A stretch of 61,683 bases of DNA from positions 5,882,570 through 5,944,252 of the forward strand of contig NC_057719.1 of assembly GCF_004010195.1 (NCBI RefSeq). Direction: 5' to 3'. Shown here piece by piece: positions 1-61,683 of the stretch; positions within the stretch are counted from its first letter, which is position 1; every line of letters starts with the position of its first letter. The position numbers and the translations under genes were made by a program. The notes under the pieces were generated by a model. It had not been told where the DNA came from and did not search any database. It worked only from the letters and a program-made list of their open reading frames with translations. The DNA is from Chiloscyllium plagiosum (Eukaryota).

Positions 1-480
1 CATCTTCTTACTTCCCCTTTCTCATTAGTGTGTCACTACTCCCGCCATGAATACTCGTCTGTTTCTCACTTCTCCTGTACTCGATGCTATCAGCCATCAC
101 TTCTGCTACAAGCATCAGTAGTTTAACTTCTGTGCTCTCTGCTGCCAAATTTTGCTGTCCACAAGCACTCATACTTCTTCGCTCCGAGCAGCGCCAGACC
201 CTAACAAAAGCCTGCCCACTATGCTCGTCTCCTTGCATTCTTGCATGCTTCCCTTCCCACCACCTTCTATCCACTTCCCAATTGCCTCCATAGGCTGAAC
301 CCCATTCAGAGTTCTTGCTTAATTCATTGTGTCTAGACCAGTGACATTCATACTTTATCACTCCCAGACCTCAAACTCCTTCATAATATAAAACTCAAAC
401 AACCCTCCCTCCCATCACTGATGTTACCAGATCTCCGAACCCCACCCACTGCTATATCTCACCACTGCTGATGTGCTGAA
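1..480 (+). mobile_element. Possible decayed Neptune-like PLE 5' ORF remnant
   Basis: Patchy resemblance (e.g. SEQRQTLTKAC vs PQFRTTLSQTC) to the N-terminal PLE ORF at 6419-6928, followed by a C/T-rich linker-like tract. Weak. Confidence 0.3.
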
Positions 481-1085
481 CAGTTCATTACTGTGCTACG
501 GTTGCATTTGCAAGTGATATCGACCAATGGGAAAACACTGGTTTGAGGAACAATGGAGGATTGAGAATTTGTTTTGCAAGTTTACTTTCCCTTTTTGACA
601 AAATGTTGGAATTGTTGATCAGAATTTAAATGTGAACAGCTGTTGTTTTATCGGTAGCAAGTCATTTTGTGGGATGGCTATGAATTTGTACACTCTCCCT
701 GGAGTTTCTTTCATTTCAGAACCCTTTATAAACCAAAATAATGATCTGTGTGGCAGGTCTGAGCTGCTCAGCATTCTGTGAAAGTAGTGTTGTTATGCTG
801 AAGCTCATTAGATTGCAGACAGTGTTGCCAATAGCGTTTCAGTGCAGAGGACCAAGGCCCACAGAGCATAGATATGTATGGCAGGCTTTCACATCAGCTT
901 GACTGATACTTCATCCTCACTCCCACTTGCTGATATTCAGAATGAAGCTCTTTACTAGATGGGCTAAAAGAGCCCAAAATAGAACATGGTGGGGAAGAGT
1001 AATAAGCATGTCACAAACCAAATAAAAACCAACAAACTGTATATGCTGGAAATCAGGATCAAAAACAAGTTGCAGGTGAAACTGT

Positions 1086-2954
1086 TAGAGTCACAGAGAT
1101 GCATAGCACGGAAACAGACTCTTCGGTCCAACCTGTCCATGCCGACCAGATATCCCAACCCAACCTAGTCCCACCTGCAAGCACCTGGCCCATATCCCTC
1201 CCAACACTCCCTATTCATATACCCACCCAGATGCCTTTTAAATGTTGTAATTGTACCAGCCTCCACCACTTCCTCTGGCAGCCCATTCCATACACATACC
1301 ACCCTCTGCGTGAAAAAGTTGCTCCTTAGGTCCCTTTTAATTTTTTTCCCCCTTCACCCTAAATCTATGCCCTGTAGTTCTGGACTCTCCCATCCCAGGG
1401 AAAAGTCCTTGTCTATTTACCCTATTCATGCCTTTCATGATTTTATAAACTTCCTGTAAGGTCATTTGGAAAGGCAAGGACTGATTAGGGATAATCAACA
1501 TGGCTTATGCATGGGAAATCATGTCTCACAAAATTGTTTTGAGTTTTTTTGAAGAAGTAATGAAGAGGATTGATGACGGCAGAGCAGTGGATGTGATCTA
1601 TATAGACTTCAGTAAGGCATTCGACAAGTGTTGAACACTCCAGCCTGTTCAACCTCTCCCCCTGTAGCTCAAATCCTCCGACCCTGGCAATATTGTAAAC
1701 ATTTTCTGAACCCTTTCAAGTTTCTGATAGGAGCGAAACCAGAACTGCACTCAATATTCTAAAAGTGGCCTAGTCAAAGTCCTGTACAGCCACAACATGA
1801 CCTCAATGCTCTTTCCAATAATAGGAAAGCATACCAAACACCTTCTTCACTATCCTTTCTACCTGCAACTCCACTTTCAAGGTGCTATGAAACTGCATTC
1901 CAAGGTCTTTTTGTTCAGCAACACTCCCCCAGGACCTTACCATTAAGTGTATATTTCTGCTCTGATTTGCTTTCCCAAAATGTAGTACCCTACATTTATC
2001 TAAATTAAACTCCATTTGCCACTCCTCAACCCATTGGCCTATCTGATCAAGATCCCATTATACTCTGAGGTAACCTTCTTCGCCATACACTACACCTCCA
2101 ATTTTGGTGTCATCTGCAGACTTACTAACTATACCTCCTATGTTCCCATCCAAATCATTTATATAAATGACAAAAATTAGTGGACCCAGCACCAATCATT
2201 GCGGCACAACACTGGCCACAGGCCTCCAGTCTGAAAAGCAACCCTCCACCACCGCCCTCTGTTTTCTACCTTCAAGCCAGTTCAGTATCCAAATGGCTAC
2301 TTCTTCCTGTATTCCATGGGATCTAACCTTGCTAACCTGTCTACCACGGGGAACCTTGTCGTACGCCTTACTGAAGTCTATATAGATCACATCCACTGCT
2401 CTGCCCTCATCAATCCTCTTCGTTACTTCTTCAAAAAACTCAATCAATTTTGTGAGACATGATTTCCCTAATCAGTCCTTGGCTTTTCAAATACATCTAA
2501 ATCCTATCCCTCAGGATTCCTTCCAACAACTTGCCCACCACTGATGTGAGGCTCACCAGTCCCTGGTGAGCCTGACCAGTCCTTACCACCTTTCTTAAAT
2601 AATGGTACCACGTTAGCCAACCTCCAGTTTTCCAGCACCTCACCTGTCACTTTCGATGATACAAATATCTCAGCAAGGGGCTTAGTAATCACTTCCCTAG
2701 CTTCTCACATATTTATGGGGATGCCTGACCAAGTCCTGGGGATTTATCCACTTTTACATGTTTTAAGATATCCAGGATCACCACCTCTGTAATATGGACA
2801 TTTTTCAAGATGTCACCATCTATTTCCCCAAATTCTGTATCTTCTTTGTCCTCCTCCACAGTAAACACTACAAAATACTCGTTTAGTATCTCCCCCATCG
2901 CCTGTGGCTCTTCACATAAGTTGCCTTGCTGATCTTTGAGGGGCCCTATTCTCT
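1086..2954 (-). mobile_element. CR1 LINE, 3' part (RT domain and 3' tail), degenerate
   Basis: ORFs 2196..2447 ([32 protein letters not shown]...VPQ), 2504..2692, 2713..2898 and 1803..2015 are CR1 ORF2 pieces. 3' tail at about 1086-1150. Continues at 7016 after a 4 kb insertion. Confidence 0.92.
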
Positions 2955-3048
2955 AGGAGAAAGTGAGGTCTGCAGATGCTGGAGATCAAAGTTGAAACTT
3001 TATTGCTGGAACAGCACAGCAGGTCAGGCAGCATCCAGGGAACAGGAG

Positions 3049-3084
3049 ATTCGACGTTTCGGGCACAGGCCCTTCTTCAGGAAT
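3049..3084 (-). ncRNA. Minimal type I hammerhead ribozyme motif, antisense copy
   Basis: Exact reverse complement of 3352-3387. Confidence 0.78.
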
Positions 3085-3351
3085 GAGCAGAGAGTGTTCA
3101 GCAGGAGAAGATAAAAGGTAGGGAGGAGGGACTTGGAGGAGGGGCGTTGGAAATGTGATAGGTGGAAAGAGGTCAAGGTGAGGGTGATAGGTCGGAGTAG
3201 GATGGAGGCGGAGAGGTCAACAAGAAGACTGCAGGTCAGGAAGGCGACGTGGTCGACGGTGCCCTCCACCGCATCTCCTCCACTTCCAACTCCCCTCCTC
3301 CAAGTCCCTCCTCCCTACCTTTTATCTTCTCCTGCTGAACACTCTCTGCTC

Positions 3352-3387
3352 ATTCCTGAAGAAGGGCCTGTGCCCGAAACGTCGAAT
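3352..3387 (+). ncRNA. Minimal type I hammerhead ribozyme motif (PLE-associated)
   Basis: Stem I ATTC/GAAT, core CTGAAGA, stem II GGGC/GCCC with CTGT loop, GAAA, vestigial palindromic stem III (ACGT), GTC triplet with predicted cut after 3383. Confidence 0.8.
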
Positions 3388-4856
3388 CTCCTGTTCCCTG
3401 GATGCTGCCTGACCTGCTGTGCTGTTCCAGCAATAAAGTTTCAACTTTGATATCCAAATGAATCCAACAAGAACTGGACCAAGCATATGTGGTACTCATA
3501 ATCTTCTTCATCCTAAGTATACGCATGATTTTACTACAACTGCTAAGTATTTCATCAGTAATATTTTCAGCAACATAACACAAAACATCGCAGATAAGAA
3601 AAACTGCAGCATATTAACATGCCAAATTTCCCCTAAAGTAAATGCATTAAAATTCCATCAAATTTGACAATATTGTTATGTATTTGGCTTTAAGGGGTTA
3701 ACACGTAGGGGGTTCCATACAACAGCCAAGCAGGGTGAGATCAATAGTTGTGATGTTGAGAAGATATGCTCTTCTTCATTAGGGTAAATAAAACCACAGA
3801 AAGTAGACAAAATCAAACACAAAATATTGCTGAGGAAAGGAGTGAACAAAGACAGAAATGGGAACTATTTAAATGTAAATCTATGATTCGCTCCAGTAAT
3901 AATATCTAACAATATTCAATATCTAGGATCATACCAAAAGAGTACTTTGAAGTATTAAAGGGATTTTCTGCTATCTAGTGATCTCTGAGGCATGAAGTTT
4001 CCCTTTCTTGATATGTGCAAGATCAAGACAAACACTAGGCATACAGTAACAGTGATATCACCGCAGGGAGTTGGCAGCCAATTACACTGAAGTATTCTCA
4101 AACAGCAAATCAGAAAGTAAAATGCAGTAAAATCTTCTACTCAATTAAAATTTCCACAGAGTAAATACAAATCATCAGTGATACACATGGGATTAAAGTA
4201 GCTGAAATATCATAACTTTTTTTTAAATTTGAAAAAAACATTATTGCCATAATAATGGCAAAAAAGCATCCCAGTGATATAACATTAGATTTCTATGAGT
4301 AACTATTGAGTTATTAAAATTAAATTGCATTTATATAGTAACTGTTATGGCCACAGAAAGATCCAAAATGCTTTACAGCCAATAAAGTACTTTGGAAGTA
4401 CAGTCAGTGTTGACACATAGCAGGCAATTTACATGTAGCAAGCTCCCACAAAAAGAAATGCTGTACTAATTATTGAAAAAATATTGACTATGACACCTGG
4501 AACAACTTTCTCATCAGTGGTGAGGTTCTGGAACCCACGAGTTCAAAGGGTAATACAGGCAAAAACCATAATCACATTAAAACATGCGGTGGAACAGTCA
4601 ATGGGTTTAGGAATCAAAATTTGGAGAGTGGGATTAGTGTGACGAGGTATTCATCGACTGGTATGGACATAATGTGCCAGACGACTACCTTCTGTGCATG
4701 AAATCTTACTGTGTTTTCTATGTATCTATAACTCTTATTAAAAATAGTGCCATTGGCTCTTCTATGTCTACATTAGAGGACAGACAGGCCTTCACTTAGT
4801 AGGCTCTCGTCAAAAAGATAGCAGCTTAAATCTTCCAACTTCCCTCACTGGATTGG

Positions 4857-5203
4857 AATGTGTTGCTGGAAAAGCGCAGCAGGTCAGGCAGCATCCAGGG
4901 AACAGGAGAATCGACGTTTCGGGCATAAACCCTTCTTCAGGAATGAGGAAAGTTTGTCCAGCAGGCTAAGATAAAAGGTAGGGAGGAGGGACTTGGGGGA
5001 GGGGCGTCGGAAATGTGATAGGTGGAAAGAGGTCAAGGTGAGGGTGATAGGCCAGACTGGGGTGGGGGCGGAGAGGTCGGGAAGAAGATTGCAGGTTAGG
5101 AAGGCGGTGCTGAGTTCGATGGATTTGACTGAGACAAGGTGGGAGGAGGGGAAATGAAATTTTCAGCTCTGATCTCCAGCATCTGCAGACCTCACTTTCT
5201 CCT
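4857..5203 (-). mobile_element. Neptune-like PLE 3' terminal fragment (second subfamily) with short inverted tip
   Basis: Same terminal repeat with AATGTGTTGCTGGAAAAGCGC variant. Hammerhead core on - at about 4910-4944. Inverted tip 5160-5203. Confidence 0.8.
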
Positions 5204-5573
5204 AGCCATAGTGAAGCCACACAGTGTCTAACTCAATGACTCGTCTCTGGTAAATACGAACGTTGTTGATCTCCTCTTGTGTTGAAATCAGAAACAGACA
5301 TGAAGGTGACAATTGGAAGCCACCCACCCTGCACTGAGACTGAAGCCAGCCGTCTCTGGTTTGATGTTTTCAAGAAAGACCTTTATATCTGCGATGGGAA
5401 GATTTGGGTGTCAATCTTACAAGGTAATGCAACAATATCATTAAGGTAGAGATGGATTGTTTGTAGTGCCACCCCTCAGTGAAGTTGTTAATGAATAAAT
5501 AGAATACATAAAGAAAGAAAGTCACATTTGTATGAACCTCAGCAAGGCTCATTACGGTCAATGAAATTTTTTT

Positions 5574-6088
5574 GGGGGCGGAGTTAGGCGTGGTGGCGGA
5601 ACGCGGCGGGGGGGCGGGGTTAGGCGTGGTGACGGAACGCGGCGGGGGGGCGGGGTTAGGCGTGGTGACGGAACGCGGCGGGGGGGCGGGGTTAGGCGTG
5701 GTGACGGAACGCGGCGGGGGGGCGGGGTTAGGCGTGGTGACGGAACGCGGCGGGGGGGCGGGGTTAGGCGTGGTGACGGAACGCGGCGGGGGGGCGGGGT
5801 TAGGCGTGGTGACGGAACGCGGCGGGGGGGCGGGGTTAGGCGTGGTGACGGAACGCGGCGGGGGGGCGGGGTTAGGCGTGGTGACGGAACGCGGCGGGGG
5901 GGCGGGGTTAGGCGTGGTGACGGAACGCGGCGGGGGGGCGGGGTTAGGCGTGGTGACGGAACGCGGCGGGGGGGCGGGGTTAGGCGTGGTGACGGAACGC
6001 GGCGGGGGGGCGGGGTTAGGCGTGGTGACGGAACGCGGCGGGGGGGCGGGGTTAGGCGTGGTGACGGAACGCGGCGGGGGGGCGGGGA
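5574..6088. repeat. GC-rich minisatellite, 36 bp unit GGCGTGGTGACGGAACGCGGCGGGGGGGCGGGGTTA x ~14
   Basis: Near-perfect tandem array visible directly. Gives 12-aa periodic ORFs in the track. Confidence 0.97.
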
Positions 6089-6928
6089 CACATGCGGGGA
6101 TGTGGTCCAAATGTAGGTTGCTGACGTCACTGGGGGCGGAAATAGCTGCGGCGACCACGGAGACAGAGTTTTCCCCATAGCCGCGGAGGTCGCCAATCTG
6201 TTGGCGATTGTCTTCATGACGATCGCAGAGCAGGTTGTCTGTGCGGCGATCCCGGAGGCGGTTGTTTGGGCCGCGATCATGAAGGTTGCGAGGTCGGTGG
6301 GGGCGGAAGTGACGTCATCGCCGGCGGCGTCTGCTGCTATTGCCGCGGGCGCTGTAGCGGCCGCGTGTGTAATGGCGCCGGACTGGTTTCGGAGGCCGAT
6401 GGAAGTTTCTGGAACGGTTTAGGAATCCGGAGTTTGGGGGTAAGTACATGAAAGTTTTTGGTACTTACTGCCTTTAATTTCCGATATGGCTAGAAAGAAC
6501 TGTTTGTTCAGTCTATGGATTCTTCTGTAAATGAAGAATAGTAGAGGTCCTTTACAGGTCTGTGAGAGAGTTGTCCTGAACTGGGGTAGGTCGAGTTGCA
6601 GGGAATGTAGGTACTGGCGCATGGCTGCAAGCGTGGAGTGGAGGATCCGGAGGGCAGTCCGTTGCTGGAGGCTGCGGATTTGTTGCAGGTACTGGTTGTC
6701 CTGGTTGGGTCCAAATTGTGTTGGTCGGAAGGTGATCTGGAGTCCATGGGAGATCAGTCGGTTCCGTAGGCAGGTGCTGAGAAAGGAGATATGGCTGTGG
6801 TAACGAGTCTGCTTCAGAATGTGGCTGAAGAGCTTCTGTGCAGAGGAGATGACCTGGGGTGTGCAGTGAGAGAGGAACTCACTGAAATCTTTGTAGAGAG
6901 AGGCAGAGAGCTTCTTCAAGGAAGGCAT
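5574..6928 (-). pseudogene. Neptune-like PLE ORF, N-terminal domain plus low-complexity linker (3'-truncated, disrupted)
   Basis: 6419..6928 contains HISFLSTCLRNRLISHGL, resembling the PLE N-terminal H..FL..C motif. ATG follows the PLE terminal repeat (6964-7015). Homologous to 61107-61683. In-frame TAA at 6419-21 where the other copy has TCA. Confidence 0.75.
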
Positions 6929-7015
6929 CCTTGTAAGAGGATTCGCAGTAGGTTGAAATCTTCGAGGAGAAAGTGAGGTCTGCAGATGCTGGAGATCAAA
7001 GTTGAAACTTTATTG

Positions 7016-9110
7016 CTATTCTCTCCCTAGTTACCCTTTTGTCCTCAATATATTTATCAAATCCCTTTGGGTTCTCCTTGGGCGGCACGGTGGCACAGTG
7101 GTTAGCACTGCTGCCTCACAGTGCCAGAAACCTGGGTTCAATTCCCGCCTCAAGCGACTGACTGTGTGGAGTTTGCACGTTTTCTCCATGTCTGCTTGGG
7201 TTTGCTCCGGGTGCTCCGGTTTCCTCCCACAGTCCAAAGATGTGCAGGTCAGGTGAATTGGCCATGCTAAATTGACCGTAGTGTTAGGTAAGGGGTAAAT
7301 GTAGGGGTATGGGTGGGTTGTGCTTCGGCGGGTCGGTGTGGACTTGTTGGGCCAAGGGCCTGTTTCCACACTGTAAGTAATCTAATCTAATCTAATCTAA
7401 TCATAATCCTATTTGCCAAAGCTATCTCATGTTCCCTTTTGGCCAAAGCTATCTCATGTTCCCTTTTGGCCCTGCTGATTTCCCTCTTAAGTATACTGCT
7501 ACTGCCTTTATACTCTACTAAGGATTAATTTAATCTATCTTGTCTCTACCTGACATATGCTTCCTTCTTTTTCTTAACCAAACCCTCATTTTCGTTAGTC
7601 ATCCAGCATTCCCTATACCTATCTGCCTTTCCTTTCACCCTAACAGGAATATACTATCTCTGGACTCTCATTATCTCATTTCTGAAGGCCTCCCATTTTC
7701 CAGCCATCCTTTTATCTGCAAACATCTGCCCCCAGTCAGCTTTTGAAAGTTCTTGCCTAAAATGTCAAAATTGGCCTTTCTCCAATTTAGAACTTCAACT
7801 TTTAGATCTGGTCTATCCTTTTCCATCACTTAAACTAATAGAGTTAAGGTCGCTGGCCCCAAACTGCTCTCCCACTAACACCTCAGTCACCTACCCTGCT
7901 TTATTCCCCAAGAGTAGGTCAAGTTTTGCATCCTCTCTAGTTAGGTACATCCACATATTGAATCAAAAAATTTTCTCGTACACACTTAACAAATTCCTCT
8001 CCATCTAAACCCTTAACACTCTGGCAGTCATAGTCTATGTTTGGAAAGTTAAAATCCCCTTCCATAACCACCCTATTATTCATACAGATAACTGAGATCT
8101 CCTTACAAATCTGTTTCTTAATTCCCGCTGACTATTGGGGGGTCTATTGTACAATCCCAATAAGGTGATCATTCCTTTCTTGTTTCTCAGTTCCACCCAA
8201 ATAACTTCCCTGGATGGATTCCCAGGAATATCCTCCCTAAATACAGCTGTAATGCTATACCTTATCAAAAATGCCACTGCCCCTCCTCTCTCGCCCCCCC
8301 CTTTCAATCCTCCCTGTAGCATTTGTATCCTGGAACATTAAGCTGCCAGTCCTGTCCATCCCTGAGCCACATCTCTGTAATTGCTATGATATGTCAGTCC
8401 CATGTTCCTAACCATGTCCTGAGTTCACCTGCCTTCCCTGTTAGGTCTCTTATATTGAAATAAATGCAGTTTAATTTATCAGTCCTAACTTGTTCTCTGC
8501 TTTGTTCCTGTCAGCCCTGACTGTTTGACACTCTCCTTTTCCCAACTGTACCAGTCTCAGATTGATCTCTGTCCTCACTATTTAGCTGGGTCCCCCCTCC
8601 TTCCCCTCCCAATATTACTCGTGTAAAACCTCCTGAGCACCTCTAGCTAATCTATATGTCCCCTTCAAATTCAGGTGCAATCTGCCCTTCTTGTACAGGA
8701 CACTTCTCTCCCAGAAGAGATTCCAATGATCCAAGAATGTAAACCCTTCTCCCCTGCACCAACTCCTCAGGCATTCATCTGCTCTATCATCCTATTCCTA
8801 CCCTCACGACCTCATAGCACCGGGAGTAATCCAGGTGCCCTCGAGGACCACCTTTTTAAATTCCTGCCTAACTTTCCATATTCTCCCTTCAGAATCTCAT
8901 CCCCTTTCCTTCCCAGTTCCAATGTGTATAGAAACCACCTGCTGGTCCCTCTCCCCTTTGAGAAGGTTCTGCACCCTCTCCAAGACATCCTTGATCCTGG
9001 AACCAGGGAAGCAACACACCATTCTGATTTTTCACCGCCGACCGCAGAAACATCTGTCTGTGCCTCTGATCGAGAGTCCCCTATCATAATCAATCACTTG
9101 GAACCCTTCA
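7016..9110 (-). mobile_element. CR1 LINE, 5' part (APE endonuclease and ORF1 SGNH-esterase region), same element as 1086-2954
   Basis: 8080..8322 (GGAVAFLIR...IWVELRNKKGMITLLGLYNRPPNS) is APE endonuclease. 8812..9093 (IMIGDS...) is esterase-like ORF1. Colinear with the CR1 copy at 37870-39860. Interrupted by a SINE at 7080-7402. Confidence 0.9.
7080..7402 (+). mobile_element. HE1-type tRNA-derived V-SINE, full length
   Basis: GGGCGGCACGGTGGCACAGTGGTTAGC head (A box), GGTTCAATTCC B box, V-domain TGTGTGGAGTTTGCACGT, CR1-like tail and (CTAAT)n end. Confidence 0.92.
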
Positions 9111-9118
9111 TACACTTT

Positions 9119-9680
9119 CATAGAATCCCTACTGTGTGGAAACAGGCCATTTGGCCCAACAATTCCACACCGACCCTCCGAAGAACATCTCACCCAGACC
9201 CACTCCCCGAAGCATATACCCCTGACGAAGGCACCTAACCTTACATGTCCCTGAACACTGTGGAGGAGAAAGTGAGGTCTGCAGATGCTGGAGATCAGAG
9301 CTGAAAATGTGTTGCTGGAAAAGCGCAGCTGGTCAGGCAGCATCCAGGGAACAGGAGAATCGACGTTTCGGGCATAAGCCTTCCTGAAGAAGGGCTTATG
9401 CCCGAAACGTCGATTCTCCTGTTCCCTGGATGCTGCCTGACCTGCTGCGCTTTTCCAGCAACACATTTTCAGCCCTGAACACTGTGGGCAATTTCCCATG
9501 GCCAATTCACCTAACCTGCACATCTTTGGATTATGGGAGGAAACCAGAGTACCTGGAGGAAACCCACGCAGACACAGGGAGAATGTGAAAACTCCACACA
9601 GACAGCCGCCCAAGGCTGGAATTGAATCTGGGTCCCTGGCACTGTGAGGCAGAAGTACTTATCACTGAGCCACTGTGCCA
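9119..9680 (-). mobile_element. HE1-type SINE interrupted by a PLE hairpin
   Basis: Reverse-complement similarity to 7080-7402. Split at 9263/9473 by an insertion with TSD. Confidence 0.85.
9264..9472. mobile_element. Fold-back PLE terminal element, TSD CCCTGAACACTGTGG
   Basis: TSD at 9249-9263 and 9473-9487. Inverted arms meet at the hammerhead core (CTGAAGAAGGGCTTATGCCCGAAACGTC). Confidence 0.9.
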
Positions 9681-9688
9681 TCCAGAGC

Positions 9689-9795
9689 CATTCTGAAGAA
9701 GGATCATTGAACCCGAAACTTTAAGACTACTTTCTTTCCATAGATGCTGCCGGAGCTGCTGAGTTTCTCCAGCAATTCCTGATTTTGTTTCTGAT
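9689..9795 (+). mobile_element. Older PLE terminal-repeat fragment (CTGAAGAAGGGTCACTGGACCCGAAAC family)
   Basis: Degenerate hammerhead core followed by GATGCTGCC...CTGCTGAGTTTCTCCAGCAATT. Confidence 0.65.
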
Positions 9796-10589
9796 GTCAC
9801 AAACCAAACCAGGTCGATGAAATAACAGGCTCAGATTTTCTAATTGTTTAATACTGATATGTAGATAAATGCATTGCCTATTGTGAGATTGTGCTAATGG
9901 GGGCATGTTCCATTTTTGATATGAGTTTGATGTTTTGTGAGTGAATCTTGACTCTGGTCTTGATCCAGCCTGTAATGTAGTTAGTCTTGCAGAGAACGTA
10001 AATCACCCATGCCCCACTTTCCCAGTTTTTAAAAGAACTTCTCCTTTTAAATCAGAGGATAGGAGGCTGTAGCCACTATTCTGTCTTCTGTGGCCTGTAA
10101 CATACCCCCACCTTGCTACCCTGAACTGTCCCCAGAGGCGTACAAAGGCCTACAATAAATTGGTATGTGTTGCATCCGTTTTCCATGCATAAAATGGGCC
10201 GAGCGCAGACCAGTTTCTCCTCCAGTGCACCCTCTGGTTCTCAATCCGTTTACGCCTGAAAAGTTTCTTCCTATCTAAACTCCTCATGATTTTGAAAACT
10301 TGAAGCCTGAAAGTTACTCATTAACCATTACTCTTTTTCATATACCTCAGTCCATTTTGTTTTCAAGTTCCTTTTATTTTATGGCCTGTGACTTTCCTTA
10401 CACACCTATTATGTGGGACTGTAACAAATGCCTTTTAAAAGTTCAGATATACTATGTCAGCAGCCTTGACCTCATTAACCCTCTGTGTTATCTTTTAAAA
10501 TATTCCAAGTTAGTTGGATGCAATTTTCATCTAATAAACTTATGCTGACTCTTCCAAATTAACCAATATTTTTCCGTGTGACTTTTTTA

Positions 10590-10930
10590 AAAAATTCATT
10601 TGTGGAGTTTGTGTAATGCTGTCTTTGTGAGTATTTATTGCCCATCCTTAACCTACCAGCAGGCAGTTAAGAGTCAGTCACATTGCTGTGGATCTGAAGT
10701 CACATGTAAGCCAGACCAAGTCAGGATGGCAGATTTTCTTCCCAAATGGGTATTAGTGAACCAAATGGGCATTCACAAAAATTGATATGGATACATGGTT
10801 GTTTTTTGCTCCAGAATGTTACCAAATTCAGCTTTCGTAACCTGTCATGGGGGGAATTCACACTCATGTCACCGGAACATTAGCCTGGGATTCTGGATTA
10901 TTAGTCTAATTACATTCCCACGACACTATC
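10590..10930 (-). mobile_element. Unnamed dispersed repeat, probably a SINE (other copies ~19810-20070, ~33990-34440, ~43130-43440 on +, ~52770-53110)
   Basis: Recurrent GGCAGTTAAGAGTCAAcCACATTGCTGTGGATCTGGAGTCACATGTA...CCAGAACATTAGCCTGGG motif in several places. Confidence 0.55.
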
Positions 10931-11345
10931 TATCCTTAATTATGTTATTAAATCTTCCTGAATAATTGTTTTTAGAAGTTCCCTCACCACTAAAGGTTAA
11001 GCTGACTGATCTGTAATTGCGAGGCCGATCTTTACAAATGTGTTCAAACAAAGACATAATGTTTGTAATCCTCCAGTCCTTTTGCACCACCCTGAATCCA
11101 AGGAAAATTGACGATTATTATCAATTGTTATTAGATTATTGCCAGTATCTTCACTGCTCCTTACACTACTACTATCCCAGACTATGTTTGGATCATTAAA
11201 GTCTGCCATTTTTAATGGTCAATGATGTTTACACGTCTTTGTAATTGCCTTCCAATTTATTTCTGCATATCCTCCCCACTAGTTGGTGGCATGTTGATCA
11301 TACCAAATAATGTCATTTCACCCATTTTATTAATAACTCCAGCTT

Positions 11346-11475
11346 AGGGAAGGCACGGTGGCTCAGTGGTTAGTACTGCTGCCTGACAACACCAGGGACC
11401 CAGGTTTGATTCCACCCTCAGGCAACTGTCTGTGTCTAGTTTGCACATTCTCCCAGTGGGTTTCTTCCAGGTACT
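11346..11475 (+). mobile_element. HE1-type SINE 5' fragment
   Basis: GGCACGGTGGCTCAGTGGTTAG head and start of the V-domain. Confidence 0.7.
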
Positions 11476-12104
11476 TTGGAAATCTATTGTCCTTAACCTG
11501 GTCTGGCTCCCATGTGGTTGACATGCAGTGTGGTTCACTCTGATCTATTCTGTCAATTAGCATAATAGGCTTCTCAGTTCAAGATGGACAAGAAAGATAT
11601 GCCTTACCAGTGACACACACATCCCATGAACGATTCAAATATCTTCGTTCTGAATGGTGTGTTATTATGACTCTGAATGATGGATTGTTGTAGGTCACAA
11701 CAGTTTATATCTAAGATGGACAAAATTAGCAAAGTGGACCAGAGGTTGGTATTTTCTGCATTAATACATTGCTCATTGTATCTGTAATAGTAAAATTAAT
11801 CATTACTTAATTAGTTTCTCTTCTAAGTTAAGGCTGTTGAGAATGGTATAGGTGAAAGTTAATGCACTGAAATATTCATGAGCTGCTGAATAAAACACCT
11901 GACTGATGTTATAATTGGTTATGCATCCTTTAATTTATGATAATAAATGACTTCTGTCTCGTGTCATTTACAGCAACAATGTAATTACCTCTTGGGACTA
12001 AGGGAACAGCTCTAATGTTTCAAGTGATAATTTCAACTTTTCAGTTACAAGCAGCAGCTTCCCCTCCCTCATTAATTTTTGGCTTACTCTCTTACTTGAC
12101 TGAC

Positions 12105-12385
12105 TGAGTTGACATCACTCTTAATCTGAGTCAGAAGGTTGAAGGTTCAAGTTCTCTTCTGGAATCCTGAACAGATATTCCAGGCAGGTATCCCAGTGCA
12201 TGGAGTGCTGCGCTATCGTGAGGTGCCGTTCTTCAGCTGAAATATTAGATAGATTTTGTCTGTCTGTTCAAGATCATGATCATAAGTGGAGAGTTGGGAG
12301 TTCTCCTGACAATGTGGTCACCTTCACTAACATAACCAACTATTCATACTATTAGTGACTTGCTACAAACAAGTTGGCTAACACA
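12105..12385 (+). mobile_element. Ancient Deu-domain SINE (SacSINE1-like), decayed; related pieces ~4325-4500 (-), ~22570-22640, ~44520-44910, ~50630-51240 (-)
   Basis: CTGAGTCAGAAGGTTG.AGGTTCAAGT...GGAGTGCTGC...GAGGTGCCGT motif, recalled from the SacSINE1/AmnSINE Deu family. Confidence 0.55.
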
Positions 12386-12396
12386 ATCAACCATCA

Positions 12397-12582
12397 GGAG
12401 GAGAAAGTGAGGTCTGCAGATGCTGGAGATCAGAGATGGAAATGTGTTGCTGGAAAAGCGCAGCAGGTCAGGCAGCATCCAGGGAACAGGAGAATCGACT
12501 GAAGAAGGGCTAATGCCCGAAACGTCGATTCTCCTGTTCCCTAGATGCTGCCTGACCTGCTGCGCTTTTCCAGCAACACATT
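12397..12582. mobile_element. Fold-back PLE terminal element, TSD ACAATCAACCATCA
   Basis: TSD at 12383-12396 and 12583-12596. Inverted arms. One intact hammerhead core on +. Confidence 0.9.
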
Positions 12583-13009
12583 ACAATCAACCATCACAAA
12601 AGTTCACTGTCAGCATAACATTTTTAGGTTATTTGGAGAGGCATGATAAATGAACAAATCAAGGGAAGAATTAGCAAGGAATGTTCAAACCTGTAATTAA
12701 ACAGTACAAAAATAAATGTTAAAAGTTTAAATGTTTATCTGTGTGACATTGAAAGCATCAGGGTACATTTGAGCTCAGCAGGAATTGTCTGTGCACTTTT
12801 AACTTTTCCAAGGTTGAGTTATACCCTCATCAAAGGGTTTGGAACAATACTGCCTAAATTCATACACAAGTAGAATTGATATAAGAACATAAGTATTTGT
12901 TTGACATATGTTCTTAAGAAGTTATTAAAATTTATAATAAAGAACAGTAATCAGGCACTTTCAGTAGCTTAGCTAATCAGAAAGAATCAATAGTAAATCA
13001 CCATCAATT

Positions 13010-13235
13010 GATATAAGAACTAGGATCAAGAGTAGGCCATTTGGCTCCTCGAGCCTGCTCTGCCATTCAGTAAAATCATGAATGATCTTTTCGTAGACTC
13101 AGCTCCGCTTACCCACCCTCTCAACGTAACCCTTAATTCCTTCATTGTTCAAAAATACATCTACCTCAGCTTTAAAAACATTTTCTGAAGTAGTGTCAAC
13201 TACGTCACTGGGCAGGAAATTCCATTGATCATAAT
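13010..13235 (-). mobile_element. CR1 3' end fragment
   Basis: WNFLPSDVVDTTSENVFKAEVDVFL (ORF 13099..13281) is the CR1 ORF2 C-terminus, plus a TAAGAAC-type tail. Confidence 0.75.
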
Positions 13236-14552
13236 CATAAAAATGACATACTGAAGACCTTGTTATGGTATCATTGAGCACTCTAGTATGTTACTGAGAA
13301 GCCAGTATGTAACTAGCAAGGAATACAGAGTATTTTGTTGGATAATTAACTTTATGGATAATCGAATGCCTGATAATACAGTTCAGCCAAGCACTGGAAC
13401 TTTGCAATGTTGTCCAGATATTCTGATATTCGGATAATCGAGGTTACTCTGTATTTGAATTTTATAGGTCATGAAATTTACTAAACTGTTTTGGGTCTAC
13501 TACATACGGCTATGATGTTTATAAAACTAAACATGCAAAGAATATCAATATTAATACAAGACATTTTTTACAATAAAATTTGAAGGAAAATATAATCATG
13601 CCTAAAGAAGACCTTTGAAACAGCAGTGAGCAATCGTGTAAATAAAAAGAAGAGGTAATGGTAGACATGTTGTTTAATTATTTGATATCAGTCTTCACAA
13701 TGGAGGAAGAGGGAAATATAATTGAAATTCTAGAGAAATTAGCAAGGATTCTAACTTAATACTGTTAATGAAAGCAAGAGAACAGTATTAAAAAGAAAAT
13801 CAATGACATGAAAGACTTTTAAATCCCTGGGTTTGATTTTTCTCACCCAGGTTTTAAAGGAAGTAGATGAAAAATTCCAAGGGATGTAGCCATAATCTTC
13901 CAAACCTGCCTTAACTGTAGAATTTTCTTTTAGATATATGCCATAATTTGAAACAAGTGAGAAAAAGAAATGAGGAAAGTAGAGATCTGTTCATCGGACA
14001 TATGTTCTTGATAACTTATTAAAACTTATAATAAAGAACAGTAACTGAGCATTCTCAGTAATTTCAGCTCATCAGAAAAAATCAATAGTAAATCGCCATC
14101 ATGGTGAAGGTAGCAGTTACTGTCTAATTGTGCATTCAGTTGGAGGGAGAGTAGAATGGATCCAAACGAGTATTTTAAAGTAAAATACAATCAGTTTATG
14201 AAGACATGAAAATACCGTGCTAAAATGATTTAGCAAAATAGATTTAGGTTCAATAGCAATCCTGCCAGACATTTAAGGTATCATTAATGGAATAATTATA
14301 TTCCATGAGAAAGAAGAATTCCAAAGTGGGGGTAAACTAATAAAAGCATGTAATTATGCCAGGGTTGAAGGTTGGAAACTATACAAAAGACAGCAAAAAA
14401 TTATTAAGGCAGGAAACAGAGTATAAGGTAAATTAGTCAGAAATATGAAAGCAGGTAGTAAACTTTCCATAGACTTTTTAAAGAAGAAATTAGTTAAGGA
14501 AGTGAATATTGGTTCTTTAGAAAGTGAATCTGGGAAATTAATGATTGCAAAT

Positions 14553-15609
14553 AACCAACCGACTCCCACAGCTACCTGGACTACACCTCCTCCCATCCTG
14601 CCCCCTGTAAAAACGCTATCCCATTCTCCCCTCAGAGATCACTAGATAGCAGAAAATCCCTTTAATACTTCAAAGTACTCTTTTGGTATGATCCTAGATA
14701 TTGAATATTGTTAGATATTATTACTGGAGCGAATCATAGATTTACATTTAAATAGTTCCCATTTCTGTCTTTGTTCACTCCTTTCCTCAGCAATATTTTG
14801 TGTTTGATTTTGTCTACTTTCTGTGGTTTTATTTACCCTAATGAAGAAGAGCATATCTTCTCAACATCACAACTATTGATCTCACCCTGCTTGGCTGTTG
14901 TATGGAACCCCCTACGTGTTAACCCCTTAAAGCCAAATACATAACAATATTGTCAAATTTGATGGAATTTTAATGCATTTACTTTAGGGGAAATTTGGCA
15001 TGTTAATATGCTGCAGTTTTTCTTATCTGCGATGTTTTGTGTTATGTTGCTGAAAATATTACTGATGAAATACTTAGCAGTTGTAGTAAAATCATGCGTA
15101 TACTTAGGATGAAGAAGATTATGAGTACCACATATGCTTGGTCCAGTTCTTGTTGGATTCATTTGGATATCAAAGTTGAAACTTTATTGCTGGAACAGCA
15201 CAGCAGGTCAGGCAGCATCCAGGGAACAGGAGATTCGACGTTTCGGGCACAGGCCCTTCTTCAGGAATGAGCAGAGAGTGTTCAGCAGGAGAAGATAAAA
15301 GGTAGGGAGGAGGGACTTGGAGGAGGGGCGTTGGAAATGTGATAGGTGGAAAGAGCTCCATCCTACTCCGACCTATCACCCTCACCTTGACCTCTTTCCA
15401 CCTATCACATTTCCAACGCCCCTCCTCCAAGTCCCTCCTCCCTACCTTTTATCTTCTCCTGCTGAACACTCTCTGCTCATTCCTGAAGAAGGGCCTGTGC
15501 CCGAAACGTCGAATCTCCTGTTCCCTGGATGCTGCCTGACCTGCTGTGCTGTTCCAGCAATAAAGTTTCAACTTTGATCTCCAGCATCTGCAGACCTCAC
15601 TTTCTCCTC
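14553..15609 (+). mobile_element. Composite PLE insertion: RT fragment (14553-14629) + 539 bp captured DNA (14630-15168) + fold-back terminus (15169-15609)
   Basis: 14553-14629 encodes PTDSHSYLDYTSSHPAPCKNAIPFS, homologous to 30895-30975. 14630-15168 is the reverse complement of 3452-3990. Inverted arms carry hammerhead cores at ~15233-15268 (-) and ~15479-15514 (+). Confidence 0.85.
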
Positions 15610-15759
15610 ATAGATCAATTAAACAAAGAATTTGCATCTGTCTTCCCTATAGAGAATACAGTAACATCTGAGAAATAGCTGTGAATCTGGAAGTTGCAGG
15701 AAGGGAGAAACTCGAGAAAATTACAATCACCGAGGAAGTGATACTGAGTAAATTTTAAA

Positions 15760-16052
15760 TTACATTACATTACAGTATAGAAACAGGCCCTTCGGCCCAA
15801 CAAGTCCACACCGACCCGACGAAGCGCAACCCACCCATACCCCTACATTTACCCCTTACCTAACACTACGGGCAATTTAACATGGCCAATTCACCTGAGC
15901 TGCACATCTTTGGACTGGGAGGAAACCGGAGCACCCGGAGGAAACCCACGCAGACACGGGGAGAACGTGCAAACTCCACACAGACAGTCGCCTGAGGTGG
16001 GAATTGAACCCGGGTCTCTGGCAGTGCTAACCACTGTGCCACCGTGCCGCCC
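15760..16052 (-). mobile_element. HE1-type SINE
   Basis: Reverse complement of the 7080-7402 family with (TACAT)n tail. Confidence 0.9.
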
Positions 16053-16879
16053 ACTAAATTGCTGGAGCTGTGGCCTGACAGGTCACTGGGTCTCAATGGA
16101 TTTTAACCAAAGGGTCTTAAAAGAAATGGTTAGTGAGATAGTTGATGCATTGGTTTTCATTTTCTAAATTCTCTTTATTTGGAGAAGATTCCATTAGATT
16201 GGAAAGTAGTGAGTATAACACTCTTATTCAGAAAGGGAGGTAGACGTAAGGCCGAATGCTGCCGAATCTGTTATAGGGAAGGTGTTATAGGAGAACACTG
16301 CAAGTTATATCAGGCAGAGTCACCAAGGTTTTGCAAAAGGGAAGACATGTTAACCAATTTATTAGAGTTCTTTGGGGAAGTAACATTTGCTAAAGATAAA
16401 GGGAAACCAATCAGTCTATTATGCTTAGATGTTTAGAAAGTATTTAATCAAGTGTCATATCAAAAGTTATCGTAGAAAATAAAAGCTTATGGGGTGGAAG
16501 GTGACATAATAGCATGGTAGGATGTTAATGAAGTGGCATGTTACTGGATGAAAGATTCCAGAGGCTAGTGCTCTGGGAACATGGGTTCATAATCCTCTGT
16601 GTCTGCTGGTAAAATTTAATTCTATTTATTTAGTCTGGAATTTGTGACGATTAAACTAAAAGGACAGGGACCTGAAGGTTAGCTCAGGATGGAAGGAAGT
16701 AAGCTGATAAAATGAAAAAAAAATTTGGCTTGTGAAATTAGAAGGCATGCAAAACAAAGGGGAGCATCAACGAGTCTTAGAATGTGGAATAATATTGAAG
16801 AGACAAAGCTAATGGCACCATACTGACTGAACACAGTATGTGTAACATGATTTGAAGGAAGAAATATAATGGTGTATGG

Positions 16880-18650
16880 GCCGTGGCATTAATTAGATTA
16901 GAGAAGGCATTTAGCATGGATGATGCAGTAATCATGGGTGATTTAAACTACATATTGACTGGGTAGACTAAGTGAGCACTGATGTTGTGGAGAATGAGTT
17001 TCTGGAGTGTGAGAGGAATGGTTTTCTGGTGTTGTGTAATGGAAAGCAGTAATTAATAATCTTAACCTTTTTTTAAACAAAAAAAGTTGTAAGTGTGAAT
17101 GACTATAAGCTGGTGGAATTCTGCATTATGTTTGATCGTGAGATAGTTTAATCTAAAGCCAGGCTATTAAACTTGAATAAAAGAAAATTATGAAGTGGTG
17201 AAGGGAACATTGGATGAGATGGATTAGGGTGCCATATTAAAAGGTATAACAATACATATGCTATAGATAATCATTAAGGAATTAGTACATAGCTTACAAC
17301 AATTATACAGTCTCAAGACTCAAAAATCAAAATAAGTCAGTCAACCATAGCTAGCAAAATAAGTTAAGGATTGTACAAGATTTTAAATATGCTCATAAAA
17401 TTGTCAGAAATAGTAATACAGCTGAGGAATGGAAGGATTTTTTGATGCACCAAAAGATGATGAAACTGTTAAAACAAGTGAGAAATGAGATATGAATATC
17501 AATAGCAAAGCACTTAAAAGTGGACTGTAAAAGCTTCAACATGCACATAAAAATGAAGTGTTTCGCTAAAACAAATCTGGGTCCAGTGCAGAGTTGAAAA
17601 ACATTTTAATAGGGAATAAAGAAATGACAGAAAAGCTAAGTGATTACTTTGCATCAGTGTTGACTGAAAAAAACACAAACAACCACCCAAAATTAGTATC
17701 TAGTGATCATGTAGAATGAGGAATTGAGGGAAAATTGCTATTAGTACGAAGAACGTGTTGGAGAGTTTAATACGACTGAATGTTGATATGCCTGTCGGAT
17801 GAATGTGCACTCTAATGTTCTTAGCAGCTGCATGAGCCTCCAATGCCCATGCATGGCAGTGACTTCCAGAATCAGTGCCGATTTCGGCATGGTGCTCCAA
17901 CACAACTGCACAGCTTAAAGGGAACATTGTTCTCTATCCCAGGGTGTTGAAAGAAATAGCAATGGTGTTGATAGATACAGTGATGATCATCTTCAAATAT
18001 TTGTAAATTCAAGGGAAACAAATGTTATCGCATTACTTTAAAGACAGGGAAATAGAAACCTATTTGTGTTGCATCAGTAGGAGGGAAAGCACTAGAATCT
18101 ATTACAAGGGTTATGATAAATTTACACTTGGATAATCATTCAGATTGGGAATGGTCAGTGTGGATTTGTGAGTGGTAGAGTGTGTTTGGAAAGCCTGTTG
18201 GTACTGTTAGAATTGATAAAGGGGAGTGAGTGGACTTTGTATATATGGATTTTAGGCGGGCAATTATTAAAGTCCCCCCCCACAAAAGGTTGGTTAACAA
18301 AATTTAATGCATGGAATAAGAGGTAATGTACTGATGTGGATTAAGGATTGGCTAATAGGCAGATGACAGAATAGAAATAAATAGATTTCTCTCATATTGG
18401 CAAACTGGGGTACTTCAAGTATCATTCTTGGACATGCATAGCATCTATCAATGATTTGAATGAGAGGATGAAATATATTATTTCAAAGTTTGCAGAATTC
18501 ATGAAAATAAATGCGAATGTGAGGAAGATATAAAGCAGCTTCAAGAGATTTTAGCAGTCAACTTTTACAGTCGACAAGAACATGGCAAATGGAAAATTAT
18601 GTGAAAATTGTGAGGTTTAACTTCTTTGCTGGAAAGAACAGATGTGCTCA
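16880..18650 (+). mobile_element. Highly decayed CR1 ORF2 remnant
   Basis: Recognisable nucleotide motifs (GTAATCATGGGTGATTTAAAC, AATGATTTG...TCAAAGTTTGCAGA) without an open frame. Confidence 0.55.
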
Positions 18651-18732
18651 GTGTTGGGAACGCTTATACTTATGTGCATTGGAATATAAACCTATTGGGA
18701 CATTGGAATATAAACCTAGGTTGAGAAGGACT

Positions 18733-19679
18733 TGTCATGTGATTTCTTGGAACTGATAAGTCAAAATGTTAAAGGAAATTTTAAACAAGTAATTTTGGAA
18801 AGCAATGTCCAGCAATGTTGTTCAGCAGACAGACCAGGAAAACCCCAATGGATCTATACTGCCATCACCCAGCAACAGCCTCTGAGCAGAATTACTAAGT
18901 CTTTTTCCCAGACCATGCCTCAAGGCTGTGAACATATGCTGGAGAAGTTTTTACGGTCAAGCAGTACTGTCTCTCAGTAAGAGTCAAAGCTTGGACCCAA
19001 AAGAAGTGCCATACCAATCTCTCTCAGTGAAATAGTTTGAAAAGAAAGCTAATAAACTTTCAGAAAAAAGAATTCTGAATTGTTTCTCAGCTGAATCTGA
19101 AATCTGTTCTAAAGCTTTTCCAAGAATCTTTGACTGTCAGCAATCAGATCTCATGAACAGGAATTCAAAGGAACCCGACTTTGTCAACTGAATTTGCCCC
19201 TTTATCTAAGAGCTATTGCTTTTATTCCTTTTTTGTTGAGTTTTTTTTCGCCTACCCATAATAATAACACTGTGGTCATGTATGTCTGTTTTCCTGTCTG
19301 TGTGCAAAGGGGTGTGTGTTTGGGATTGAGGGATATAATTTAGTTTGCATAATAGTTTTGTTAATAACCAGTTTTCTACTTTACTGAAGAATACTTTTAC
19401 CTCTCATAAATGTGTTTTTTTTTAGTTTATTGAAAAGCCTGGTAGAAGTCTCTTTTTGTTCTAGATGGTACATACCACTAATAGTAAGCATCTGTGGTGG
19501 GGGAGTGGATGATTGTGGGTGTGGCCCCAATCAAGTGACTGCTTTATCCTGGATGGTGTAAGGAGTAGTAAGGTGAAACAACTTGACTAATAATTGAATA
19601 AGGCATCTACACTTTTGGTGTGGCTCGTGGAATAATGGGGCTTGATTTCCAGCTCACTCTTCCCACTGGAGTTGTAACA
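18733..19679. mobile_element. Possible solo LTR
   Basis: Begins TGTCA, ends GTTGTAACA, interrupts a CR1 remnant. No TSD verified. Confidence 0.3.
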
Positions 19680-20815
19680 AGATTATTCCATAAATGGTAA
19701 AATGTTCGAGGCTGTAGATGTGTAAAGAGATTGGGTGTCTGCATCAGTAAGTCACTGAAGAAAGCAGGTGCAGTAGGCAATCAGAAAGGTGAATGGTATG
19801 CCAGAATATAGACATTACTGGCTATGCCAGCATTTTACCCATCCTTAATTGCTTAGAAGGCAATTAAGAGTCAAAGATATTGTTGATCTGGAGTCATTAT
19901 GGGTCAGATTGGGTAAGGGTGATAAATTTCTTTCCCTAAAGAACAAAGATCAGTCAGATGCATTTATGCAGCAATCAACATCAATTGCTATTAGCGTAGC
20001 TTTTCATTCCAGAATTTAACTGAATTTGAATTTCACCATCTGCTGGTTTCTCCAGAACATTAGCCTGGGGTTCTGCCTAATTCATATGTTTTGTGTGCAG
20101 TTTACAATAGGGAAGTTATGTCTAATAAATCTAACTTAACTTTTGAGGAAGTAAGTCTTCTACCATTGACCATTGGGAGAAGACCATAGAGACATTGGAT
20201 AATGATATCACACAAGGATTTGTGCTGGGACCTCAACTATCAATTATATTTATCAATGATTTAGATTTTTTTAATTTAACCTATTTTTCTAATGATTCTG
20301 TTCAGAGATGTTATTACACAGCCATGGAACAGGTGGGACTTGAACCCAGGCCTTCTGGTCCAGGGGTAGGGACATTACCACTGTGCCACAAGCGGGTCTG
20401 ATATCAATGAGTTAGATAACATGAACACAAATTGGAAACTGAAATAGACCATTCGACCCCCACAAGAAAATTGTGCCTAATTTATTGTGTTTTGAATACC
20501 ACAGTCCAATATATCCTTATAAATCTTTGATTCTCTCATCTAATAGGTTTGCCATTGGCACAAAGATTGGTGACATTGTATGTAGTGTAATGGAGCCATA
20601 AATTTGCAAAGCTACATTGATGAATGAACTGGTAAAACTAGCAGAGGACTTTCTGTACATTTAAGTGAAAAATTATTCATCTTGTTCATAAATCTTTACA
20701 CTGAATGAGGACATAAACTTAAAATCAAAGGCAGGCCATTCAGGAGAGAGGTTAGAAAATGTTCAGCACCATTCACAACTCCTCAAATACTGAAACAGTC
20801 TCTGTTCAAATGAAG

Positions 20816-21002
20816 GAGAAAGTGAGGTCTGCAGATGCTGGAGATCAGAGCTGGAAATGTGTTGCTGGAAAAGCGCAGCAGGTCAGGTAGCATCCAGGGA
20901 ACAGGAGAATCGATGTTAGAAGGGCTTATGCCCGAAACGTCGATTCTCCTGTTCCCTGGATGCTGCCTGACCTGCTGCGCTTTTCCAGCAATACATTTCC
21001 AG
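20816..21002. mobile_element. Fold-back PLE terminal element, TSD CTCTGTTCAAATGAAG
   Basis: TSD at 20800-20815 and 21003-21018. Inverted arms joined within the hammerhead core. Confidence 0.9.
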
Positions 21003-22014
21003 CTCTGTTCAAATGAAGCAAGACCTGAACAAAATTCATGTTTGGGTTGAAACTTGGCAAATAACATTCACGCCATACAAATGCCAGGCAATGATCATTT
21101 CTAAGAAGAGAAATTCTGACTGTATACATTGACGTTCAGTGATATTTCAATGACTGGATCCCCCCACTATCAACTTCCTAAGATTTACTGTTGACCAGAA
21201 ACTGGACCAACCATATAAATACAGTGACTACAAGAGGAGGTTAAAGGCTAGGAGTCCTGTAATAAGCAACTCATCCCTTGGTTCCCAAAGTCTGTCCACC
21301 ATCTACAAGGGACAAATCAAGAGCATAGTGGGATGCTTTCTCCTTTCCTGGATAGATGCAGCTCTATCAGCATTCAAGAAGCTTGATACCATCCAGGACA
21401 AAGTAGCCACCTGATTTGGGGCCACATCCACAATTATCCACTCCACCACTGATGCTTACTATTCGTGGTATGTACCATCTGCCTCTTGCAAAATTTCACC
21501 AAAGGTCCTTCACCAGCATTTCCAAGCCAACAACAGCTTCCATCGAGAAGGACAAGGGCAGCAGATACATGAGAACACTATCACTGCAATTTTCTTTCCA
21601 AGCTATTCAGCATTCTGATTTGGAACAATCCAATGACACTGAATCAAGACATAAAACTTCCCTGGCATGGTGGGTCTCCCTACAGCACATGGACTGCATT
21701 GGTTCAAGAAGACAGATTACCACCTTCTCAAGGGCAGCTAGGGGCAGGGAATGCACCCACATCCAATGGGGGAATTAAAAAAAACACTTGTTCCTTCAAA
21801 GCATTATAGATATGTGGAACTCTCCCATAAATTCAGATTTAAATTCATTGAGATCACATCTCTACCATCGGGGAGAAGGTACAGAAGCCTGAACACGTGC
21901 ACCAGCCAGTTTCACAACAGTTTCTATCCTACTGTTGTTAGCATACTGAATGGACTCTCAAACTCTTAGCATGTGATCTCAATGAATTTAAATCTGAGAT
22001 GAACAGTTTCTTAA

Positions 22015-22235
22015 ACAAAAACAGAAATTGCTAGAGAAACTTGGCCAGTCTAGCACGATCTTGGAAAGAAACAGAGTTAGCATTTCGAGTCCAGTGATCC
22101 TTCAGTGTTCTGAAGAAGGGTCACTGGACTCTAAACATTAATTGTTTCTTTCTCCACAGATGCCGTCAGACCTGCTGAGCTTCTGACAATTTCTGTTTTT
22201 CAGTTTCAGATTTCCAGTATCTGCAGTTCTTTATT
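22015..22235. mobile_element. Older-family fold-back PLE terminal element (similar: 25145-25750, 27880-28060, 45590-45760, 46362-46550, 51390-51570; single arms 32035-32110, 57325-57455)
   Basis: AAACAGAAATTGCT...TCCAGTGATCCTTCAG followed by its reverse complement CTGAAGAAGGGTCACTGGA...ATTTCTGTTTT. Confidence 0.75.
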
Positions 22236-22675
22236 TTATTTTAGTTTTAATGGTGTCTTTTTAGCCAAGGTTATCAAATGATCTAGAGCCAAGTCATGTG
22301 AATAGAAGCAGAATATACACATCAGCCATTATCTCATTGAATTGTGTTAAGGGCTCAAGGGGCTGAATAGCTGGGCAATGATGAAGGGCTTTTGCCTGAA
22401 ATGTTGATTTTCCTCGGATGCTGCCTGACCGGCTGTGCTTTTCCAGCACCACACTAATCTAGAGCTGAACAGCTGTCAATGATTCTAAAGCTAAGTGCTT
22501 CAAATCTTAGATTATTGAGAGATTATCATGAGAAATACTAATGCTCTATAGAACCTTCCTGCAAATAATTTGAGTTAGAATTTTCTAAGTCGGAAGATTG
22601 AGTTTCAAGTTCCATTCCAGAGACTTGCGTGCAATGCCATCTTTAATTGTTGTTTGTGGGTCTTGGCTAGATGGA

Positions 22676-23180
22676 AATTGAATTGAATTTATTGTCACGT
22701 GTACTGAGGCACAGTGAAAAGCTTTGTCTTGCGAGCAATACAGGCTGATCACAGAGTTAGGTAGCATAGATAAATAAATAATAAGTAAACAGCAGCAAAA
22801 ACAAAAGCACAGGTACAGGCGAATGCTAAGAGTTTGAGAGTCCATTCAGTATTCTAACAACAGTAGGATAGAAACTGTTGTGAAACTGGCTGGTGCATAT
22901 ATTCAGGCTTCTGTACCTTCTCCCTGATGGTAGAGGTTGTCGAAAAGCATTGCCAGGGTGGGATGGATCTTTGAGAATGCTGGCGTCCTTTCCTTGACAG
23001 CGGGTCTGGTAGATGGTTTCTATAGATGGGAAGTTGGCCTTTGTGATTGTCTGGGCTGAGTTCACCTCTCTCTGAAACCGTCTCCGATCTTGAATGGTAC
23101 AGTTGCCATACCAGGTGGTGATACATCCAGACATAAGGCTCTCGATGACGCACCTATAAAAGTTGGCAAGGGTATTCGCA
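22676..23180 (-). mobile_element. Rex1/Babar-clade LINE 3' fragment
   Basis: ORF 22826..23290: FYRCVIESLMSGCITTWYGNC...DPSHPG...PLPSGRRYRSL, the Rex1/Babar C-terminal signature. (TTCAA)n tail at 22676-22690. Confidence 0.85.
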
Positions 23181-23682
23181 GTCTGATGTGTTTCCTGACT
23201 TAAAACAGTGGCTGTACTTAAAAAGCACTTAATTTGCTGTAAAGTGCTTTGGGGCATCCTGAAAAGCAGTGAGGCATGGTGTGAATACAAGTTTTTCTTT
23301 AATTAATACGTTCCTAGACTCCCTTATAAATATTAATAGGAACTTCATGCAGTTACTACTTACACAACTATCCCGTAAATAGCAATGTGAGAAAGAACTG
23401 ATATTTTTCTTACCTTGGTTGAAGGATGAATGTTGTAGAAATATTGTGAACTTGACAAGGAGCTAGGTTGCTGGAAGGGGGTTTAAATGGCAGGTGACAT
23501 TTAATGCAGAGAAGTGTGAAATAATTCAATTCAGTAGAAAGAATACAGAGACGCTATAAAACAAAAGGGTGCAATTCTGAAAGAGATGCAAGAGCAAAGG
23601 GACCGGAATGTACTTGTGCTTAAATCATTAATGTTGATATGTTGGGTTGATACAGCAGATAATAGACAAAAAGCTCTTAGAC

Positions 23683-23770
23683 TTTTGATGAAGGAGCAGT
23701 GCTCCAAAAGCTAGTACTTCCAAATGAACCTGTTGGACTGTAACCTGGTATTGTGTGATTTTTAACTTGT
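23683..23770 (+). mobile_element. Terminal fragment of a third PLE family with a degenerate hammerhead core
   Basis: TTGATGA-AGGAGC-AGT-GCTCC-AAAA-GCTAG: stem II intact, core positions mutated. Confidence 0.5.
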
Positions 23771-24031
23771 TTGCATAGGCATAGAGTACAAAATGGAACC
23801 CGTGTCAAATTTGTACAAAACACTAGTTTGGCCTCAACTGACACATTTAGTTCCAACCTTTGCATCATTCTTTAGGAAGAATATGAAGACCTTAAAGAAT
23901 GTGCTTCAGTTACATAAAGGTAAAGTTACTATAATCCTATCGGACCATAGGCTGCTTTCTGTTTAGCGGCTGGAATTGGTTAACTTGAGGTGACCACACC
24001 TCAGGTGAAGGGAGAGATTGGGAAGGAGAGT

Positions 24032-24280
24032 ACTTTATGGTGATCTCAGCCCAGTGTTGGAATTGTACCAACGTTGTTGCAAATTGCAAATTAGCTGTCC
24101 AATCAATTGAGCTAATTGACCCAATTCAGTGAAAGTAGTTGAGAGCCACCGTGCCGCCCACTTTATGGTGATCTCAGCCCAGTGTTGGAATTGTACCAAC
24201 GTTGTTGGTGTTATCTGCATTGCAAATTAGCTGTCCAATCAATTGAGCTAATTGACCCAATTCAGTGAAAGTAGTTGAGA
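24032..24280. repeat. ~115 bp direct duplication separated by a SINE 5' tip
   Basis: 24032-24144 approximately equals 24160-24280. Spacer GAGCCACCGTGCCGCCC. Confidence 0.9.
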
Positions 24281-24718
24281 CTGTTTTCTTCAGGTTAGTT
24301 TAAAGGAGGTCCAACGGAGGTGTTCAAAATCATGAGTCTGAAGAGGGTGGGGAGAAACTATTCCATTGGCAGAAGGATCTAAGACCAGAGTGAATACTTT
24401 AAGGTTTTTGGCAAAAGAAACAATAAAGACATGAAAGCAAAAATTGTTTGTGATCTGAATGCAATGTATGATGGAAGCAGACTTGATCACTGTATTTGAA
24501 TCATTATCCATAAAGAAGGTATATCCAGCATCATGGGGAAACATCAGTGATACAAGATGAATTTCTCCTTCAGAGAACTAGCACAGGCATGTCAGGCCAA
24601 ATGTAACCATTCTATGTTTTCTGGGAATGTGGATTCAGAAACCAGCAGCTACTTTGCCCTTTTTTTGTCATAATCATTGTTTTTTAACATGATCTCTGTT
24701 TTTGTTTTTCTTTTCCAG

Positions 24719-24836
24719 TTAGAAGAGGGTGAGCAGTTTGCTAAGATGGTAACAGAGATGAATGAAAAAGAACCTGAGTTTCGGGCCAAAGGTTTCTTAG
24801 CACTTGGCTTAACCTACAGTCTCCAGGCCACAGATG
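24719..24836 (+). CDS. TTC7B: TTC7B internal coding exon ([39 protein letters not shown])
   Basis: Polypyrimidine tract + CAG acceptor at 24717-18, GTAAG donor at 24837. Manual translation resembles human TTC7B as I recall it (LEEAEKFAK...[18 protein letters not shown]). 118 nt, ends in phase 1. Confidence 0.93.
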
Positions 24837-27800
24837 GTAAGGGCATCATATAAAGTCACAAAACTTGGCAGCATGGCCTTATGATTTATACAGTGCGATG
24901 TAGTCCTCCCTGTATTCTCATGGAGAAATTAGGAATAATTACTTTTGCTCCTCTAACTTGTCTTTTTTTCCTAGAGCTGCATAGCTCCTTATCTTCCTGC
25001 CTTTTTCCTACTAAGCATTCGACATCTAAATCTGGTGCCAGTTAACCTCAGCTTTGTTAGACTCTGTGGTATCCTGCACAGTCACCTTGAATTCTTAATT
25101 CAGGAATGTGCCAGGCTTACCGTGTCGTTTCAAACCATTTACAAGCAAAATACTGCCAATGATGAAAATCTAAAATAAAAACAAAGTTCTGGAGTAACTC
25201 AGTGGGTCTGGCAGTATCTGTAGCAAGAGAAGCAGAGTTAATCTTTCGACCTGGTTGAGTCGTCTTTGGAACTGAAAGAGGCTGGAAAATAATGGTTTAT
25301 GTGCTGTTGAGCAGGAAGAGAAATGAGTGGAACAGATGGTGAGGGCATCCACAGCAAAGCACAAGTGGAAAGCTAAAGTTATTAAAGGTAGATATAGATG
25401 CAAACTGATATTATTGATAGGTGTGAATAGTTGAAAATAGGTCACCTTTGCTGAGAGCAAATCTATGCCATCAAGATATCTGATGGAGGATAATAAAAAT
25501 GGAGGATTGTGTTCATGCCCTAAAGTTCTTGAATGCAGTGTTGAGCCCCGAAAGCTAAAAGTATCGAATCAAAAGTAAGATGGTGTCCTCTAGCATGCAT
25601 TAGGTTTCACTGGAACACTGCAGGGTAAAAACGTTTCATTTTCCAGTCCTCTTCAGCTCCATAGAAGAGTCATTGAGCTTGAAGTATTAATACTGTTTCT
25701 CTGGCTGTAGATCTTGCTAAACTTGCTGAGTTTCTCCAGCAGTTTGTGTTGATGTCTTAAATCGGTTTGGGGCAAGAAGAAAGGATATCAATTGGATCTT
25801 TCCTAGTTCATGCACAAATTTTTAATACAACACCTCAGTTGCATCCTCAAATTATCTCAAATTGGCAGGACACAAACAGGAAGCTATTCAGGGCATTGAG
25901 TCTATGCCAATTCTGTCAGAGGACAATTCAGTCAGTCCCACACCCCTGATCTTTCACCAAGTCCTAAATTATTTATCTACATAATTTAACAATTCAATTC
26001 CTTTTTGGAAACTATGATTACATTTTGGAACCTTAAGTATTAACTATAATTATTCACAGCTTAGATCACAGGGCAGAGTGCTTCATAAGTTTGCAAATGA
26101 CACAAAGATTGTCAGCATTTTAACATTATAGAAGGAAGCATAAAATTCCAAAGAGATGTAAATAAAGTGAATCAAGAAGGCTATGCCAAATGGATTTCAA
26201 TATTTTTGAGTGTGGGAAATACGTTCTAAATGATGGAAAGCTAGAAAGTGTAGAGGTCAAAAAGTAATTAGGGGTCTGTGTACATAGATCAGTAAAATAT
26301 CATGATCAAATACAAAACTCATGAAAAAGACTAATAGAATGCTGGTTAGTATATCCAGAGAACTGCAAACAGAACGGGTTGGAACGTTTGTGATGCTTAC
26401 TTTACAAACACCTAAAGTGCCATGTTCAGCTCTGGGCACCACACCTCAGGGAAGGACACATTGGTCTTGGATAGCATGCTATATGGACTCACCAGAATGA
26501 CACCTGGCTCTCACTGTTAAATTCAATGCATTAAATACAGAAACTGAGCTTGTAGTCTTTGCAATTTCAACCATGATGGAACGATTTGATTTAAATTTTC
26601 AAAATACTAAGGAGACCATAGGCTATATAACTGGGGAAACTGTAACTGGAAGACATGGTTTTAAAAATAGAGCCAAGTCTTTTGGAGAATAAAAGTAGGA
26701 AACACTCTGCATACAAAGCTATCTTCCACAAATGGAAGTTGATTATTTTGTTGAAAAACTGAGGTAGAAAGATTTCTATGAAGCAAAGGTACTAAGTGAT
26801 TTGAAGCAAAGGTGAATATATAGCATCATGATCTTCTTTAATTGTGGAGCAGGCTCAAGGAGCTAATTTGTGTTTTCCTGTTTCTATGAATTGGTATTTA
26901 CAATTCTATTGAGCAGTGAATCCTGAAGAAAGTGGTTCTTCTGCCAATCACCTTTGATTAACAATGCTTTAGCCATCAGAAACAATGTCTCCTTACTTAC
27001 TCTATACTCTTAAATTTATATGCTTCTATTAAAGCTCCTCTTAGTCCTAGTTTCTCTAGTCTATCCATATAACTGGAATCACTTGTGAAATTGACTATCA
27101 AAGGTCAGCATGGGACCCCAGTCATATTCCAAGCTAGGCAGGGCTGCCTGTGTTTTGTCAATATTTGTAATGTTCCATTCATGTGATGTGTTGAACCTCC
27201 ACAGGCTTCCTTTTTCAAGCTGTCCTTTATTATTAGCAACCGCCTTGTTACCTCATGCGGTTGTCCCAACAGGTACTGATCTTGCGCTCCCATTCTCTCT
27301 CTAGTCTCATACAGATTTTGACTATTCTCAGTTTTAAAGTCATAAGCCTCGCTGAATCTGGTGGACTTGAACATTGCAGTTCCCATGCTTTGCCTCCATG
27401 CCCTGGAAACTCATTAAAAGCCATGTTGTACGCGATGAAAGTACAAGTACATTTTGTGGTCCCAGTTGGGAGCTACCAACCCTGGTTGCATGTATCACAG
27501 GAGGATATGATTGCATTATCTCCCACCTAAAATCACTCCACAGTCCAGCCTACTCAATATGTTTGTGACCGTGGCCTTCCCCACGTCAATCGAAAAATAA
27601 ACAATTTCTTCATTACTTGATTGAATCATTATTGACTCTGCTAAACAGCCTTTCTTCCACCCCTCCCCCATCTCCAATTTCTTTATATGTCCCTCCACAG
27701 TTGCCCATAATAGTGTCCAGGAATCCTGGCGATGTTGGAACAATTCAAGGCTGCTACCTGCCCAACCCAACCAGTGAAAGTGTAGTAAATGTTTTCTCAC

Positions 27801-28109
27801 CTGTAATATTCCAGTCCATCTTGTCTATTTTAGACCCCAGCTTTATCACTAGATGTTTACCTGCTGAGTCTTTGATTAACAGAATATAGAAGCAAAGTAT
27901 TGTGGGTGCTGGAAACCTGAAGTAAAACAGGAAATGCTCGAACTGGCAGGATCTATCAAGAGAAAAGCAGTTACCATTTCAGGTCTGTGACCTTTCATCA
28001 GACATGAGGCTGCCAGATCTGCTGAGTGTTTGCTGCATTTTCTGATTTGATATTTCAATTCCTGGTCTGTGCTCACGTTATTAACAAGTCATTGATTTTT
28101 TTTTTAAAG

Positions 28110-28167
28110 CTACATTGAGAGGAATGCAAGAGGACCTCCAGAAAAAAGCACTTCGAGCATTTCAGAG
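28110..28167 (+). CDS. TTC7B: TTC7B internal coding exon ((A)TLRGMQEDLQKKALRAFQ(R))
   Basis: T-rich tract + AAG acceptor, GT donor at 28168. Phase 1 in / phase 2 out joins the neighbouring exons in frame. Matches TTC7B ASLRGMQEVLQRKALLAFQR. Confidence 0.92.
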
Positions 28168-28983
28168 GTGTGTGTTTAAAAAAAACAAAGTAAATAAACA
28201 CCTTTGAAAAATGTAATATATAATTCTTACGGTTACCATGACAACTAAAATGGATGAGATATTTTGCTTGCAAGCTTTAATTGCACACAACACCTCTCTG
28301 AGTGCTCCAGTGGAGAGTTTCTGACTACGAAGTAAGTGCTAGCAACTTTTAGCCTATTTTTAGGATTAATGGGAGCATATATTTGTGTAGGTGTCTGATA
28401 GTCATCACTTACGGCAAAAGGAGTGTCACCAGAACATGGAGGTAAAGCAGTGGGAATGAATTGTGAGCATTAAAGTTCTTTTTCGGGTGTCTCTCTGCTC
28501 ACCCATGGGAGAGATGTTAGCACTGAGAAAACAGAACAGTCTTCTTTGAGATGCAGTCAGCTGCAGAGTAAAGTAACTTGCTCAAGTTATTTGTTGCATT
28601 CTCAGAAGACCATGGCATACTGCTTATAAATGTTACATCACTTGACTGTGGCTCTCCCACCATATTGAATTTGAGAGTGATGTCCCGAACTGCAAAAGTC
28701 TTAAATAAAGCCAATTACAGAGGTGTCAAGTACATTGGAAAATTGGATTAAAAGATATGGAGGTAAATACTTGAAGAAATATTTCATAATTCTGAACAAA
28801 TAGGCATTCCAATGAGAAATAAAACATCCACAGAAAAATTGATCCCTCTGTGGCCAACCAAAGCAGTTAAAGGATATTTTTCGATATTAAAAAAATGGCT
28901 TATAATGATGCCAAGATGATTAAAAAGCATGAGGATTATGAAAGTTTTGGAAGCTATCATATGATGACCAAAAGTGTATTAAG

Positions 28984-29120
28984 CTGAAAATGTGTTGCTA
29001 GAAAAGCGCAGCAGGTCAGGCAGCATCCAAGGAGCAGGAGAATCGACGTTTCAGGCATGAGCCTTTCTTCAGGAATTCCTGCAACACATTTTCAGCATCT
29101 GCAGTCCTCACTTTCTCCTC
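28984..29120. mobile_element. Partial fold-back PLE terminal element, TSD AAAAGTGTATTAAG
   Basis: TSD at 28970-28983 and 29122-29135. Confidence 0.85.
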
Positions 29121-29258
29121 AAAAAGTGTATTAAGGGCAAGTAAGTGAATATGAGAGTAACAAGAACAGACATTGCTGGAAAAACTCAGCAGGTCTGGCA
29201 GCATCTGTGAAGAGAATCAGTTAACGTTTTGGGCCCAGTGACCATTCCTCATAACTTG

Positions 29259-30028
29259 GCAGATGTGGCTACTGCAGATGCTGGAGATTAGAATCAAGAT
29301 TAGAGTGGTGCTGGAAAAGCACAGCAGGTCAGGCAGCATCTGAGGAGCAGGAAAATCGACAAAGGCCCTTTATCAGGAATGAGGCTGGGAGCCTCGGGGG
29401 TGGAGAGATAAATGGGAGGGGGGTGGGCCTGGGGAGAAGGTAGCTGAGAGTGCAATAGGTGGATGGAGGTGGGGGTAAAGGTGATAGGTCAGAGAGGAGG
29501 GTGGAGCAGATGGATGGAAAGGAAGATTGACAGATGAGACAGGTCATGAGAACAGTGCTGAGCTGGAAGGCTGGAACTGGAGGGAGGGGAAATGAGAAAA
29601 CTGGTGAGGTCCATGTTGATGCCTTGGGGTTAAAGGGTCCCAAGGCGGAAGATGAGACATTCTTCCTTCAGGCGTTGGGAGGTAAGGGAGTGGCGATGGA
29701 GGAAGCCCAGCACCTGCATGTCCTCGGTAGAGTGGGAAGGGGAGTTGAAATGTTCGGCCACAGGTTGGTGGGTTTGATTGGTGTGGGTGTCCAGGAGATG
29801 TTCTCTGAAGCGCTCTACGAGAAGGCGTCCAGTCTCGCCAGTGTAGATGAGACCGCATCGGGAGCAGCAGATACAGTAAATGATACGTGTGGAAGTGCAG
29901 GTGAAACTTTGATGAATGTGGAATGCTCCTTTGGGGCCTTGGATGGAGGTGAGGAGGGAGGTGGGTAGGTGTGGGCGCAGGCTTTGCAATTCCTGCGGTG
30001 GCAGAGGAGGGTGGGTTGTTAGGGGGCC
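29259..30028 (-). mobile_element. Neptune-like PLE 3' portion: GIY-YIG endonuclease and terminal repeat
   Basis: ORF 29630..30043: IIYCICCSRCGLIYTGETGRLLVERFREH...PVAEHFNSPSHS (GIY-YIG with CCHH). Confidence 0.9.
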
Positions 30029-31473
30029 TTCCCAACTTCCCACCTATCCACTCCACCCTCCTCTCCGACCTATCACCTTTACCCCACCTCCTCCTACCGC
30101 CCCCTTGACCATGACATCACCCCCCAACACCAAACCATCATCTCCCAGACCGTACACAACCTGATCACCTCAGGGGATCTCCCACCCACAGCTTCCAACC
30201 TCATAGTTTGGGAACCCTGCATCGCCCGGTTCTACCTCCTACCCAAGGTCCACAAGCCTGACTACCTCGGCCGACCAATCGTCTCAGTCTGCTCCTGCCC
30301 CACTGAATTCATCTTCACCTACCTCGATACTGTCCTATTCCTCCCTGGTTCAGGAATTCTCCACATGCATTCGGGACACCACTCACCTCCTCCACCTCCT
30401 CCAAGACTTCCGTTTCCCCGGCCCCTGATACCTCATCTTACCTTGGACATCCAATCCTCTACACCTCCATCTACCTTGGCCAGGGCCTGCAAGCCCTCCA
30501 TTTCTTCGTCTCCTGACATCCCCACCAGTACCCTTCCACTGACACTCTCATTCTTTTGGTTGAACTGGTCCTCACCAATTTCTCCTCCAAATCCTCCCAC
30601 TTCCTTGAAATGAAAGGGGTAGCCATGGGCACCCGTATGGACCCCAGCTATGCCTCTCTCTTTGTTGGCTATGTAGAACAGTCCATCTTCCAGAGTTACA
30701 CTGGCACCATTCCCCATCTCTTCCTCCGCTACATTGATGACTGCATTGGCACCACCTTGTGCTCCCATAAAGAGGTTGTACAGTTCATCAACTCCACCCG
30801 ACCTTAAAGTCACCTGGACCATCTCTGACACTTCCTTCCCCATTCTGGACCTCTCCATCTCCATCAACGATGACTCACTTAACACTGACATTTTCTACAA
30901 ACCCATCAACTCCTACAGCTACCTGGATTACACCTTCTCCCACCTTACCTCCTGCAAAAATGCCATCCCGTATTTCCAATTCCTCCACCTCAGCAGCACC
31001 TGCTCCCAGGAGGACCAGTTCCACCACAGCATACACTAGATGGCCTTCCTCTTTCAAGGCGGAACTTCCCCTCCCATGTGGTTGAAGATGCCCTCCAATG
31101 CATCTCATCATGTCCCGCACCTCTGCCCTCAAACTCCACCCCTCTAACCGCAACAAGGACAGAACTCCCCTGGTCCTCACCTGCCACCCCACCAACTTCT
31201 GCATAGATCGCATTATTTGCCGACATTTCTGCCACCTACAAATGCACCCCACCACCAGGGATATATTTCCCTCCCCACCCCTATCTACTTTCGTAAAGAC
31301 CGTTCCCTCCACAACTACGTGGTCAGGTCCACGCCCCCTAACAACCCACCATCCTCTCCTGGCACCTTCCCCTGCCACCGCAGGAATTGCAAAACCTGCG
31401 CCCACACCTCCCCCCTCACCATTATCCAAGGCCCCAAAGGAGCCTTCCACGTCCATCAAAGTTTCACCTGCTC
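30029..31473 (+). mobile_element. Neptune-like PLE reverse transcriptase region (frameshifted), inverted relative to its 3' end
   Basis: FYLLPKVHK..GRP, GVAMGTRMDPSYASLFVG, FLRYIDD, FYKP..S.SYLDY and the zinc-knuckle linker GTFPCHRRNCKTCAH. Whole 29259-31473 unit flanked by TTCCTyATAACTTG (29245-58; 31474-87). Confidence 0.9.
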
Positions 31474-32671
31474 TTCCTTATAACTTGCGCCATTCTGACA
31501 AAAGGTCACCGGACCTGTTACGTTAATTCTGATTTCTCTTCACAGATGCTGCCAGACCTGCTGAGCTTTTCCAGCAATTTTTGTATTTGGTTCTGATTTA
31601 AAGCATCTGCAGTTCTTTCAGTTTTTGTTTAGAATGTGAGAGTAAACTAGTAAGAATAATAAAAGCAAATTTTAAGAGCTACATGTATGTGAAATAGTCG
31701 AGAGTGATGACAGTAAATGCCAATCTCGTGGAGTCTGAGACAGGATAAATTATAATAGGAATAAAGAAATGGCAGAGATGATAAACAAATATTTTATTCG
31801 TTAACAGTATAAATCACAAAAATTGCTACAGGTTCGGAAAACTTACAAGTACTGTTAGAAATAAAGAAACTGGACCCTGGCCTTGCCAGGAATTCCATGT
31901 ACAGCACTGACAATGCCATTTTGTGTTAGCAGAACTTCTGTTTTCTATCCAGTCATCTGCCTCAATAAATATGGTCCCAAGTGTCACAACTCACTGATGT
32001 AGCACACTGGAAATCAGACCCTGCTATCCCCTAAAGAAAACAGAAATTGTTGGAAAAGCTCATTTGTGGACAGAAATCTGAGTCAGTGTTTCGGGACGAG
32101 TGTCCCTTCCTGCTATCCCGTGTTCAACAGAGACTTTGAAAAGGATGGGCCTGTACCTTTAGATTTCAGAAACTGAAATTAGTTTGTTCAAGCATCATCG
32201 GTCTGAGAAGGCTTTTCAGCATAATGGTGAAAGAATGTTTCCTCCCACTGGTCAGCCGAGAGCTAGGAAACATTAACAAATGACAAAGGAGTCTGCCATT
32301 TTAAACTCAGATGAGGAGAAATTTCTTCTTCAAAGGATTGTGGGCATTATGATTCTCAGACACAGAGAGCTGTGAAATCTTAGTTGAGTATATTCAAAGC
32401 TGAGAATGCCCTGGTTTTGAACTCTCTAGGGAAACGTGTGATTATAAGGGTTAAGTCGAATTGAAATTGAAGATGAAATGTGATCTTCCTGACTGGTGGC
32501 GTAGGCTCTACGGCTTGCCCCTGCACCTATTTATGTTATTTTGTTAAGAAAACACCAGCAGGAAAATAATTTTGTCTGCTGTAGAGTATTTCCTCTTTAA
32601 ATTGATTTTCTAAGACAAAAGCAAGTCTTTAAACACTCATTGTTGCCTTTTCTGTCACTTTGGCACCCCAG

Positions 32672-32744
32672 AGCTCATGGGTTATGTCCAACTGATCACC
32701 AGGCTGCTTTCTACCTGGCTCTTCAGCTTGCCATATCAAGGCAG
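32672..32744 (+). CDS. TTC7B: TTC7B internal coding exon ((R)AHGLCPTDHQAAFYLALQLAISRQ)
   Basis: CAG acceptor ending 32671, GTGAGT donor at 32745. Near-identical to TTC7B RAHSLSPTDHQAAFYLALQLAISRQ (TPR region). Confidence 0.94.
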
Positions 32745-34957
32745 GTGAGTACTTGACTTCGCACCTTGGTTTCTTTAACATGTTCAGTGATTTGCCACTT
32801 TCTTTAACAGTTTGAGATGAGGTTATTCAAGGAGTATAGGGGGTAGAGTCGTAAAGAGGGCGAGAAATGAGGCAAACAATTCAGAGATGATGAGTTCTAA
32901 TCCCACTGTGGCATGCTGTGACCTTGCTTTTAATAAATTACTGATTTGTGGTCAGGAACAATTTCAAGATTGTTGCATTGATTTAGTTACAAAAAGCTCA
33001 CTGGTTCATTAGGAAAGGGAAACGACCACCCTTGCCTAGCCAAAACTACACACCTTTAGTGGTGAGTGACCATAATATGGGAGCATTTACATTGTGTATG
33101 AAAGTAAAGTAGTTGAATCTGAACCCAGGGATGTTAAATTTGAACGAAAGAAATGCTGAAGGTATAAAGGACAAATTGTGATGATTTAGAAATATACCTT
33201 TAAAAAGTATGTAGACAGCGAATTTAAAGCATTGCAACATTTTTCCATTCCTTTAAGGCACAAAATCCCAAAGATTAGTGTACACAGCTCCCTAACTTAG
33301 CAGTTTTTTTTAGATCGAAGTTGACAGAAAGTACAGAAACTAGGCCTGTGCTTAAGAAAAATTACTTTTATTGCAAATAAATAGATTTTAGCTACAGGTA
33401 AAGAATTATGAACAATCAACTTATAATTCTACCAGTTAAAATGCTAACCCTTTTATTAAACTCCCCCTACAAACATACAGTCACAAAGAAATTATGGGCA
33501 GAGGAAAAGACTGTGGAGCAGTTTGGTAGTCCCTCTCCTTTTAGATTATCAGGATTTGCTGCTCCCTGCTCTTCCTTCTCTAAGTACTTCCACTTGCATG
33601 CAAGATTGACAGAGTAACTGATTCACAATTGTAAAGTCTCTGACTCCCATATCATTCCACAATCAAAATTTCCAGACTAAAAAAGTACAGTGTTTATACT
33701 AGACAACAACAGACTTCTGAATGCCAATGACAGAAAGGGATATGGAGTTAGTGAGGGAAAAAGACATCAAAGAGGAAGATCAGCCATGATCATCATGAAT
33801 GATCGAACAGGCTCGGTGGGCTGAATAGCCTACTCCAATTGTGTGTTCCTGTGACTCCAACACAAGTGATCACTCCTTTCTGTAAACTGTGCAGTAACCC
33901 AGAAGTTAAAAAATTGAAAAGTAATGCCTGTTTCAATTATTGGTATACAACAAAAAAAATCAGGGAATGTTGAGTGTCATCATTTTTGAAATTTCATTAA
34001 TTTGATGTGAGCGTTACTGCTAAGGGCAATATTTATTACTAATCCCTCCTTGGGAAGATGGTGGCCTGCCACATTTTGAAGTCCACATGATATACCTTAG
34101 CCCTCGTGGTTTTATATAACTGGATAACTTGTGACGTCATTGTAGGGCAGATAAGAGTCAACCACTTTGCTGTGGATGTACAGTCCCAAGTAAGACAAAT
34201 GGGTAAGGATGGCCGATCTTTTCTCTAATGGAAATGGTAAACCACTTGGGTTTTTCTGATAGATTGATAATTAGGTGACATCGTTAATAAATGTGTAATT
34301 CTCATCTTGATTTATTTGATCAGTTAATTTTAAGTTCCACTGTTGCCATGGTAACATTTGAACTCCTGTTTCTAGATTATCAGACTAGGCTCTGGACTTC
34401 TAGTCCAGAAATGTAACCACTATACTATCATAACCAACTATACTATCATAACCAACTTGGTTGCCTCTTAACGATCCACTTTCCAGGGCAGTTAGGGACT
34501 GACGTTTGTAGCGATCGAATGTTTCGCATTCCTGATCTTTCTGCTACTCAGCCAAACGCACTGCTGTCACCATCAGGGAAAGTTTCAAGAGGTCTCCAGT
34601 AAAGCAGTAGCAGTCATGACTTTGATTTTGAGAAAATTAAGAACCGTATTCTGAAAAAATAGGCCATCAATTGAATGTGTATTCCACAGAACTTTAAACG
34701 GTTTTCTTCAGTTTAAAGTGGGGAGGGCAGTATGGTTAGCTCTGACCCGCTTATAGGTATCATTGGTTTCAATTTTTCATCTGACTTGTTTCCACAAATT
34801 CATGTTTTCTGATCACAGGAATCAAGTGATTCAATGTTTGCAAATCATGGAATGAGACTGAAAACAGCTGTAAATTGAGCACAATACTTTCACAGGATTT
34901 CACTGTGCTCCAGACTTGTTGCCTTATTTACTGTGTAACGCTGTGTATTGCTTTCAG

Positions 34958-35118
34958 ATCCCAGAAGCACTGGGTTATGTTCGACAAGCTTTGCAACTGC
35001 AGGGAGATGATGTGAACTCCTTGCACCTACTGGCATTGCTTCTTTCAGCGCAGAAGCACTATCATGATGCTGTAAACATTATCGACATGGCACTGAGTGA
35101 ATATCCTGAACACTTTGT
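34958..35118 (+). CDS. TTC7B: TTC7B internal coding exon (IPEALGYVRQALQLQGDDVNSLHLLALLLSAQKHYHDAVNIIDMALSEYPEHF)
   Basis: TTTCAG acceptor, GTGAGT donor at 35119. Contained in track ORF 34916..35122. TPR helix sequence typical of TTC7B rather than TTC7A. Confidence 0.96.
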
Positions 35119-35419
35119 GTGAGTACCTAACCCTTTTGGTTCTTTGATTTGATTTATTATTGTCACGTACCTAGGTACAGTGAAATGCTAATGGGGAATC
35201 AATAAGGTTTACTTCAGCATAGGTCACTGAAGCAAAGAGTATTCTGTGAGGCTGAAACAGTGTATTTAAACTTGGTCTTCATGTTTGACACAGAGCTGAT
35301 AACATAACAAAAACAGAAATTGCTGGAGAACCTCAGCAACTCTGACAGCATCTGTGGAGAGAAAGCAGATTTGATGTTTTGGTCCAGTGACCCTTCTTCA
35401 GAACTAGTAGACGGTAGGA

Positions 35420-35935
35420 TAAGGTGAGGTTGTTGATTTGCTCGCTGAGCTGGTGAGTTTATTTGCCAGCATTTCATCACCATTCTAGATAGCACCATCA
35501 GTGAGCCTCCGGTGAAGTGTTGGTGTTCTGTCCCGCTTGCTATTTATCTGTCTGGGTCTGCTGGGATTGGTGATGTCATTTACAGTTTTGTTTTTGGTTC
35601 TGTTTCTTAGTGGTTGGTAAATGGGATTCAAATCTATATGTGTGTTAATGGAGTTCCAGATTGAGTGCTAGGAATTCCCGTGTATGTCTCTGTTTGGCTT
35701 GTCCTCGAATAATTAGGAGACCCAGTCAAAATGGCGACCTTCATTGTCTGTGTGAAGTCATACAAGTGATAGCTGATCATGTCTCTTGGTATCTAGTTGG
35801 TGTTCGCGTAAGCTGGTGGCTACTTTCCTTCCTAATTGCCCTATATAGTGTTTTTGGCAGGCTTTACACGGTATTTTGAACATAATGTTGGTCCTGTTGA
35901 TTGTGGGTGTAGGATCCTTTATACTTGTTAGAAGT
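35420..35935 (-). mobile_element. Poseidon-like PLE 3' fragment (GIY-YIG plus terminal repeat)
   Basis: Minus-strand translation ~35935-35770: TNIMFKIPCKACQKHYIGQLGRKVATSLREHQL. Terminal repeat shared with 47280-47740. Confidence 0.78.
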
Positions 35936-36526
35936 TGTCATAGTCAAAAAGTGTGGTGCTGGAAAGGCCTAGCAGGTTAGGCAGCATCCAAGGAGCAGGA
36001 GAGATATAAGACCATAAGACATAGGAGTGGAAGCAAGGCCATTTGGCCCATCAGGTCCACTCTGCCATTTAATCATGGCTGATTGGCTTTTCAATTCCAC
36101 TTGCCCGCACTCTCCGTGTAGCCTTTAATTCCTTGTGAGATCAAGAATTTATCAATCTCTGATTTGAAGGCACCCAACGTCCTGGCCTCCACTGCGTTCC
36201 GTGGCAATGAATTCCACAGGCCCACAACTTTCTGGTAAAAGAAATGTCTCCTCATTTCCATTCTAAATTGACCCCTCTAATTTTAAGGCTATGCCCACGG
36301 ATCCTAGTCTCCCTGCCTAACAGAAACAACTTCCCAGCATCCACCCTTTGTAAGCCATGCATCATAGAGTCATGGAGATGTACAGCATGGAAACAGACCC
36401 TTCAGTCCAACCCGTCCATGCCGACCAGATATCCCAACCCAATCTAGTCCCACCTGCCAGCACCCGGCCCATATCCCTCCAAACCCTTCCTATTCATATA
36501 CCCATCCAAATGCCTCTTAAATGTTG

Positions 36527-37028
36527 NNNNNNNNNNNNNNNNNNNNNNNNNNNNNNNNNNNNNNNNNNNNNNNNNNNNNNNNNNNNNNNNNNNNNNNNNN
36601 NNNNNNNNNNNNNNNNNNNNNNNNNNNNNNNNNNNNNNNNNNNNNNNNNNNNNNNNNNNNNNNNNNNNNNNNNNNNNNNNNNNNNNNNNNNNNNNNNNNN
36701 NNNNNNNNNNNNNNNNNNNNNNNNNNNNNNNNNNNNNNNNNNNNNNNNNNNNNNNNNNNNNNNNNNNNNNNNNNNNNNNNNNNNNNNNNNNNNNNNNNNN
36801 NNNNNNNNNNNNNNNNNNNNNNNNNNNNNNNNNNNNNNNNNNNNNNNNNNNNNNNNNNNNNNNNNNNNNNNNNNNNNNNNNNNNNNNNNNNNNNNNNNNN
36901 NNNNNNNNNNNNNNNNNNNNNNNNNNNNNNNNNNNNNNNNNNNNNNNNNNNNNNNNNNNNNNNNNNNNNNNNNNNNNNNNNNNNNNNNNNNNNNNNNNNN
37001 NNNNNNNNNNNNNNNNNNNNNNNNNNNN
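36527..37028. other. Assembly gap (N run)
   Basis: N characters. Confidence 1.
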
Positions 37029-38599
37029 ATCTGCAAACTTACTAACTGTACCTCTTATGCTCGCATCCCAATCATTTATGTAAATGACAAAAAGTAGAGG
37101 GCCCAGCACCGATCCTTGTGGCACTCCACTGGTCACAGGCCTCCAGTCTGAAAAACAACCCTCCACCATCACCCTCTGTCTTCTACCTTTGAGCCAGTTC
37201 TGCATCCAAATGGCTAGTTCTCCCTGTATTCCATGAGATCTAACCTTGCTAATCAGTCTCCCCTGGGGAGCCTTATTGAACGCCTTACTGAAGTCCATAT
37301 AGATCATATCTACTGCTCTGCCCTCATCAATCTTCTTTGTTACTGCTTCAAAAAACTCAATCAAGTTTGTGAGACATGATTCCCCACGCAGAAAACCATG
37401 TTGACTATCCCGAATCAGTCCTTGCCTTTCCAAATACATGTACATCCTGTCCCTCAGGATTCCCTCCAACAACTTGCCCACCACCGAGGTCAGGCTCACT
37501 GGTCTATAGTTCCCTGGCTTGTCTTTACCGCCTTTCTTAAACGGTGGCACCATGTTTGGCAGCATCCAGTCTTCTGGCACCTCACCTGTGACTATCGATG
37601 ATACAAATATCTCAGCAAGAGGCCCAGAATTCACTTCTCTAGCTTCCCACAGAGTTCTCGGATACACTTGATCAGTTCTTGGGGATTTATCTACCTTTAA
37701 CCATTTCAAGACATCCAGCACTTCCTCCTCTGTAATCTGGACATTTTGTAAGATGTCACCATCTATTTCCCTCTATTCTATATCTTGCATATCCTTTTCC
37801 ACAGTAAATACTGATGCAAAATATTCATTTAGTATCTCCCCTATTTTCTGTGGCTCCACACAAAGGCCTCCTTGCTGATCTTTGAGGGGCCCTTTTTTCT
37901 CCCTAATTACCCTTTTGTCCTTAATATGTTTGTGAAAACCGTTTGGATTCTTCTTAATTCTATTTACTAAAGCTACCTCATGTCCCCGTTTTGCCCTCCT
38001 GATTTCCCTCTTAAGTATACTCCTACTTCCTTTATACTCTTCTAAGGATTCACTCAATCCATCCTGTCTGTACCTGACATATGCTTCCTTTTTCTTAACC
38101 AAACCCTCAATTTCTTTAGTCATCCAGCATTCCCTATACCTACCAGCCTTCCCTTTCACCCTGACAGGAATATACTTTCTCTGGATTCTTGTTATCTCAT
38201 TTCCGAAGGCTTCCCATTTTCCAGCTGTCACTTTACCTGCGAACATCAGCCTCAAATCAGCTTTCGACAGTTCTTGCCTAATACTGTCAAAATTGGCCTT
38301 TCTCCAATTTAGAACTTCAACTTTTAGATCTGGTCTATCCTTTTCCATCACGATTTTAAAACGAATATAATTATGGTCGCTGACCCCAAAGTGCTCCCCC
38401 ACTGACACCTCATTCACCTGTTCTGCCTTATTTCCCAAGAATAGGTCTAGTTTTACACCTTCTCTAGTAAGTACATCCACATACTGAATCAGAAAATTGT
38501 CTTGTACACACTTAACAAATCCCTCTCCATCTAAACCTTTAACACTATGGCAGTCCCAGTCAATGTTTGGAAAGTTAAAATCCCTGACCATAACTACCC

Positions 38600-39486
38600 N
38601 NNNNNNNNNNNNNNNNNNNNNNNNNNNNNNNNNNNNNNNNNNNNNNNNNNNNNNNNNNNNNNNNNNNNNNNNNNNNNNNNNNNNNNNNNNNNNNNNNNNN
38701 NNNNNNNNNNNNNNNNNNNNNNNNNNNNNNNNNNNNNNNNNNNNNNNNNNNNNNNNNNNNNNNNNNNNNNNNNNNNNNNNNNNNNNNNNNNNNNNNNNNN
38801 NNNNNNNNNNNNNNNNNNNNNNNNNNNNNNNNNNNNNNNNNNNNNNNNNNNNNNNNNNNNNNNNNNNNNNNNNNNNNNNNNNNNNNNNNNNNNNNNNNNN
38901 NNNNNNNNNNNNNNNNNNNNNNNNNNNNNNNNNNNNNNNNNNNNNNNNNNNNNNNNNNNNNNNNNNNNNNNNNNNNNNNNNNNNNNNNNNNNNNNNNNNN
39001 NNNNNNNNNNNNNNNNNNNNNNNNNNNNNNNNNNNNNNNNNNNNNNNNNNNNNNNNNNNNNNNNNNNNNNNNNNNNNNNNNNNNNNNNNNNNNNNNNNNN
39101 NNNNNNNNNNNNNNNNNNNNNNNNNNNNNNNNNNNNNNNNNNNNNNNNNNNNNNNNNNNNNNNNNNNNNNNNNNNNNNNNNNNNNNNNNNNNNNNNNNNN
39201 NNNNNNNNNNNNNNNNNNNNNNNNNNNNNNNNNNNNNNNNNNNNNNNNNNNNNNNNNNNNNNNNNNNNNNNNNNNNNNNNNNNNNNNNNNNNNNNNNNNN
39301 NNNNNNNNNNNNNNNNNNNNNNNNNNNNNNNNNNNNNNNNNNNNNNNNNNNNNNNNNNNNNNNNNNNNNNNNNNNNNNNNNNNNNNNNNNNNNNNNNNNN
39401 NNNNNNNNNNNNNNNNNNNNNNNNNNNNNNNNNNNNNNNNNNNNNNNNNNNNNNNNNNNNNNNNNNNNNNNNNNNNNNNNNNNNNN
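38600..39486. other. Assembly gap (N run)
   Basis: N characters. Confidence 1.
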
Positions 39487-41954
39487 TTGGTTCCAATGTG
39501 GACAATGACCTCTTGCTGGCTCCTCTCCTCCGTGAGAACATTCTGCACCTTCTCTGAGACATCCTTGATCCTGGCAACAGGGAAACAACACACCATTCTG
39601 CTTTTTCTCTGCTGGCCACAGAAACGTCTGTCTGTATCTCTGACTACAGAATCCCCTAACACAATTGATCTCTTGGAAGCCGACGTACCCCTTGTTGCAT
39701 TAGAGCCAGTCTCCATACCAGAAACTTGGCTGCTCATGTTACGTTCCCCTGAGAATCCATCACCCCCTACATTTTCCAAAACAGCATACCTGTTTGAAAT
39801 GGGTATATCCACAAAAAAGTCCTGCACTAGCTGCCTACCTCTCACCCTTCCTGGAGTTAACCTCTTGTAAGTGTCTTATTAGATCTTCCCTCAACCTTCT
39901 AAACTTTAATGAATACAATCCCAGGATCCTTAGCTGATCATCATATGTTAGGCCTCCCATTCCAGGGATCATTCATGTGAATTTCCACTAGACATGCTCC
40001 TGTACCAGTATGTCCTACCTGAGGTGTGGGCCCAAAATTGGACACAGTATTCTAAATGGACCTAACTAGAGCTTTATACAGTGTCAGAAGCGCATCGCTG
40101 CTCTTATATTCCAACCCTCTTGCGATAAGTAAATAAATTGATGAAGGGCTTATGCCTGAAACGTCGACTCGCTTGCTCCTTGGATGCGGCCTGACTGCTG
40201 TGCTTTTCCAGCGCCGCACTTTTCAACTCTGACTCTCCAGTATCTGTGGTCTTCACTTTGCCCTAGTAGTTGTCATAGTGTGGTAGTAGGTTTGTGGACT
40301 GTCACAGATAGGATAAGGCTGCATCTATGCTGAAGACAATGTGGGGGAGTGGTTAAGGAGTAAAGTGATAGGTGGGCAGAGAAAGACAGTTGGGCATACA
40401 AAATGATAAATAATGGTAAGCAAGGAAGGAACAAAAACCTGCTAATCGGGATCATAAGTAGATGGAAATGGGTTGCCTGTGCTGAAAGAAGCTCATGTTA
40501 GACAAGGGTAGGTAAAAGATATGGCACTGTGCTGTCATCAAGACTGCCTGCTACCATTCTTGTGGCTTCAACTGTCTCTGCTTTATCTCAGACCATCTGC
40601 TGAAATCCTCATCTGTGCCCCATTACAAATTATATTAACAATTTAGACTTTGGAATCAAAACCATAATTTCTAAATGGAGCAAATGTAGAAGTGTGGGAC
40701 AATGGGCAGCAAGATTCTGGTAATTCCCTGGTCCGTTGTAATCCTTTCTGCTCCAGCCCAGGTTGTCTTTGGTCAGCCTGTTTTTGTTTTTAACGTCCGG
40801 TCATATCTATTCTACTGTCATTCTGGTTGAGGTATAGCTGGTTGATGAGACTTAGATATTGCAAGTCTCAAGTTGTGTCTCCATCACAATGGACAGATGC
40901 CTCTGACCAGGGTCCAGTCGCATTTCTTCATTAGTGATGTCTCTCAATGTGATACCCAGGATCTTGATTATGCAATGTTGATCTAAGATGTTTTACTTAG
41001 TTGACACCTTTGTTATTCTGTTCCATATCTTACCAGCATGGATTGCAGGGGATACTGCAAAGGGCACCTAGGGTTGCAACTTGTCAGCAATGATGACAAT
41101 GTTAGAAGCCCAAACCATGTGAACCATTTAAGGGGAAGCTGACATTTTATTTTAAGATATTTGCTCATGGGAAGTGGGCATTGCCAGCATAAATTGCCTA
41201 TTCCTAATGGCCCTTGAAAGACAGTAATGAGTTCCTGTCTGAACTGCTGCTGTCATTGGAATACAGTATGAGGGTACCTACAATGCTGTTAAGAAGGGAA
41301 CATCAGGAATTTGACCCAGTGACAGTAAAGCAACAGTCATATATTCCCAAGTCAGGATGGTATGGGGCTTGGGATGGAATTTGCAGGTGGTAATTTTACC
41401 ATGCATCTGCTGCCCTTATGCTTCCAGCTGGTAGACGTTTGGTCCAGGTTGCTGTCTGCTGAGCCTTTGGTAGGTTACTATGGTGCATTTTGTAGTTGTT
41501 GACATGCTACTGCACATTGGTGGTGATGGAGAGGCAATCAAACTGCAAGCTTTTCTTCTGGTGTCAAGCTTCTTGTGTTACAGCTGTACCTATTCAATTA
41601 AGTGGAGAATATTCCTTCACATTCCTGACTTGGCCTTCTAGAGGCAGGCTCCGGGAGCACATTTGGTCATGGCATGTTCCCAGCCTCTAACCTGCGTTTG
41701 TATTTTGTATGGCTAGTTCCGATTTTAGTCAGTGGTAATCCCCAAGATATTGATAGCAAGGACTTCAGCAAGTGTACTGCCACTGAACATCAAAGAAAGA
41801 TGGCTGGCTTCATTATTGCTGTAGATGGTCGTTGTCTGGCACTTGGGTGGAGTAAATGTTACCCGCCAGTTAAGACCAGAAGATATATTGGCCCATTGAG
41901 TCTGATCTGCCCTTCAATCATGGCAGGTATATCAACAGCCCAAGCCTGCATGAT

Positions 41955-42183
41955 GGAGACAGTGAGGACTGCAGATGCTGGAGATCAGAATTGAGAGTGT
42001 GTTGCTGGAAAAGCATAGCAAAGTCAGGCAGCATCTGAGGAGCAGGAAAATCTTCGTTTTGGACCGGAGCCCTTCATCAGGAATGAGGGTGCCCGTTCCT
42101 GATGAAGGGCTCTGGCCAGAAACGTCGATTCTCCTGCTCCTCAGATGCTGCCTGACCTGCTGTGCTTTTCCAGCAACACGCTG
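41955..42183. mobile_element. Fold-back PLE terminal element with degenerate hammerhead cores on both strands
   Basis: Inverted arms. Imperfect TSD CAAGCCTG..TGATG at ~41941-55 and ~42185-99. Confidence 0.8.
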
Positions 42184-42735
42184 TCAAGCCTGTCTGATGC
42201 CCAGGCCTTGCTGCATATGCTTCCAAGCCATTTGAGTGCTTGAGTTATGAGTGGTGCTGAATATTGTGCAATCATCAAATAATTTACTACTGACCTGAAT
42301 GATGGAGGGAAAGTCACTGATAAAACACCTGGAAGTGATTGGGGCCAGGACACCACCATCAAGAGGTCCTGGAAATGATTGAAATGGTGGAATTTGAATC
42401 TGTATGCGGTAAAAGTAAGACTGTTAACTGGAAGTTGCAATAAGCCAGCTTCTATGCAGACAGGTGGTGTGTGTGGCATTTATTCAGTATCTAGAAGCTG
42501 AATTAAAATAGAAGGGTGAAAGATTACAGATGAAACAACATTGAGTCTAACTTTGCCCTTGGAGGGATAATGATGTTATTGCCCTTCTATTTTAAGGAGT
42601 AGCACAAAAGTGTGTTACAAATGTTGCTATCCTTAAGTTACTGTCCTAAACTAGATTGAAACTAAGTCCAAATTAGATGAACTAAGGACCTAGTTAAATT
42701 TTTCTCTTTGTTTAAGTGTTTAATCACTCCTCCTA

Positions 42736-43059
42736 CTTGCGGAACGTTTCAGAGAACACCTCTGGGACACCTGGACCAACCAACCCAACCACCCCGTAGC
42801 CCAACACTTTAACTCCCCCTCCCACTCCACCAAGGACAGGCAGATCCTTGGACTTCTCCATCGCCAGACCATGGCAACATGACGGTTGGAGGAAGAGCAC
42901 CTCATCTTCTGCCTGGGAAACACTTTCCTCATTCCTGAAGAAGGGCTTATGCCCGAAACTTCGATTCTCCTGTTCCTTGGATGCTGCCTGACCTGCTGCG
43001 GTTTTCCAGCAACACATTTTCAGCTCTGATCTCCAGCATCTGCAGACCTCACTTTCTCC
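42736..43059 (+). mobile_element. 5'-truncated Neptune-like PLE: GIY-YIG C-terminus plus hammerhead-bearing terminus, TSD TCACTCCTCCTA
   Basis: LAERFREHLWD..NQPNHPVAQHFNSPSHS..RLEEEHLIF. TSD at 42724-35 and 43060-71. Confidence 0.85.
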
Positions 43060-45011
43060 TCACTCCTCCTAATGCCTCCTTTGGTTCAGTGTTAGCTTTT
43101 GCTTGAATACTCTTTTGTGTCCAATACAAATGGGGAGGTGGTGATGTAGTGATAATGTCACTGAATTAGTGACCCACAACAAAGGTGAATTTTCTGAGGA
43201 TGTTGGTACAAATCCCACCATGGCTGACAGTGAAATTTAAATTCAATAAAAAACTGGAATAGAAAATAAGTTAACGTAATGGTGACCACTTAACCAGTGG
43301 ATTGTTCTTAAAAACAAAATTTGGTTCACTCATCAATTATCCCTACCTGGTCCCACAGCAATGTGTTAGATTCTTAACCGCCCTATGGGCAATAAATACT
43401 GATCTAGTCAGCGATCCCAACATCCCATTAGTAAATAAAGAGCGGAGAGTTTGTATTGCACAATCTTTGTGGCTAAGGACCAGGAAACTTTCCAAATGAT
43501 CAGAGCAATGTTATCTTCCGTTGGCTATGTAGAAGTAAAATGGTTCACTGTGTGTGCGCCTGGGTTGGGGTGTGACCAGAACAGGAGGAGTGGATGGAAT
43601 TGGCCATTGTTTTGTTTATTGATCTGTGTTCAGTTACACCTTCTGGATTATATGAAGTCAAATGAGTAATGTCACATAAAAATTACCACTTGAGTGAAGT
43701 TATAGAAAGGACAGCATTGTCGTGGAGAAGAAAATCAGAAATTTACAGTTCCTCATCTCAAAAACAGCATTTTTGTTTGCAAGTCCCATTTTTATTCTTT
43801 TAATTACAGTTACTTAAAATAATCCATCACCTCCACAATTAAATTGTCAGTACAATTGTATGTAACACTTGGCCTGCCACTGCACTGTATATGTGTTGAA
43901 CCAATTTGAATGTAGTCCTGTCTGTGTTTTTAATTTCCTGACCCATTTCCCGTTCTACATTTCAGCTTGTAGTTATGCTGGCAGATGTGGAATTCCATTA
44001 GCTGGGAGCCCCACTTCCACTGCCTCAATATGCCTTATCCCCTTGCCAGCCAAATATTGAAGTTGTCATCATAAGGAAAACATAGGCACCTTGAGCTTGT
44101 TTTATCTTTCATTGAGGCCATGGCTGATCTAACTCCATCTTCTTTGCCCCAGGGTTGTTCATGCCTTCAGCTAAAAGAAACGTAGGAATCTCAGATTTAA
44201 AAATTAACAATTGACCCAGCAGAAAATAAATGGAACTCTGTCATCACTGAATGCATGTACCATTTCACTTGGAACATTGGAACTCTACAGAGTTGAGGAG
44301 CATTGACTAACTTATTTATTCTAGGGGTATTGGACTTGCCAGCAATGATGCACAAATCCATCTCGAAGGTTCATGATCTCTCTGACCTTCAAACCTGACA
44401 TGCAGTAGGTTTGTCACCTGAACCAAAGTTTGTTAAATTTAAAGTTGAGGTTCCAAAGCGTATAGTTAAGTTTCAAATCTCTTACTCTTTGATGTCTAAA
44501 CTTAAGATGTTAATGTTTGCTTGGTGGTAGAATTCTGATCTGAGTTAATGAATAAGAGGCAAAGTCCCACAACAAAGACTGTGCCACAAAATCTAGCCTG
44601 ACAAGCCACTCTTGTGCTGCACGATTGGAGGTGACATCATTGATTGTGCAGTTAAACTGATTCTTCACTTCCTCCGCTGGGTGGATGTTAAAGATTCCAT
44701 GACAATATGTCATACGAGAAAAGGGGCAGTTCTTCTTCCCACCCCCCTCCCCACACAAACACATACATTGTTGAATGTTTATCTCTCAATAGACGTAAGT
44801 AAAAGAGATTAACTGGCCATTTATCTTATTGCAGTCCTTGTCGATGCTGTATGTAGAAATTGGCCACTGCATATGCCACGTTTTTACATGAGCAGTGATT
44901 GCACTTCAAACATTGTAACTGAACACAGGAAGTGCTGGACAAACAGATCTTGCAGCATCTCCCATATGTGGAGAGACAAACAGTTAACATTTCTGAAATC
45001 CAGTGACTGTG

Positions 45012-45330
45012 ACAGAGTCATACAGCACAGAACAGATCCTTTGGACCAACTTATCCACACTGACCAGACATCTCAATCTGACCTAGTCCCATTTGCCAGC
45101 ATTTGGCCCATTTCCCTCTAAACCCTTCCTGTTCATATACCCATCCATGTGCCTTTTAATTGTTATAATTATACCAGCCTTCACCACTTCATCTGGCAGC
45201 TCATTCCATACACGCACCACCCACTTTAAAAAAGTTAAACTTCTTTTTAAATCCTTTTTAAATCTTTCCCCTCTCACCTTAAACCTGTGCCTTTAGTTTT
45301 AGACACCCCCAGACTTCAAAAAAGACCTAT
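45012..45330 (-). mobile_element. CR1 3' end fragment
   Basis: VVRVWNELPDEVVKAG...KRHMDGYMNRKGLEG (ORF 45083..45277). Confidence 0.85.
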
Positions 45331-45769
45331 TCTTCAGAACTATTGCCAAAGCTGCTGAGTTTTTTTTAGTAATTTCTGGGTTTTTTTCCCCTGACCTTTA
45401 ATATGCACAGTGTTTTGCTCAAGTTATCAATTGTCTATAAAATACCTTGAGACAACCTGTAATTGTGGAAGTCATGGTAGAAGCGTAAGTCTTTTATCCT
45501 TCTCTAAGTTGGCCATTGCTTGTGACTTGAGAGGGTTGAAGCCAGGGAAGTAGCTGTCTTATACCATGTCTTTGAAGCATTTAACTAAAGGCAAAATACT
45601 GCAGATACTTGAAATCTAAAGCAAACACAGAAAGTGCTGGAGAAACTCAGCAGATCTGGTAGCATCTGTGGCGAGAGAAGTGGAGTTAACATTTCAAGTC
45701 AATCCTGAAGAAGAGACACACCATACTCAAAATGTTAATGCTGTTTCTCCCTTGAGATGCTGAATACTG

Positions 45770-46940
45770 GTGCTGGGTTACAGGTTAGCACAAGTGCCAC
45801 AGTGGAGGCTGATGTTCAGTAGTATACCACAGGGATTGGTAATAGGTCCCGTATTGTTTGTGATATGTATAAATGTTGTCGGTGAGAATGTGTGGGGGCT
45901 GATAAGTTTGCAGATGACTTGAAGATTGTCCAGGTGGTTGACAATGAGCCAGAAAGTGTCAGGTTACAGGAAGATGTAGACTAACTTGTCAGATCAGTGG
46001 TAGAATTAAACTGATAAGTGTGAGGTGATGCATTTGGTAGAAGTAACAAGGCAAGGGAGTACTTGATGAATGGCATGATGCTTAAAAGCTCAGAGGAACA
46101 AAGGGATCTTTGTGTGTTGGTCCACAAATCCCTGAAGGTGGCAAGGCAGGTTAATAGTGCAGTTCAGTCATATGGAGATCTGCCTTTATCAGTCAAAGCA
46201 TGGATTATAAGAGTAGGCAGGTCATGTGGAGCTGTACAGGCCACAACTAGAGTTCTAGTCACTGTACTGTAGAAAGGATGTGATTGCCCTGGAGAGGTTA
46301 CAGGGGAATTTCCTGGGACAGAATGGATTAGCTATGAAGACAAAGGCTGGACAAGCTTGGAAACAAAAACAGAAGTTGTCAGAAAAGCTCAGCAGGTTTG
46401 GTAGCATCTGTGAAGAGAAATCAGAGTTAATTCTGGGGAAGGGTTACCAGACCCAACTCTGATTTCTCTTCACAGATGCTGCCAGAGATCTGCTGAACTT
46501 TTCCAGCATTTCTGTTCTTGTTTCTGATTTACAGCAACTGCGGTTCTTTCAAATTTTATTTGGATAAGTTTGGGTTGTTTTCTTTGAAGCAGAGAAGGTT
46601 GGGGGAGACTGATAAAGGTGTATAAGATTATGAGGGGCATGGGCAGGGTGAATAGAAAGCACTTGTTCCCCTTAGTTGAAGGATCAGTAACGAGAGCATA
46701 ATTTTAAGGAAGTTCAGAGGGAATTTGAGGAAAATATTTTTCGCCCAAAAGGTGACGATCTGGGATGCACTGCCTGGAAGGGTAGTCGAGGTGGGAAACC
46801 CCACAACCTTTTACTTGAATGAGTGTTTGAAGTCATAACATTCAAGTCTATGCACCTGTTGCTAGAAAGTGAATCTTGTGTAGTTTTAGAGATACAGACT
46901 TGGTAGGACAAAGGGGCTCATCTATATTCTATGAATCTGT
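45770..46940 (+). mobile_element. Decayed CR1 RT to 3' end, interrupted by an older PLE hairpin (46362-46550)
   Basis: GTATACCACAGGGA...AAGTTTGCAGATGAC motifs and ORF 46063 (EEQRDLCVLVHKSLKVARQV). Confidence 0.75.
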
Positions 46941-47279
46941 GGTTCTAAGTAATGGCTGGGGCAAATGAGTATCATTTGGGTACCTTTGGGTTATTCAACA
47001 AGCTTATCCAAATAATAATTTAATACCCACTCCTATAATATTTAATACCATGCCTGAATGGCACATTCTAAGTCATGCAGCTCCAGATGTAGAGCTGTGG
47101 GATTTCTCAGTTACAATCATGGCCTGAACTAGAGTCTCATCAGCTTTAAATAAAATTTCCTGGTCAGTTTTGCTGCATTATGGTTTGACTTGTGTTTTCA
47201 GCACCATGTTTAAAAAGAAAACTACTGTGTTTTTTAAAAAAAAAAATCTGAAAATCCTAAAGCACTAGCAAGTTTGAGA

Positions 47280-47740
47280 AGATTTGTAGCTCAGTTTGAT
47301 GATAAGTATATGTTAGCTCGCTGAGCTTGAAGGTTTGTTTTCAGACGTTTTGTCACCATACTAGGTAACATCATCAGTGAGAGTTTCCAGTGAAGTGCTA
47401 GTAGTATATCCTGCCTCTCTATTTATAGGTCTTGGTTTCTTAAGGTGGGTGATGTCATTTCTGGTTTTCTTTCTTTGAGTTATATCCATTTGACGTCAGG
47501 TGAATGTAAATACATGAATGTAGGTTTGCTCGCTGAGCTGGAAGGTTCATTTCCAGACGTTTCGTCACCCTACTGGGTAACATCTTCAGTTGGCAAAGCC
47601 CTGCTGATAATTCCTGCTTTCTATTTATATATTTGGGTTTCTTTGGGTTGGTGATGTCATTTCTTGCAGTGACGTCATTTCCTATTCTTTTTCTCGGGGT
47701 GGTAGATGGGGCCTAACTCAATGTGTTTGTTGATAGAGGA
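47280..47740 (-). mobile_element. Two tandem Poseidon-like PLE terminal repeats
   Basis: Repeated GCTCGCTGAGCT.GAAGGTT...CAGACGTTT.GTCACC.TACT.GGTAACATC.TCAGT at ~47316 and ~47528. Confidence 0.72.
47553..47593 (-). ncRNA. Minimal hammerhead ribozyme motif in a Poseidon-like terminal repeat
   Basis: Minus strand CCAA-CTGAAGA-T-GTTACCC-AGTA-GGGTGAC-GAAA-CG-TC-TGG: 7 bp stem II, intact core, GTC triplet. Confidence 0.72.
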
Positions 47741-48024
47741 TATACATGAATTAAAACATGGTAATTGAGGAAACCTGTAAGAAGCATCCATAGGGATGAA
47801 AGAGGTCTGCAATTCTAGGGAGGGAATGCAAGTTTTTATTCATGTCATTATAGCAGATTTGGGTGAGCAGTTGGATTCACTGGCTGTCTTCAATAATCCG
47901 AATGTCTGTCTTCTAAAGGAATTAATTGAATAGCCCTTTGCAAACCCGTTTGGGCTGAAGAGCTTCTTTCTGTGCAGCAAATTACTGTGATATATTAAGG
48001 GTAACCTTGCTTTCTTTTTCATAG

Positions 48025-48141
48025 ATTGCTGTTCACCAAAGTAAAACTGGAATCAGTATGCAGGGGTCCTGATGAAGCTTTGCTCACCTGCAAGCACATG
48101 CTTCAGATCTGGAAGTCATGCTACAAACTCACAAACCCCAG
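48025..48141 (+). CDS. TTC7B: TTC7B internal coding exon ((V)LLFTKVKLESVCRGPDEALLTCKHMLQIWKSCYKLTNP(S))
   Basis: Polypyrimidine + TAG acceptor, GTACGT donor at 48142. Phase-compatible with the previous exon. Matches TTC7B LLFSKVKLQSLCRGPDEALLTCKHMLQIWKSCYNLTNPS. Confidence 0.95.
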
Positions 48142-48692
48142 GTACGTGAGTGAGAGGACCTAGCTTGAATCTTTGATCCGAGAATATCTAGGAAAGCAAT
48201 GGAAAGTGGATAAAGGAAATTAATTAATACAATTTGTATCATTTTCAAAGAAGAAAAACTGAGGTACCAAATGAAAGATTTGTGCTGGTACATGAAGTTA
48301 GGGGGAATAGGTTAACCTGGATGATTGAACTGACAAAACAAAGTCTCAAGGATAGCAGTGTGCTTGTCACATTGGGCTCTTTGTTTGGGCTGTCCTTATT
48401 TACATTAAAATAGAAAGCATAACAACCTGTACTCATACCATAAATTGTGAAGACATGCAAAAGAATATGTGTAGACTAGCAGGATGTTCAGTTCGGTTGC
48501 AATTACATGTAGAGAATTGTGATTTTTTTTTTCCATTTTGGAAACATGGATACGAAAAGGTACACTTAATGCATAAGTTTTTAAATAAAAAAGACCGGGA
48601 AAACTGACACTGCAGCGAATGAAGGCCATAAAAACTGGCATATGGAATCCTTGAATTTGCATGTAGCATGTGATGATGATGCTCCTTTAACA

Positions 48693-49307
48693 AGGTTATG
48701 TTGTCCTTGTTTTATTTTCAGGAGGTCTTAAAAACACAGGTTCCAAAAAGCCTGGACTTGGGTGGTTTTTCGTGCCAATTTGATTATAGCTAACAGATAG
48801 TGCCTCAGTCAAAAGGCTTTTAAGTTTTAAAAAATACTTCTACAATGAAAGAGCCAGTTCTCCCAGCTCAGCTCTTCTCTGGTTTGGTTTGGCTATTCAC
48901 TGAAAGCAATCAGACAGTTGAGAAAGCTGCTGGGCCCAAAGAAGCAGGTCCAGACTGATCCTTCTCTCTCTCTGATATCTCTCCTGTAAGATCTTGTGTT
49001 TGATTTTACCTTTTGTGTCAAGAGCGTGTTTATGGGGATTCTTGCAAGTATTTGGAACAGCACTAAATTGGGATGATCTATTGGGTTTTCGGATAGGTTA
49101 AGTTATTCAGTATTCTGTTTTCTTTTGTTTGTGTTTCATTCAGTCATCTTCTAAATAAATTCTGTTTTTATTTTTAAAAACAGCGTGGTTTGACCCACTG
49201 CATCCCTCCTGGAATATCCATGTTACACCTGCTAAAAATGACTAGCAAAGTTAGAGTCTGGGCTACTTCCTTGAAATGTTTTGAGGGGGTCTGGCCTGGT
49301 CCATAAC
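48693..49307. mobile_element. Probable solo LTR
   Basis: ~615 bp with termini GGTTATG...CATAACA (near-inverted, TG...CA like) and an internal AATAAA. Confidence 0.45.
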
Positions 49308-50096
49308 AAGCAACCTAGAATAAGTATGTTGTGATACAGTTAGAATATTAAGTATATTTGGATAATCCATCATTGAAAAGATATAGAAAATCAAAACAAC
49401 TTAATGTCCCAAAAATGTAAACTGATTACTGTAATGAAGAAAAACTTTCAAGGTTTCATGATCGGATAGCAGTCTTTCAGGCTGGAAGCTTCATGATGGG
49501 CTAAATGATGACTGATTGCTTCCATTTGTTGAAACCTCCAATGGCAAACTATAAAATCGGATTCATAAATATGCTGCTTTAGGGATGGATTGGCACAAGA
49601 GAAAATCACAATAAAATCTGTCAAACAATCATTAAATGCCCAATGTGTCCTGGGCCCAACCATTTTCAGCTACTTCATGAATTATCTTCCCTCCATTATA
49701 TGGTTGACTTTAATGTGATCTAAAAAGCCAATCAAAAACAATTGGTCTCAAGAAGATAGTTCATTTCTATCTTCTCAAGACTATAATAGATGGATAATAA
49801 AAGCGACCTTCTCACTCTCACTGTAGGGATTATATGTTTAAATATGTAGCTACTTGGAAAAAGGTAACATTGATGTGTGGGACAAACATTTCCAGACTTG
49901 ATGATCCAAACCGCCTCTTATGTTTCTTCTTTATCATATTATGGTTATGGGTGTTGCTTGCAAGGCTAGCATTAATTGCCTTTGAACTGAGTGGTTTGCT
50001 AGACCATTACAGAAGGCAGTTGAATTAACCATGCTGCTGAGGGACTACATGTAGTCTAGACTTGATAAGGATAGCAGATTTCTTTACCCTTGAGGA

Positions 50097-50408
50097 TGGC
50101 ATGGTGGCTCAGTGTTTCGCACTGCTGCTTCACAGTACCAGGAACCTGGGTTCGATTCCATCCTCGGGTGACTGTCTATGTGGAGTTTGCATGTTCTCCC
50201 TGTGTCTGTGTGGGTTTCCTGTGGGTGCTCCGGTTTTGTCCCTCAACCAAAAGATGTGCAGGTTATGTGCATTGGCCATGCTAAAGTGTTCATAGTGTTA
50301 GGTGTATCAGGCAGGGGTAAGTGTAAGGGAATGGTTCTGGGTGGCTTACTCTTCAGAGGGTCGAAGAGCCAGTTTCCACATTGTAGGGAATCTAAGCGAA
50401 TCTAACCC
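50097..50408 (+). mobile_element. HE1-type SINE, diverged
   Basis: Head, V-domain and tail similar to 7080-7402. Confidence 0.82.
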
Positions 50409-53400
50409 TATGTGATATGTTAACCACTTGTAATTCTGCCTTTGAGGGATGGATCATGTTGCAAAATTGAATTGTGTCTCAGTGTAACCAAGATTCATTG
50501 GACTCCTGACTGATGGCTATCATTATTCTTAATGATGCTTTCATGTTCTTGAGGCACTGCCTACTCTTTTGGGAGTCTGCACAACTAATAGTGTGGAATG
50601 TAAACTTGGATGGAAGTTTTAAATCTGTTACAAGAGCTTGCATTTATATCGTATCTTTCACTAACTGATAGTTCACATTCATTGATACACCTTTGAAATA
50701 GTTGGTGTTATAATGTACGGAAATTAAGGTCAATTTTTGCAGAGTAAGATCCCATCTCTAGCAGTGAAATAAATGTCAAACAGTGAATTTAATTTTGACA
50801 AGCACGTAAAACGGTAACAGTGTGATGACCTTCCGTCCGTTTTTACCTCGACTGAAGTTGGATTCTTTGTAATGATTATTGAGGAATAAATATTGACCAT
50901 GATACTAACCCCTTCTGTTATATACCAGAATGTCAGGTGGTGAAAGATAAAATTGCATATAGAATTGCATGAAGATTATTTCCAATGAAACATATTGCAA
51001 GCTTGCTGTATGTTTTAAATCTAGGGACCATGATTTTAATCTGTTCCTATTTTATAGGAGCAGGTGTGATTTCCCAGATGGTGCACGCTACCTTCACACA
51101 ACCTAATAGAATTAATATATAAATAATGCACTTCTCTTTGAATGATGCCATGGGACATTTTTTAAGTATCCACCTGAGAATGCATCATTTATATCTCAGC
51201 TGAAAGATGACACCTCTGCCCAGTGGATTGAACAGCATCTATAAAAAGGTCATCAGATTACTGTATTGTTTTAATGGCACCCTTCAATCAAGTAAGGAAT
51301 CCTATTCATAGAATTCACTTAAACAGAGAGGATAAAGCACAGAGGTCTAGAATGCAGATCTATTAAACTCTGTGGAATGAAATTTAAAAATACAGGAAAT
51401 GCTGGAAACACACAGCAGGGTATTGGCATCTGTGAAGAGTTCAGGCAGTCAATGCCTGACATAGGGCCCAAGCAGAAATGTTGACCCATCTGTTGTCTCT
51501 GTGGGTGTTGACTGACCTGCTGTTTGGTTTCTAGTCCTGATTTGCAGCACTTGCAGTTTTTGCATTATTTGTTTTTTCTACACGCTGTAGGGAATCTAAA
51601 GAATGAATAGTAAGGTTAATTCCAAAGGAGCAGTTTTTAACCATGATGTAACAGCGTTACATTGGGACATTAGACCAGTTAACCCATTGAAGCAGTTCTG
51701 CCTTTCCATTTGATTATATTTGATCTGTACATTGGATTCATTGCCCTACCTTTGCAAAATGACCATATACCCAATAAAAGTCTGTTGATCCCCAGTTTGA
51801 AATTATGCAACTCTCACATTCGCAGCATTTTTGAGGATAGGGTTCCATATTTCCATCACCTTTTGTGTGAAAACATACTTTCTGATGTAGGTGTTATGAC
51901 AGTGATGTTGGTGATGAGTTCCAATGTTTTAATTTGGTATGTGATTTGGAGGGGTGCTTGCAGGTAATCATGTTCCCATGCACCTGCTGGTCTTGTTTTT
52001 CACTTAGTAGACATTGCAGGGAATGGGAGGTGCTGTCAAAGGAGCCTTGGCAAATTGTTCCAGGGTGGCACTTGTAGACAGCATACATTGTTGCCACATG
52101 TGATAATTGTGGAGGGAGTGAATGATGAAGGCGGTGCATGAAGTGTTAGAGCACATTGATTCTCGAAGCCAGGAAAATTAATTTTCATTTGCATCTTTTT
52201 CTCAAATGTGCAGATGTCTCCTGTTTGAGTTATACAGGCTTGAAATTTGATGGCCTCTTTGCTGGATAAACATGGGACTCAGGCTTATGGGTTCCTACAG
52301 GAAAGTGGGGATGTGATCACAAACAGACCAACTATGATTGTTAGATGGTGGATCTTGAAGGACAAAATAACCTACTGCCATTCCTAACTGGTATGTTATT
52401 AATGCCAGCTTACATTTATGAGCTCCCTTGGACATAGCAAGAAGTCTGAAGATGCTTCACAGAAACATGATTAGTTGGAATTTAATATCAAAGCACATCG
52501 ATAGCTACTGGGACAAACCTTGATTAAAGTAGTAGATGCTAAGGATTACCTTAAAGGAGGAGAGTGATGCGGAGTGATCTAAGAATGTAGACTCTTAGTC
52601 TTAGGGTTTTAAAAGCTGAAGGCAGGAGTGACAGTGTTGAACAGTTAATATTGGGAATACACAAAATGGAAAGAATTCAAGGCATACAGAGATGCACCTT
52701 GGAGTAATTTACTATTTTAAATTCACTAGTCAATGTGTGTTGTTGGTAGTGCTGTCCAGTTTTTATTAATTCGCACAATGTAGCCATTGCTGTCTAAACC
52801 AGCATTTATTCCTAATTATCCCGAGGGCAGTTAAGAGTCTGGAGTCACATACCTTTTCAAAACTGAACTTGTCTTTAGATCATAAGACATGGAGGCCAGA
52901 TCAGGAAAGCTGCAATTTCCTTCCCAAAGGGACATGAGTGAAATAGATGAGCTTTTCCATATTTAGACTCAAAAGATTTTAAATCGAATTCTAGATTTTT
53001 ATTGAATTCAAATTCCTCCATGGCAGGATTCAAACACAATTCTCAGAACATTACTAGGGTCACTAGATTAATTGTCTAGTGATGATACCACTATGCTATT
53101 GCCTCTCCTAATATCAGTGGTCCAAAAGTTATGGCCTGCATGTAGCTTTCACCACCAGTTCACAGAGATACCCGACCTGTGATCTCAAAGTAACTTGGAG
53201 AAAGCAGGACCCTTAGGCTATCCTCCCAAGATTGAGTCCATAAAGTAAGAGGTCCCTTAAGTGCAAGCCAGAATGGCCCGTAGAATGGGAAATGTCAGAT
53301 AACCTGTTCGTGAATCCACTGTATTATTTGATCCTGACCAAAATAAGTCCCAGCTTCAAAGCTGTGTGCCTGATATATTGAAGTAACCAGAGATGACAAC

Positions 53401-54744
53401 AGATGCCTATTGATAGATATTTAAATAAATAATATTGTTAAAACCTCTGCTAGCAGAAAATTTAAAAGCAACCAGTTTACAGGCACTATATGAAACTTTC
53501 ATTTGAGGAACAAGGAGCCCTGGGGATAAAGACTTGTACTGACTGTTATTCAGGAAAGATATGCACTTGGCTTAAACTGATGAATAGGTATAAGCTGTTT
53601 GGGGATCACAGTGGAATTTACACACAGGTTTACATGCTGGTATAGATGTACTTGTCTGAAGAATCGCTGTGCTGCAAATAAGTCACAACTTACTCCAGTT
53701 GATTAACCAATTCAGTTCCATCATTCTAAATCATCTTTTATCAGTCATTTTCTGCTTCTGCAGATGTTGACTACAGTTGGAATAAAAGGGTAAAAGATGG
53801 AGAGATGAGGTAATGCTGGGAACGACACTGTGCCCTCATGGCATACCTGATGGAAATCATAGAATCTGATGGAGAAAATAGAGGCTCTAAAGCAATCTTT
53901 GATCATCATTAGATTTGAACGTTCTGACAAGGAAAATGAGTAACACCTACCTGATCGTCATTTGAGAGCCATGTTTGAAAGTTTAGAAAGTCCGGCCTGA
54001 TCCTGTCCACTCCTGACCTGGTGAAACAAGCAGGGTATTATATGTTTGTTTGACTATGAACGAAGGCATCACCACTGAGCCTTACCCACTCTTTCCCTGG
54101 CAACTGATAGTAGTGAAGCAAGCCTGGTAGTGTTTGGATCTAGTGAGCTACCAGAACCTTTCAACAAAGATTCATTTAACAGCTAGTTTAGTGTTGAAGT
54201 GTTGATCTTCTGCTTCAGTAATCCTAACCAAGCTTATTGTGAACATGAATCACTAAATTCTAACTTTAGTGTACTTAAAATATGTGAAATATGTTCCCTC
54301 ACTTAATGCATAACTAACTGCAAATATTACATAGAATATGCAGCGAGAAGCAAGCCAATTAACTCAACTGCTCCAAGTTCTTGTTTAGGCTTCACACAAG
54401 CCCCCTCCAGCTTACTTCCTCTAGTTCTTACAACATATCCTTGTAATCCCTTCTCCCTCACATGATTATCTAGGTTTGTCTTAAATTAATCTACGGTATT
54501 TGCCTCAAGTCCTCCCTGTAGTCATGTATTTCACATTCTACTCATTCTCTGGGTAAAGAAACTTCTGAATTCCTAATTGGACATCTTGCAATTATGTTTA
54601 TGACCCCCAATTTTGGTAACAACCAAACTGCAATTTGAAATTATCTATGTTTACCATATCAAACCTATCACAAATTTTAAAGGAAACTATCCAGTTATCC
54701 ATCACCCTTTTTTTCCCAAGGCTTAAGCTTTCTTGATAAGTGTA

Positions 54745-55047
54745 ATTAGATTAGATTACATTGCAGTGTGGAAACAGGCCCTTCGGCCCAACAAGTCCAC
54801 ACTGACCCGCCGAAGCGCAACCCACCCATACCCCTATATTTACCCCTTACCTAACACTACGGGCAATTTAGCATGGCCAATTCACCTTACCTGCACATCT
54901 TTGGACTGTGGGAGGAAACCGGAGCACCCGGAGGAAACCCACGCAGACACGGGGAGAACGTGCAAACTCCACACAGTCAGTCGCCTGAGGCGGGAATTGA
55001 ACCCAGGTCTCTGGCGCTGTGAGGCAGCAGTGCTAACCACTGTGCCG
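54745..55047 (-). mobile_element. HE1-type SINE, young
   Basis: Near-identical reverse complement of 7080-7402 with (TTAGA)n tail. Confidence 0.92.
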
Positions 55048-56823
55048 CTCAAATCTATCAGTTTTATACTTCCAGGAGTTTAGTCTTAAAGCAGCACTTG
55101 TTGTCTTGTCACATCATAGACCCATGTGCTCGACTTAACACCCTATTCATCCATTTAATTTTTCTATTGATTATTCCATTCTGGCAGATTGGCCAGAACC
55201 TTGTGGCAGTGAGGAGGCTGTTGGCCGTTGACTTGAAAGCTTTGCATTGATTCTTTTTAGGAAGGTCCACTGTGTATTGTTCTACAGGAGCACGTGACAG
55301 GCCTGCAGTGGAGCTTGGTCTGGGATCAAGAATCCTGATGACTGAATTCCAACATGCCAAGGTGTGGTGGACAATCAGAAGCCAGCAGCTCCATTGATTG
55401 CCTGTGTCACCACTGGGGCAATAACTGCTGTAATATGACACCTACCTGGGGCGAAGTATCAGGTCTGGATTCAGGAAGGCAGTGATTGTACTTGGAGTGG
55501 GATCATGAGAACGAGGTTGACATCAAAAGTGCAGGGCTTTTGACACACACCCTGGATCTTTGCATTGATAGGTCCCTCTTTCTGGCACTGTGCCATTGTC
55601 AGTATCGCATTCCCCATTATAGTCAACCTATCTTGCTTCTTCACCTCCTCTTGTACCCTTTAGTGACAACTGAAGCAAGTGCTAATTTTAGAAAATCTTT
55701 CAACAAGAAGGATAAACATTCCTTCATTCAATTTTGCATCAACTGTGGCTTGAACCAAAGCAAGGCAGATTTTGAATGACAGGGATGGTGTAACAAAGCT
55801 TTTTTTTTCCCAACTAAGTAAATGGCAATGCACTCATGGGGAATCCACAGGGAAAAGACAATGCTAAACCCAGTTTACAGAGCTGCTCATTAGTACTACA
55901 TCCAGAACCAATCAAGTGAGGAAAGACAGACTTGGAACACAGTACAAGAACTGAGAGACGGTTGAACCTTAATGGAGAGGCCCATAACTCAGAACAAAGT
56001 GTCTTTTTCTTTTATCTTTTACAAGCTGATGCTGAAAAATATTAGAAATCAAAATTATTCTGCATTTTACTTTGAATGAAGCTCCCCAGCTGGAACAGTG
56101 AGAATATGTGTGGGCCCTGAAAATTATAAGGAAACCGATTAACTTTTTAAGGGGCCACTGCTTTATTGAAAAGATAAATTTCTTTGTAATCAAACACTAC
56201 GATGATGAGCGAGGTTAAATTGGTGGGAAAATTGTATTTCAGATCAATGTGCACAGATATTCAAGCTTATCTCCATTACATAGGATTACATGGAATATAT
56301 TATGATCCCCAGCTGATGGTATTACTGGAGAGTCAGATTCCACAGTGAAAGTGGCATAATATGCCATATATTTAACTTTTGCAACGTGATTACCATGGTG
56401 GTCAGTGGTTGAGCCGATTCAATTGAAGCTATAAGTGTATCTTTAACAAAAGAAATTGAGGGCTATTGCACAAAACAAAAGAAATAAGTATATATGTTTC
56501 AAAGAAAGTATCATTCAAAGTAAAAAAAGAAGATTCAACCTTTTTATTCCTCAGCAGTATCCTTGACAGACATTCAATCCCAGTGAAGTCTCACTTCTGT
56601 CTTAACTTTAAAACATCTTGCTGAACTGTTGAGGTCCAAAGCATTTCTTTTTGGTGACTTACTGTATATTCATCAGAAGCATTCTGTATCACAGTCTTTT
56701 GCCAAGACACACACAGTACATTGCTAATTCATTTACTTATTTTGACTGAACTCTAAGAAATAAAATCAAGGATTTTGGTTACCTTTAAATTGCTAAACGA
56801 TATATCTCCTGTTTGCATCTTCT

Positions 56824-57158
56824 TAGAATAGAATCCTTATAATGTGGAAATGGGCCATTCGGCCCAACAAGTCCAACCCGACCCTCCAAAGAGTAACCCA
56901 ACCAGATTCATTCCCCTACCCCTATTGTCCTATATTTACTCCTGACTAATGCACCTAACCTACACATCCCTGAACACTATGGGCAATTTAGCATGGCCAG
57001 TTCACCTAACCTGCACATCTTTGGATTGTGGGAGGAAACCCATGCAGACACGGCGAGAATGTGCAAACTCCACACGGACAGTCGCCTGAGGCTAGAATCG
57101 AACCTGTGTCCCTGGTGCTGTGAGGCAGCGGTGCTAACCACTGAGCCACCATGCCGCC
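56824..57158 (-). mobile_element. HE1-type SINE
   Basis: Same subfamily as 9119-9680. Confidence 0.85.
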
Positions 57159-57569
57159 CAGTTCTTCTCTGAACTGCAACCTTCAGCCTTCCTAACTGTT
57201 TTTTCACTTCTGTCCTACTTTTTTTTATCATGTATTTCTCTCGTTTATATGTGCATGCAACATACAGCTAGGAGCAAGAGTAGGCCACTTGGCCCCTCAA
57301 ATGTGCTCCAGTGTTCTTTAAGATTGTGAGGAAGGGTCACCAGACCCGTAACATTAACTCTGACTTCTCTTCACAGGTGCTGGCCGACCTACTGAACTTT
57401 TCCAGCAACTTCTGTTTTTGTTTCTGTTTTACAGCATCCACAGTTCTTTCAGTTTTCATTAAGATTGAGGCTGTTTTGATTAATCCACATTTCAGCCTAC
57501 CCTCACAACCTTACACCACTTGCTTATCAAGAATCTTTCACCCCTTTCTGTGAAAAATAGATCCAAAAA

Positions 57570-58060
57570 CTTACCCTCCATGCAAAAAACATTGTCCTCA
57601 TTTGTATTTTAAATGGGTGACCCCTCTTATTAAATAGTGATCCCCAGTTCTCGATTCTACCAACAAAAGAAACGTTATTTTCACATCCACCATGTCAAAA
57701 TCTTCAGGATCTTTCATGTTTCAATGAAGTTGACTCTGTCTTCTGAATTCCAGCAGATACAAGCCTAGCTTGTCCAACCATTCCTTATAAGACAACTTGC
57801 CCATTCCAGATATTACACTCACCAGCCTTCAGTGAAGGGTCCAGCATATTTCCATCCATCCTTAAATAAGATCAAGACTGTACAGAATGCTCCAGATGCT
57901 GTCTCACCAGTGCCTTCTAACTGAAGCTTAACCTCCCTTTTTTTAAATTTTATTCTCCTCCCAATAAATGATCTCATCCTAATTATTTGCTGTACCTGCG
58001 TATTAATCTTCTGCAATTCCTGAATGAGGACCTCCTGATGCCTGTGCATCTCAGAGCAGT
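57570..58060 (-). mobile_element. Decayed CR1 3' region
   Basis: ORF 57819..58049 remnants and CR1-like 3' nucleotide motifs. Confidence 0.55.
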
Positions 58061-58200
58061 TGTGTCATCTACTGTCTGGAATGCATCAGAAATATAAACC
58101 ATATACATTTCAGTTATCTCAGGTGCATGAGAATGATCATCACTGCTGACTTTGAAAACTCCTGCAAATCCTGTTACAGGATAAGTGTACCAATGTGAGC

Positions 58201-58436
58201 ATCAAAGTTGAAACTTTATTGCTGGAACAGCACAGCAGGTCAGGCAGCATCCAGGAAACAGGAGATTCGACGTTTCGGGCACAGGCCCTTCTTCAGAAGG
58301 CCCTCATTCCTGAAGAAGGGCCTGTGCCCGAAACGTCGAATCTCCTGTTCCCTGGATGCTGCCTGACCTGCTGTGCTGTTCCAGCAATAAAGTTTCAACT
58401 TTGATCTCCAGCATCTGCAGACCTCACTTTCTCCTC
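58201..58436. mobile_element. Fold-back PLE terminal element with back-to-back hammerhead cores, TSD CCAATGTGAGCATC
   Basis: TSD at 58190-58203 and 58436-58449. Arms 58201-58297 and ~58310-58405 are near-perfect inverted repeats. Same young subfamily as 2955 and 15169. Confidence 0.92.
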
Positions 58437-58477
58437 CAATGTGAGCATCCTCTCGCAAGTCATTATCCCCAGTATCA

Positions 58478-59150
58478 ACCTAGGGGTGCAGGTTCATAGT
58501 TTCTTGAAAGGAGAGTCACAGGTAGACAGGGTGGTGAAGAAGGCATTTGGTACACTTGCCTTCATTGATCATAACATTGAGTGTAGGAGTTGGGACATCA
58601 TGTTATGGCTGTGCAGGACATGGGTGAGGCTTTTTGAATATGGTGTACAGTTCTTGTTGCCCTTTTATAGTTGTTAAACTTGAGGGTGCAGAAAACGTTT
58701 ACAAGGATGTTGCCGGGATTGAAGAGTCTGGGTTATAAGGAGAGGCTGAATAGGCTGGATCTATTTTCCCTGTAGTGTCAGAGGCTGAAGGGTCATCTTA
58801 TAGATGTTTACAAAGTCATGAGGGGCAGGGCGAGGGTGAATATATTGTGGGAGTCCAAAACTAGTGGGCATAGGTTTAAGATGAGAGGGCATAGATTTAA
58901 AAAGGATCTGAGGATCAACGTTTTCATGTAGAGGGTGGTGCATGTCTGGAACGAGTTCCTACCAGAAGTGGTGGAGGTGGGTACAATTACAACGTTCAGA
59001 TGGCATCTGAGTGAGTATATGAATAGGAAAGATTTAGAGAGAGATAGAGGCCAAATGCTGGTAAATGGGACTAGATCAGATAGGAATGTCTGGTCAATGA
59101 GCAAACAAATTGGACTGAAGGAACTGTTTCCGTGCTGTAATACTCTGACT
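58478..59150 (+). mobile_element. CR1 3' fragment
   Basis: LGVQVHSFLK..QVDRVVKKAFGTLAFI and VWNEFLPEVVEVGTITTF. Confidence 0.85.
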
Positions 59151-59556
59151 GGCCATGCATGACCAGCTGCAATGGGCAAGTCGCCTTGTCTGCATGCCCA
59201 AAACCAGACTTCCTGAGTGAGTGCTCTACCCTGAGCTCCTCAGTGGTAAACAATCACTAGAGTGGCGATGGAATTTACACAAACCTATCTCTGTAAGCCT
59301 CCCTAAACGCATGCAATATCCCCACTGAATTGAGAATCGCTTGCCCGAGAATGCACAAATTGGAGGAAAACATCCATGAAGGCGCCAACTGCTTTGAGCA
59401 TCATCGGGTGGAGCATGTAGATATAAAGCACAAACAGCAGAAAGAGCGCACAGATTCCAAAGCGTCACACCTACCACCTCATCAAGCTCCTCCTGCCCTA
59501 CCTGTGGAAAAGTCTGTAGCTACACGATTGAACTGTTGAGTCACCATAAATGCCAT

Positions 59557-61106
59557 CTCTGGATTAGTGGTGCTGGAAGAGCATAGCAGTTCAGGCAGCA
59601 TCCGAGGAGCTTCGAAATCAACGTTTCGGGCAAAAACCCTTCATCAGGAATAAAGGCAGAGAGCCTGAAGCGTGGAGAGATAAGCTAGAGGAGGGTGGGG
59701 GTGGGGAGAGAGTAGCATAGAGTACAATGGGTGAGTGGGGGAGGGGATGAAGGTGATAGGTCAGGGAGGAGAGGGTGGAGTGGATAGGTGCAAAAGGAGA
59801 TAGGCAGGTAGGACAAGTCCGGACAAGTCATGGGACAGTGCNNNNNNNNNNNNNNNNNNNNNNNNNNNNNNNNNNNNNNNNNNNNNNNNNNNNNNNNNNN
59901 NNNNNNNNNNNNNNNNNNNNNNNNNNNNNNNNNNNNNNNNNNNNNNNNNNNNNNNNNNNNNNNNNNNNNNNNNNNNNNNNNNNNNNNNNNNNNNNNNNNN
60001 NNNNNNNNNNNNNNNNNNNNNNNNNNNNNNNNNNNNNNNNNNNNNNNNNNNNNNNNNNNNNNNNNNNNNNNNNNNNNNNNNNNNNNNNNNNNNNNNNNNN
60101 NNNNNNNNNNNNNNNNNNNNNNNNNNNNNNNNNNNNNNNNNNNNNNNNNNNNNNNNNNNNNNNNNNNNNNNNNNNNNNNNNNNNNNNNNNNNNNNNNNNN
60201 NNNNNNNNNNNNNNNNNNNNNNNNNNNNNNNNNNNNNNNNNNNNNNNNNNNNNNNNNNNNNNNNNNNNNNNNNNNNNNNNNNNNNNNNNNNNNNNNNNNN
60301 NNNNNNNNNNNNNNNNNNNNNNNNNNNNNNNNNNNNNNNNNNNNNNNNNNNNNNNNNNNNNNNNNNNNNNNNNNNNNNNNNNNNNNNNNNNNNNNNNNNN
60401 NNNNNNNNNNNNNNNNNNNNNNNNNNNNNNNNNNNNNNNNNNNNNNNNNNNNNNNNNNNNNNNNNNNNNNNNNNNNNNNNNNNNNNNNNNNNNNNNNNNN
60501 NNNNNNNNNNNNNNNNNNNNNNNNNNNNNNNNNNNNNNNNNNNNNNNNNNNNNNNNNNNNNNNNNNNNNNNNNNNNNNNNNNNNNNNNNNNNNNNNNNNN
60601 NNNNNNNNNNNNNNNNNNNNNNNNNNNNNNNNNNNNNNNNNNNNNNNNNNNNNNNNNNNNNNNNNNNNNNNNNNNNNNNNNNNNNNNNNNNNNNNNNNNN
60701 NNNNNNNNNNNNNNNNNNNNNNNNNNNNNNNNNNNNNNNNNNNNNNNNNNNNNNNNNNNNNNNNNNNNNNNNNNNNNNNNNGAAAAAACGGAGGGCTTGG
60801 AGGCCCTGGTCATGGTGGATGGAGGTGTAGAGGGATTGGATATCCATGGTGAAGGTGAGGCATTAGGGGCCGGGGAAACGGAAATCTTAGAGGAGGTGGA
60901 GGGCGTGGGTGGTGTCTCGAACATATGTGGGGAGTTCCTGGACTGGGGGGATAGGACAGTGTCGAGGTAGGTAGAGATGAGTTCAGTGGGGCAGGATCAT
61001 GCTGAGACAATGGGTCGGCCAGGGTGGTCAGGCTTGTGGATCTTGAGAAGGAGGTAGAGCCGGGCATTGTGGGGTTCCCGGACTATGAGGTTGGAAGCTG
61101 TGGGTG
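59557..61106 (-). mobile_element. Neptune-like PLE (3' terminus and RT), spanning a gap
   Basis: Terminus with CTGATGA-AGGG-TTTTT-GCCC-GAAACG on - (~59620-59650). MDIQSLYTSIHHDQGLQALRFF is a PLE RT motif (60782-60847). Confidence 0.85.
59842..60781. other. Assembly gap (N run)
   Basis: N characters. Confidence 1.
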
Positions 61107-61683
61107 GGAGAACAGGACAGGACCCGAACAGGACAAATAGTACAGACTACAGATTCAAAAACACCAGCAACAGTTCTCCTTCAAGATCCTCCGCTCCACG
61201 CTTGCAGCAATGCGCCAGCACCTAACCTCTCTACAGTCAGCCCTGCCTCAGCTGAGGGCCACACTCTCAGAATTGCAAATGACCCACTCTGTACTACATC
61301 CTTAGGAGAATCCATACTTTCAAGAAACAGTATTTCAATTCCATCTCAAACATCAAAAACTGTAAGTACAACAAACTTTTATCTACCCACCTCCATAACC
61401 AGCGCTCCTCAAACATTCCAGAAGATTCCCCGGCCTCAGAATCTACTCAGACGCCATTAGCCATGCGGCTGATGCAGCTGCCACCCCCTGCTGATTGATG
61501 ATGTCACTTCCGCCCCCATTATGGCCACTCCCACAACCACTTCCACCACTCACAATTCCTCATGCATCACACGTGACATCACTTCCACCCTTCACATCAT
61601 CGCTGATGCCACATGCTCAGTGACGTCCGCCACCCCTACTGCCGTGGTCACCACCACTTCCGCCCCCACCAGCGCCACTCACC
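61107..61683 (+). mobile_element. Neptune-like PLE N-terminal ORF and linker, inverted relative to 59557-61106, runs off the window
   Basis: Homologous to 6100-6720 (KILRSTLAAMRQHL..., GATGTCACTTCCGCCCC linker repeats). Confidence 0.8.

Follow-up and report, generated by a model that had tools for sequence, protein, structure and literature searches.

A Penelope-type element has most likely moved a 2.1-kb unspliced piece of TSPEAR recently into an intron of TTC7B in Chiloscyllium plagiosum. The insertion (copy 1) was analyzed within a 61,683-nt window of contig NC_057719.1 (5,882,570-5,944,252), to which all coordinates refer, and both gene names rest on the labels of matched proteins. Donor evidence came from publicly available contigs, some belonging to this organism and some to a relative (runs X1, X5, and X13); 32 of 278,578 records were listed, with counts incomplete in X1 and X5, and contig depth was not taken as copy number.

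A preliminary description had reported a 4.06-kb insertion bounded by a single 9-bp TSD, and both the insertion and the TSD proved real. The TSD (CTATTCTCT) lies on the forward strand at 2946-2954, inside CR1 ORF2, and at 7016-7024, where the CR1 picks up again, and it occurs nowhere else in the window. By chance alone, a TSD-like match would fall no more than 10 nt from the far end with a probability of about 1.4e-4. Alignment of the flanks to CR1, which the same description had proposed, showed both to be colinear with an intact paralogue (37029-38526), overlapping on the same nine positions. It had also raised a coincidental TSD, arising if the CR1 itself repeated the 9-mer; the interrupted CR1 contains it once. 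In all three DNA runs, the first 21 letters of the loose-end consensus at 2954 are those found from 7025 onward, and the 9-mer is therefore not repeated by CR1. The uninterrupted target sequence was seen solely in paralogous CR1 copies, both in the flank alignment and in contigs of the DNA runs. That PLEs favour CR1 ORF2 as a hot spot in general was not established, the matches being weak. The suggested overlap between TSD and element holds in that CT (7016-7017) is common to the right TSD and the element, while position 7017 is a 5' truncation at -52 and not the element start.

The terminal-repeat piece, ORF N-terminus, VNTR, and hairpin reaching the canonical PLE 3' end were all found as first named. 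A PLE arm that starts at site 0, the canonical end, and reaches -291 (2955-3246, minus strand) adjoins the left target end, from which its cDNA was presumably primed; it is identical to copy 2 at 253/253 positions and to the hairpin at 58201 at 133/133. At the hairpin centre sits a further piece, 41 nt of PLE RT coding sequence, that the earlier account lacked (3247-3287, plus strand, reading VVDGALHRISST), in which 26 of 32 nt match an older PLE at approximately 31078-31109. The second pLTR arm (3288-3451, plus strand) is exact from -189 to -30 and includes a minimal hammerhead core motif (3356-3383), a putative ribozyme of the kind described for PLE pLTRs in the available text of PMC4209133. 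An Rfam scan at gathering score gave 0 matches, hammerhead included. Site 0 is located 117 nt past hammerhead stem II.

On the other side of the cargo, PLE ORF cDNA begins at 5574 with no visible homology at that point. Its VNTR (36 nt × 14.3; 5574-6087, minus strand) is an in-frame proline-rich linker native to the PLE ORF, as in homologue P0001, so that it was rejected both as foreign DNA and as the separate mosaic piece originally proposed. The N-terminal part of the ORF with its leader follows (6088-6964, minus strand; ATG at 6928, in-frame stop at 6419-6421), and then a 53-nt upstream pLTR piece covering -52 to 0 (6965-7017, minus strand), which ends in the 2-nt microhomology with the right TSD. 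The ORF N-terminal piece and the RT piece of copy 2 match P0157 and P0158 (882-883 aa, RT and GIY-YIG), whose GIY-YIG scores above the Pfam cut-off; Pfam gave nothing significant for the young PLE pieces themselves, and no full-length young copy was found in the window. By homology, the element of both copies is thus predicted to be an EN+ PLE with a single ORF encoding RT and, at its C-terminus, GIY-YIG. The inverted truncated arm and 30-nt tail of copy 1 agree with the inverted truncated arm and 30-40 nt tail expected of EN+ PLEs. Its Penelope/Poseidon-type label follows from a geometry like that of the anole element PAc, and presumably the element belongs to the Penelope/Poseidon clade. A typical insertion of this element is a small hairpin flanked by a TSD of 14-16 bp, in which one arm begins at site 0 and its partner 30-42 nt further in; of the six simple hairpins examined, five have second arms ending between -30 and -42. 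TSDs were exact at 14-16 bp in 5/8 other PLE insertions tested, compared with 9 bp in copy 1 and none in copy 2.

The cargo (3452-5573, plus strand) is a single unspliced stretch of 2122 nt from a TSPEAR-like gene, as determined from the donor contigs, and consists of intron, an older PLE, an exon, and 150 nt of the following intron. Because it is one donor block, no template switches are needed between its three inner pieces. The 5204-5573 segment, given as 5204-5570 at the outset and correctly called non-PLE DNA there, is not old junk: it contains a complete 132-nt phase 1-1 coding exon (5292-5423, plus strand; residues 264-308) with both splice sites present (AG at 5290-5291, GT at 5424-5425). 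The segment at 4857-5203 belongs, as had been noted, to a different, older PLE subfamily, with an inverted structure that had been missed (arm 4857-5156 on the minus strand, 47-nt tail 5157-5203 on the plus strand) and no TSD. This older PLE was already at the donor in organism A, and contigs of organism B have other DNA there. The idea that about 2 kb of genomic DNA came from another locus that included this element is accordingly borne out by the contigs. For the ancient SINE and CR1 relics proposed within the cargo, raised contig depth (4076-4519) and one 76% match within the window lend modest support to old repeats as such, whose identity as SINE and CR1 is putative. Among the matches listed, donor contigs cover 3450-4882 in X1, 4467-4882 and 5178-5573 in X5, and 3450-4855 and 5220-5573 in X13. 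The donor contigs of all three runs begin aligning at 3450, and left of this position they hold other DNA without PLE for 1803 nt (X1), 625 nt (X5), and 1802 nt (X13); listed contigs that reach 3450 or 5573 continue into other DNA at those points. A donor within the window was rejected, there being no other TSPEAR exon in it. The T7 run at 5567-5573 aligns in the X5 and X13 donor contigs and was thus rejected as a poly(A) remnant; the cargo end has no poly(A) tail of the L1 transduction type. Across 24 stop-to-stop cargo frames, Pfam returned three weak matches below cut-off and missed the exon, and ESM Atlas scores of at most 0.80, to helical cytokine clusters, were not used. Run X17 (presumed RNA) covers 4202-4463 and 4600-4844 at a depth below 3, with none over the exon among the matches listed, and was not taken as evidence on expression; no RNA dataset containing the cargo was among those listed.

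The left junction of the cargo coincides with the second priming site, 30 nt from the element end, and here the donor and PLE position -30 share 2 nt of microhomology (3450-3451, plus strand; 6/7 bases match). The one other simple hairpin of the same subfamily, at 58201, uses the same base, -30. The cargo junction has the look of a donor DNA end used as primer, not of a random jump. Here the cargo adjoins the inverted arm; at its opposite end it meets 1.39 kb of ORF cDNA, and the distal junctions have 0-1 nt overlap. No read or contig spanning any PLE-cargo junction was present among the 32 of 278,578 records listed. Joints such as 2943 to 4857 were disregarded, as they fall in high-copy repeats.

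The insertion had been read as a single event, which does not explain a second hairpin-plus-cargo copy in the same window (copy 2, 14552-15608), 7.5 kb past the right end of copy 1. A PLE RT piece of about 77 nt (14552-14630, plus strand) lies between target and cargo, followed by 539 nt of cargo with no exon (14630-15168, minus strand), identical to 3452-3990, and by a hairpin (15169-15608, plus strand) with arms from -30 to -216 (15169-15355) and from -252 to 0 (15356-15608). Copy 2 has no TSD and lost a few target bases. Both copies have the identical PLE-cargo junction, with different hairpin centres and distal ends; they share 699 identical nt, and both carry C at 3971 versus T in X1, X5, and X13. 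Derivation of copy 1 from copy 2 was rejected since the cargo of copy 1 is longer, and copy 2 is not a plain truncation of copy 1, as it exceeds copy 1 by 27 nt in its arm and contains an RT piece not present there. Since the junction recurs with another hairpin centre, it is not a one-off template switch. Of the single target-primed event with several switches that was first envisaged, the PLE-driven origin and true TSD remain, while the single-block cargo and the recurrent junction at the second priming site do not fit it.

We lean towards a mechanism in which a young Penelope/Poseidon-type RNP captured TSPEAR-like DNA by priming on two loci. In copy 1, the site-0 arm is joined to the TTC7B-intron target and the -30 arm to TSPEAR intron DNA, and the far end of the cargo runs into PLE ORF cDNA, which meets the target through its 2-nt microhomology. 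Target and donor would both have been cut by the element; one RT would extend the target top strand from site 0 and another the donor bottom strand from -30, and the two cDNA ends would be united as in an ordinary hairpin centre. The far 3' end of the cargo may then have been extended on PLE ORF RNA, with end joining closing the gap and trimming the TSD to 9 bp. The same PLE-donor junction would have been reused for copy 2, either because separate priming took place, within the same germ cell, on a donor end that was a sister or had been replicated, or because a new hairpin arm used 160 nt of identical pLTR to invade copy 1 and then copied 539 nt of its cargo. The PLE-free donor at 3450, the junction at -30, the unspliced cargo, the unsuitable pre-mRNA polarity, and the existence of two copies make two-locus priming somewhat probable. 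Its weakness is the number of cuts and RT events required. Internal priming on ORF RNA with 0-1 nt homology has no known PLE precedent and looks equally like RT template jumping from an RNA end. More tentatively, it is possible that the two primings of a PLE dimer were split between loci, with a telomerase-related RT extending both 3' ends of a host fragment, which was then joined into a second cut site, and with one germ-cell episode yielding several copies.

The two copies could instead derive from RNA, if a PLE with inverted arms resided in the TSPEAR intron on a rare haplotype and its antisense read-through RNA was reverse-transcribed twice. The template would comprise cargo, inverted arm, sense arm, and site 0, and the RT would cross the hairpin stem and jump to ORF RNA at the template end. 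One long RNA could supply all young PLE pieces, the 0-1 nt overlap of the distal junctions resembles template jumping, and, in the available texts, internal initiation allows copying of any pLTR-bearing RNA with upstream sequence (PMC11167929) and antisense templates were proposed to explain intron retention (Arkhipova 2013, PMC3846280). This origin is nevertheless unlikely: the donor junction lacks PLE in listed contigs of three runs (rare alleles can drop from contigs), RNA antisense to TSPEAR is required, the hairpin centre must be rebuilt twice, and the presence of both copies in one intron is left unexplained.

Quite unlikely is a single target-primed RT that used its own cDNA as a fold-back template, leapt at -30 to donor DNA or RNA, copied 2.1 kb, and returned to PLE RNA, with copy 2 templated from copy 1. 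All pieces fit one continuous top strand, the cargo of copy 2 is a subset of that of copy 1, and self-priming fold-back was proposed for PLE palindromes in the available text of PMC3846280. However, the jump would fall exactly at the second priming site with microhomology typical of ordinary target junctions, fold-back on site-0 cDNA cannot yield the central 41-nt RT piece, and TSPEAR and TTC7B pre-mRNA are both opposite in polarity to the template for one continuous cDNA.

An assembly artefact, in which high-copy PLE arms or the VNTR linked genuine junctions belonging to separate loci, is very unlikely. The window contains N gaps, no listed contig spans the insertion or shows the PLE-cargo joint (absence is not provable from contigs), and X1, a possible source run, reads T at 3971, and its donor contig is unbroken; PLE structures trouble assemblies according to the available text of PMC8557442. 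Against this stand the clean TSD in a colinear CR1, the junction at the canonical -30 base, the two different centres and distal ends, the shared C at 3971, and the resolved 514-nt VNTR. Break repair, with the cargo as a templated insertion and PLE pieces added separately at both ends, is extremely improbable, as none of the PLE pieces is flanked by a TSD of its own, a single hairpin is anchored on one side in the target and on the other in the cargo, and the same pattern appears again in copy 2.

PLE-mediated mobilisation of intron-containing host DNA was described in Adineta vaga, along with captured host DNA spacers (Arkhipova et al. 2013, PMC3846280, available text). As there, copy 1 carries unspliced, intron-retaining host gene DNA with pLTR ends in a direct and inverted frame, within one short TSD (8 bp in the rotifer, 9 bp here). 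As far as the available text goes, the rotifer cargo is enclosed by two direct pLTRs and contains no PLE sequence internally, and the donor junction is not given; the cargo of copy 1 is not so placed. Unlike the rotifer case in that text, the shark cargo is fused to an inverted arm at the second priming site and closed by ORF cDNA, and it has a PLE-free donor, two copies with different centres, and a vertebrate host. For the anole Poseidon element PAc in vitro, both strands were cut and extended, with two internal RT start sites defining the tail (Frangieh et al. 2024, PMC11167929, available text); the start there is 111-118 nt after hammerhead stem II, comparable to 117 nt here. The available portion of that work concerns single-target reactions and describes no two-locus joining or host DNA capture. 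Rotifers thus already provide examples of intron-containing host DNA captured by PLEs; the present case comes from a vertebrate, with its donor identified. No vertebrate report of PLE exon capture was found in the literature searched, mostly papers outside subscription.

L1 3' transduction and exon shuffling are general background for DNA moved by retroelements. In them, flanking unique DNA is moved (PMC6431247, available text), as unique DNA including a whole exon was here moved into the intron of another gene. Unlike L1 transduction, there is no poly(A), the source element was not seen in the X1, X5, and X13 donor contigs, and the cargo is antisense to the element RNA. In the available texts, intermediates of L1 insertion at two loci become joined to one another or to DNA breaks (PMC13526784), and genomic fragments are captured at L1 insertion sites (PMC11702581). 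The proposed joining here resembles these cases, in which cDNA-extended ends at two loci recombine and one broken end is replicable into two; they differ in RT/endonuclease class, poly(A) priming, and the use of somatic cell models, in place of an assembled shark locus made by a PLE (PMC13526784, PMC11702581).

Both copies lie in the phase-0 intron of TTC7B upstream of its first exon in the window (24719-24838, plus strand; residues 449-488), and the TSPEAR exon is sense to TTC7B. If spliced, this phase 1-1 exon in a phase-0 intron would read Lys-Gln-Thr-stop in frame 0, with the stop at codon 4. On predicted phase and frame it would not be in frame in the host mRNA, making it a potential poison exon for TTC7B and adding no domain in frame. 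Raw material for exon shuffling is what the locus displays, in that an entire coding exon has landed in sense within a second gene. How host DNA with introns is moved by PLEs has been an open question ever since it was described in rotifers, and this locus offers a named donor gene, a donor that is PLE-free in three runs, and two products that share one junction and differ at the others. RNA transduction versus DNA-end capture becomes a decidable question at these two copies, and their shared junction gives a base-by-base view of possible exon movement by PLEs. If split priming is true, PLEs would be a DNA-level, intron-preserving exon-shuffling route in vertebrates, requiring neither a source element nor a host transcript.

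Copy 1, the insertion at 2946..7024, is a real and recent exon capture mediated by a Penelope-like element (PLE). The preliminary description had it bounded by a single 9 bp TSD, and this was borne out: CTATTCTCT is present at 2946 and 7016 and nowhere else in the window, both flanks align with an intact CR1 paralogue (37029-38526) and overlap there at the same nine positions, and the loose-end consensus at 2954 (three DNA runs) equals the sequence after 7024 over 21 letters. Given the paralogue overlap and these loose ends, the TSD is real; the possibility that the CR1 itself repeats the nine-mer, making the TSD coincidental, fails because the intact paralogue and the 2954 consensus continue directly. 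The flanks, which we take to be CR1, were established here as colinear with paralogues. Inverted repeats in the left-flank CR1 (1464-1628 and 2355-2492) resemble a 5' inversion of that element, and the right-flank CR1 contains a copy, presumably SINE-like, with a TAATC tail (7079-7471), then a 27-nt tandem duplication.

The two TSD copies enclose 4061 nt. A PLE arm running from the canonical end (site 0) to -291 (2955-3246) is followed by 41 nt of RT sequence with polarity opposite to this arm, and then by a second arm that ends at 3451 (position -30) and includes a minimal hammerhead motif (3356-3383), a motif described in the PLE pLTR (PMC4209133). Directly after the second arm come 2122 nt of cargo (3452-5573), and to its right a VNTR, the ORF N-terminus and a 53-nt pLTR piece that joins the right TSD via CT. 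For the ORF pieces, the matching proteins are 882 and 883 aa long, carry RT motifs and score above the Pfam cut-off for GIY-YIG. Since a Hemiscyllium homologue holds degenerate forms of the same proline-rich repeat, the VNTR is, judging by sequence, a native part of the PLE, which we take to be Poseidon. The ORF piece of copy 1 has an in-frame stop (6419-6421), and the copy that served as its template was perhaps non-autonomous. Elsewhere, a related PLE family is represented at 61120-61683 by its linker and N-terminal ORF part, with 69% identity to 6351-6712, and at 29172-31620 lies an older PLE, now decayed, whose long inverted arms span RT and GIY-YIG.

Contigs of four of the 24 public runs listed were compared with window positions 2300-5609, and 32 of 278,578 records were listed. 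Among these matches, run X1 of organism A gave a 3236-nt contig of 1803 nt of other DNA and then 3450-4882 with one difference, and run X5 of the same organism gave 3450-4017 preceded by 625 nt of other DNA, 4467-4882, and 5178-5573 followed by 188 nt of other DNA. Run X13, from a relative (organism B), gave 3450-4855 with 45 differences plus 5220-5573. Neither PLE at 3450 nor VNTR at 5573 was found in the listed donor contigs of these runs. The cargo is one block of a TSPEAR-like gene with its donor locus elsewhere; the proposal that about 2 kb had been captured from another place agrees with the continuation of these contigs into other DNA beyond 3450 or 5573. The older PLE at 4857-5203 was already at the donor in organism A. 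That a single donor locus includes this element is supported by contigs entering it by 26 nt from each end, but none covers the whole cargo. This older PLE has no TSD, and its insertion may have deleted target sequence, as position 4855 is followed in organism B by other DNA for at least 311 nt.

Within the cargo, 5292-5423 is an exon of 132 nt, bordered by AG and GT, whose translation aligns with shark TSPEAR-like proteins over residues 264-308 (98%, 93% and 77% identity) and no further than the splice sites; no other TSPEAR exons were found within the window. Residue 301 is Ile here but Thr in the proteins of C. punctatum and H. ocellatum; an X5 contig over the exon equals the window sequence exactly, so the Ile is not a copy error.

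A second copy, absent from the preliminary description and pivotal for the interpretation, is an inverted insertion within a different old CR1 (14552-15608). Across their common -30 junction the two copies are identical for 699 nt, of which 160 belong to the arm and 539 to the cargo, and both have C at base 3971, where X1, X5 and X13 have T. In copy 2 the arms measure 253 and 187 nt and meet bluntly at the centre, against arms of 292 and 160 nt with the RT piece between them in copy 1. The cargo of copy 2, without the exon, terminates in another ORF piece of about 77 nt. No TSD was found at copy 2, and counting codons indicates a loss of about 6 bases from the target. The 952 shared nt contain 0 differences, which keeps divergence below 0.31%; organism B differs from the window by 3.2%. 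On this measure the two copies arose recently. The T allele, together with unbroken donor contigs among the matches listed (contigs cannot show absence), suggests that the copies are not fixed. Both targets (2946-2954 and 14552) fall in CR1 ORF2, in homologous stretches separated by roughly 40-50 nt on the CR1 scale, and the copies are oriented alike with respect to CR1. PLEs near 28981-31620 may perhaps lie in a nearby part of CR1 ORF2.

Exact 14-16 bp TSDs were found at five of eight other PLE insertions tested in the window. The baseline set comprised small hairpins with such TSDs and differing centres (9264-9478, 12399-12582, 20814-21010, 28981-29119 and 58201-58435). The second arm meets the target at -30 to -42 in five of six simple hairpins, and exactly at -30 in the single simple hairpin of the same subfamily (58201); the left cargo junction, with 2 nt of microhomology (6/7 bases), is therefore an ordinary target-type junction made on TSPEAR DNA. 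Site 0 lies 117 nt downstream of hammerhead stem II, a start geometry that matches anole Poseidon: there, RT begins at two neighbouring sites, 111-118 nt inside the ORF, and both cut strands are extended (PMC11167929).

The window consists of shark DNA; its nearest protein matches carry the labels Chiloscyllium punctatum and Hemiscyllium ocellatum. Five TTC7B exons lie on the + strand (24719-48139). Since the first starts at 24719 and the window yielded none for earlier residues, we infer that both copies lie in the TTC7B intron preceding residue 449. The cargo exon has the same orientation as TTC7B and is accompanied by native intron, 1.8 kb upstream and 150 nt downstream. Its phase is 1-1 and that of the host intron is 0; if spliced, it would be predicted to reach a stop at codon 4 in frame 0. 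Its pyrimidine tract covers 11/17 positions and is weaker than the 16/17 of the host exon that follows.

Junction anatomy, donor and the two copies are established; as to mechanism, we lean towards capture of a DNA end. The -30 arm would be primed at a cut donor (TSPEAR) DNA end and the site-0 arm at the TTC7B target, the arms would be joined to each other, the far cargo end would be extended on ORF RNA by putative internal priming, and the gap would be closed by end joining with trimming of the TSD. Copy 2 might be the product of a sister donor end within that cell, or else of homology-guided copying of copy 1. L1 offers precedents, with reports of intermediates at two loci being joined, an unligated end replicated and genomic pieces captured (PMC13526784, PMC11702581). 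A continuous top-strand cDNA requires a minus-sense template, and the TSPEAR and TTC7B pre-mRNAs are both plus-sense in the insertion orientation, which supports the DNA route; counting against DNA-end capture, no record across the PLE-cargo junction was found among the matches listed (32 of 278,578). The main rival, antisense RNA transduction out of a rare PLE-bearing TSPEAR allele, is unlikely; in its favour, antisense templates were proposed for intron retention by Arkhipova et al. (PMC3846280). More doubtful still is a single target-primed event with running template switches, as first proposed: its PLE-mediated capture stands, but its running switches rank below DNA-end capture. An assembly artefact is highly improbable.

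For a rotifer, PMC3846280 reports host DNA that keeps its introns, framed by PLE sequence, with a TSD of 8 bp (the case is cited also in PMC6431247 and PMC8557442), and retrozymes are treated in a preprint (10.64898/2026.07.22.740005). Among the papers listed by the literature searches, none reported exon capture by a PLE in a vertebrate. The shark case is like the rotifer one in that intron-containing host DNA is framed by PLE; it differs from the description in PMC3846280 in that the cargo is fused at the second priming site to an inverted arm, that ORF cDNA closes its other side, that it is present twice, and that its donor is PLE-free in the contigs of other runs.

Follow-up and report, generated by a model that had tools for sequence, protein, structure and literature searches.

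The capture of host DNA by Penelope-like elements (PLEs) is already published: EN+ Penelope elements of Adineta vaga take it up between or beside their pLTRs (PMC3846280; this report and the four others below are cited from excerpts of their text). As in the family described here, pLTRs and a TSD accompany non-PLE DNA mobilized in trans, and the pLTR is inverted with an optional ∼31-bp tail. The excerpt gives a few single cases (PMC3846280), whereas our family has ∼300 copies without observed divergence, is absent from another individual, and has a two-locus cargo and a measurable switch register. The anole Poseidon element PAc, for which a dimer is predicted, cleaves and extends both strands in vitro from two start sites (PMC11167929). 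We likewise find two RT start sites with a 30–40-nt tail between them; two-RNA reactions, template switches or an in-register skip are not described in the PAc excerpt (PMC11167929). The formation of tandem and inverted PLE insertions is described as undefined (PMC8557442, excerpt). Non-LTR retrozymes share with our family a non-coding nature, a type I hammerhead and an origin from PLE ends, but are presented in the excerpt as tandem monomers, in contrast to our cargo element, which measures 3.4 kb, is truncated at the 5' side and has inverted arms and TSDs of 13–15 bp (10.64898/2026.07.22.740005).

Here we analyze 61,683 nt of Chiloscyllium plagiosum DNA (NC_057719.1, positions 5,882,570–5,944,252; hereafter the window), in which an initial annotation had located the same hairpin-linked, non-PLE segment twice, in inverted orientation 11 kb apart, and read it as a candidate PLE-mediated 5' transduction.

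Results

Two insertions in the window

The annotated inverted repeat is exact: 3452–3990 and the reverse complement of 14630–15168 agree at 539/539 bases, and the short ORFs shared by both copies are a trivial consequence of this identity. The exact match is in fact wider (3281–3990 versus 14630–15339, 710 nt), and a second exact block of 253 nt pairs 2955–3207 with 15356–15608. Cargo and hairpin join at one identical base in both copies, as annotated; contigs from other species align from 3450, where host sequence begins with a 2-nt overlap common with the pLTR. The hairpin loops are indeed unlike (copy 1 'a>292, S1043>995, S201', copy 2 'a>253, S220'), the loop type of copy 1 being present in 27/81 typed copies and that of copy 2 in 5/81, and the inner arm differs as well. 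A PLE RT fragment at 14553–14629 (translation KPTDSHSYLDYTSSHPAPCKNAIPFS) lies beside copy 2 only. All features are listed in Table 1.

Table 1. Features of the two insertions (window positions; d, PLE position counted from the tail-bearing end)
Feature	Position	Strand	Remark
Left 9-bp TSD of insertion 1, in CR1 remnant	2946..2954	.	identical to 7016-7024
Terminal arm, young PLE 3' end, d1-292	2955..3246	-	inferred RT start
Loop piece, PLE d1043-995 in opposite orientation	3245..3293	+	hairpin-type marker, 27/81 typed copies
Inner arm (pLTR), minimal hammerhead motif at 3352-3387	3281..3451	+	pattern and fold: core, stem I, stem II; putative ribozyme
Cargo segment 1, host DNA	3452..4856	.	one copy and no hairpin in species B, species C and a further individual of A
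Older-subfamily PLE hairpin, junction zone of the cargo's two host loci	4857..5205	.	match to G000:C7:22.329 Mb
Cargo segment 2, host DNA from C7 locus	5206..5573	.	sequence match
PLE 5' part after cargo: 36-nt tandem repeats (5574-6087), ORF N-terminus, part of 5' pLTR	5574..7017	-	
Right TSD of insertion 1	7016..7024	.	2-nt overlap with element
Landing piece of copy 2, 77 nt of PLE RT region, d1142-1218	14553..14629	+	RT translation
Cargo of copy 2, 5'-truncated segment 1, 539 bp	14630..15168	.	identity with copy 1
Hairpin of copy 2, arms d31-220 and d1-253; putative hammerhead motif at 15479-15514	15169..15608	.	

When the CR1 flanks of copy 1 (2955–7017) are rejoined, they align gap-free with nine CR1 relatives. 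Its older-subfamily hairpin differs by four substitutions from a TSD-flanked hairpin at G000:C7:22.329 Mb, and segment 2 extends 796 nt further in other copies, up to a (CA)n tract. The PLE 5' part appears to have been joined to the copy 1 cargo by a template switch; its landing position is not placed on our PLE ruler, because no fetched locus connects d2315 with the tandem repeats. Copy 2 (14553–15608) jumped after 979 nt had been copied, at an offset of +163, and has no TSD.

Helper element and cargo

An ORF in L072 matches RVT_1 above cut-off (E = 6.7e-8) and GIY-YIG below cut-off (E = 3.6e-4), the second half of the latter domain being lost in that copy; the GIY-YIG stretch is intact and read through in L132. 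One ORF thus holds an RT followed by a C-terminal GIY-YIG domain, as in EN+ Penelope-like elements, and by motif resemblance we take the helper clade to be Penelope/Poseidon. Among the loci fetched, none contained the whole helper without interruption, and L042 and L043, considered as full-length helpers, both belong to another cargo family. Pattern and fold, compared with the usual layout of the motif, place a putative minimal hammerhead in the pLTR, with its core, a stem I of 4 bp and a stem II. Rfam returned no hammerhead match for the hairpins at gathering score, and its matches below that score are hairpin-driven microRNA models. Insertions have an inverted 5' pLTR, a 30–40-nt tail at one end only and a TSD.

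Segment 1 is single-copy and without hairpin in sequencing runs X13, X19 and X5 (two related species and another individual), and segment 2 has its native locus on C7. The sequence comparisons support a cargo of host DNA from two loci, transduced behind a Penelope-like hairpin. The annotation placed the hairpin at the RNA 3' end and took the non-PLE DNA to be host sequence transported from it, which is supported on two counts: 5' truncations are nested and anchored at the hairpin, and the cargo is single-copy and hairpin-free in relatives. Nested 5' truncation together with TSDs points to a probable RNA intermediate. The genome and relatives search proposed at the outset settled the copy number (302 junctions) and did not find the segment 1 donor locus: four pattern searches of the assembly (one pattern with one wrong base) recovered neither a donor nor an empty allele, and two matches from one of them were unrelated older hairpins. 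The longer donor hairpin that had been postulated was likewise not found by pattern searches of the assembly. In a 2% sample of one RNA run, from another individual that may or may not be a carrier, no read matched the cargo. It is likely that the family spread in trans by a Penelope enzyme, as a non-coding passenger.

A family of ∼300 insertions and the chance of a close pair

Exact hairpin–cargo junctions number 302 genome-wide, and exact matches fall with distance from the hairpin (302, 256, 190); the copies are nested 5' truncations. We observe 0 mismatches over 77,803 nt (80 copies), and 40/40 scored genome matches of segment 1 are 100% identical along 1,400 nt. Family copies are dispersed, truncated, inverted-arm insertions rather than tandem monomers; their left ends cluster near d0 or d35, and template switching, claimed in the initial annotation for the pair, is pervasive among them. 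A higher variability of the terminal arm was considered and dropped, since its excess of differences (9 versus 3 in the inner arm, over 9,801 nt per arm) is not significant (P = 0.15).

The 539 bp thus belong to a ∼300-copy element, an outcome that the initial annotation itself had named as refuting its reading, and a two-copy event is not supported. The annotated reading of the pair, in which one donor gave rise to two integrations that were local or clustered, would fit the spacing of 11 kb, as the smallest gap among 100 copies listed on C1–C9 is 183 kb. We consider this very unlikely, since 302 copies are expected to yield 0.31 pairs within 12 kb by chance (P = 0.26 for at least one such pair genome-wide), and since the two copies represent different hairpin sub-lineages, with different loop types and inner arms, the copy 2 type being also present on C1, C2 and C3. 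The window pair, very probably two separate insertions of the family brought close by chance, is itself ordinary.

Landing position follows the copied length

In many copies, cargo gives way to PLE sequence of the same direction, and the landing position equals the copied length plus ∼215 nt, with a slope of 1.01. In the discovery copies of class II (n = 33; the split into classes I and II was drawn after the data were seen), rho is 0.81, the Theil–Sen slope 1.01 (0.92–1.07) and the median offset +214 (IQR 199–243), with 28/33 copies within +150 to +300 and 0/20,000 permutations reaching this result. Landing pieces are short (median 166 nt). The 17 held-out copies contain six antisense switches, all at +191 to +239. 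Among unrelated insertions, PLE-only ones included, 11/15 gap-free jumps are in range (null mean 3.6; P = 2.5e-5), 4/15 are not, and a jump is absent from 4 of the 24 whose end is visible. In-range switches thus account for 29/39 measurable discovery copies, 6/6 held-out switches and 11/15 jumps in unrelated insertions. Of the ten discovery exceptions, six lie at +369, +376, +902, -1123, -222 and -213, and the other four, all of them two-ended, range from -711 to -1859; when the two-ended class is added, rho drops to 0.50 (14/20,000 permutations).

The ruler is the majority path through the fetched loci, checked by natural PLE copies to about d2200 only; L078 was excluded as a ruler for an internal rearrangement. 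If the prevailing PLE variant were shorter by 240 nt, the offset would shift to about zero. We rejected this reading: the corresponding junction is private to L072 among the fetched loci, and natural PLE copies span the segment. Hidden homology between cargo and PLE was rejected as well (identity 0.239 near junctions versus 0.235 at random). Offsets differ by a median of 19 nt between start-site types (CI -11 to 41). A lead that is constant in nucleotides, for which 70 would be expected, is disfavored by this result, which does not separate 0 from 35. PLE-only copies reveal the same step only as a ∼200–260-nt internal deletion. We found no register rule for PLE switches in the published literature searched.

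All junctions come from a single assembly of 101,977 contigs with N runs inside PLE copies, and polishing could inflate the zero divergence. Palindrome misjoins or homogenization by polishing are nevertheless an extremely unlikely source of these patterns: copies have individual flanks, truncation points and TSDs, loop orientation is uniform within each hairpin type, and misjoins would not make the landing position follow the cargo length.

Ends consistent with two primings

Tail and no-tail ends are complementary in 32/35 two-ended copies, and in 8/9 held-out ones; the second end can derive from a different RNA, as in L060 and L102. The class I arm has a median length of 220, matching the offset, and does not depend on cargo length (rho -0.007). 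TSDs of class I have a median of 13 and are present in 26/28 copies, those of class II are shorter or missing (median 7, present in 21/33; P = 1.2e-4). The second cDNA is absent from 31/33 class II copies, and terminal segments have been re-copied several times in L023, L109, L113 and L149.

Discussion

We are highly confident of the family and of the chance pair. That its separate insertions spread in trans while two RNAs were copied at once is probable, and a lockstep mechanism, with paired RTs acting one per nick on two RNAs and then swapping, is the account we narrowly favor. The first RT would start on the element's own mRNA and have gained a lead of ∼215 nt by the time the second begins on a guest RNA; both would then advance at equal pace, one from each nicked strand. 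An early stall of the first RT would leave a ∼220-nt cDNA as the inverted second end (class I). At an end or a break of the guest RNA, its cDNA would pass to the mRNA and be extended there from the position that the other RT has reached. PLE RTs are not known to have RNase H, and the mRNA behind the switch point would therefore be in hybrid. The switched cDNA would extend by a further ∼170 nt and join the target, the other cDNA being trimmed off (class II, including copy 2). This second cDNA is postulated and not seen, as it is missing from nearly all class II copies. Also against the account, the reciprocal products that it predicts (PLE followed by a short cargo piece) were not found (0/80 and 0/60 matches), where ∼12–14 were expected for a symmetric swap.

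L1 elements cut with an APE endonuclease and prime at poly(A). Their twin priming also creates opposite-orientation segments from two primings, and their chimeras, formed via template switch or RNA ligation, are also in the same orientation; the excerpted report describes no landing position that follows the copied length (PMC13174262). The register could alternatively be set in RNA, if guest RNA and PLE mRNA shared one particle, were cut at matched 3' distances and were ligated, or jumped, end to end under one RT. This would account for the missing second cDNA and the short landing pieces, the repeated re-copying of terminal segments would be expected at a broken RNA end, and RNA ligation is published for L1 chimeras (PMC13174262, excerpt). 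We regard it as rather unlikely, as no obvious ruler would give a slope of 1 across 100–1,500 nt and as the equality of offset and class I arm length is left unexplained. Repair at the DNA level, in which two cDNAs stop together and the cargo cDNA receives the 3' end of the PLE cDNA, either cut off or inverted, likewise predicts matched lengths and is consistent with the eroded class II TSDs. It seems improbable, requiring several cuts and full loss of the remaining PLE cDNA, and the microhomology of end joining is mostly missing (no overlap in 19/33 class II junctions).

The lockstep account suggests a general proposal, which we put forward tentatively and hold at slightly below even confidence: PLEs may integrate by paired reverse transcription of two different RNAs, in lockstep and ∼215 nt out of phase, with a homology-free hand-over of cDNA. 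Any RNA ending in a pLTR could then serve as guest, giving rise to serial transductions and to families of hundreds of copies in one lineage. With the cargo as a marker, an integration step that would otherwise go almost unseen can be measured, and the numeric predictions (slope 1, ∼+215 nt, complementary start sites) are directly testable in the published PAc system. In one lineage, host DNA of ∼3 kb can thus be carried by PLEs to ∼300 sites, whereas in another individual bearing the same species label this ∼3 kb of cargo DNA is single-copy.

Two members of a large cargo family

Both window insertions join host-DNA cargo to a hairpin whose arms are formed by the terminal repeat (pLTR) of a Penelope-like element (PLE), presumably of Poseidon type. 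The inverted 539-bp match described in the initial annotation is exact (539/539 bases identical) and sits within a perfect inverted repeat of 710 nt, which takes in the inner hairpin arm. Copy 1 is a 4.06-kb insertion into a CR1 remnant, and its flanks, once joined, match nine relatives gap-free. At copy 2 the translated flanks resemble the window's own CR1 ORF2, and codon spacing suggests that ∼7 nt were deleted at the site. Five simple PLE hairpin insertions lie elsewhere in the window, at least four of them with clear TSDs.

Features of the two insertions, of other hairpin insertions in the window, and of a second cargo family at two fetched loci (L042, L043)
Feature	Position	Description
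Copy 1	2955-7017	9-bp TSD
Segment 1	3452-4856	host cargo
Old PLE hairpin	4857-5205	
Segment 2	5206-5573	host cargo
Tandem array	5574-6087	36-nt, ∼14 units, in PLE ORF linker; codes Pro/Arg-rich repeat
Copy 2	14553-15608	TSD absent
Simple hairpin	9263-9478	
Simple hairpin	12398-12588	
Simple hairpin	20811-21010	
Simple hairpin	41955-42192	
Simple hairpin	58201-58438	young PLE subfamily
Second cargo family	L042:1840-4920	sense-oriented, 3,081 bp; 99.97% identity with L043 copy
Second cargo family	L043:1940-5020	sense-oriented, 3,081 bp

The 1,400-bp cargo segment has 433 genome candidates, and all 40 that were scored are full length and 100% identical. Exact pattern counts genome-wide fall from 302 at the hairpin-cargo junction to 256 at ∼250 nt and 190 at ∼610 nt into the cargo, as expected for 5' truncation. 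The cargo breaks off as early as window position 3515 and, in the longest copies, at a (CA)n tract that lies 796 nt past the window copy's end; no mismatch occurs among copies in 77,803 nt. The window pair consists of members of this family and is not a special pair: chance placement of 302 sites would leave 0.31 pairs less than 12 kb apart, and the probability of one or more such pairs is 0.26. Hairpin types also differ (copy 1's occurs in 27 of 81 typed copies, copy 2's in 5), and thus neither was made locally from the other. PLE-mediated transduction holds as the origin of the cargo family; the proposal of clustered integration fails.

The two most frequent hairpin forms (33 copies of the type of locus L021 and 27 of that at window 2955-3451) appear to be mutual inversions plus a 52-nt loop deletion, with one diagnostic base changing arm between them. 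The second cargo family contains a CR1 RT fragment, ends at a young pLTR, and meets the PLE N-terminal part at differing points in its two copies.

A chimeric cargo

Segment 1 lies on single contigs (depth ∼12) in sequencing runs from two relatives (species B and C) and from another individual of the source's species; these contigs align from 3450, extend 625-1,800 nt upstream and are hairpin-free, so the family is missing from that one other individual. In species B and C, 3450-4855 and 5204/5220-5570 lie on different contigs. This split prompted a search for the TSD predicted by the old hairpin, which returned one match: at C7:22.329 Mb the old hairpin stands between perfect duplication copies, followed by segment 2. 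Across ∼1.5 kb the locus differs from the family cargo by 8 substitutions plus a single 14-nt indel, and it runs beyond the (CA)n tract into sequence absent from fetched family copies. Together, these contigs and the C7 locus show the cargo to be chimeric: two loci meet at old PLE ends, likely through successive transductions that included a switch within the old pLTR. Pattern searches of the assembly did not find the native site of segment 1.

Most switches keep register with the copied length

The analysis covered both window copies and 80 junctions out of 100 listed on nine contigs (C1-C9). Of the 20 omitted, 14 were long copies already fetched and 6 later served as held-out, and long copies are therefore under-represented. 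Distances (d) count from the PLE 3' end along a ruler walked through fetched loci; natural copies served as a check on it, one of them reading through the GIY-YIG region. In class I (28 of 82 copies) cargo is joined directly to an inverted PLE end; in class II (33/82, including copy 2) it jumps into same-direction PLE sequence, essentially without a second end. The remainder comprise 5 copies of both classes, 3 landing in the N-terminal/tandem region (including copy 1), 3 with junction gaps, 9 unclassified and 1 without a readable left end. On re-examination L088 became class II and L102 class I.

Class II landing positions equal the copied length plus a median of 214 nt (IQR 199-243), with a slope of 1.01 (0.92-1.07) and rho of 0.81 (0 of 20,000 permutations). 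Landing pieces have a median length of 166 nt, and copy 2 agrees with this register (offset +163, 77-nt piece). When class II is pooled with L088 and the five two-ended copies, 29 of 39 switches fall within +150 to +300 and 10 are off register. Homology is lacking at the junctions.

The register recurred outside this set. Among 17 held-out copies, with the range fixed in advance, all six switches lie at +191 to +239. We also examined 29 unrelated loci selected solely for the RT piece of copy 2: 11 of 15 usable loci are in range, versus 3.6 expected (P = 2.5e-5), including PLE-only insertions in which the jump is a 210-264-nt deletion. Four others with N gaps give offsets of 143-278; five have no visible end, four no jump and one an unusable end.

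Several side observations concern the PLE pieces themselves. Many of them, at L146-L148, L156, L162-L167, L170 and copy 2, stop within d1218-1251, which may be a hot spot for termination; the probe itself skews ends to 1218 or more. N gaps within young PLE copies (L061-L064, L071, L073-L075, L080) fall ∼220-340 nt short of the ruler's prediction, either because in-register jumps are hidden in them or because the gap sizes are biased. At the far ends of L023, L103, L109, L113, L149 and L151 the landing piece has its final 25-130 nt copied two to four times over, as if RT had re-primed at a broken RNA end.

Left ends cluster at two sites separated by ∼35 nt, in agreement with the tail and the pair of RT start sites reported for an anole element (PMC11167929). 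Where a second, inverted end is present, 32 of 35 copies (held-out, 8/9) have it in the type complementary to the first. Its source can be a different RNA: in L102 it comes from an older subfamily and in L060 from another cargo family.

A possible paired-enzyme mechanism

Since unrelated templates share a slope of 1, a second molecule of the enzyme probably travels along PLE RNA at an equal rate. The class I arm (median 220) is independent of cargo length and equals the offset, which suggests that the first-primed RT, on the element's mRNA, would have a head start of ∼215 nt. In class II the other cDNA would be removed; the shorter or missing TSDs (median 7 versus 13 in class I) fit such a step. 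Breakage of the guest (cargo) RNA as switch trigger would account for the one-way direction. Against paired enzymes, 31 of the 33 class II copies show no second cDNA, reciprocal products number 0/80 and 0/60 where roughly 12-14 were expected, and 10 of the 39 switches miss the register. A real rival is that cutting and joining at the RNA level set the register. Two of the off-register switches stand out. Among these, L039 and L088 land ∼215 nt short of the copied length (-222 and -213), mirroring the main peak; the guest may have primed first in these two events, which are only suggestive.

Relation to known systems

Published work on a rotifer describes host DNA captured by PLE ends (PMC3846280), PLEs as a rule carry inverted ends and tails (PMC8557442), and L1 is known for twin priming, template switching and RNA ligation (PMC13174262). 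By the tandem criterion (10.64898/2026.07.22.740005), the cargo family is not a retrozyme. Full-text literature searches that reached few subscription papers showed, mainly in listings and abstract openings, no account of a distance-matched switch. The value of the finding lies in the register rule.

Follow-up and report, generated by a model that had tools for sequence, protein, structure and literature searches.

Insertion units closely resembling the element analysed here have been described for EN+ Penelope-like elements (PLEs). In the available passages of Arkhipova et al. (2013, PMC3846280) and Craig et al. (2021, PMC8557442), these units have a head-to-head inverted pseudo-LTR (pLTR) that is shorter by approximately the length of the tail, a tail of 30-40 bp confined to one end, a short flanking direct repeat (TSD) and junction palindromes, and they are often 5'-truncated and may have captured foreign DNA; all of these features are shared by the family analysed here. 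For the rotifer Penelope elements, the same excerpts of PMC3846280 give an inverted pLTR that is 37 bp shorter, a 31-bp tail on one pLTR and a TSD, as well as junction palindromes, Inr and TATA motifs in the pLTR and possible capture of host DNA, and those of PMC8557442 give an inverted 5'-truncated copy combined with a one-sided 30-40 bp tail. In a lizard PLE (Anolis Poseidon), the protein nicks and extends both strands, reverse transcription begins at either of a pair of adjacent internal sites, and the stretch that separates these sites is the tail (excerpts of Frangieh et al. 2024, PMC11167929); hammerhead cleavage is reported in the same excerpts to be dispensable to insertion in vitro. 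The minimal hammerhead motifs of PLEs, as presented in the accessible part of PMC4209133, are weakly active and only as dimers. That part also describes paired motifs, located 100-700 bp apart on opposite strands, and ties single motifs to truncated PLEs.

The window analysed in this study is a 61,683-nucleotide stretch of the Chiloscyllium plagiosum genome (contig NC_057719.1, positions 5,882,570 to 5,944,252). The element at 58204-58435 is a 232-base fold-back, which consists of two inverted copies of a hammerhead-bearing PLE pLTR end and is bracketed by a 14-bp TSD (Table 1). In reverse complement, its left arm matches the right arm (58303-58435), except that the final ~34 nt of the right arm have no counterpart in it. 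Positions within the arms are given on a ruler (ref), namely the 253-nt arm at window 15356-15608, on which CATTCC occupies positions 123-128, CTGAAGA 128-134 and GAAACGTC 148-155, the sequence ...GTTTCAAC ends at 217 and the tail ends at 252/253. Two arm ends recur, i.e. the site 1 end, ...CTCACTTTCTCC, which includes the 34-nt tail, and the tail-less site 2 end, ...GTTTCAAC. In the sense arm, ATTC is the 5' strand of helix I and the predicted cut follows GTC; a stem-loop, AAAGT-TTCA-ACTTT, is located 3' of the predicted cut, and site 2 lies within it.

Table 1. The fold-back at 58204-58435, its parts and related insertions in the window (window coordinates; ref, position on the 253-nt arm)
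Feature	Position	Strand	Remarks
Left TSD copy	58190..58203	.	14 bp, CCAATGTGAGCATC
Inverted (antisense) arm, without tail	58204..58296	-	From site 2 (...GTTTCAAC, ref ~218-223) to ref 128
Minus-strand hammerhead core inside inverted arm	58269-58296	-	Pattern search
Inter-arm junction	58297..58302	.	Central string common to genomic copy L002, absent from other window copies
Sense arm	58303..58400	+	ref 121-218; holds hammerhead and site 2 stem-loop
Hammerhead core of sense arm	58310-58337	+	CTGAAGA-A-GGGC CTGT GCCC-GAAACGTC
One-sided tail	58401..58435	+	TTTGATCTCCAGCATCTGCAGACCTCACTTTCTCCT; ends at outer start site (site 1)
Right TSD copy	58436..58449	.	CCAATGTGAGCATC
Composite insertion	2955..5573	-	Fold-back 2955-3456 (tail at 2955); non-PLE sequence X, at least 2.1 kb long, lies before it on minus strand
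5'-truncated pLTR end	6400..7029	-	ref 201-253; reads past tail into body TCGAAGATTTCAACC...
Older-subfamily fold-back	9264..9472	-	15-bp TSD CCCTGAACACTGTGG; tail arm ref 133-253 on minus strand, second arm ref 125-215
Older-subfamily fold-back	12397..12582	-	14-bp TSD ACAATCAACCATCA; junction differs by a few bases from that of 20816-21002
Second, shorter composite member	14630..15608	+	534 nt of X, arm ref 228-37 inverted, arm ref 1-253 with tail; junction as in genomic copy L114
Older-subfamily fold-back	20816..21002	-	16-bp TSD CTCTGTTCAAATGAAG
Fold-back	28984..29121	+	14-bp TSD AAAAGTGTATTAAG; tail arm is tail alone (ref 227-253), second arm full length (ref 124-219)
GIY-YIG endonuclease frame of older related PLE	29633..30043	-	~250 nt upstream of homologous hammerhead-bearing pLTR (29100-29420)
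Old fold-back	41955..42184	-	~80% identity to young family; imperfect TSD

The short TSD, the 34-nt tail at one end only, the shorter inverted pLTR and the hammerhead in the pLTR are features of EN+ PLE insertions, and 58204-58435 is the shortest form of this known insertion unit, not a member of a new class. The palindromic arrangement of PLEs has already been published, as passages of PMC3846280, PMC8557442 and PMC4209133 indicate. Compared with the units in the excerpts of PMC3846280 and PMC8557442, the direct copy is here cut to the leader, and the insertion consists of the two arms, ~200-236 bp in total.

The original prediction had described eight insertions in the window as a PLE terminus plus an inverted copy, and all eight match the same arm in our comparison. 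They had also been regarded as independent insertions, most with a TSD of their own, and this was borne out in six of the eight. No TSD is present at the borders 2955-3456 and 15164-15608, both of which are ends of longer composite insertions. The junctions between the arms are distinct in all eight copies. The same architecture had been proposed for older sites near 22015, 27880, 46362 and 51390; these are indeed decayed fold-backs of related families, with inverted arms detected at 22062-22156 and 46399-46484, and the remaining two (near 27880 and 51390) were read by eye.

The identification of the arms as PLE pLTR ends with a minimal hammerhead motif also held. The arm core, CTGAAGA-A-GGGC CTGT GCCC-GAAA-CGTC, has all the sequence features of the PLE minimal type given in the available text of PMC4209133, i.e. 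the CUGANGA and GAAA boxes, an extra base between 9 and 10.1, a G10.1-C11.1 pair, a palindromic ACGU replacing helix III and a 4-bp helix I. A search with the pattern CTGANGA-N10-18-GAAACGTC yielded 11 occurrences in the window and none in 100 shuffles. Three copies (2955-3456, 15164-15608 and 58204-58435) carry the core on each strand, in agreement with the earlier claim regarding the longest copies. The minimum-energy fold of the arm alone is a hammerhead fold of -7.7 kcal/mol, comprising helix I (ATTC/GAAT) and helix II, and a single compensatory helix II variant (AGGC...GCCT) was found at 29045-29072. Unlike the minimal PLE hammerheads in the accessible part of PMC4209133, the motif here is known from sequence and is missed by the Rfam hammerhead models: with either the gathering score or E <= 10 as the threshold, the Rfam search returned no hammerhead family and only generic microRNA-hairpin matches to the palindromes. 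This miss is expected because the motif is without helix III.

When folded as RNA, the whole of 58204-58435 is predicted to form one near-perfect hairpin (-191 kcal/mol, z = -24), in which both cores are paired together. The proposal of an ambisense ribozyme, active in transcripts of either direction, is weak in view of this prediction, according to which the cores would be buried in the hairpin transcript and locked in a duplex far more stable than the hammerhead fold. The hammerhead motifs in the stubs are probably passengers. Among 100 sampled copies, one (L099) starts exactly at the predicted cut; the starts of two others (L058 and L079) lie no more than 3 nt away.

On the minus strand of the window, 7029-6964 represents a truncated arm, the tail of which continues into TCGAAGATTTCAACC... 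and a 196-codon open frame. The border between tail and body, in which the tail is followed by TCGAAGATTTC..., was found at 354 places in the genome, and the window shows it at 6963 and lower positions. Since the tail reads on into the element body at 6400-7029 and at these 354 places, both start sites are internal to the RNA. Some insertions end with ...CTCC-TCGA ahead of the TSD. Pfam searches over 32 window frames gave a single match, GIY-YIG (PF01541), and none to RT; the match, to the frame at 29633-30043 of an older related copy, scored 23.3 bits against a cut-off of 22.6 and is therefore narrow. No long frame was found at three loci with internal tails, and the long frames listed for young copies of the family consist of N. 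A homologue search with the 196-aa post-tail frame gave 2 matches from 581 candidates, both of which are shark gene models with uninformative names, and an RT or EN domain is absent from both.

The family is very abundant: in the 3.56-Gb genome, the 39-nt tail end has 9,563 exact matches, and a 29-nt word ending in ...GTTTCAAC (the site-2 word) has 18,737. The best 30 genome matches to the whole element, a set skewed toward the shape of the query, differ in their flanks in every case, and each has its own TSD as judged by eye; their arms are nearly identical, with differences mostly at the centre. The first 100 tail ends on contig C1 were taken as an unselected sample. An inverted arm lies within 45 nt of the tail-bearing arm (hereafter, abutting) in 53 of these, and the two-arm form is thus the majority product of the family, which sets it apart from the EN+ PLE units described in the excerpts cited above. 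An exact flanking repeat of at least 9 nt was detected at 65 of the 100 ends, a few of them by chance; in copy L037, the true 14-bp TSD is located farther out than the repeat that was scored. The TSDs are 10-16 bp long and motif-free, and the modal length of the fold-backs is 204-230 bp. An A/G difference between the arms at ref 168, considered as a sign of two RNA pools or of editing, was rejected as an ascertainment effect of the BLAST picks, as it is absent in the unselected sample.

The end points of the arms are highly regular. The original prediction that one end is fixed and the other varies stands for the tail end, which is fixed, but the second end is near-fixed too: the outer end of the inverted arm, ...GTTTCAAC, falls at ref 216-224 in 44 of the 53 sampled fold-backs, and in none of the 53 does it fall at the tail. 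The remaining outer ends comprise six at ref 228-231, i.e. four composites at ref 228 and two copies at ref 231 (L032 and L123), and three that are shorter. The inner ends of the inverted and the tail-bearing arms lie at ref 122-131 in 41 of 53 and at ref 120-133 in 30 of 53 fold-backs, respectively. Of the 47 copies that have no abutting inverted arm, 21 begin at ref 117-131. There is consequently one preferred stop, directly 5' of hammerhead helix I, which is common to stubs and fold-backs. As the 5' ends of the stubs coincide with the breakpoints of the fold-backs, the near-constant shape appears to result from a constant template end and not from descent.

A putative initiator, TCATTCC (A at ref 124), coincides with this stop, and a TATA-like TTTTATC is located at -32 to -26. 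The 5' joints of 23 simple stubs mostly show microhomology with the target; an extra cap-derived G at stub starts was looked for in the same 23 stubs and is absent. In a raw single-cell poly(A) RNA run, both strands of the arm are covered without a pile-up of starts, and the depth tracks genomic copy number; three contig sets mapped beside this run yielded no starts and no informative joints. These RNA data are neutral with respect to a start at ref 124.

The sequences at the centre of the fold-backs are diverse. Among 35 fold-backs of the unselected sample that retain both helix II sequences, 29 distinct junction strings were found. Many of the junctions are perfect palindromes with a palindromic centre of 2-4 nt, e.g. 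..CAGGAATTCCTG.. and ..GGAATGGCCATTCC.., several of them around AATT or GGCC, and in others the two ends are joined with 1-3 extra bases. The commonest junction, with a 3-nt GAA overlap, is shared by five copies, the TSDs of which are all different. The junctions look like two joined 3' ends, with 0-4 extra bases or a palindromic overlap of 2-4 nt (AATT, GGCC, GAA). The distribution of tails was examined from the opposite end of the element, using the first 100 site-2 words on C1, which include 24 convergent pairs. All 24 pairs are one-tailed (21 have an exact tail on one arm, and three have a mutated tail on one arm), and pairs with two tails or without a tail number 0 of 24. If the sites were chosen independently, mixed pairs would account for at most half, and the count of 24/24 is therefore incompatible with independent choice. 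Of the unpaired site-2 arms fetched, 13 of 18 are simple stubs covering ref ~124-218, which means that site 2 alone can end insertions. Both this strict one-tail pairing and the shared stop at ref ~124 come from the present measurements, and no statement of either was found in the available parts of PMC3846280 and PMC8557442.

A minority of the palindromes is inherited. One complex 39-nt junction occurs 29 times in the genome, including at least 13 clean 236-bp fold-backs with differing TSDs, in which the tail is carried by one arm in eight copies and by the other arm in five. Three copies with this junction have a common flank and hence are not independent, and four others are longer, TSD-flanked composites, with an inverted side that exceeds one unit and includes post-tail sequence. 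In all 25 non-composite copies, a diagnostic base is found in linkage with one side of the junction, and the set is a true lineage. Its two tail orientations may derive from a head-to-head source read both ways or from a heteroduplex of two same-sense cDNAs.

A second lineage is marked by the non-PLE sequence X and includes 4 of the 100 sampled ends and two window copies, which are the longest ones. Window 3284-5573 shows 99.9-100% identity to a 3.0-kb insertion on contig C1 that has a 14-bp TSD and, at its far end, another inverted arm starting at site 2. X lies upstream of the tail-less arm and is truncated at points that vary among the copies (window 14630, L048, L115 and L114), and at least three variants of the palindrome centre exist within this lineage. 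An inverted segmental duplication, considered for 2955-3456 and 15164-15608, was rejected, as X is also found at unrelated loci, variously 5'-truncated and with other right flanks. Longer head-to-head or read-through templates are more likely sources of the two lineages than short hairpins.

Taking these observations together, we consider it probable that the fold-back arises during insertion: the two nicked strands of the target would both serve as primers for reverse transcription, which starts at two neighbouring internal sites, and the cDNAs would run to the probable 5' end of the RNA. The template, as part of the same explanation, is likely to be the leader (pLTR end) of a young, very abundant Penelope-like family. 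The RNA would begin at ref 124, where the Inr-like TCATTCC and the TATA-like box suggest a transcription start, and a single leader RNA would be primed by both target strands in a fixed order. Use of site 2 first would leave the RNA 3' of this site single-stranded and site 1 still available, giving a fold-back; if site 1 is used first, site 2 would be copied over and only a simple stub would result. Such an order of firing would make mixed pairs the sole type of pair and would also allow both kinds of simple stub. Synthesis of both cDNAs would then end by run-off at ref ~124, after which the 3' ends may anneal by a few bases, or the enzyme may jump between templates, before host repair seals the palindrome. 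The proposed palindrome of ~95 + 129 nt agrees with the modal length of 204-230 bp. Because the stubs begin at the start site, without a promoter, and are without post-tail sequence, they are predicted to be dead on arrival.

Several points weigh against this explanation. No RNA 5' end at ref 124 was seen in the RNA run; the strict one-tail pairing goes beyond the excerpts of PMC11167929, in which start-site use did not differ between the two strands in vitro, and the order-of-firing idea had to be added; single odd central bases and longer fillers suit end-joining or snap-back equally; and some junctions are inherited, so that not all fold-backs are made anew. A fuller version would take the stubs as a natural record of integration, in which a single leader RNA serves twice as the template, once for each side of the cut, obligatorily from the inner site first and the outer site second, up to the capped start, and in which head-to-head sources can give rise to further copies of the palindromes, the tail falling on either arm; we put this forward tentatively, as possible but rather doubtful.

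One tail per fold-back would also follow, by construction, from a single priming event in which the site-1 cDNA reaches the 5' end of the RNA, snaps back and copies itself to about site 2, the hairpin then being unfolded and sealed. The palindromes at inverted junctions of rotifer Penelope are taken as self-priming in the relevant excerpt of PMC3846280, and junctions with 1-8 unpaired central bases resemble hairpin loops. This route nevertheless appears unlikely, as it offers no reason for a stop at site 2, which is also an independent stub end (13/18). A shorter first strand, moreover, cannot yield a full second arm, but the sense arm covers just ref 180-194 to 253 in five sampled copies (L047, L056, L071, L089 and L091), and the fold-back at window 28984-29121 combines a tail arm of 27 nt with a full second arm. 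Spacer-free perfect palindromes with AATT or GGCC centres are awkward for self-priming, and priming from both strands has been demonstrated in vitro for a PLE, according to the excerpts of PMC11167929. Another reading retains the rest of our preferred explanation and attributes the breakpoint to a block of the enzyme at the folded, protein-bound hammerhead instead of the RNA end. The stop is indeed exactly at the outer edge of helix I, the PLE protein helps the hammerhead to fold (PMC11167929, same excerpts), and ~15 of the 100 sampled copies read through to ref <110, which implies that longer templates exist. At ref 124, however, the enzyme would have unwound the whole motif, and a structural block is expected 3' of the motif, not 5'; the Inr-like and TATA-like motifs are correctly spaced; and the tandem units of copy L173 start at ref 123 directly following body sequence, as for a jump off a true end. 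We accordingly consider a block improbable.

The original prediction had envisaged a distinct, non-autonomous family of retrozyme-like or MITE-like character, which is transcribed as a ribozyme hairpin in either direction and reinserted as a hairpin by the PLE enzymes. Copies with identical junctions and different TSDs, which it expected from transposition of the hairpin itself, do exist in the 39-nt junction lineage (29 occurrences, at least 13 clean 236-bp copies with differing TSDs, linkage of the diagnostic base in 25/25 non-composite copies) and in the composite X lineage (4/100 sampled ends and two window copies), and pLTR sequences are sufficient in cis according to the passages of PMC3846280. 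These shared junctions are in the minority: the 39-nt junction accounts for 29 of 9,563 tail ends (0.3%), against 29 distinct strings in 35 unselected fold-backs and eight distinct junctions in the eight window copies, and the breakpoints of the fold-backs are identical to those of plain, non-hairpin stubs. As a general reading, a separate hairpin-transposing class is thus not supported. The short hairpins are without the promoter side (start at ref ~124) and without sequence 3' of the tail, part of which is needed by the lizard enzyme (excerpts of PMC11167929), and the longer lineage members with post-tail sequence or upstream foreign DNA are better source candidates. The hammerhead would also be outcompeted in the hairpin RNA (-191 versus -7.7 kcal/mol), and the 10-16 bp TSDs and one-sided tail are unlike those of a DNA transposon. 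A MITE or fold-back DNA transposon was rejected on the asymmetric ends and motif-free TSDs, together with the derivation of the arms from a retroelement leader. We therefore regard the existence of such a hairpin family as very improbable.

Our preferred explanation, priming from both target strands on one leader RNA, can be compared with better-known cases. In LINE-1 twin priming, the second primer comes from the other target strand, which leads to an inverted 5' part inside one TSD. It differs from the present case in that twin priming inverts a different, more 5' segment, and the two arms here are copies of the same leader, each begun at one of two fixed sites, giving a true palindrome. Anolis Poseidon, as portrayed in the excerpts of Frangieh et al. 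(2024, PMC11167929), is alike in its both-strand priming, its two adjacent internal sites and a start site located in a small stem-loop. In those excerpts, however, the sites show no strand preference and the joining of the products is not followed, whereas in the genomic record here a site-1 end is obligatorily paired with a site-2 end.

For genome annotation, the thousands of repeats of ~130 bp and ~220 bp are truncated PLE insertions to be masked, and do not represent a hairpin family, a microRNA-like locus or a MITE. PLE integration is poorly understood, and the regular end points provide cheap, testable constraints on a model derived from one lizard element in vitro. These constraints are the one-tail rule, the shared stop at an initiator-like position and the junction microhomology. 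The elements also place near-perfect 95-bp inverted repeats in transcribed host DNA. Specialists may find the regularities at population scale, as well as the two inherited lineages of palindromes, worth their attention.

Animal non-LTR retrozymes, reportedly described by Cervera and de la Pena in 2020, are said to be short, non-coding, hammerhead-bearing derivatives of PLEs. The same description is given in the available part of a preprint by Li et al. (2026, 10.64898/2026.07.22.740005). The fold-backs differ from these retrozymes in being inverted and not tandem, in having no complete unit between two cut sites and in showing no sign of circular RNA, and an assignment to the non-LTR retrozymes was rejected, the element being an inverted pair instead of head-to-tail tandem units of 170-400 bp. 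Head-to-tail arrays with a spacing of 224 bp, composed of a deletion derivative of the same family, are present elsewhere in the genome.

The window copies and genome loci of the young Penelope-like element (PLE) family listed below as composite copies form a composite retrocopy lineage. In this lineage, a long fold-back, i.e. two inverted copies of the hammerhead-bearing PLE pseudo-LTR end, is accompanied on its upstream side by a non-PLE stretch of 2.1 kb or more (sequence X). Both the 5' truncation point of sequence X and the palindrome centre vary among copies, and an older fold-back (window 4863-5203) is nested inside sequence X. Tandem repeats with a period of 36 bp (window 5574-6087; ~14 units, ~99.5% alike) form an array flanked by sequence X and a PLE body fragment (6100-7029).

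Coordinates of composite copies, other hammerhead-like motifs and runs of N
Feature	Position	Strand	Motif
Composite retrocopy	window 2955-5573	-	
Composite retrocopy	window 14630-15608		
Composite retrocopy	loci L037+L172, L048, L114, L115		
Hammerhead-like motif, 7-bp helix II	window 47552-47589	-	CTGAAGA-TGTTACCC AGTA GGGTGAC-GAAACGTC
Additional decayed hammerhead-like motif	start at window 9693	+	
Runs of N	window 36527-37028, 38600-39486, 59842-60781; also L186, L187 and several loci of the complex-junction lineage		

Head-to-tail arrays with a spacing of 224 bp are present at L119-L122 (C1:26.52 Mb) and at C1:16.163 Mb, C2:128.77 Mb, and C8:24.158 Mb. The array unit, which consists of positions 110-253 of the 253-nt reference arm and the 80 nt immediately following the tail (the 34-nt one-sided end of the arm), is a deletion derivative of the young PLE, and the arrays are retrozyme-like because each such unit contains one hammerhead. 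L122 is a single 850-bp insertion with a 13-bp TSD, inside which a 162-nt piece of the PLE body was also found.

Three fold-back copies with the complex 39-nt junction (L143, L149, and L153) have one flank in common, and the arm of L153 adjoins a frame resembling a LINE endonuclease (..GDFNFP..); the fold-back at these loci appears to be a passenger of another repeat. The fold-backs of L010 and L017, with TSDs of GGAAGGATATGG and GGAGGGATAAGG, occupy the same position within homologous flanking repeats and have unlike junctions, a possible sign that another repeat family contains a favoured target site.

Starts at or near the predicted hammerhead cleavage site are rare among the first 100 tail ends on contig C1, taken unselected. 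The 97-bp single-arm insertion L099 (C1:23.25 Mb) starts exactly as the predicted cleavage product (GAATCTCC...), and L058 and L079 start within 3 nt of the site. The hammerhead-like motif with the 7-bp helix II belongs to a different repeat family.

In one raw single-cell poly(A) run, 33 RNA reads stop at the inner reverse-transcription start site (window 15573, reference position 218), and beyond it they continue as a loose, poly(A)-like end whose consensus is GGGAAAA... (agreement 0.62). AATAAA is present at positions 204-209 of the arm. These read ends could mark a polyadenylation site within the arm, or they could stem from a single A-rich locus at which priming was internal. In the loci examined, the runs of N span the young PLE's coding body, some of them beginning within an arm.
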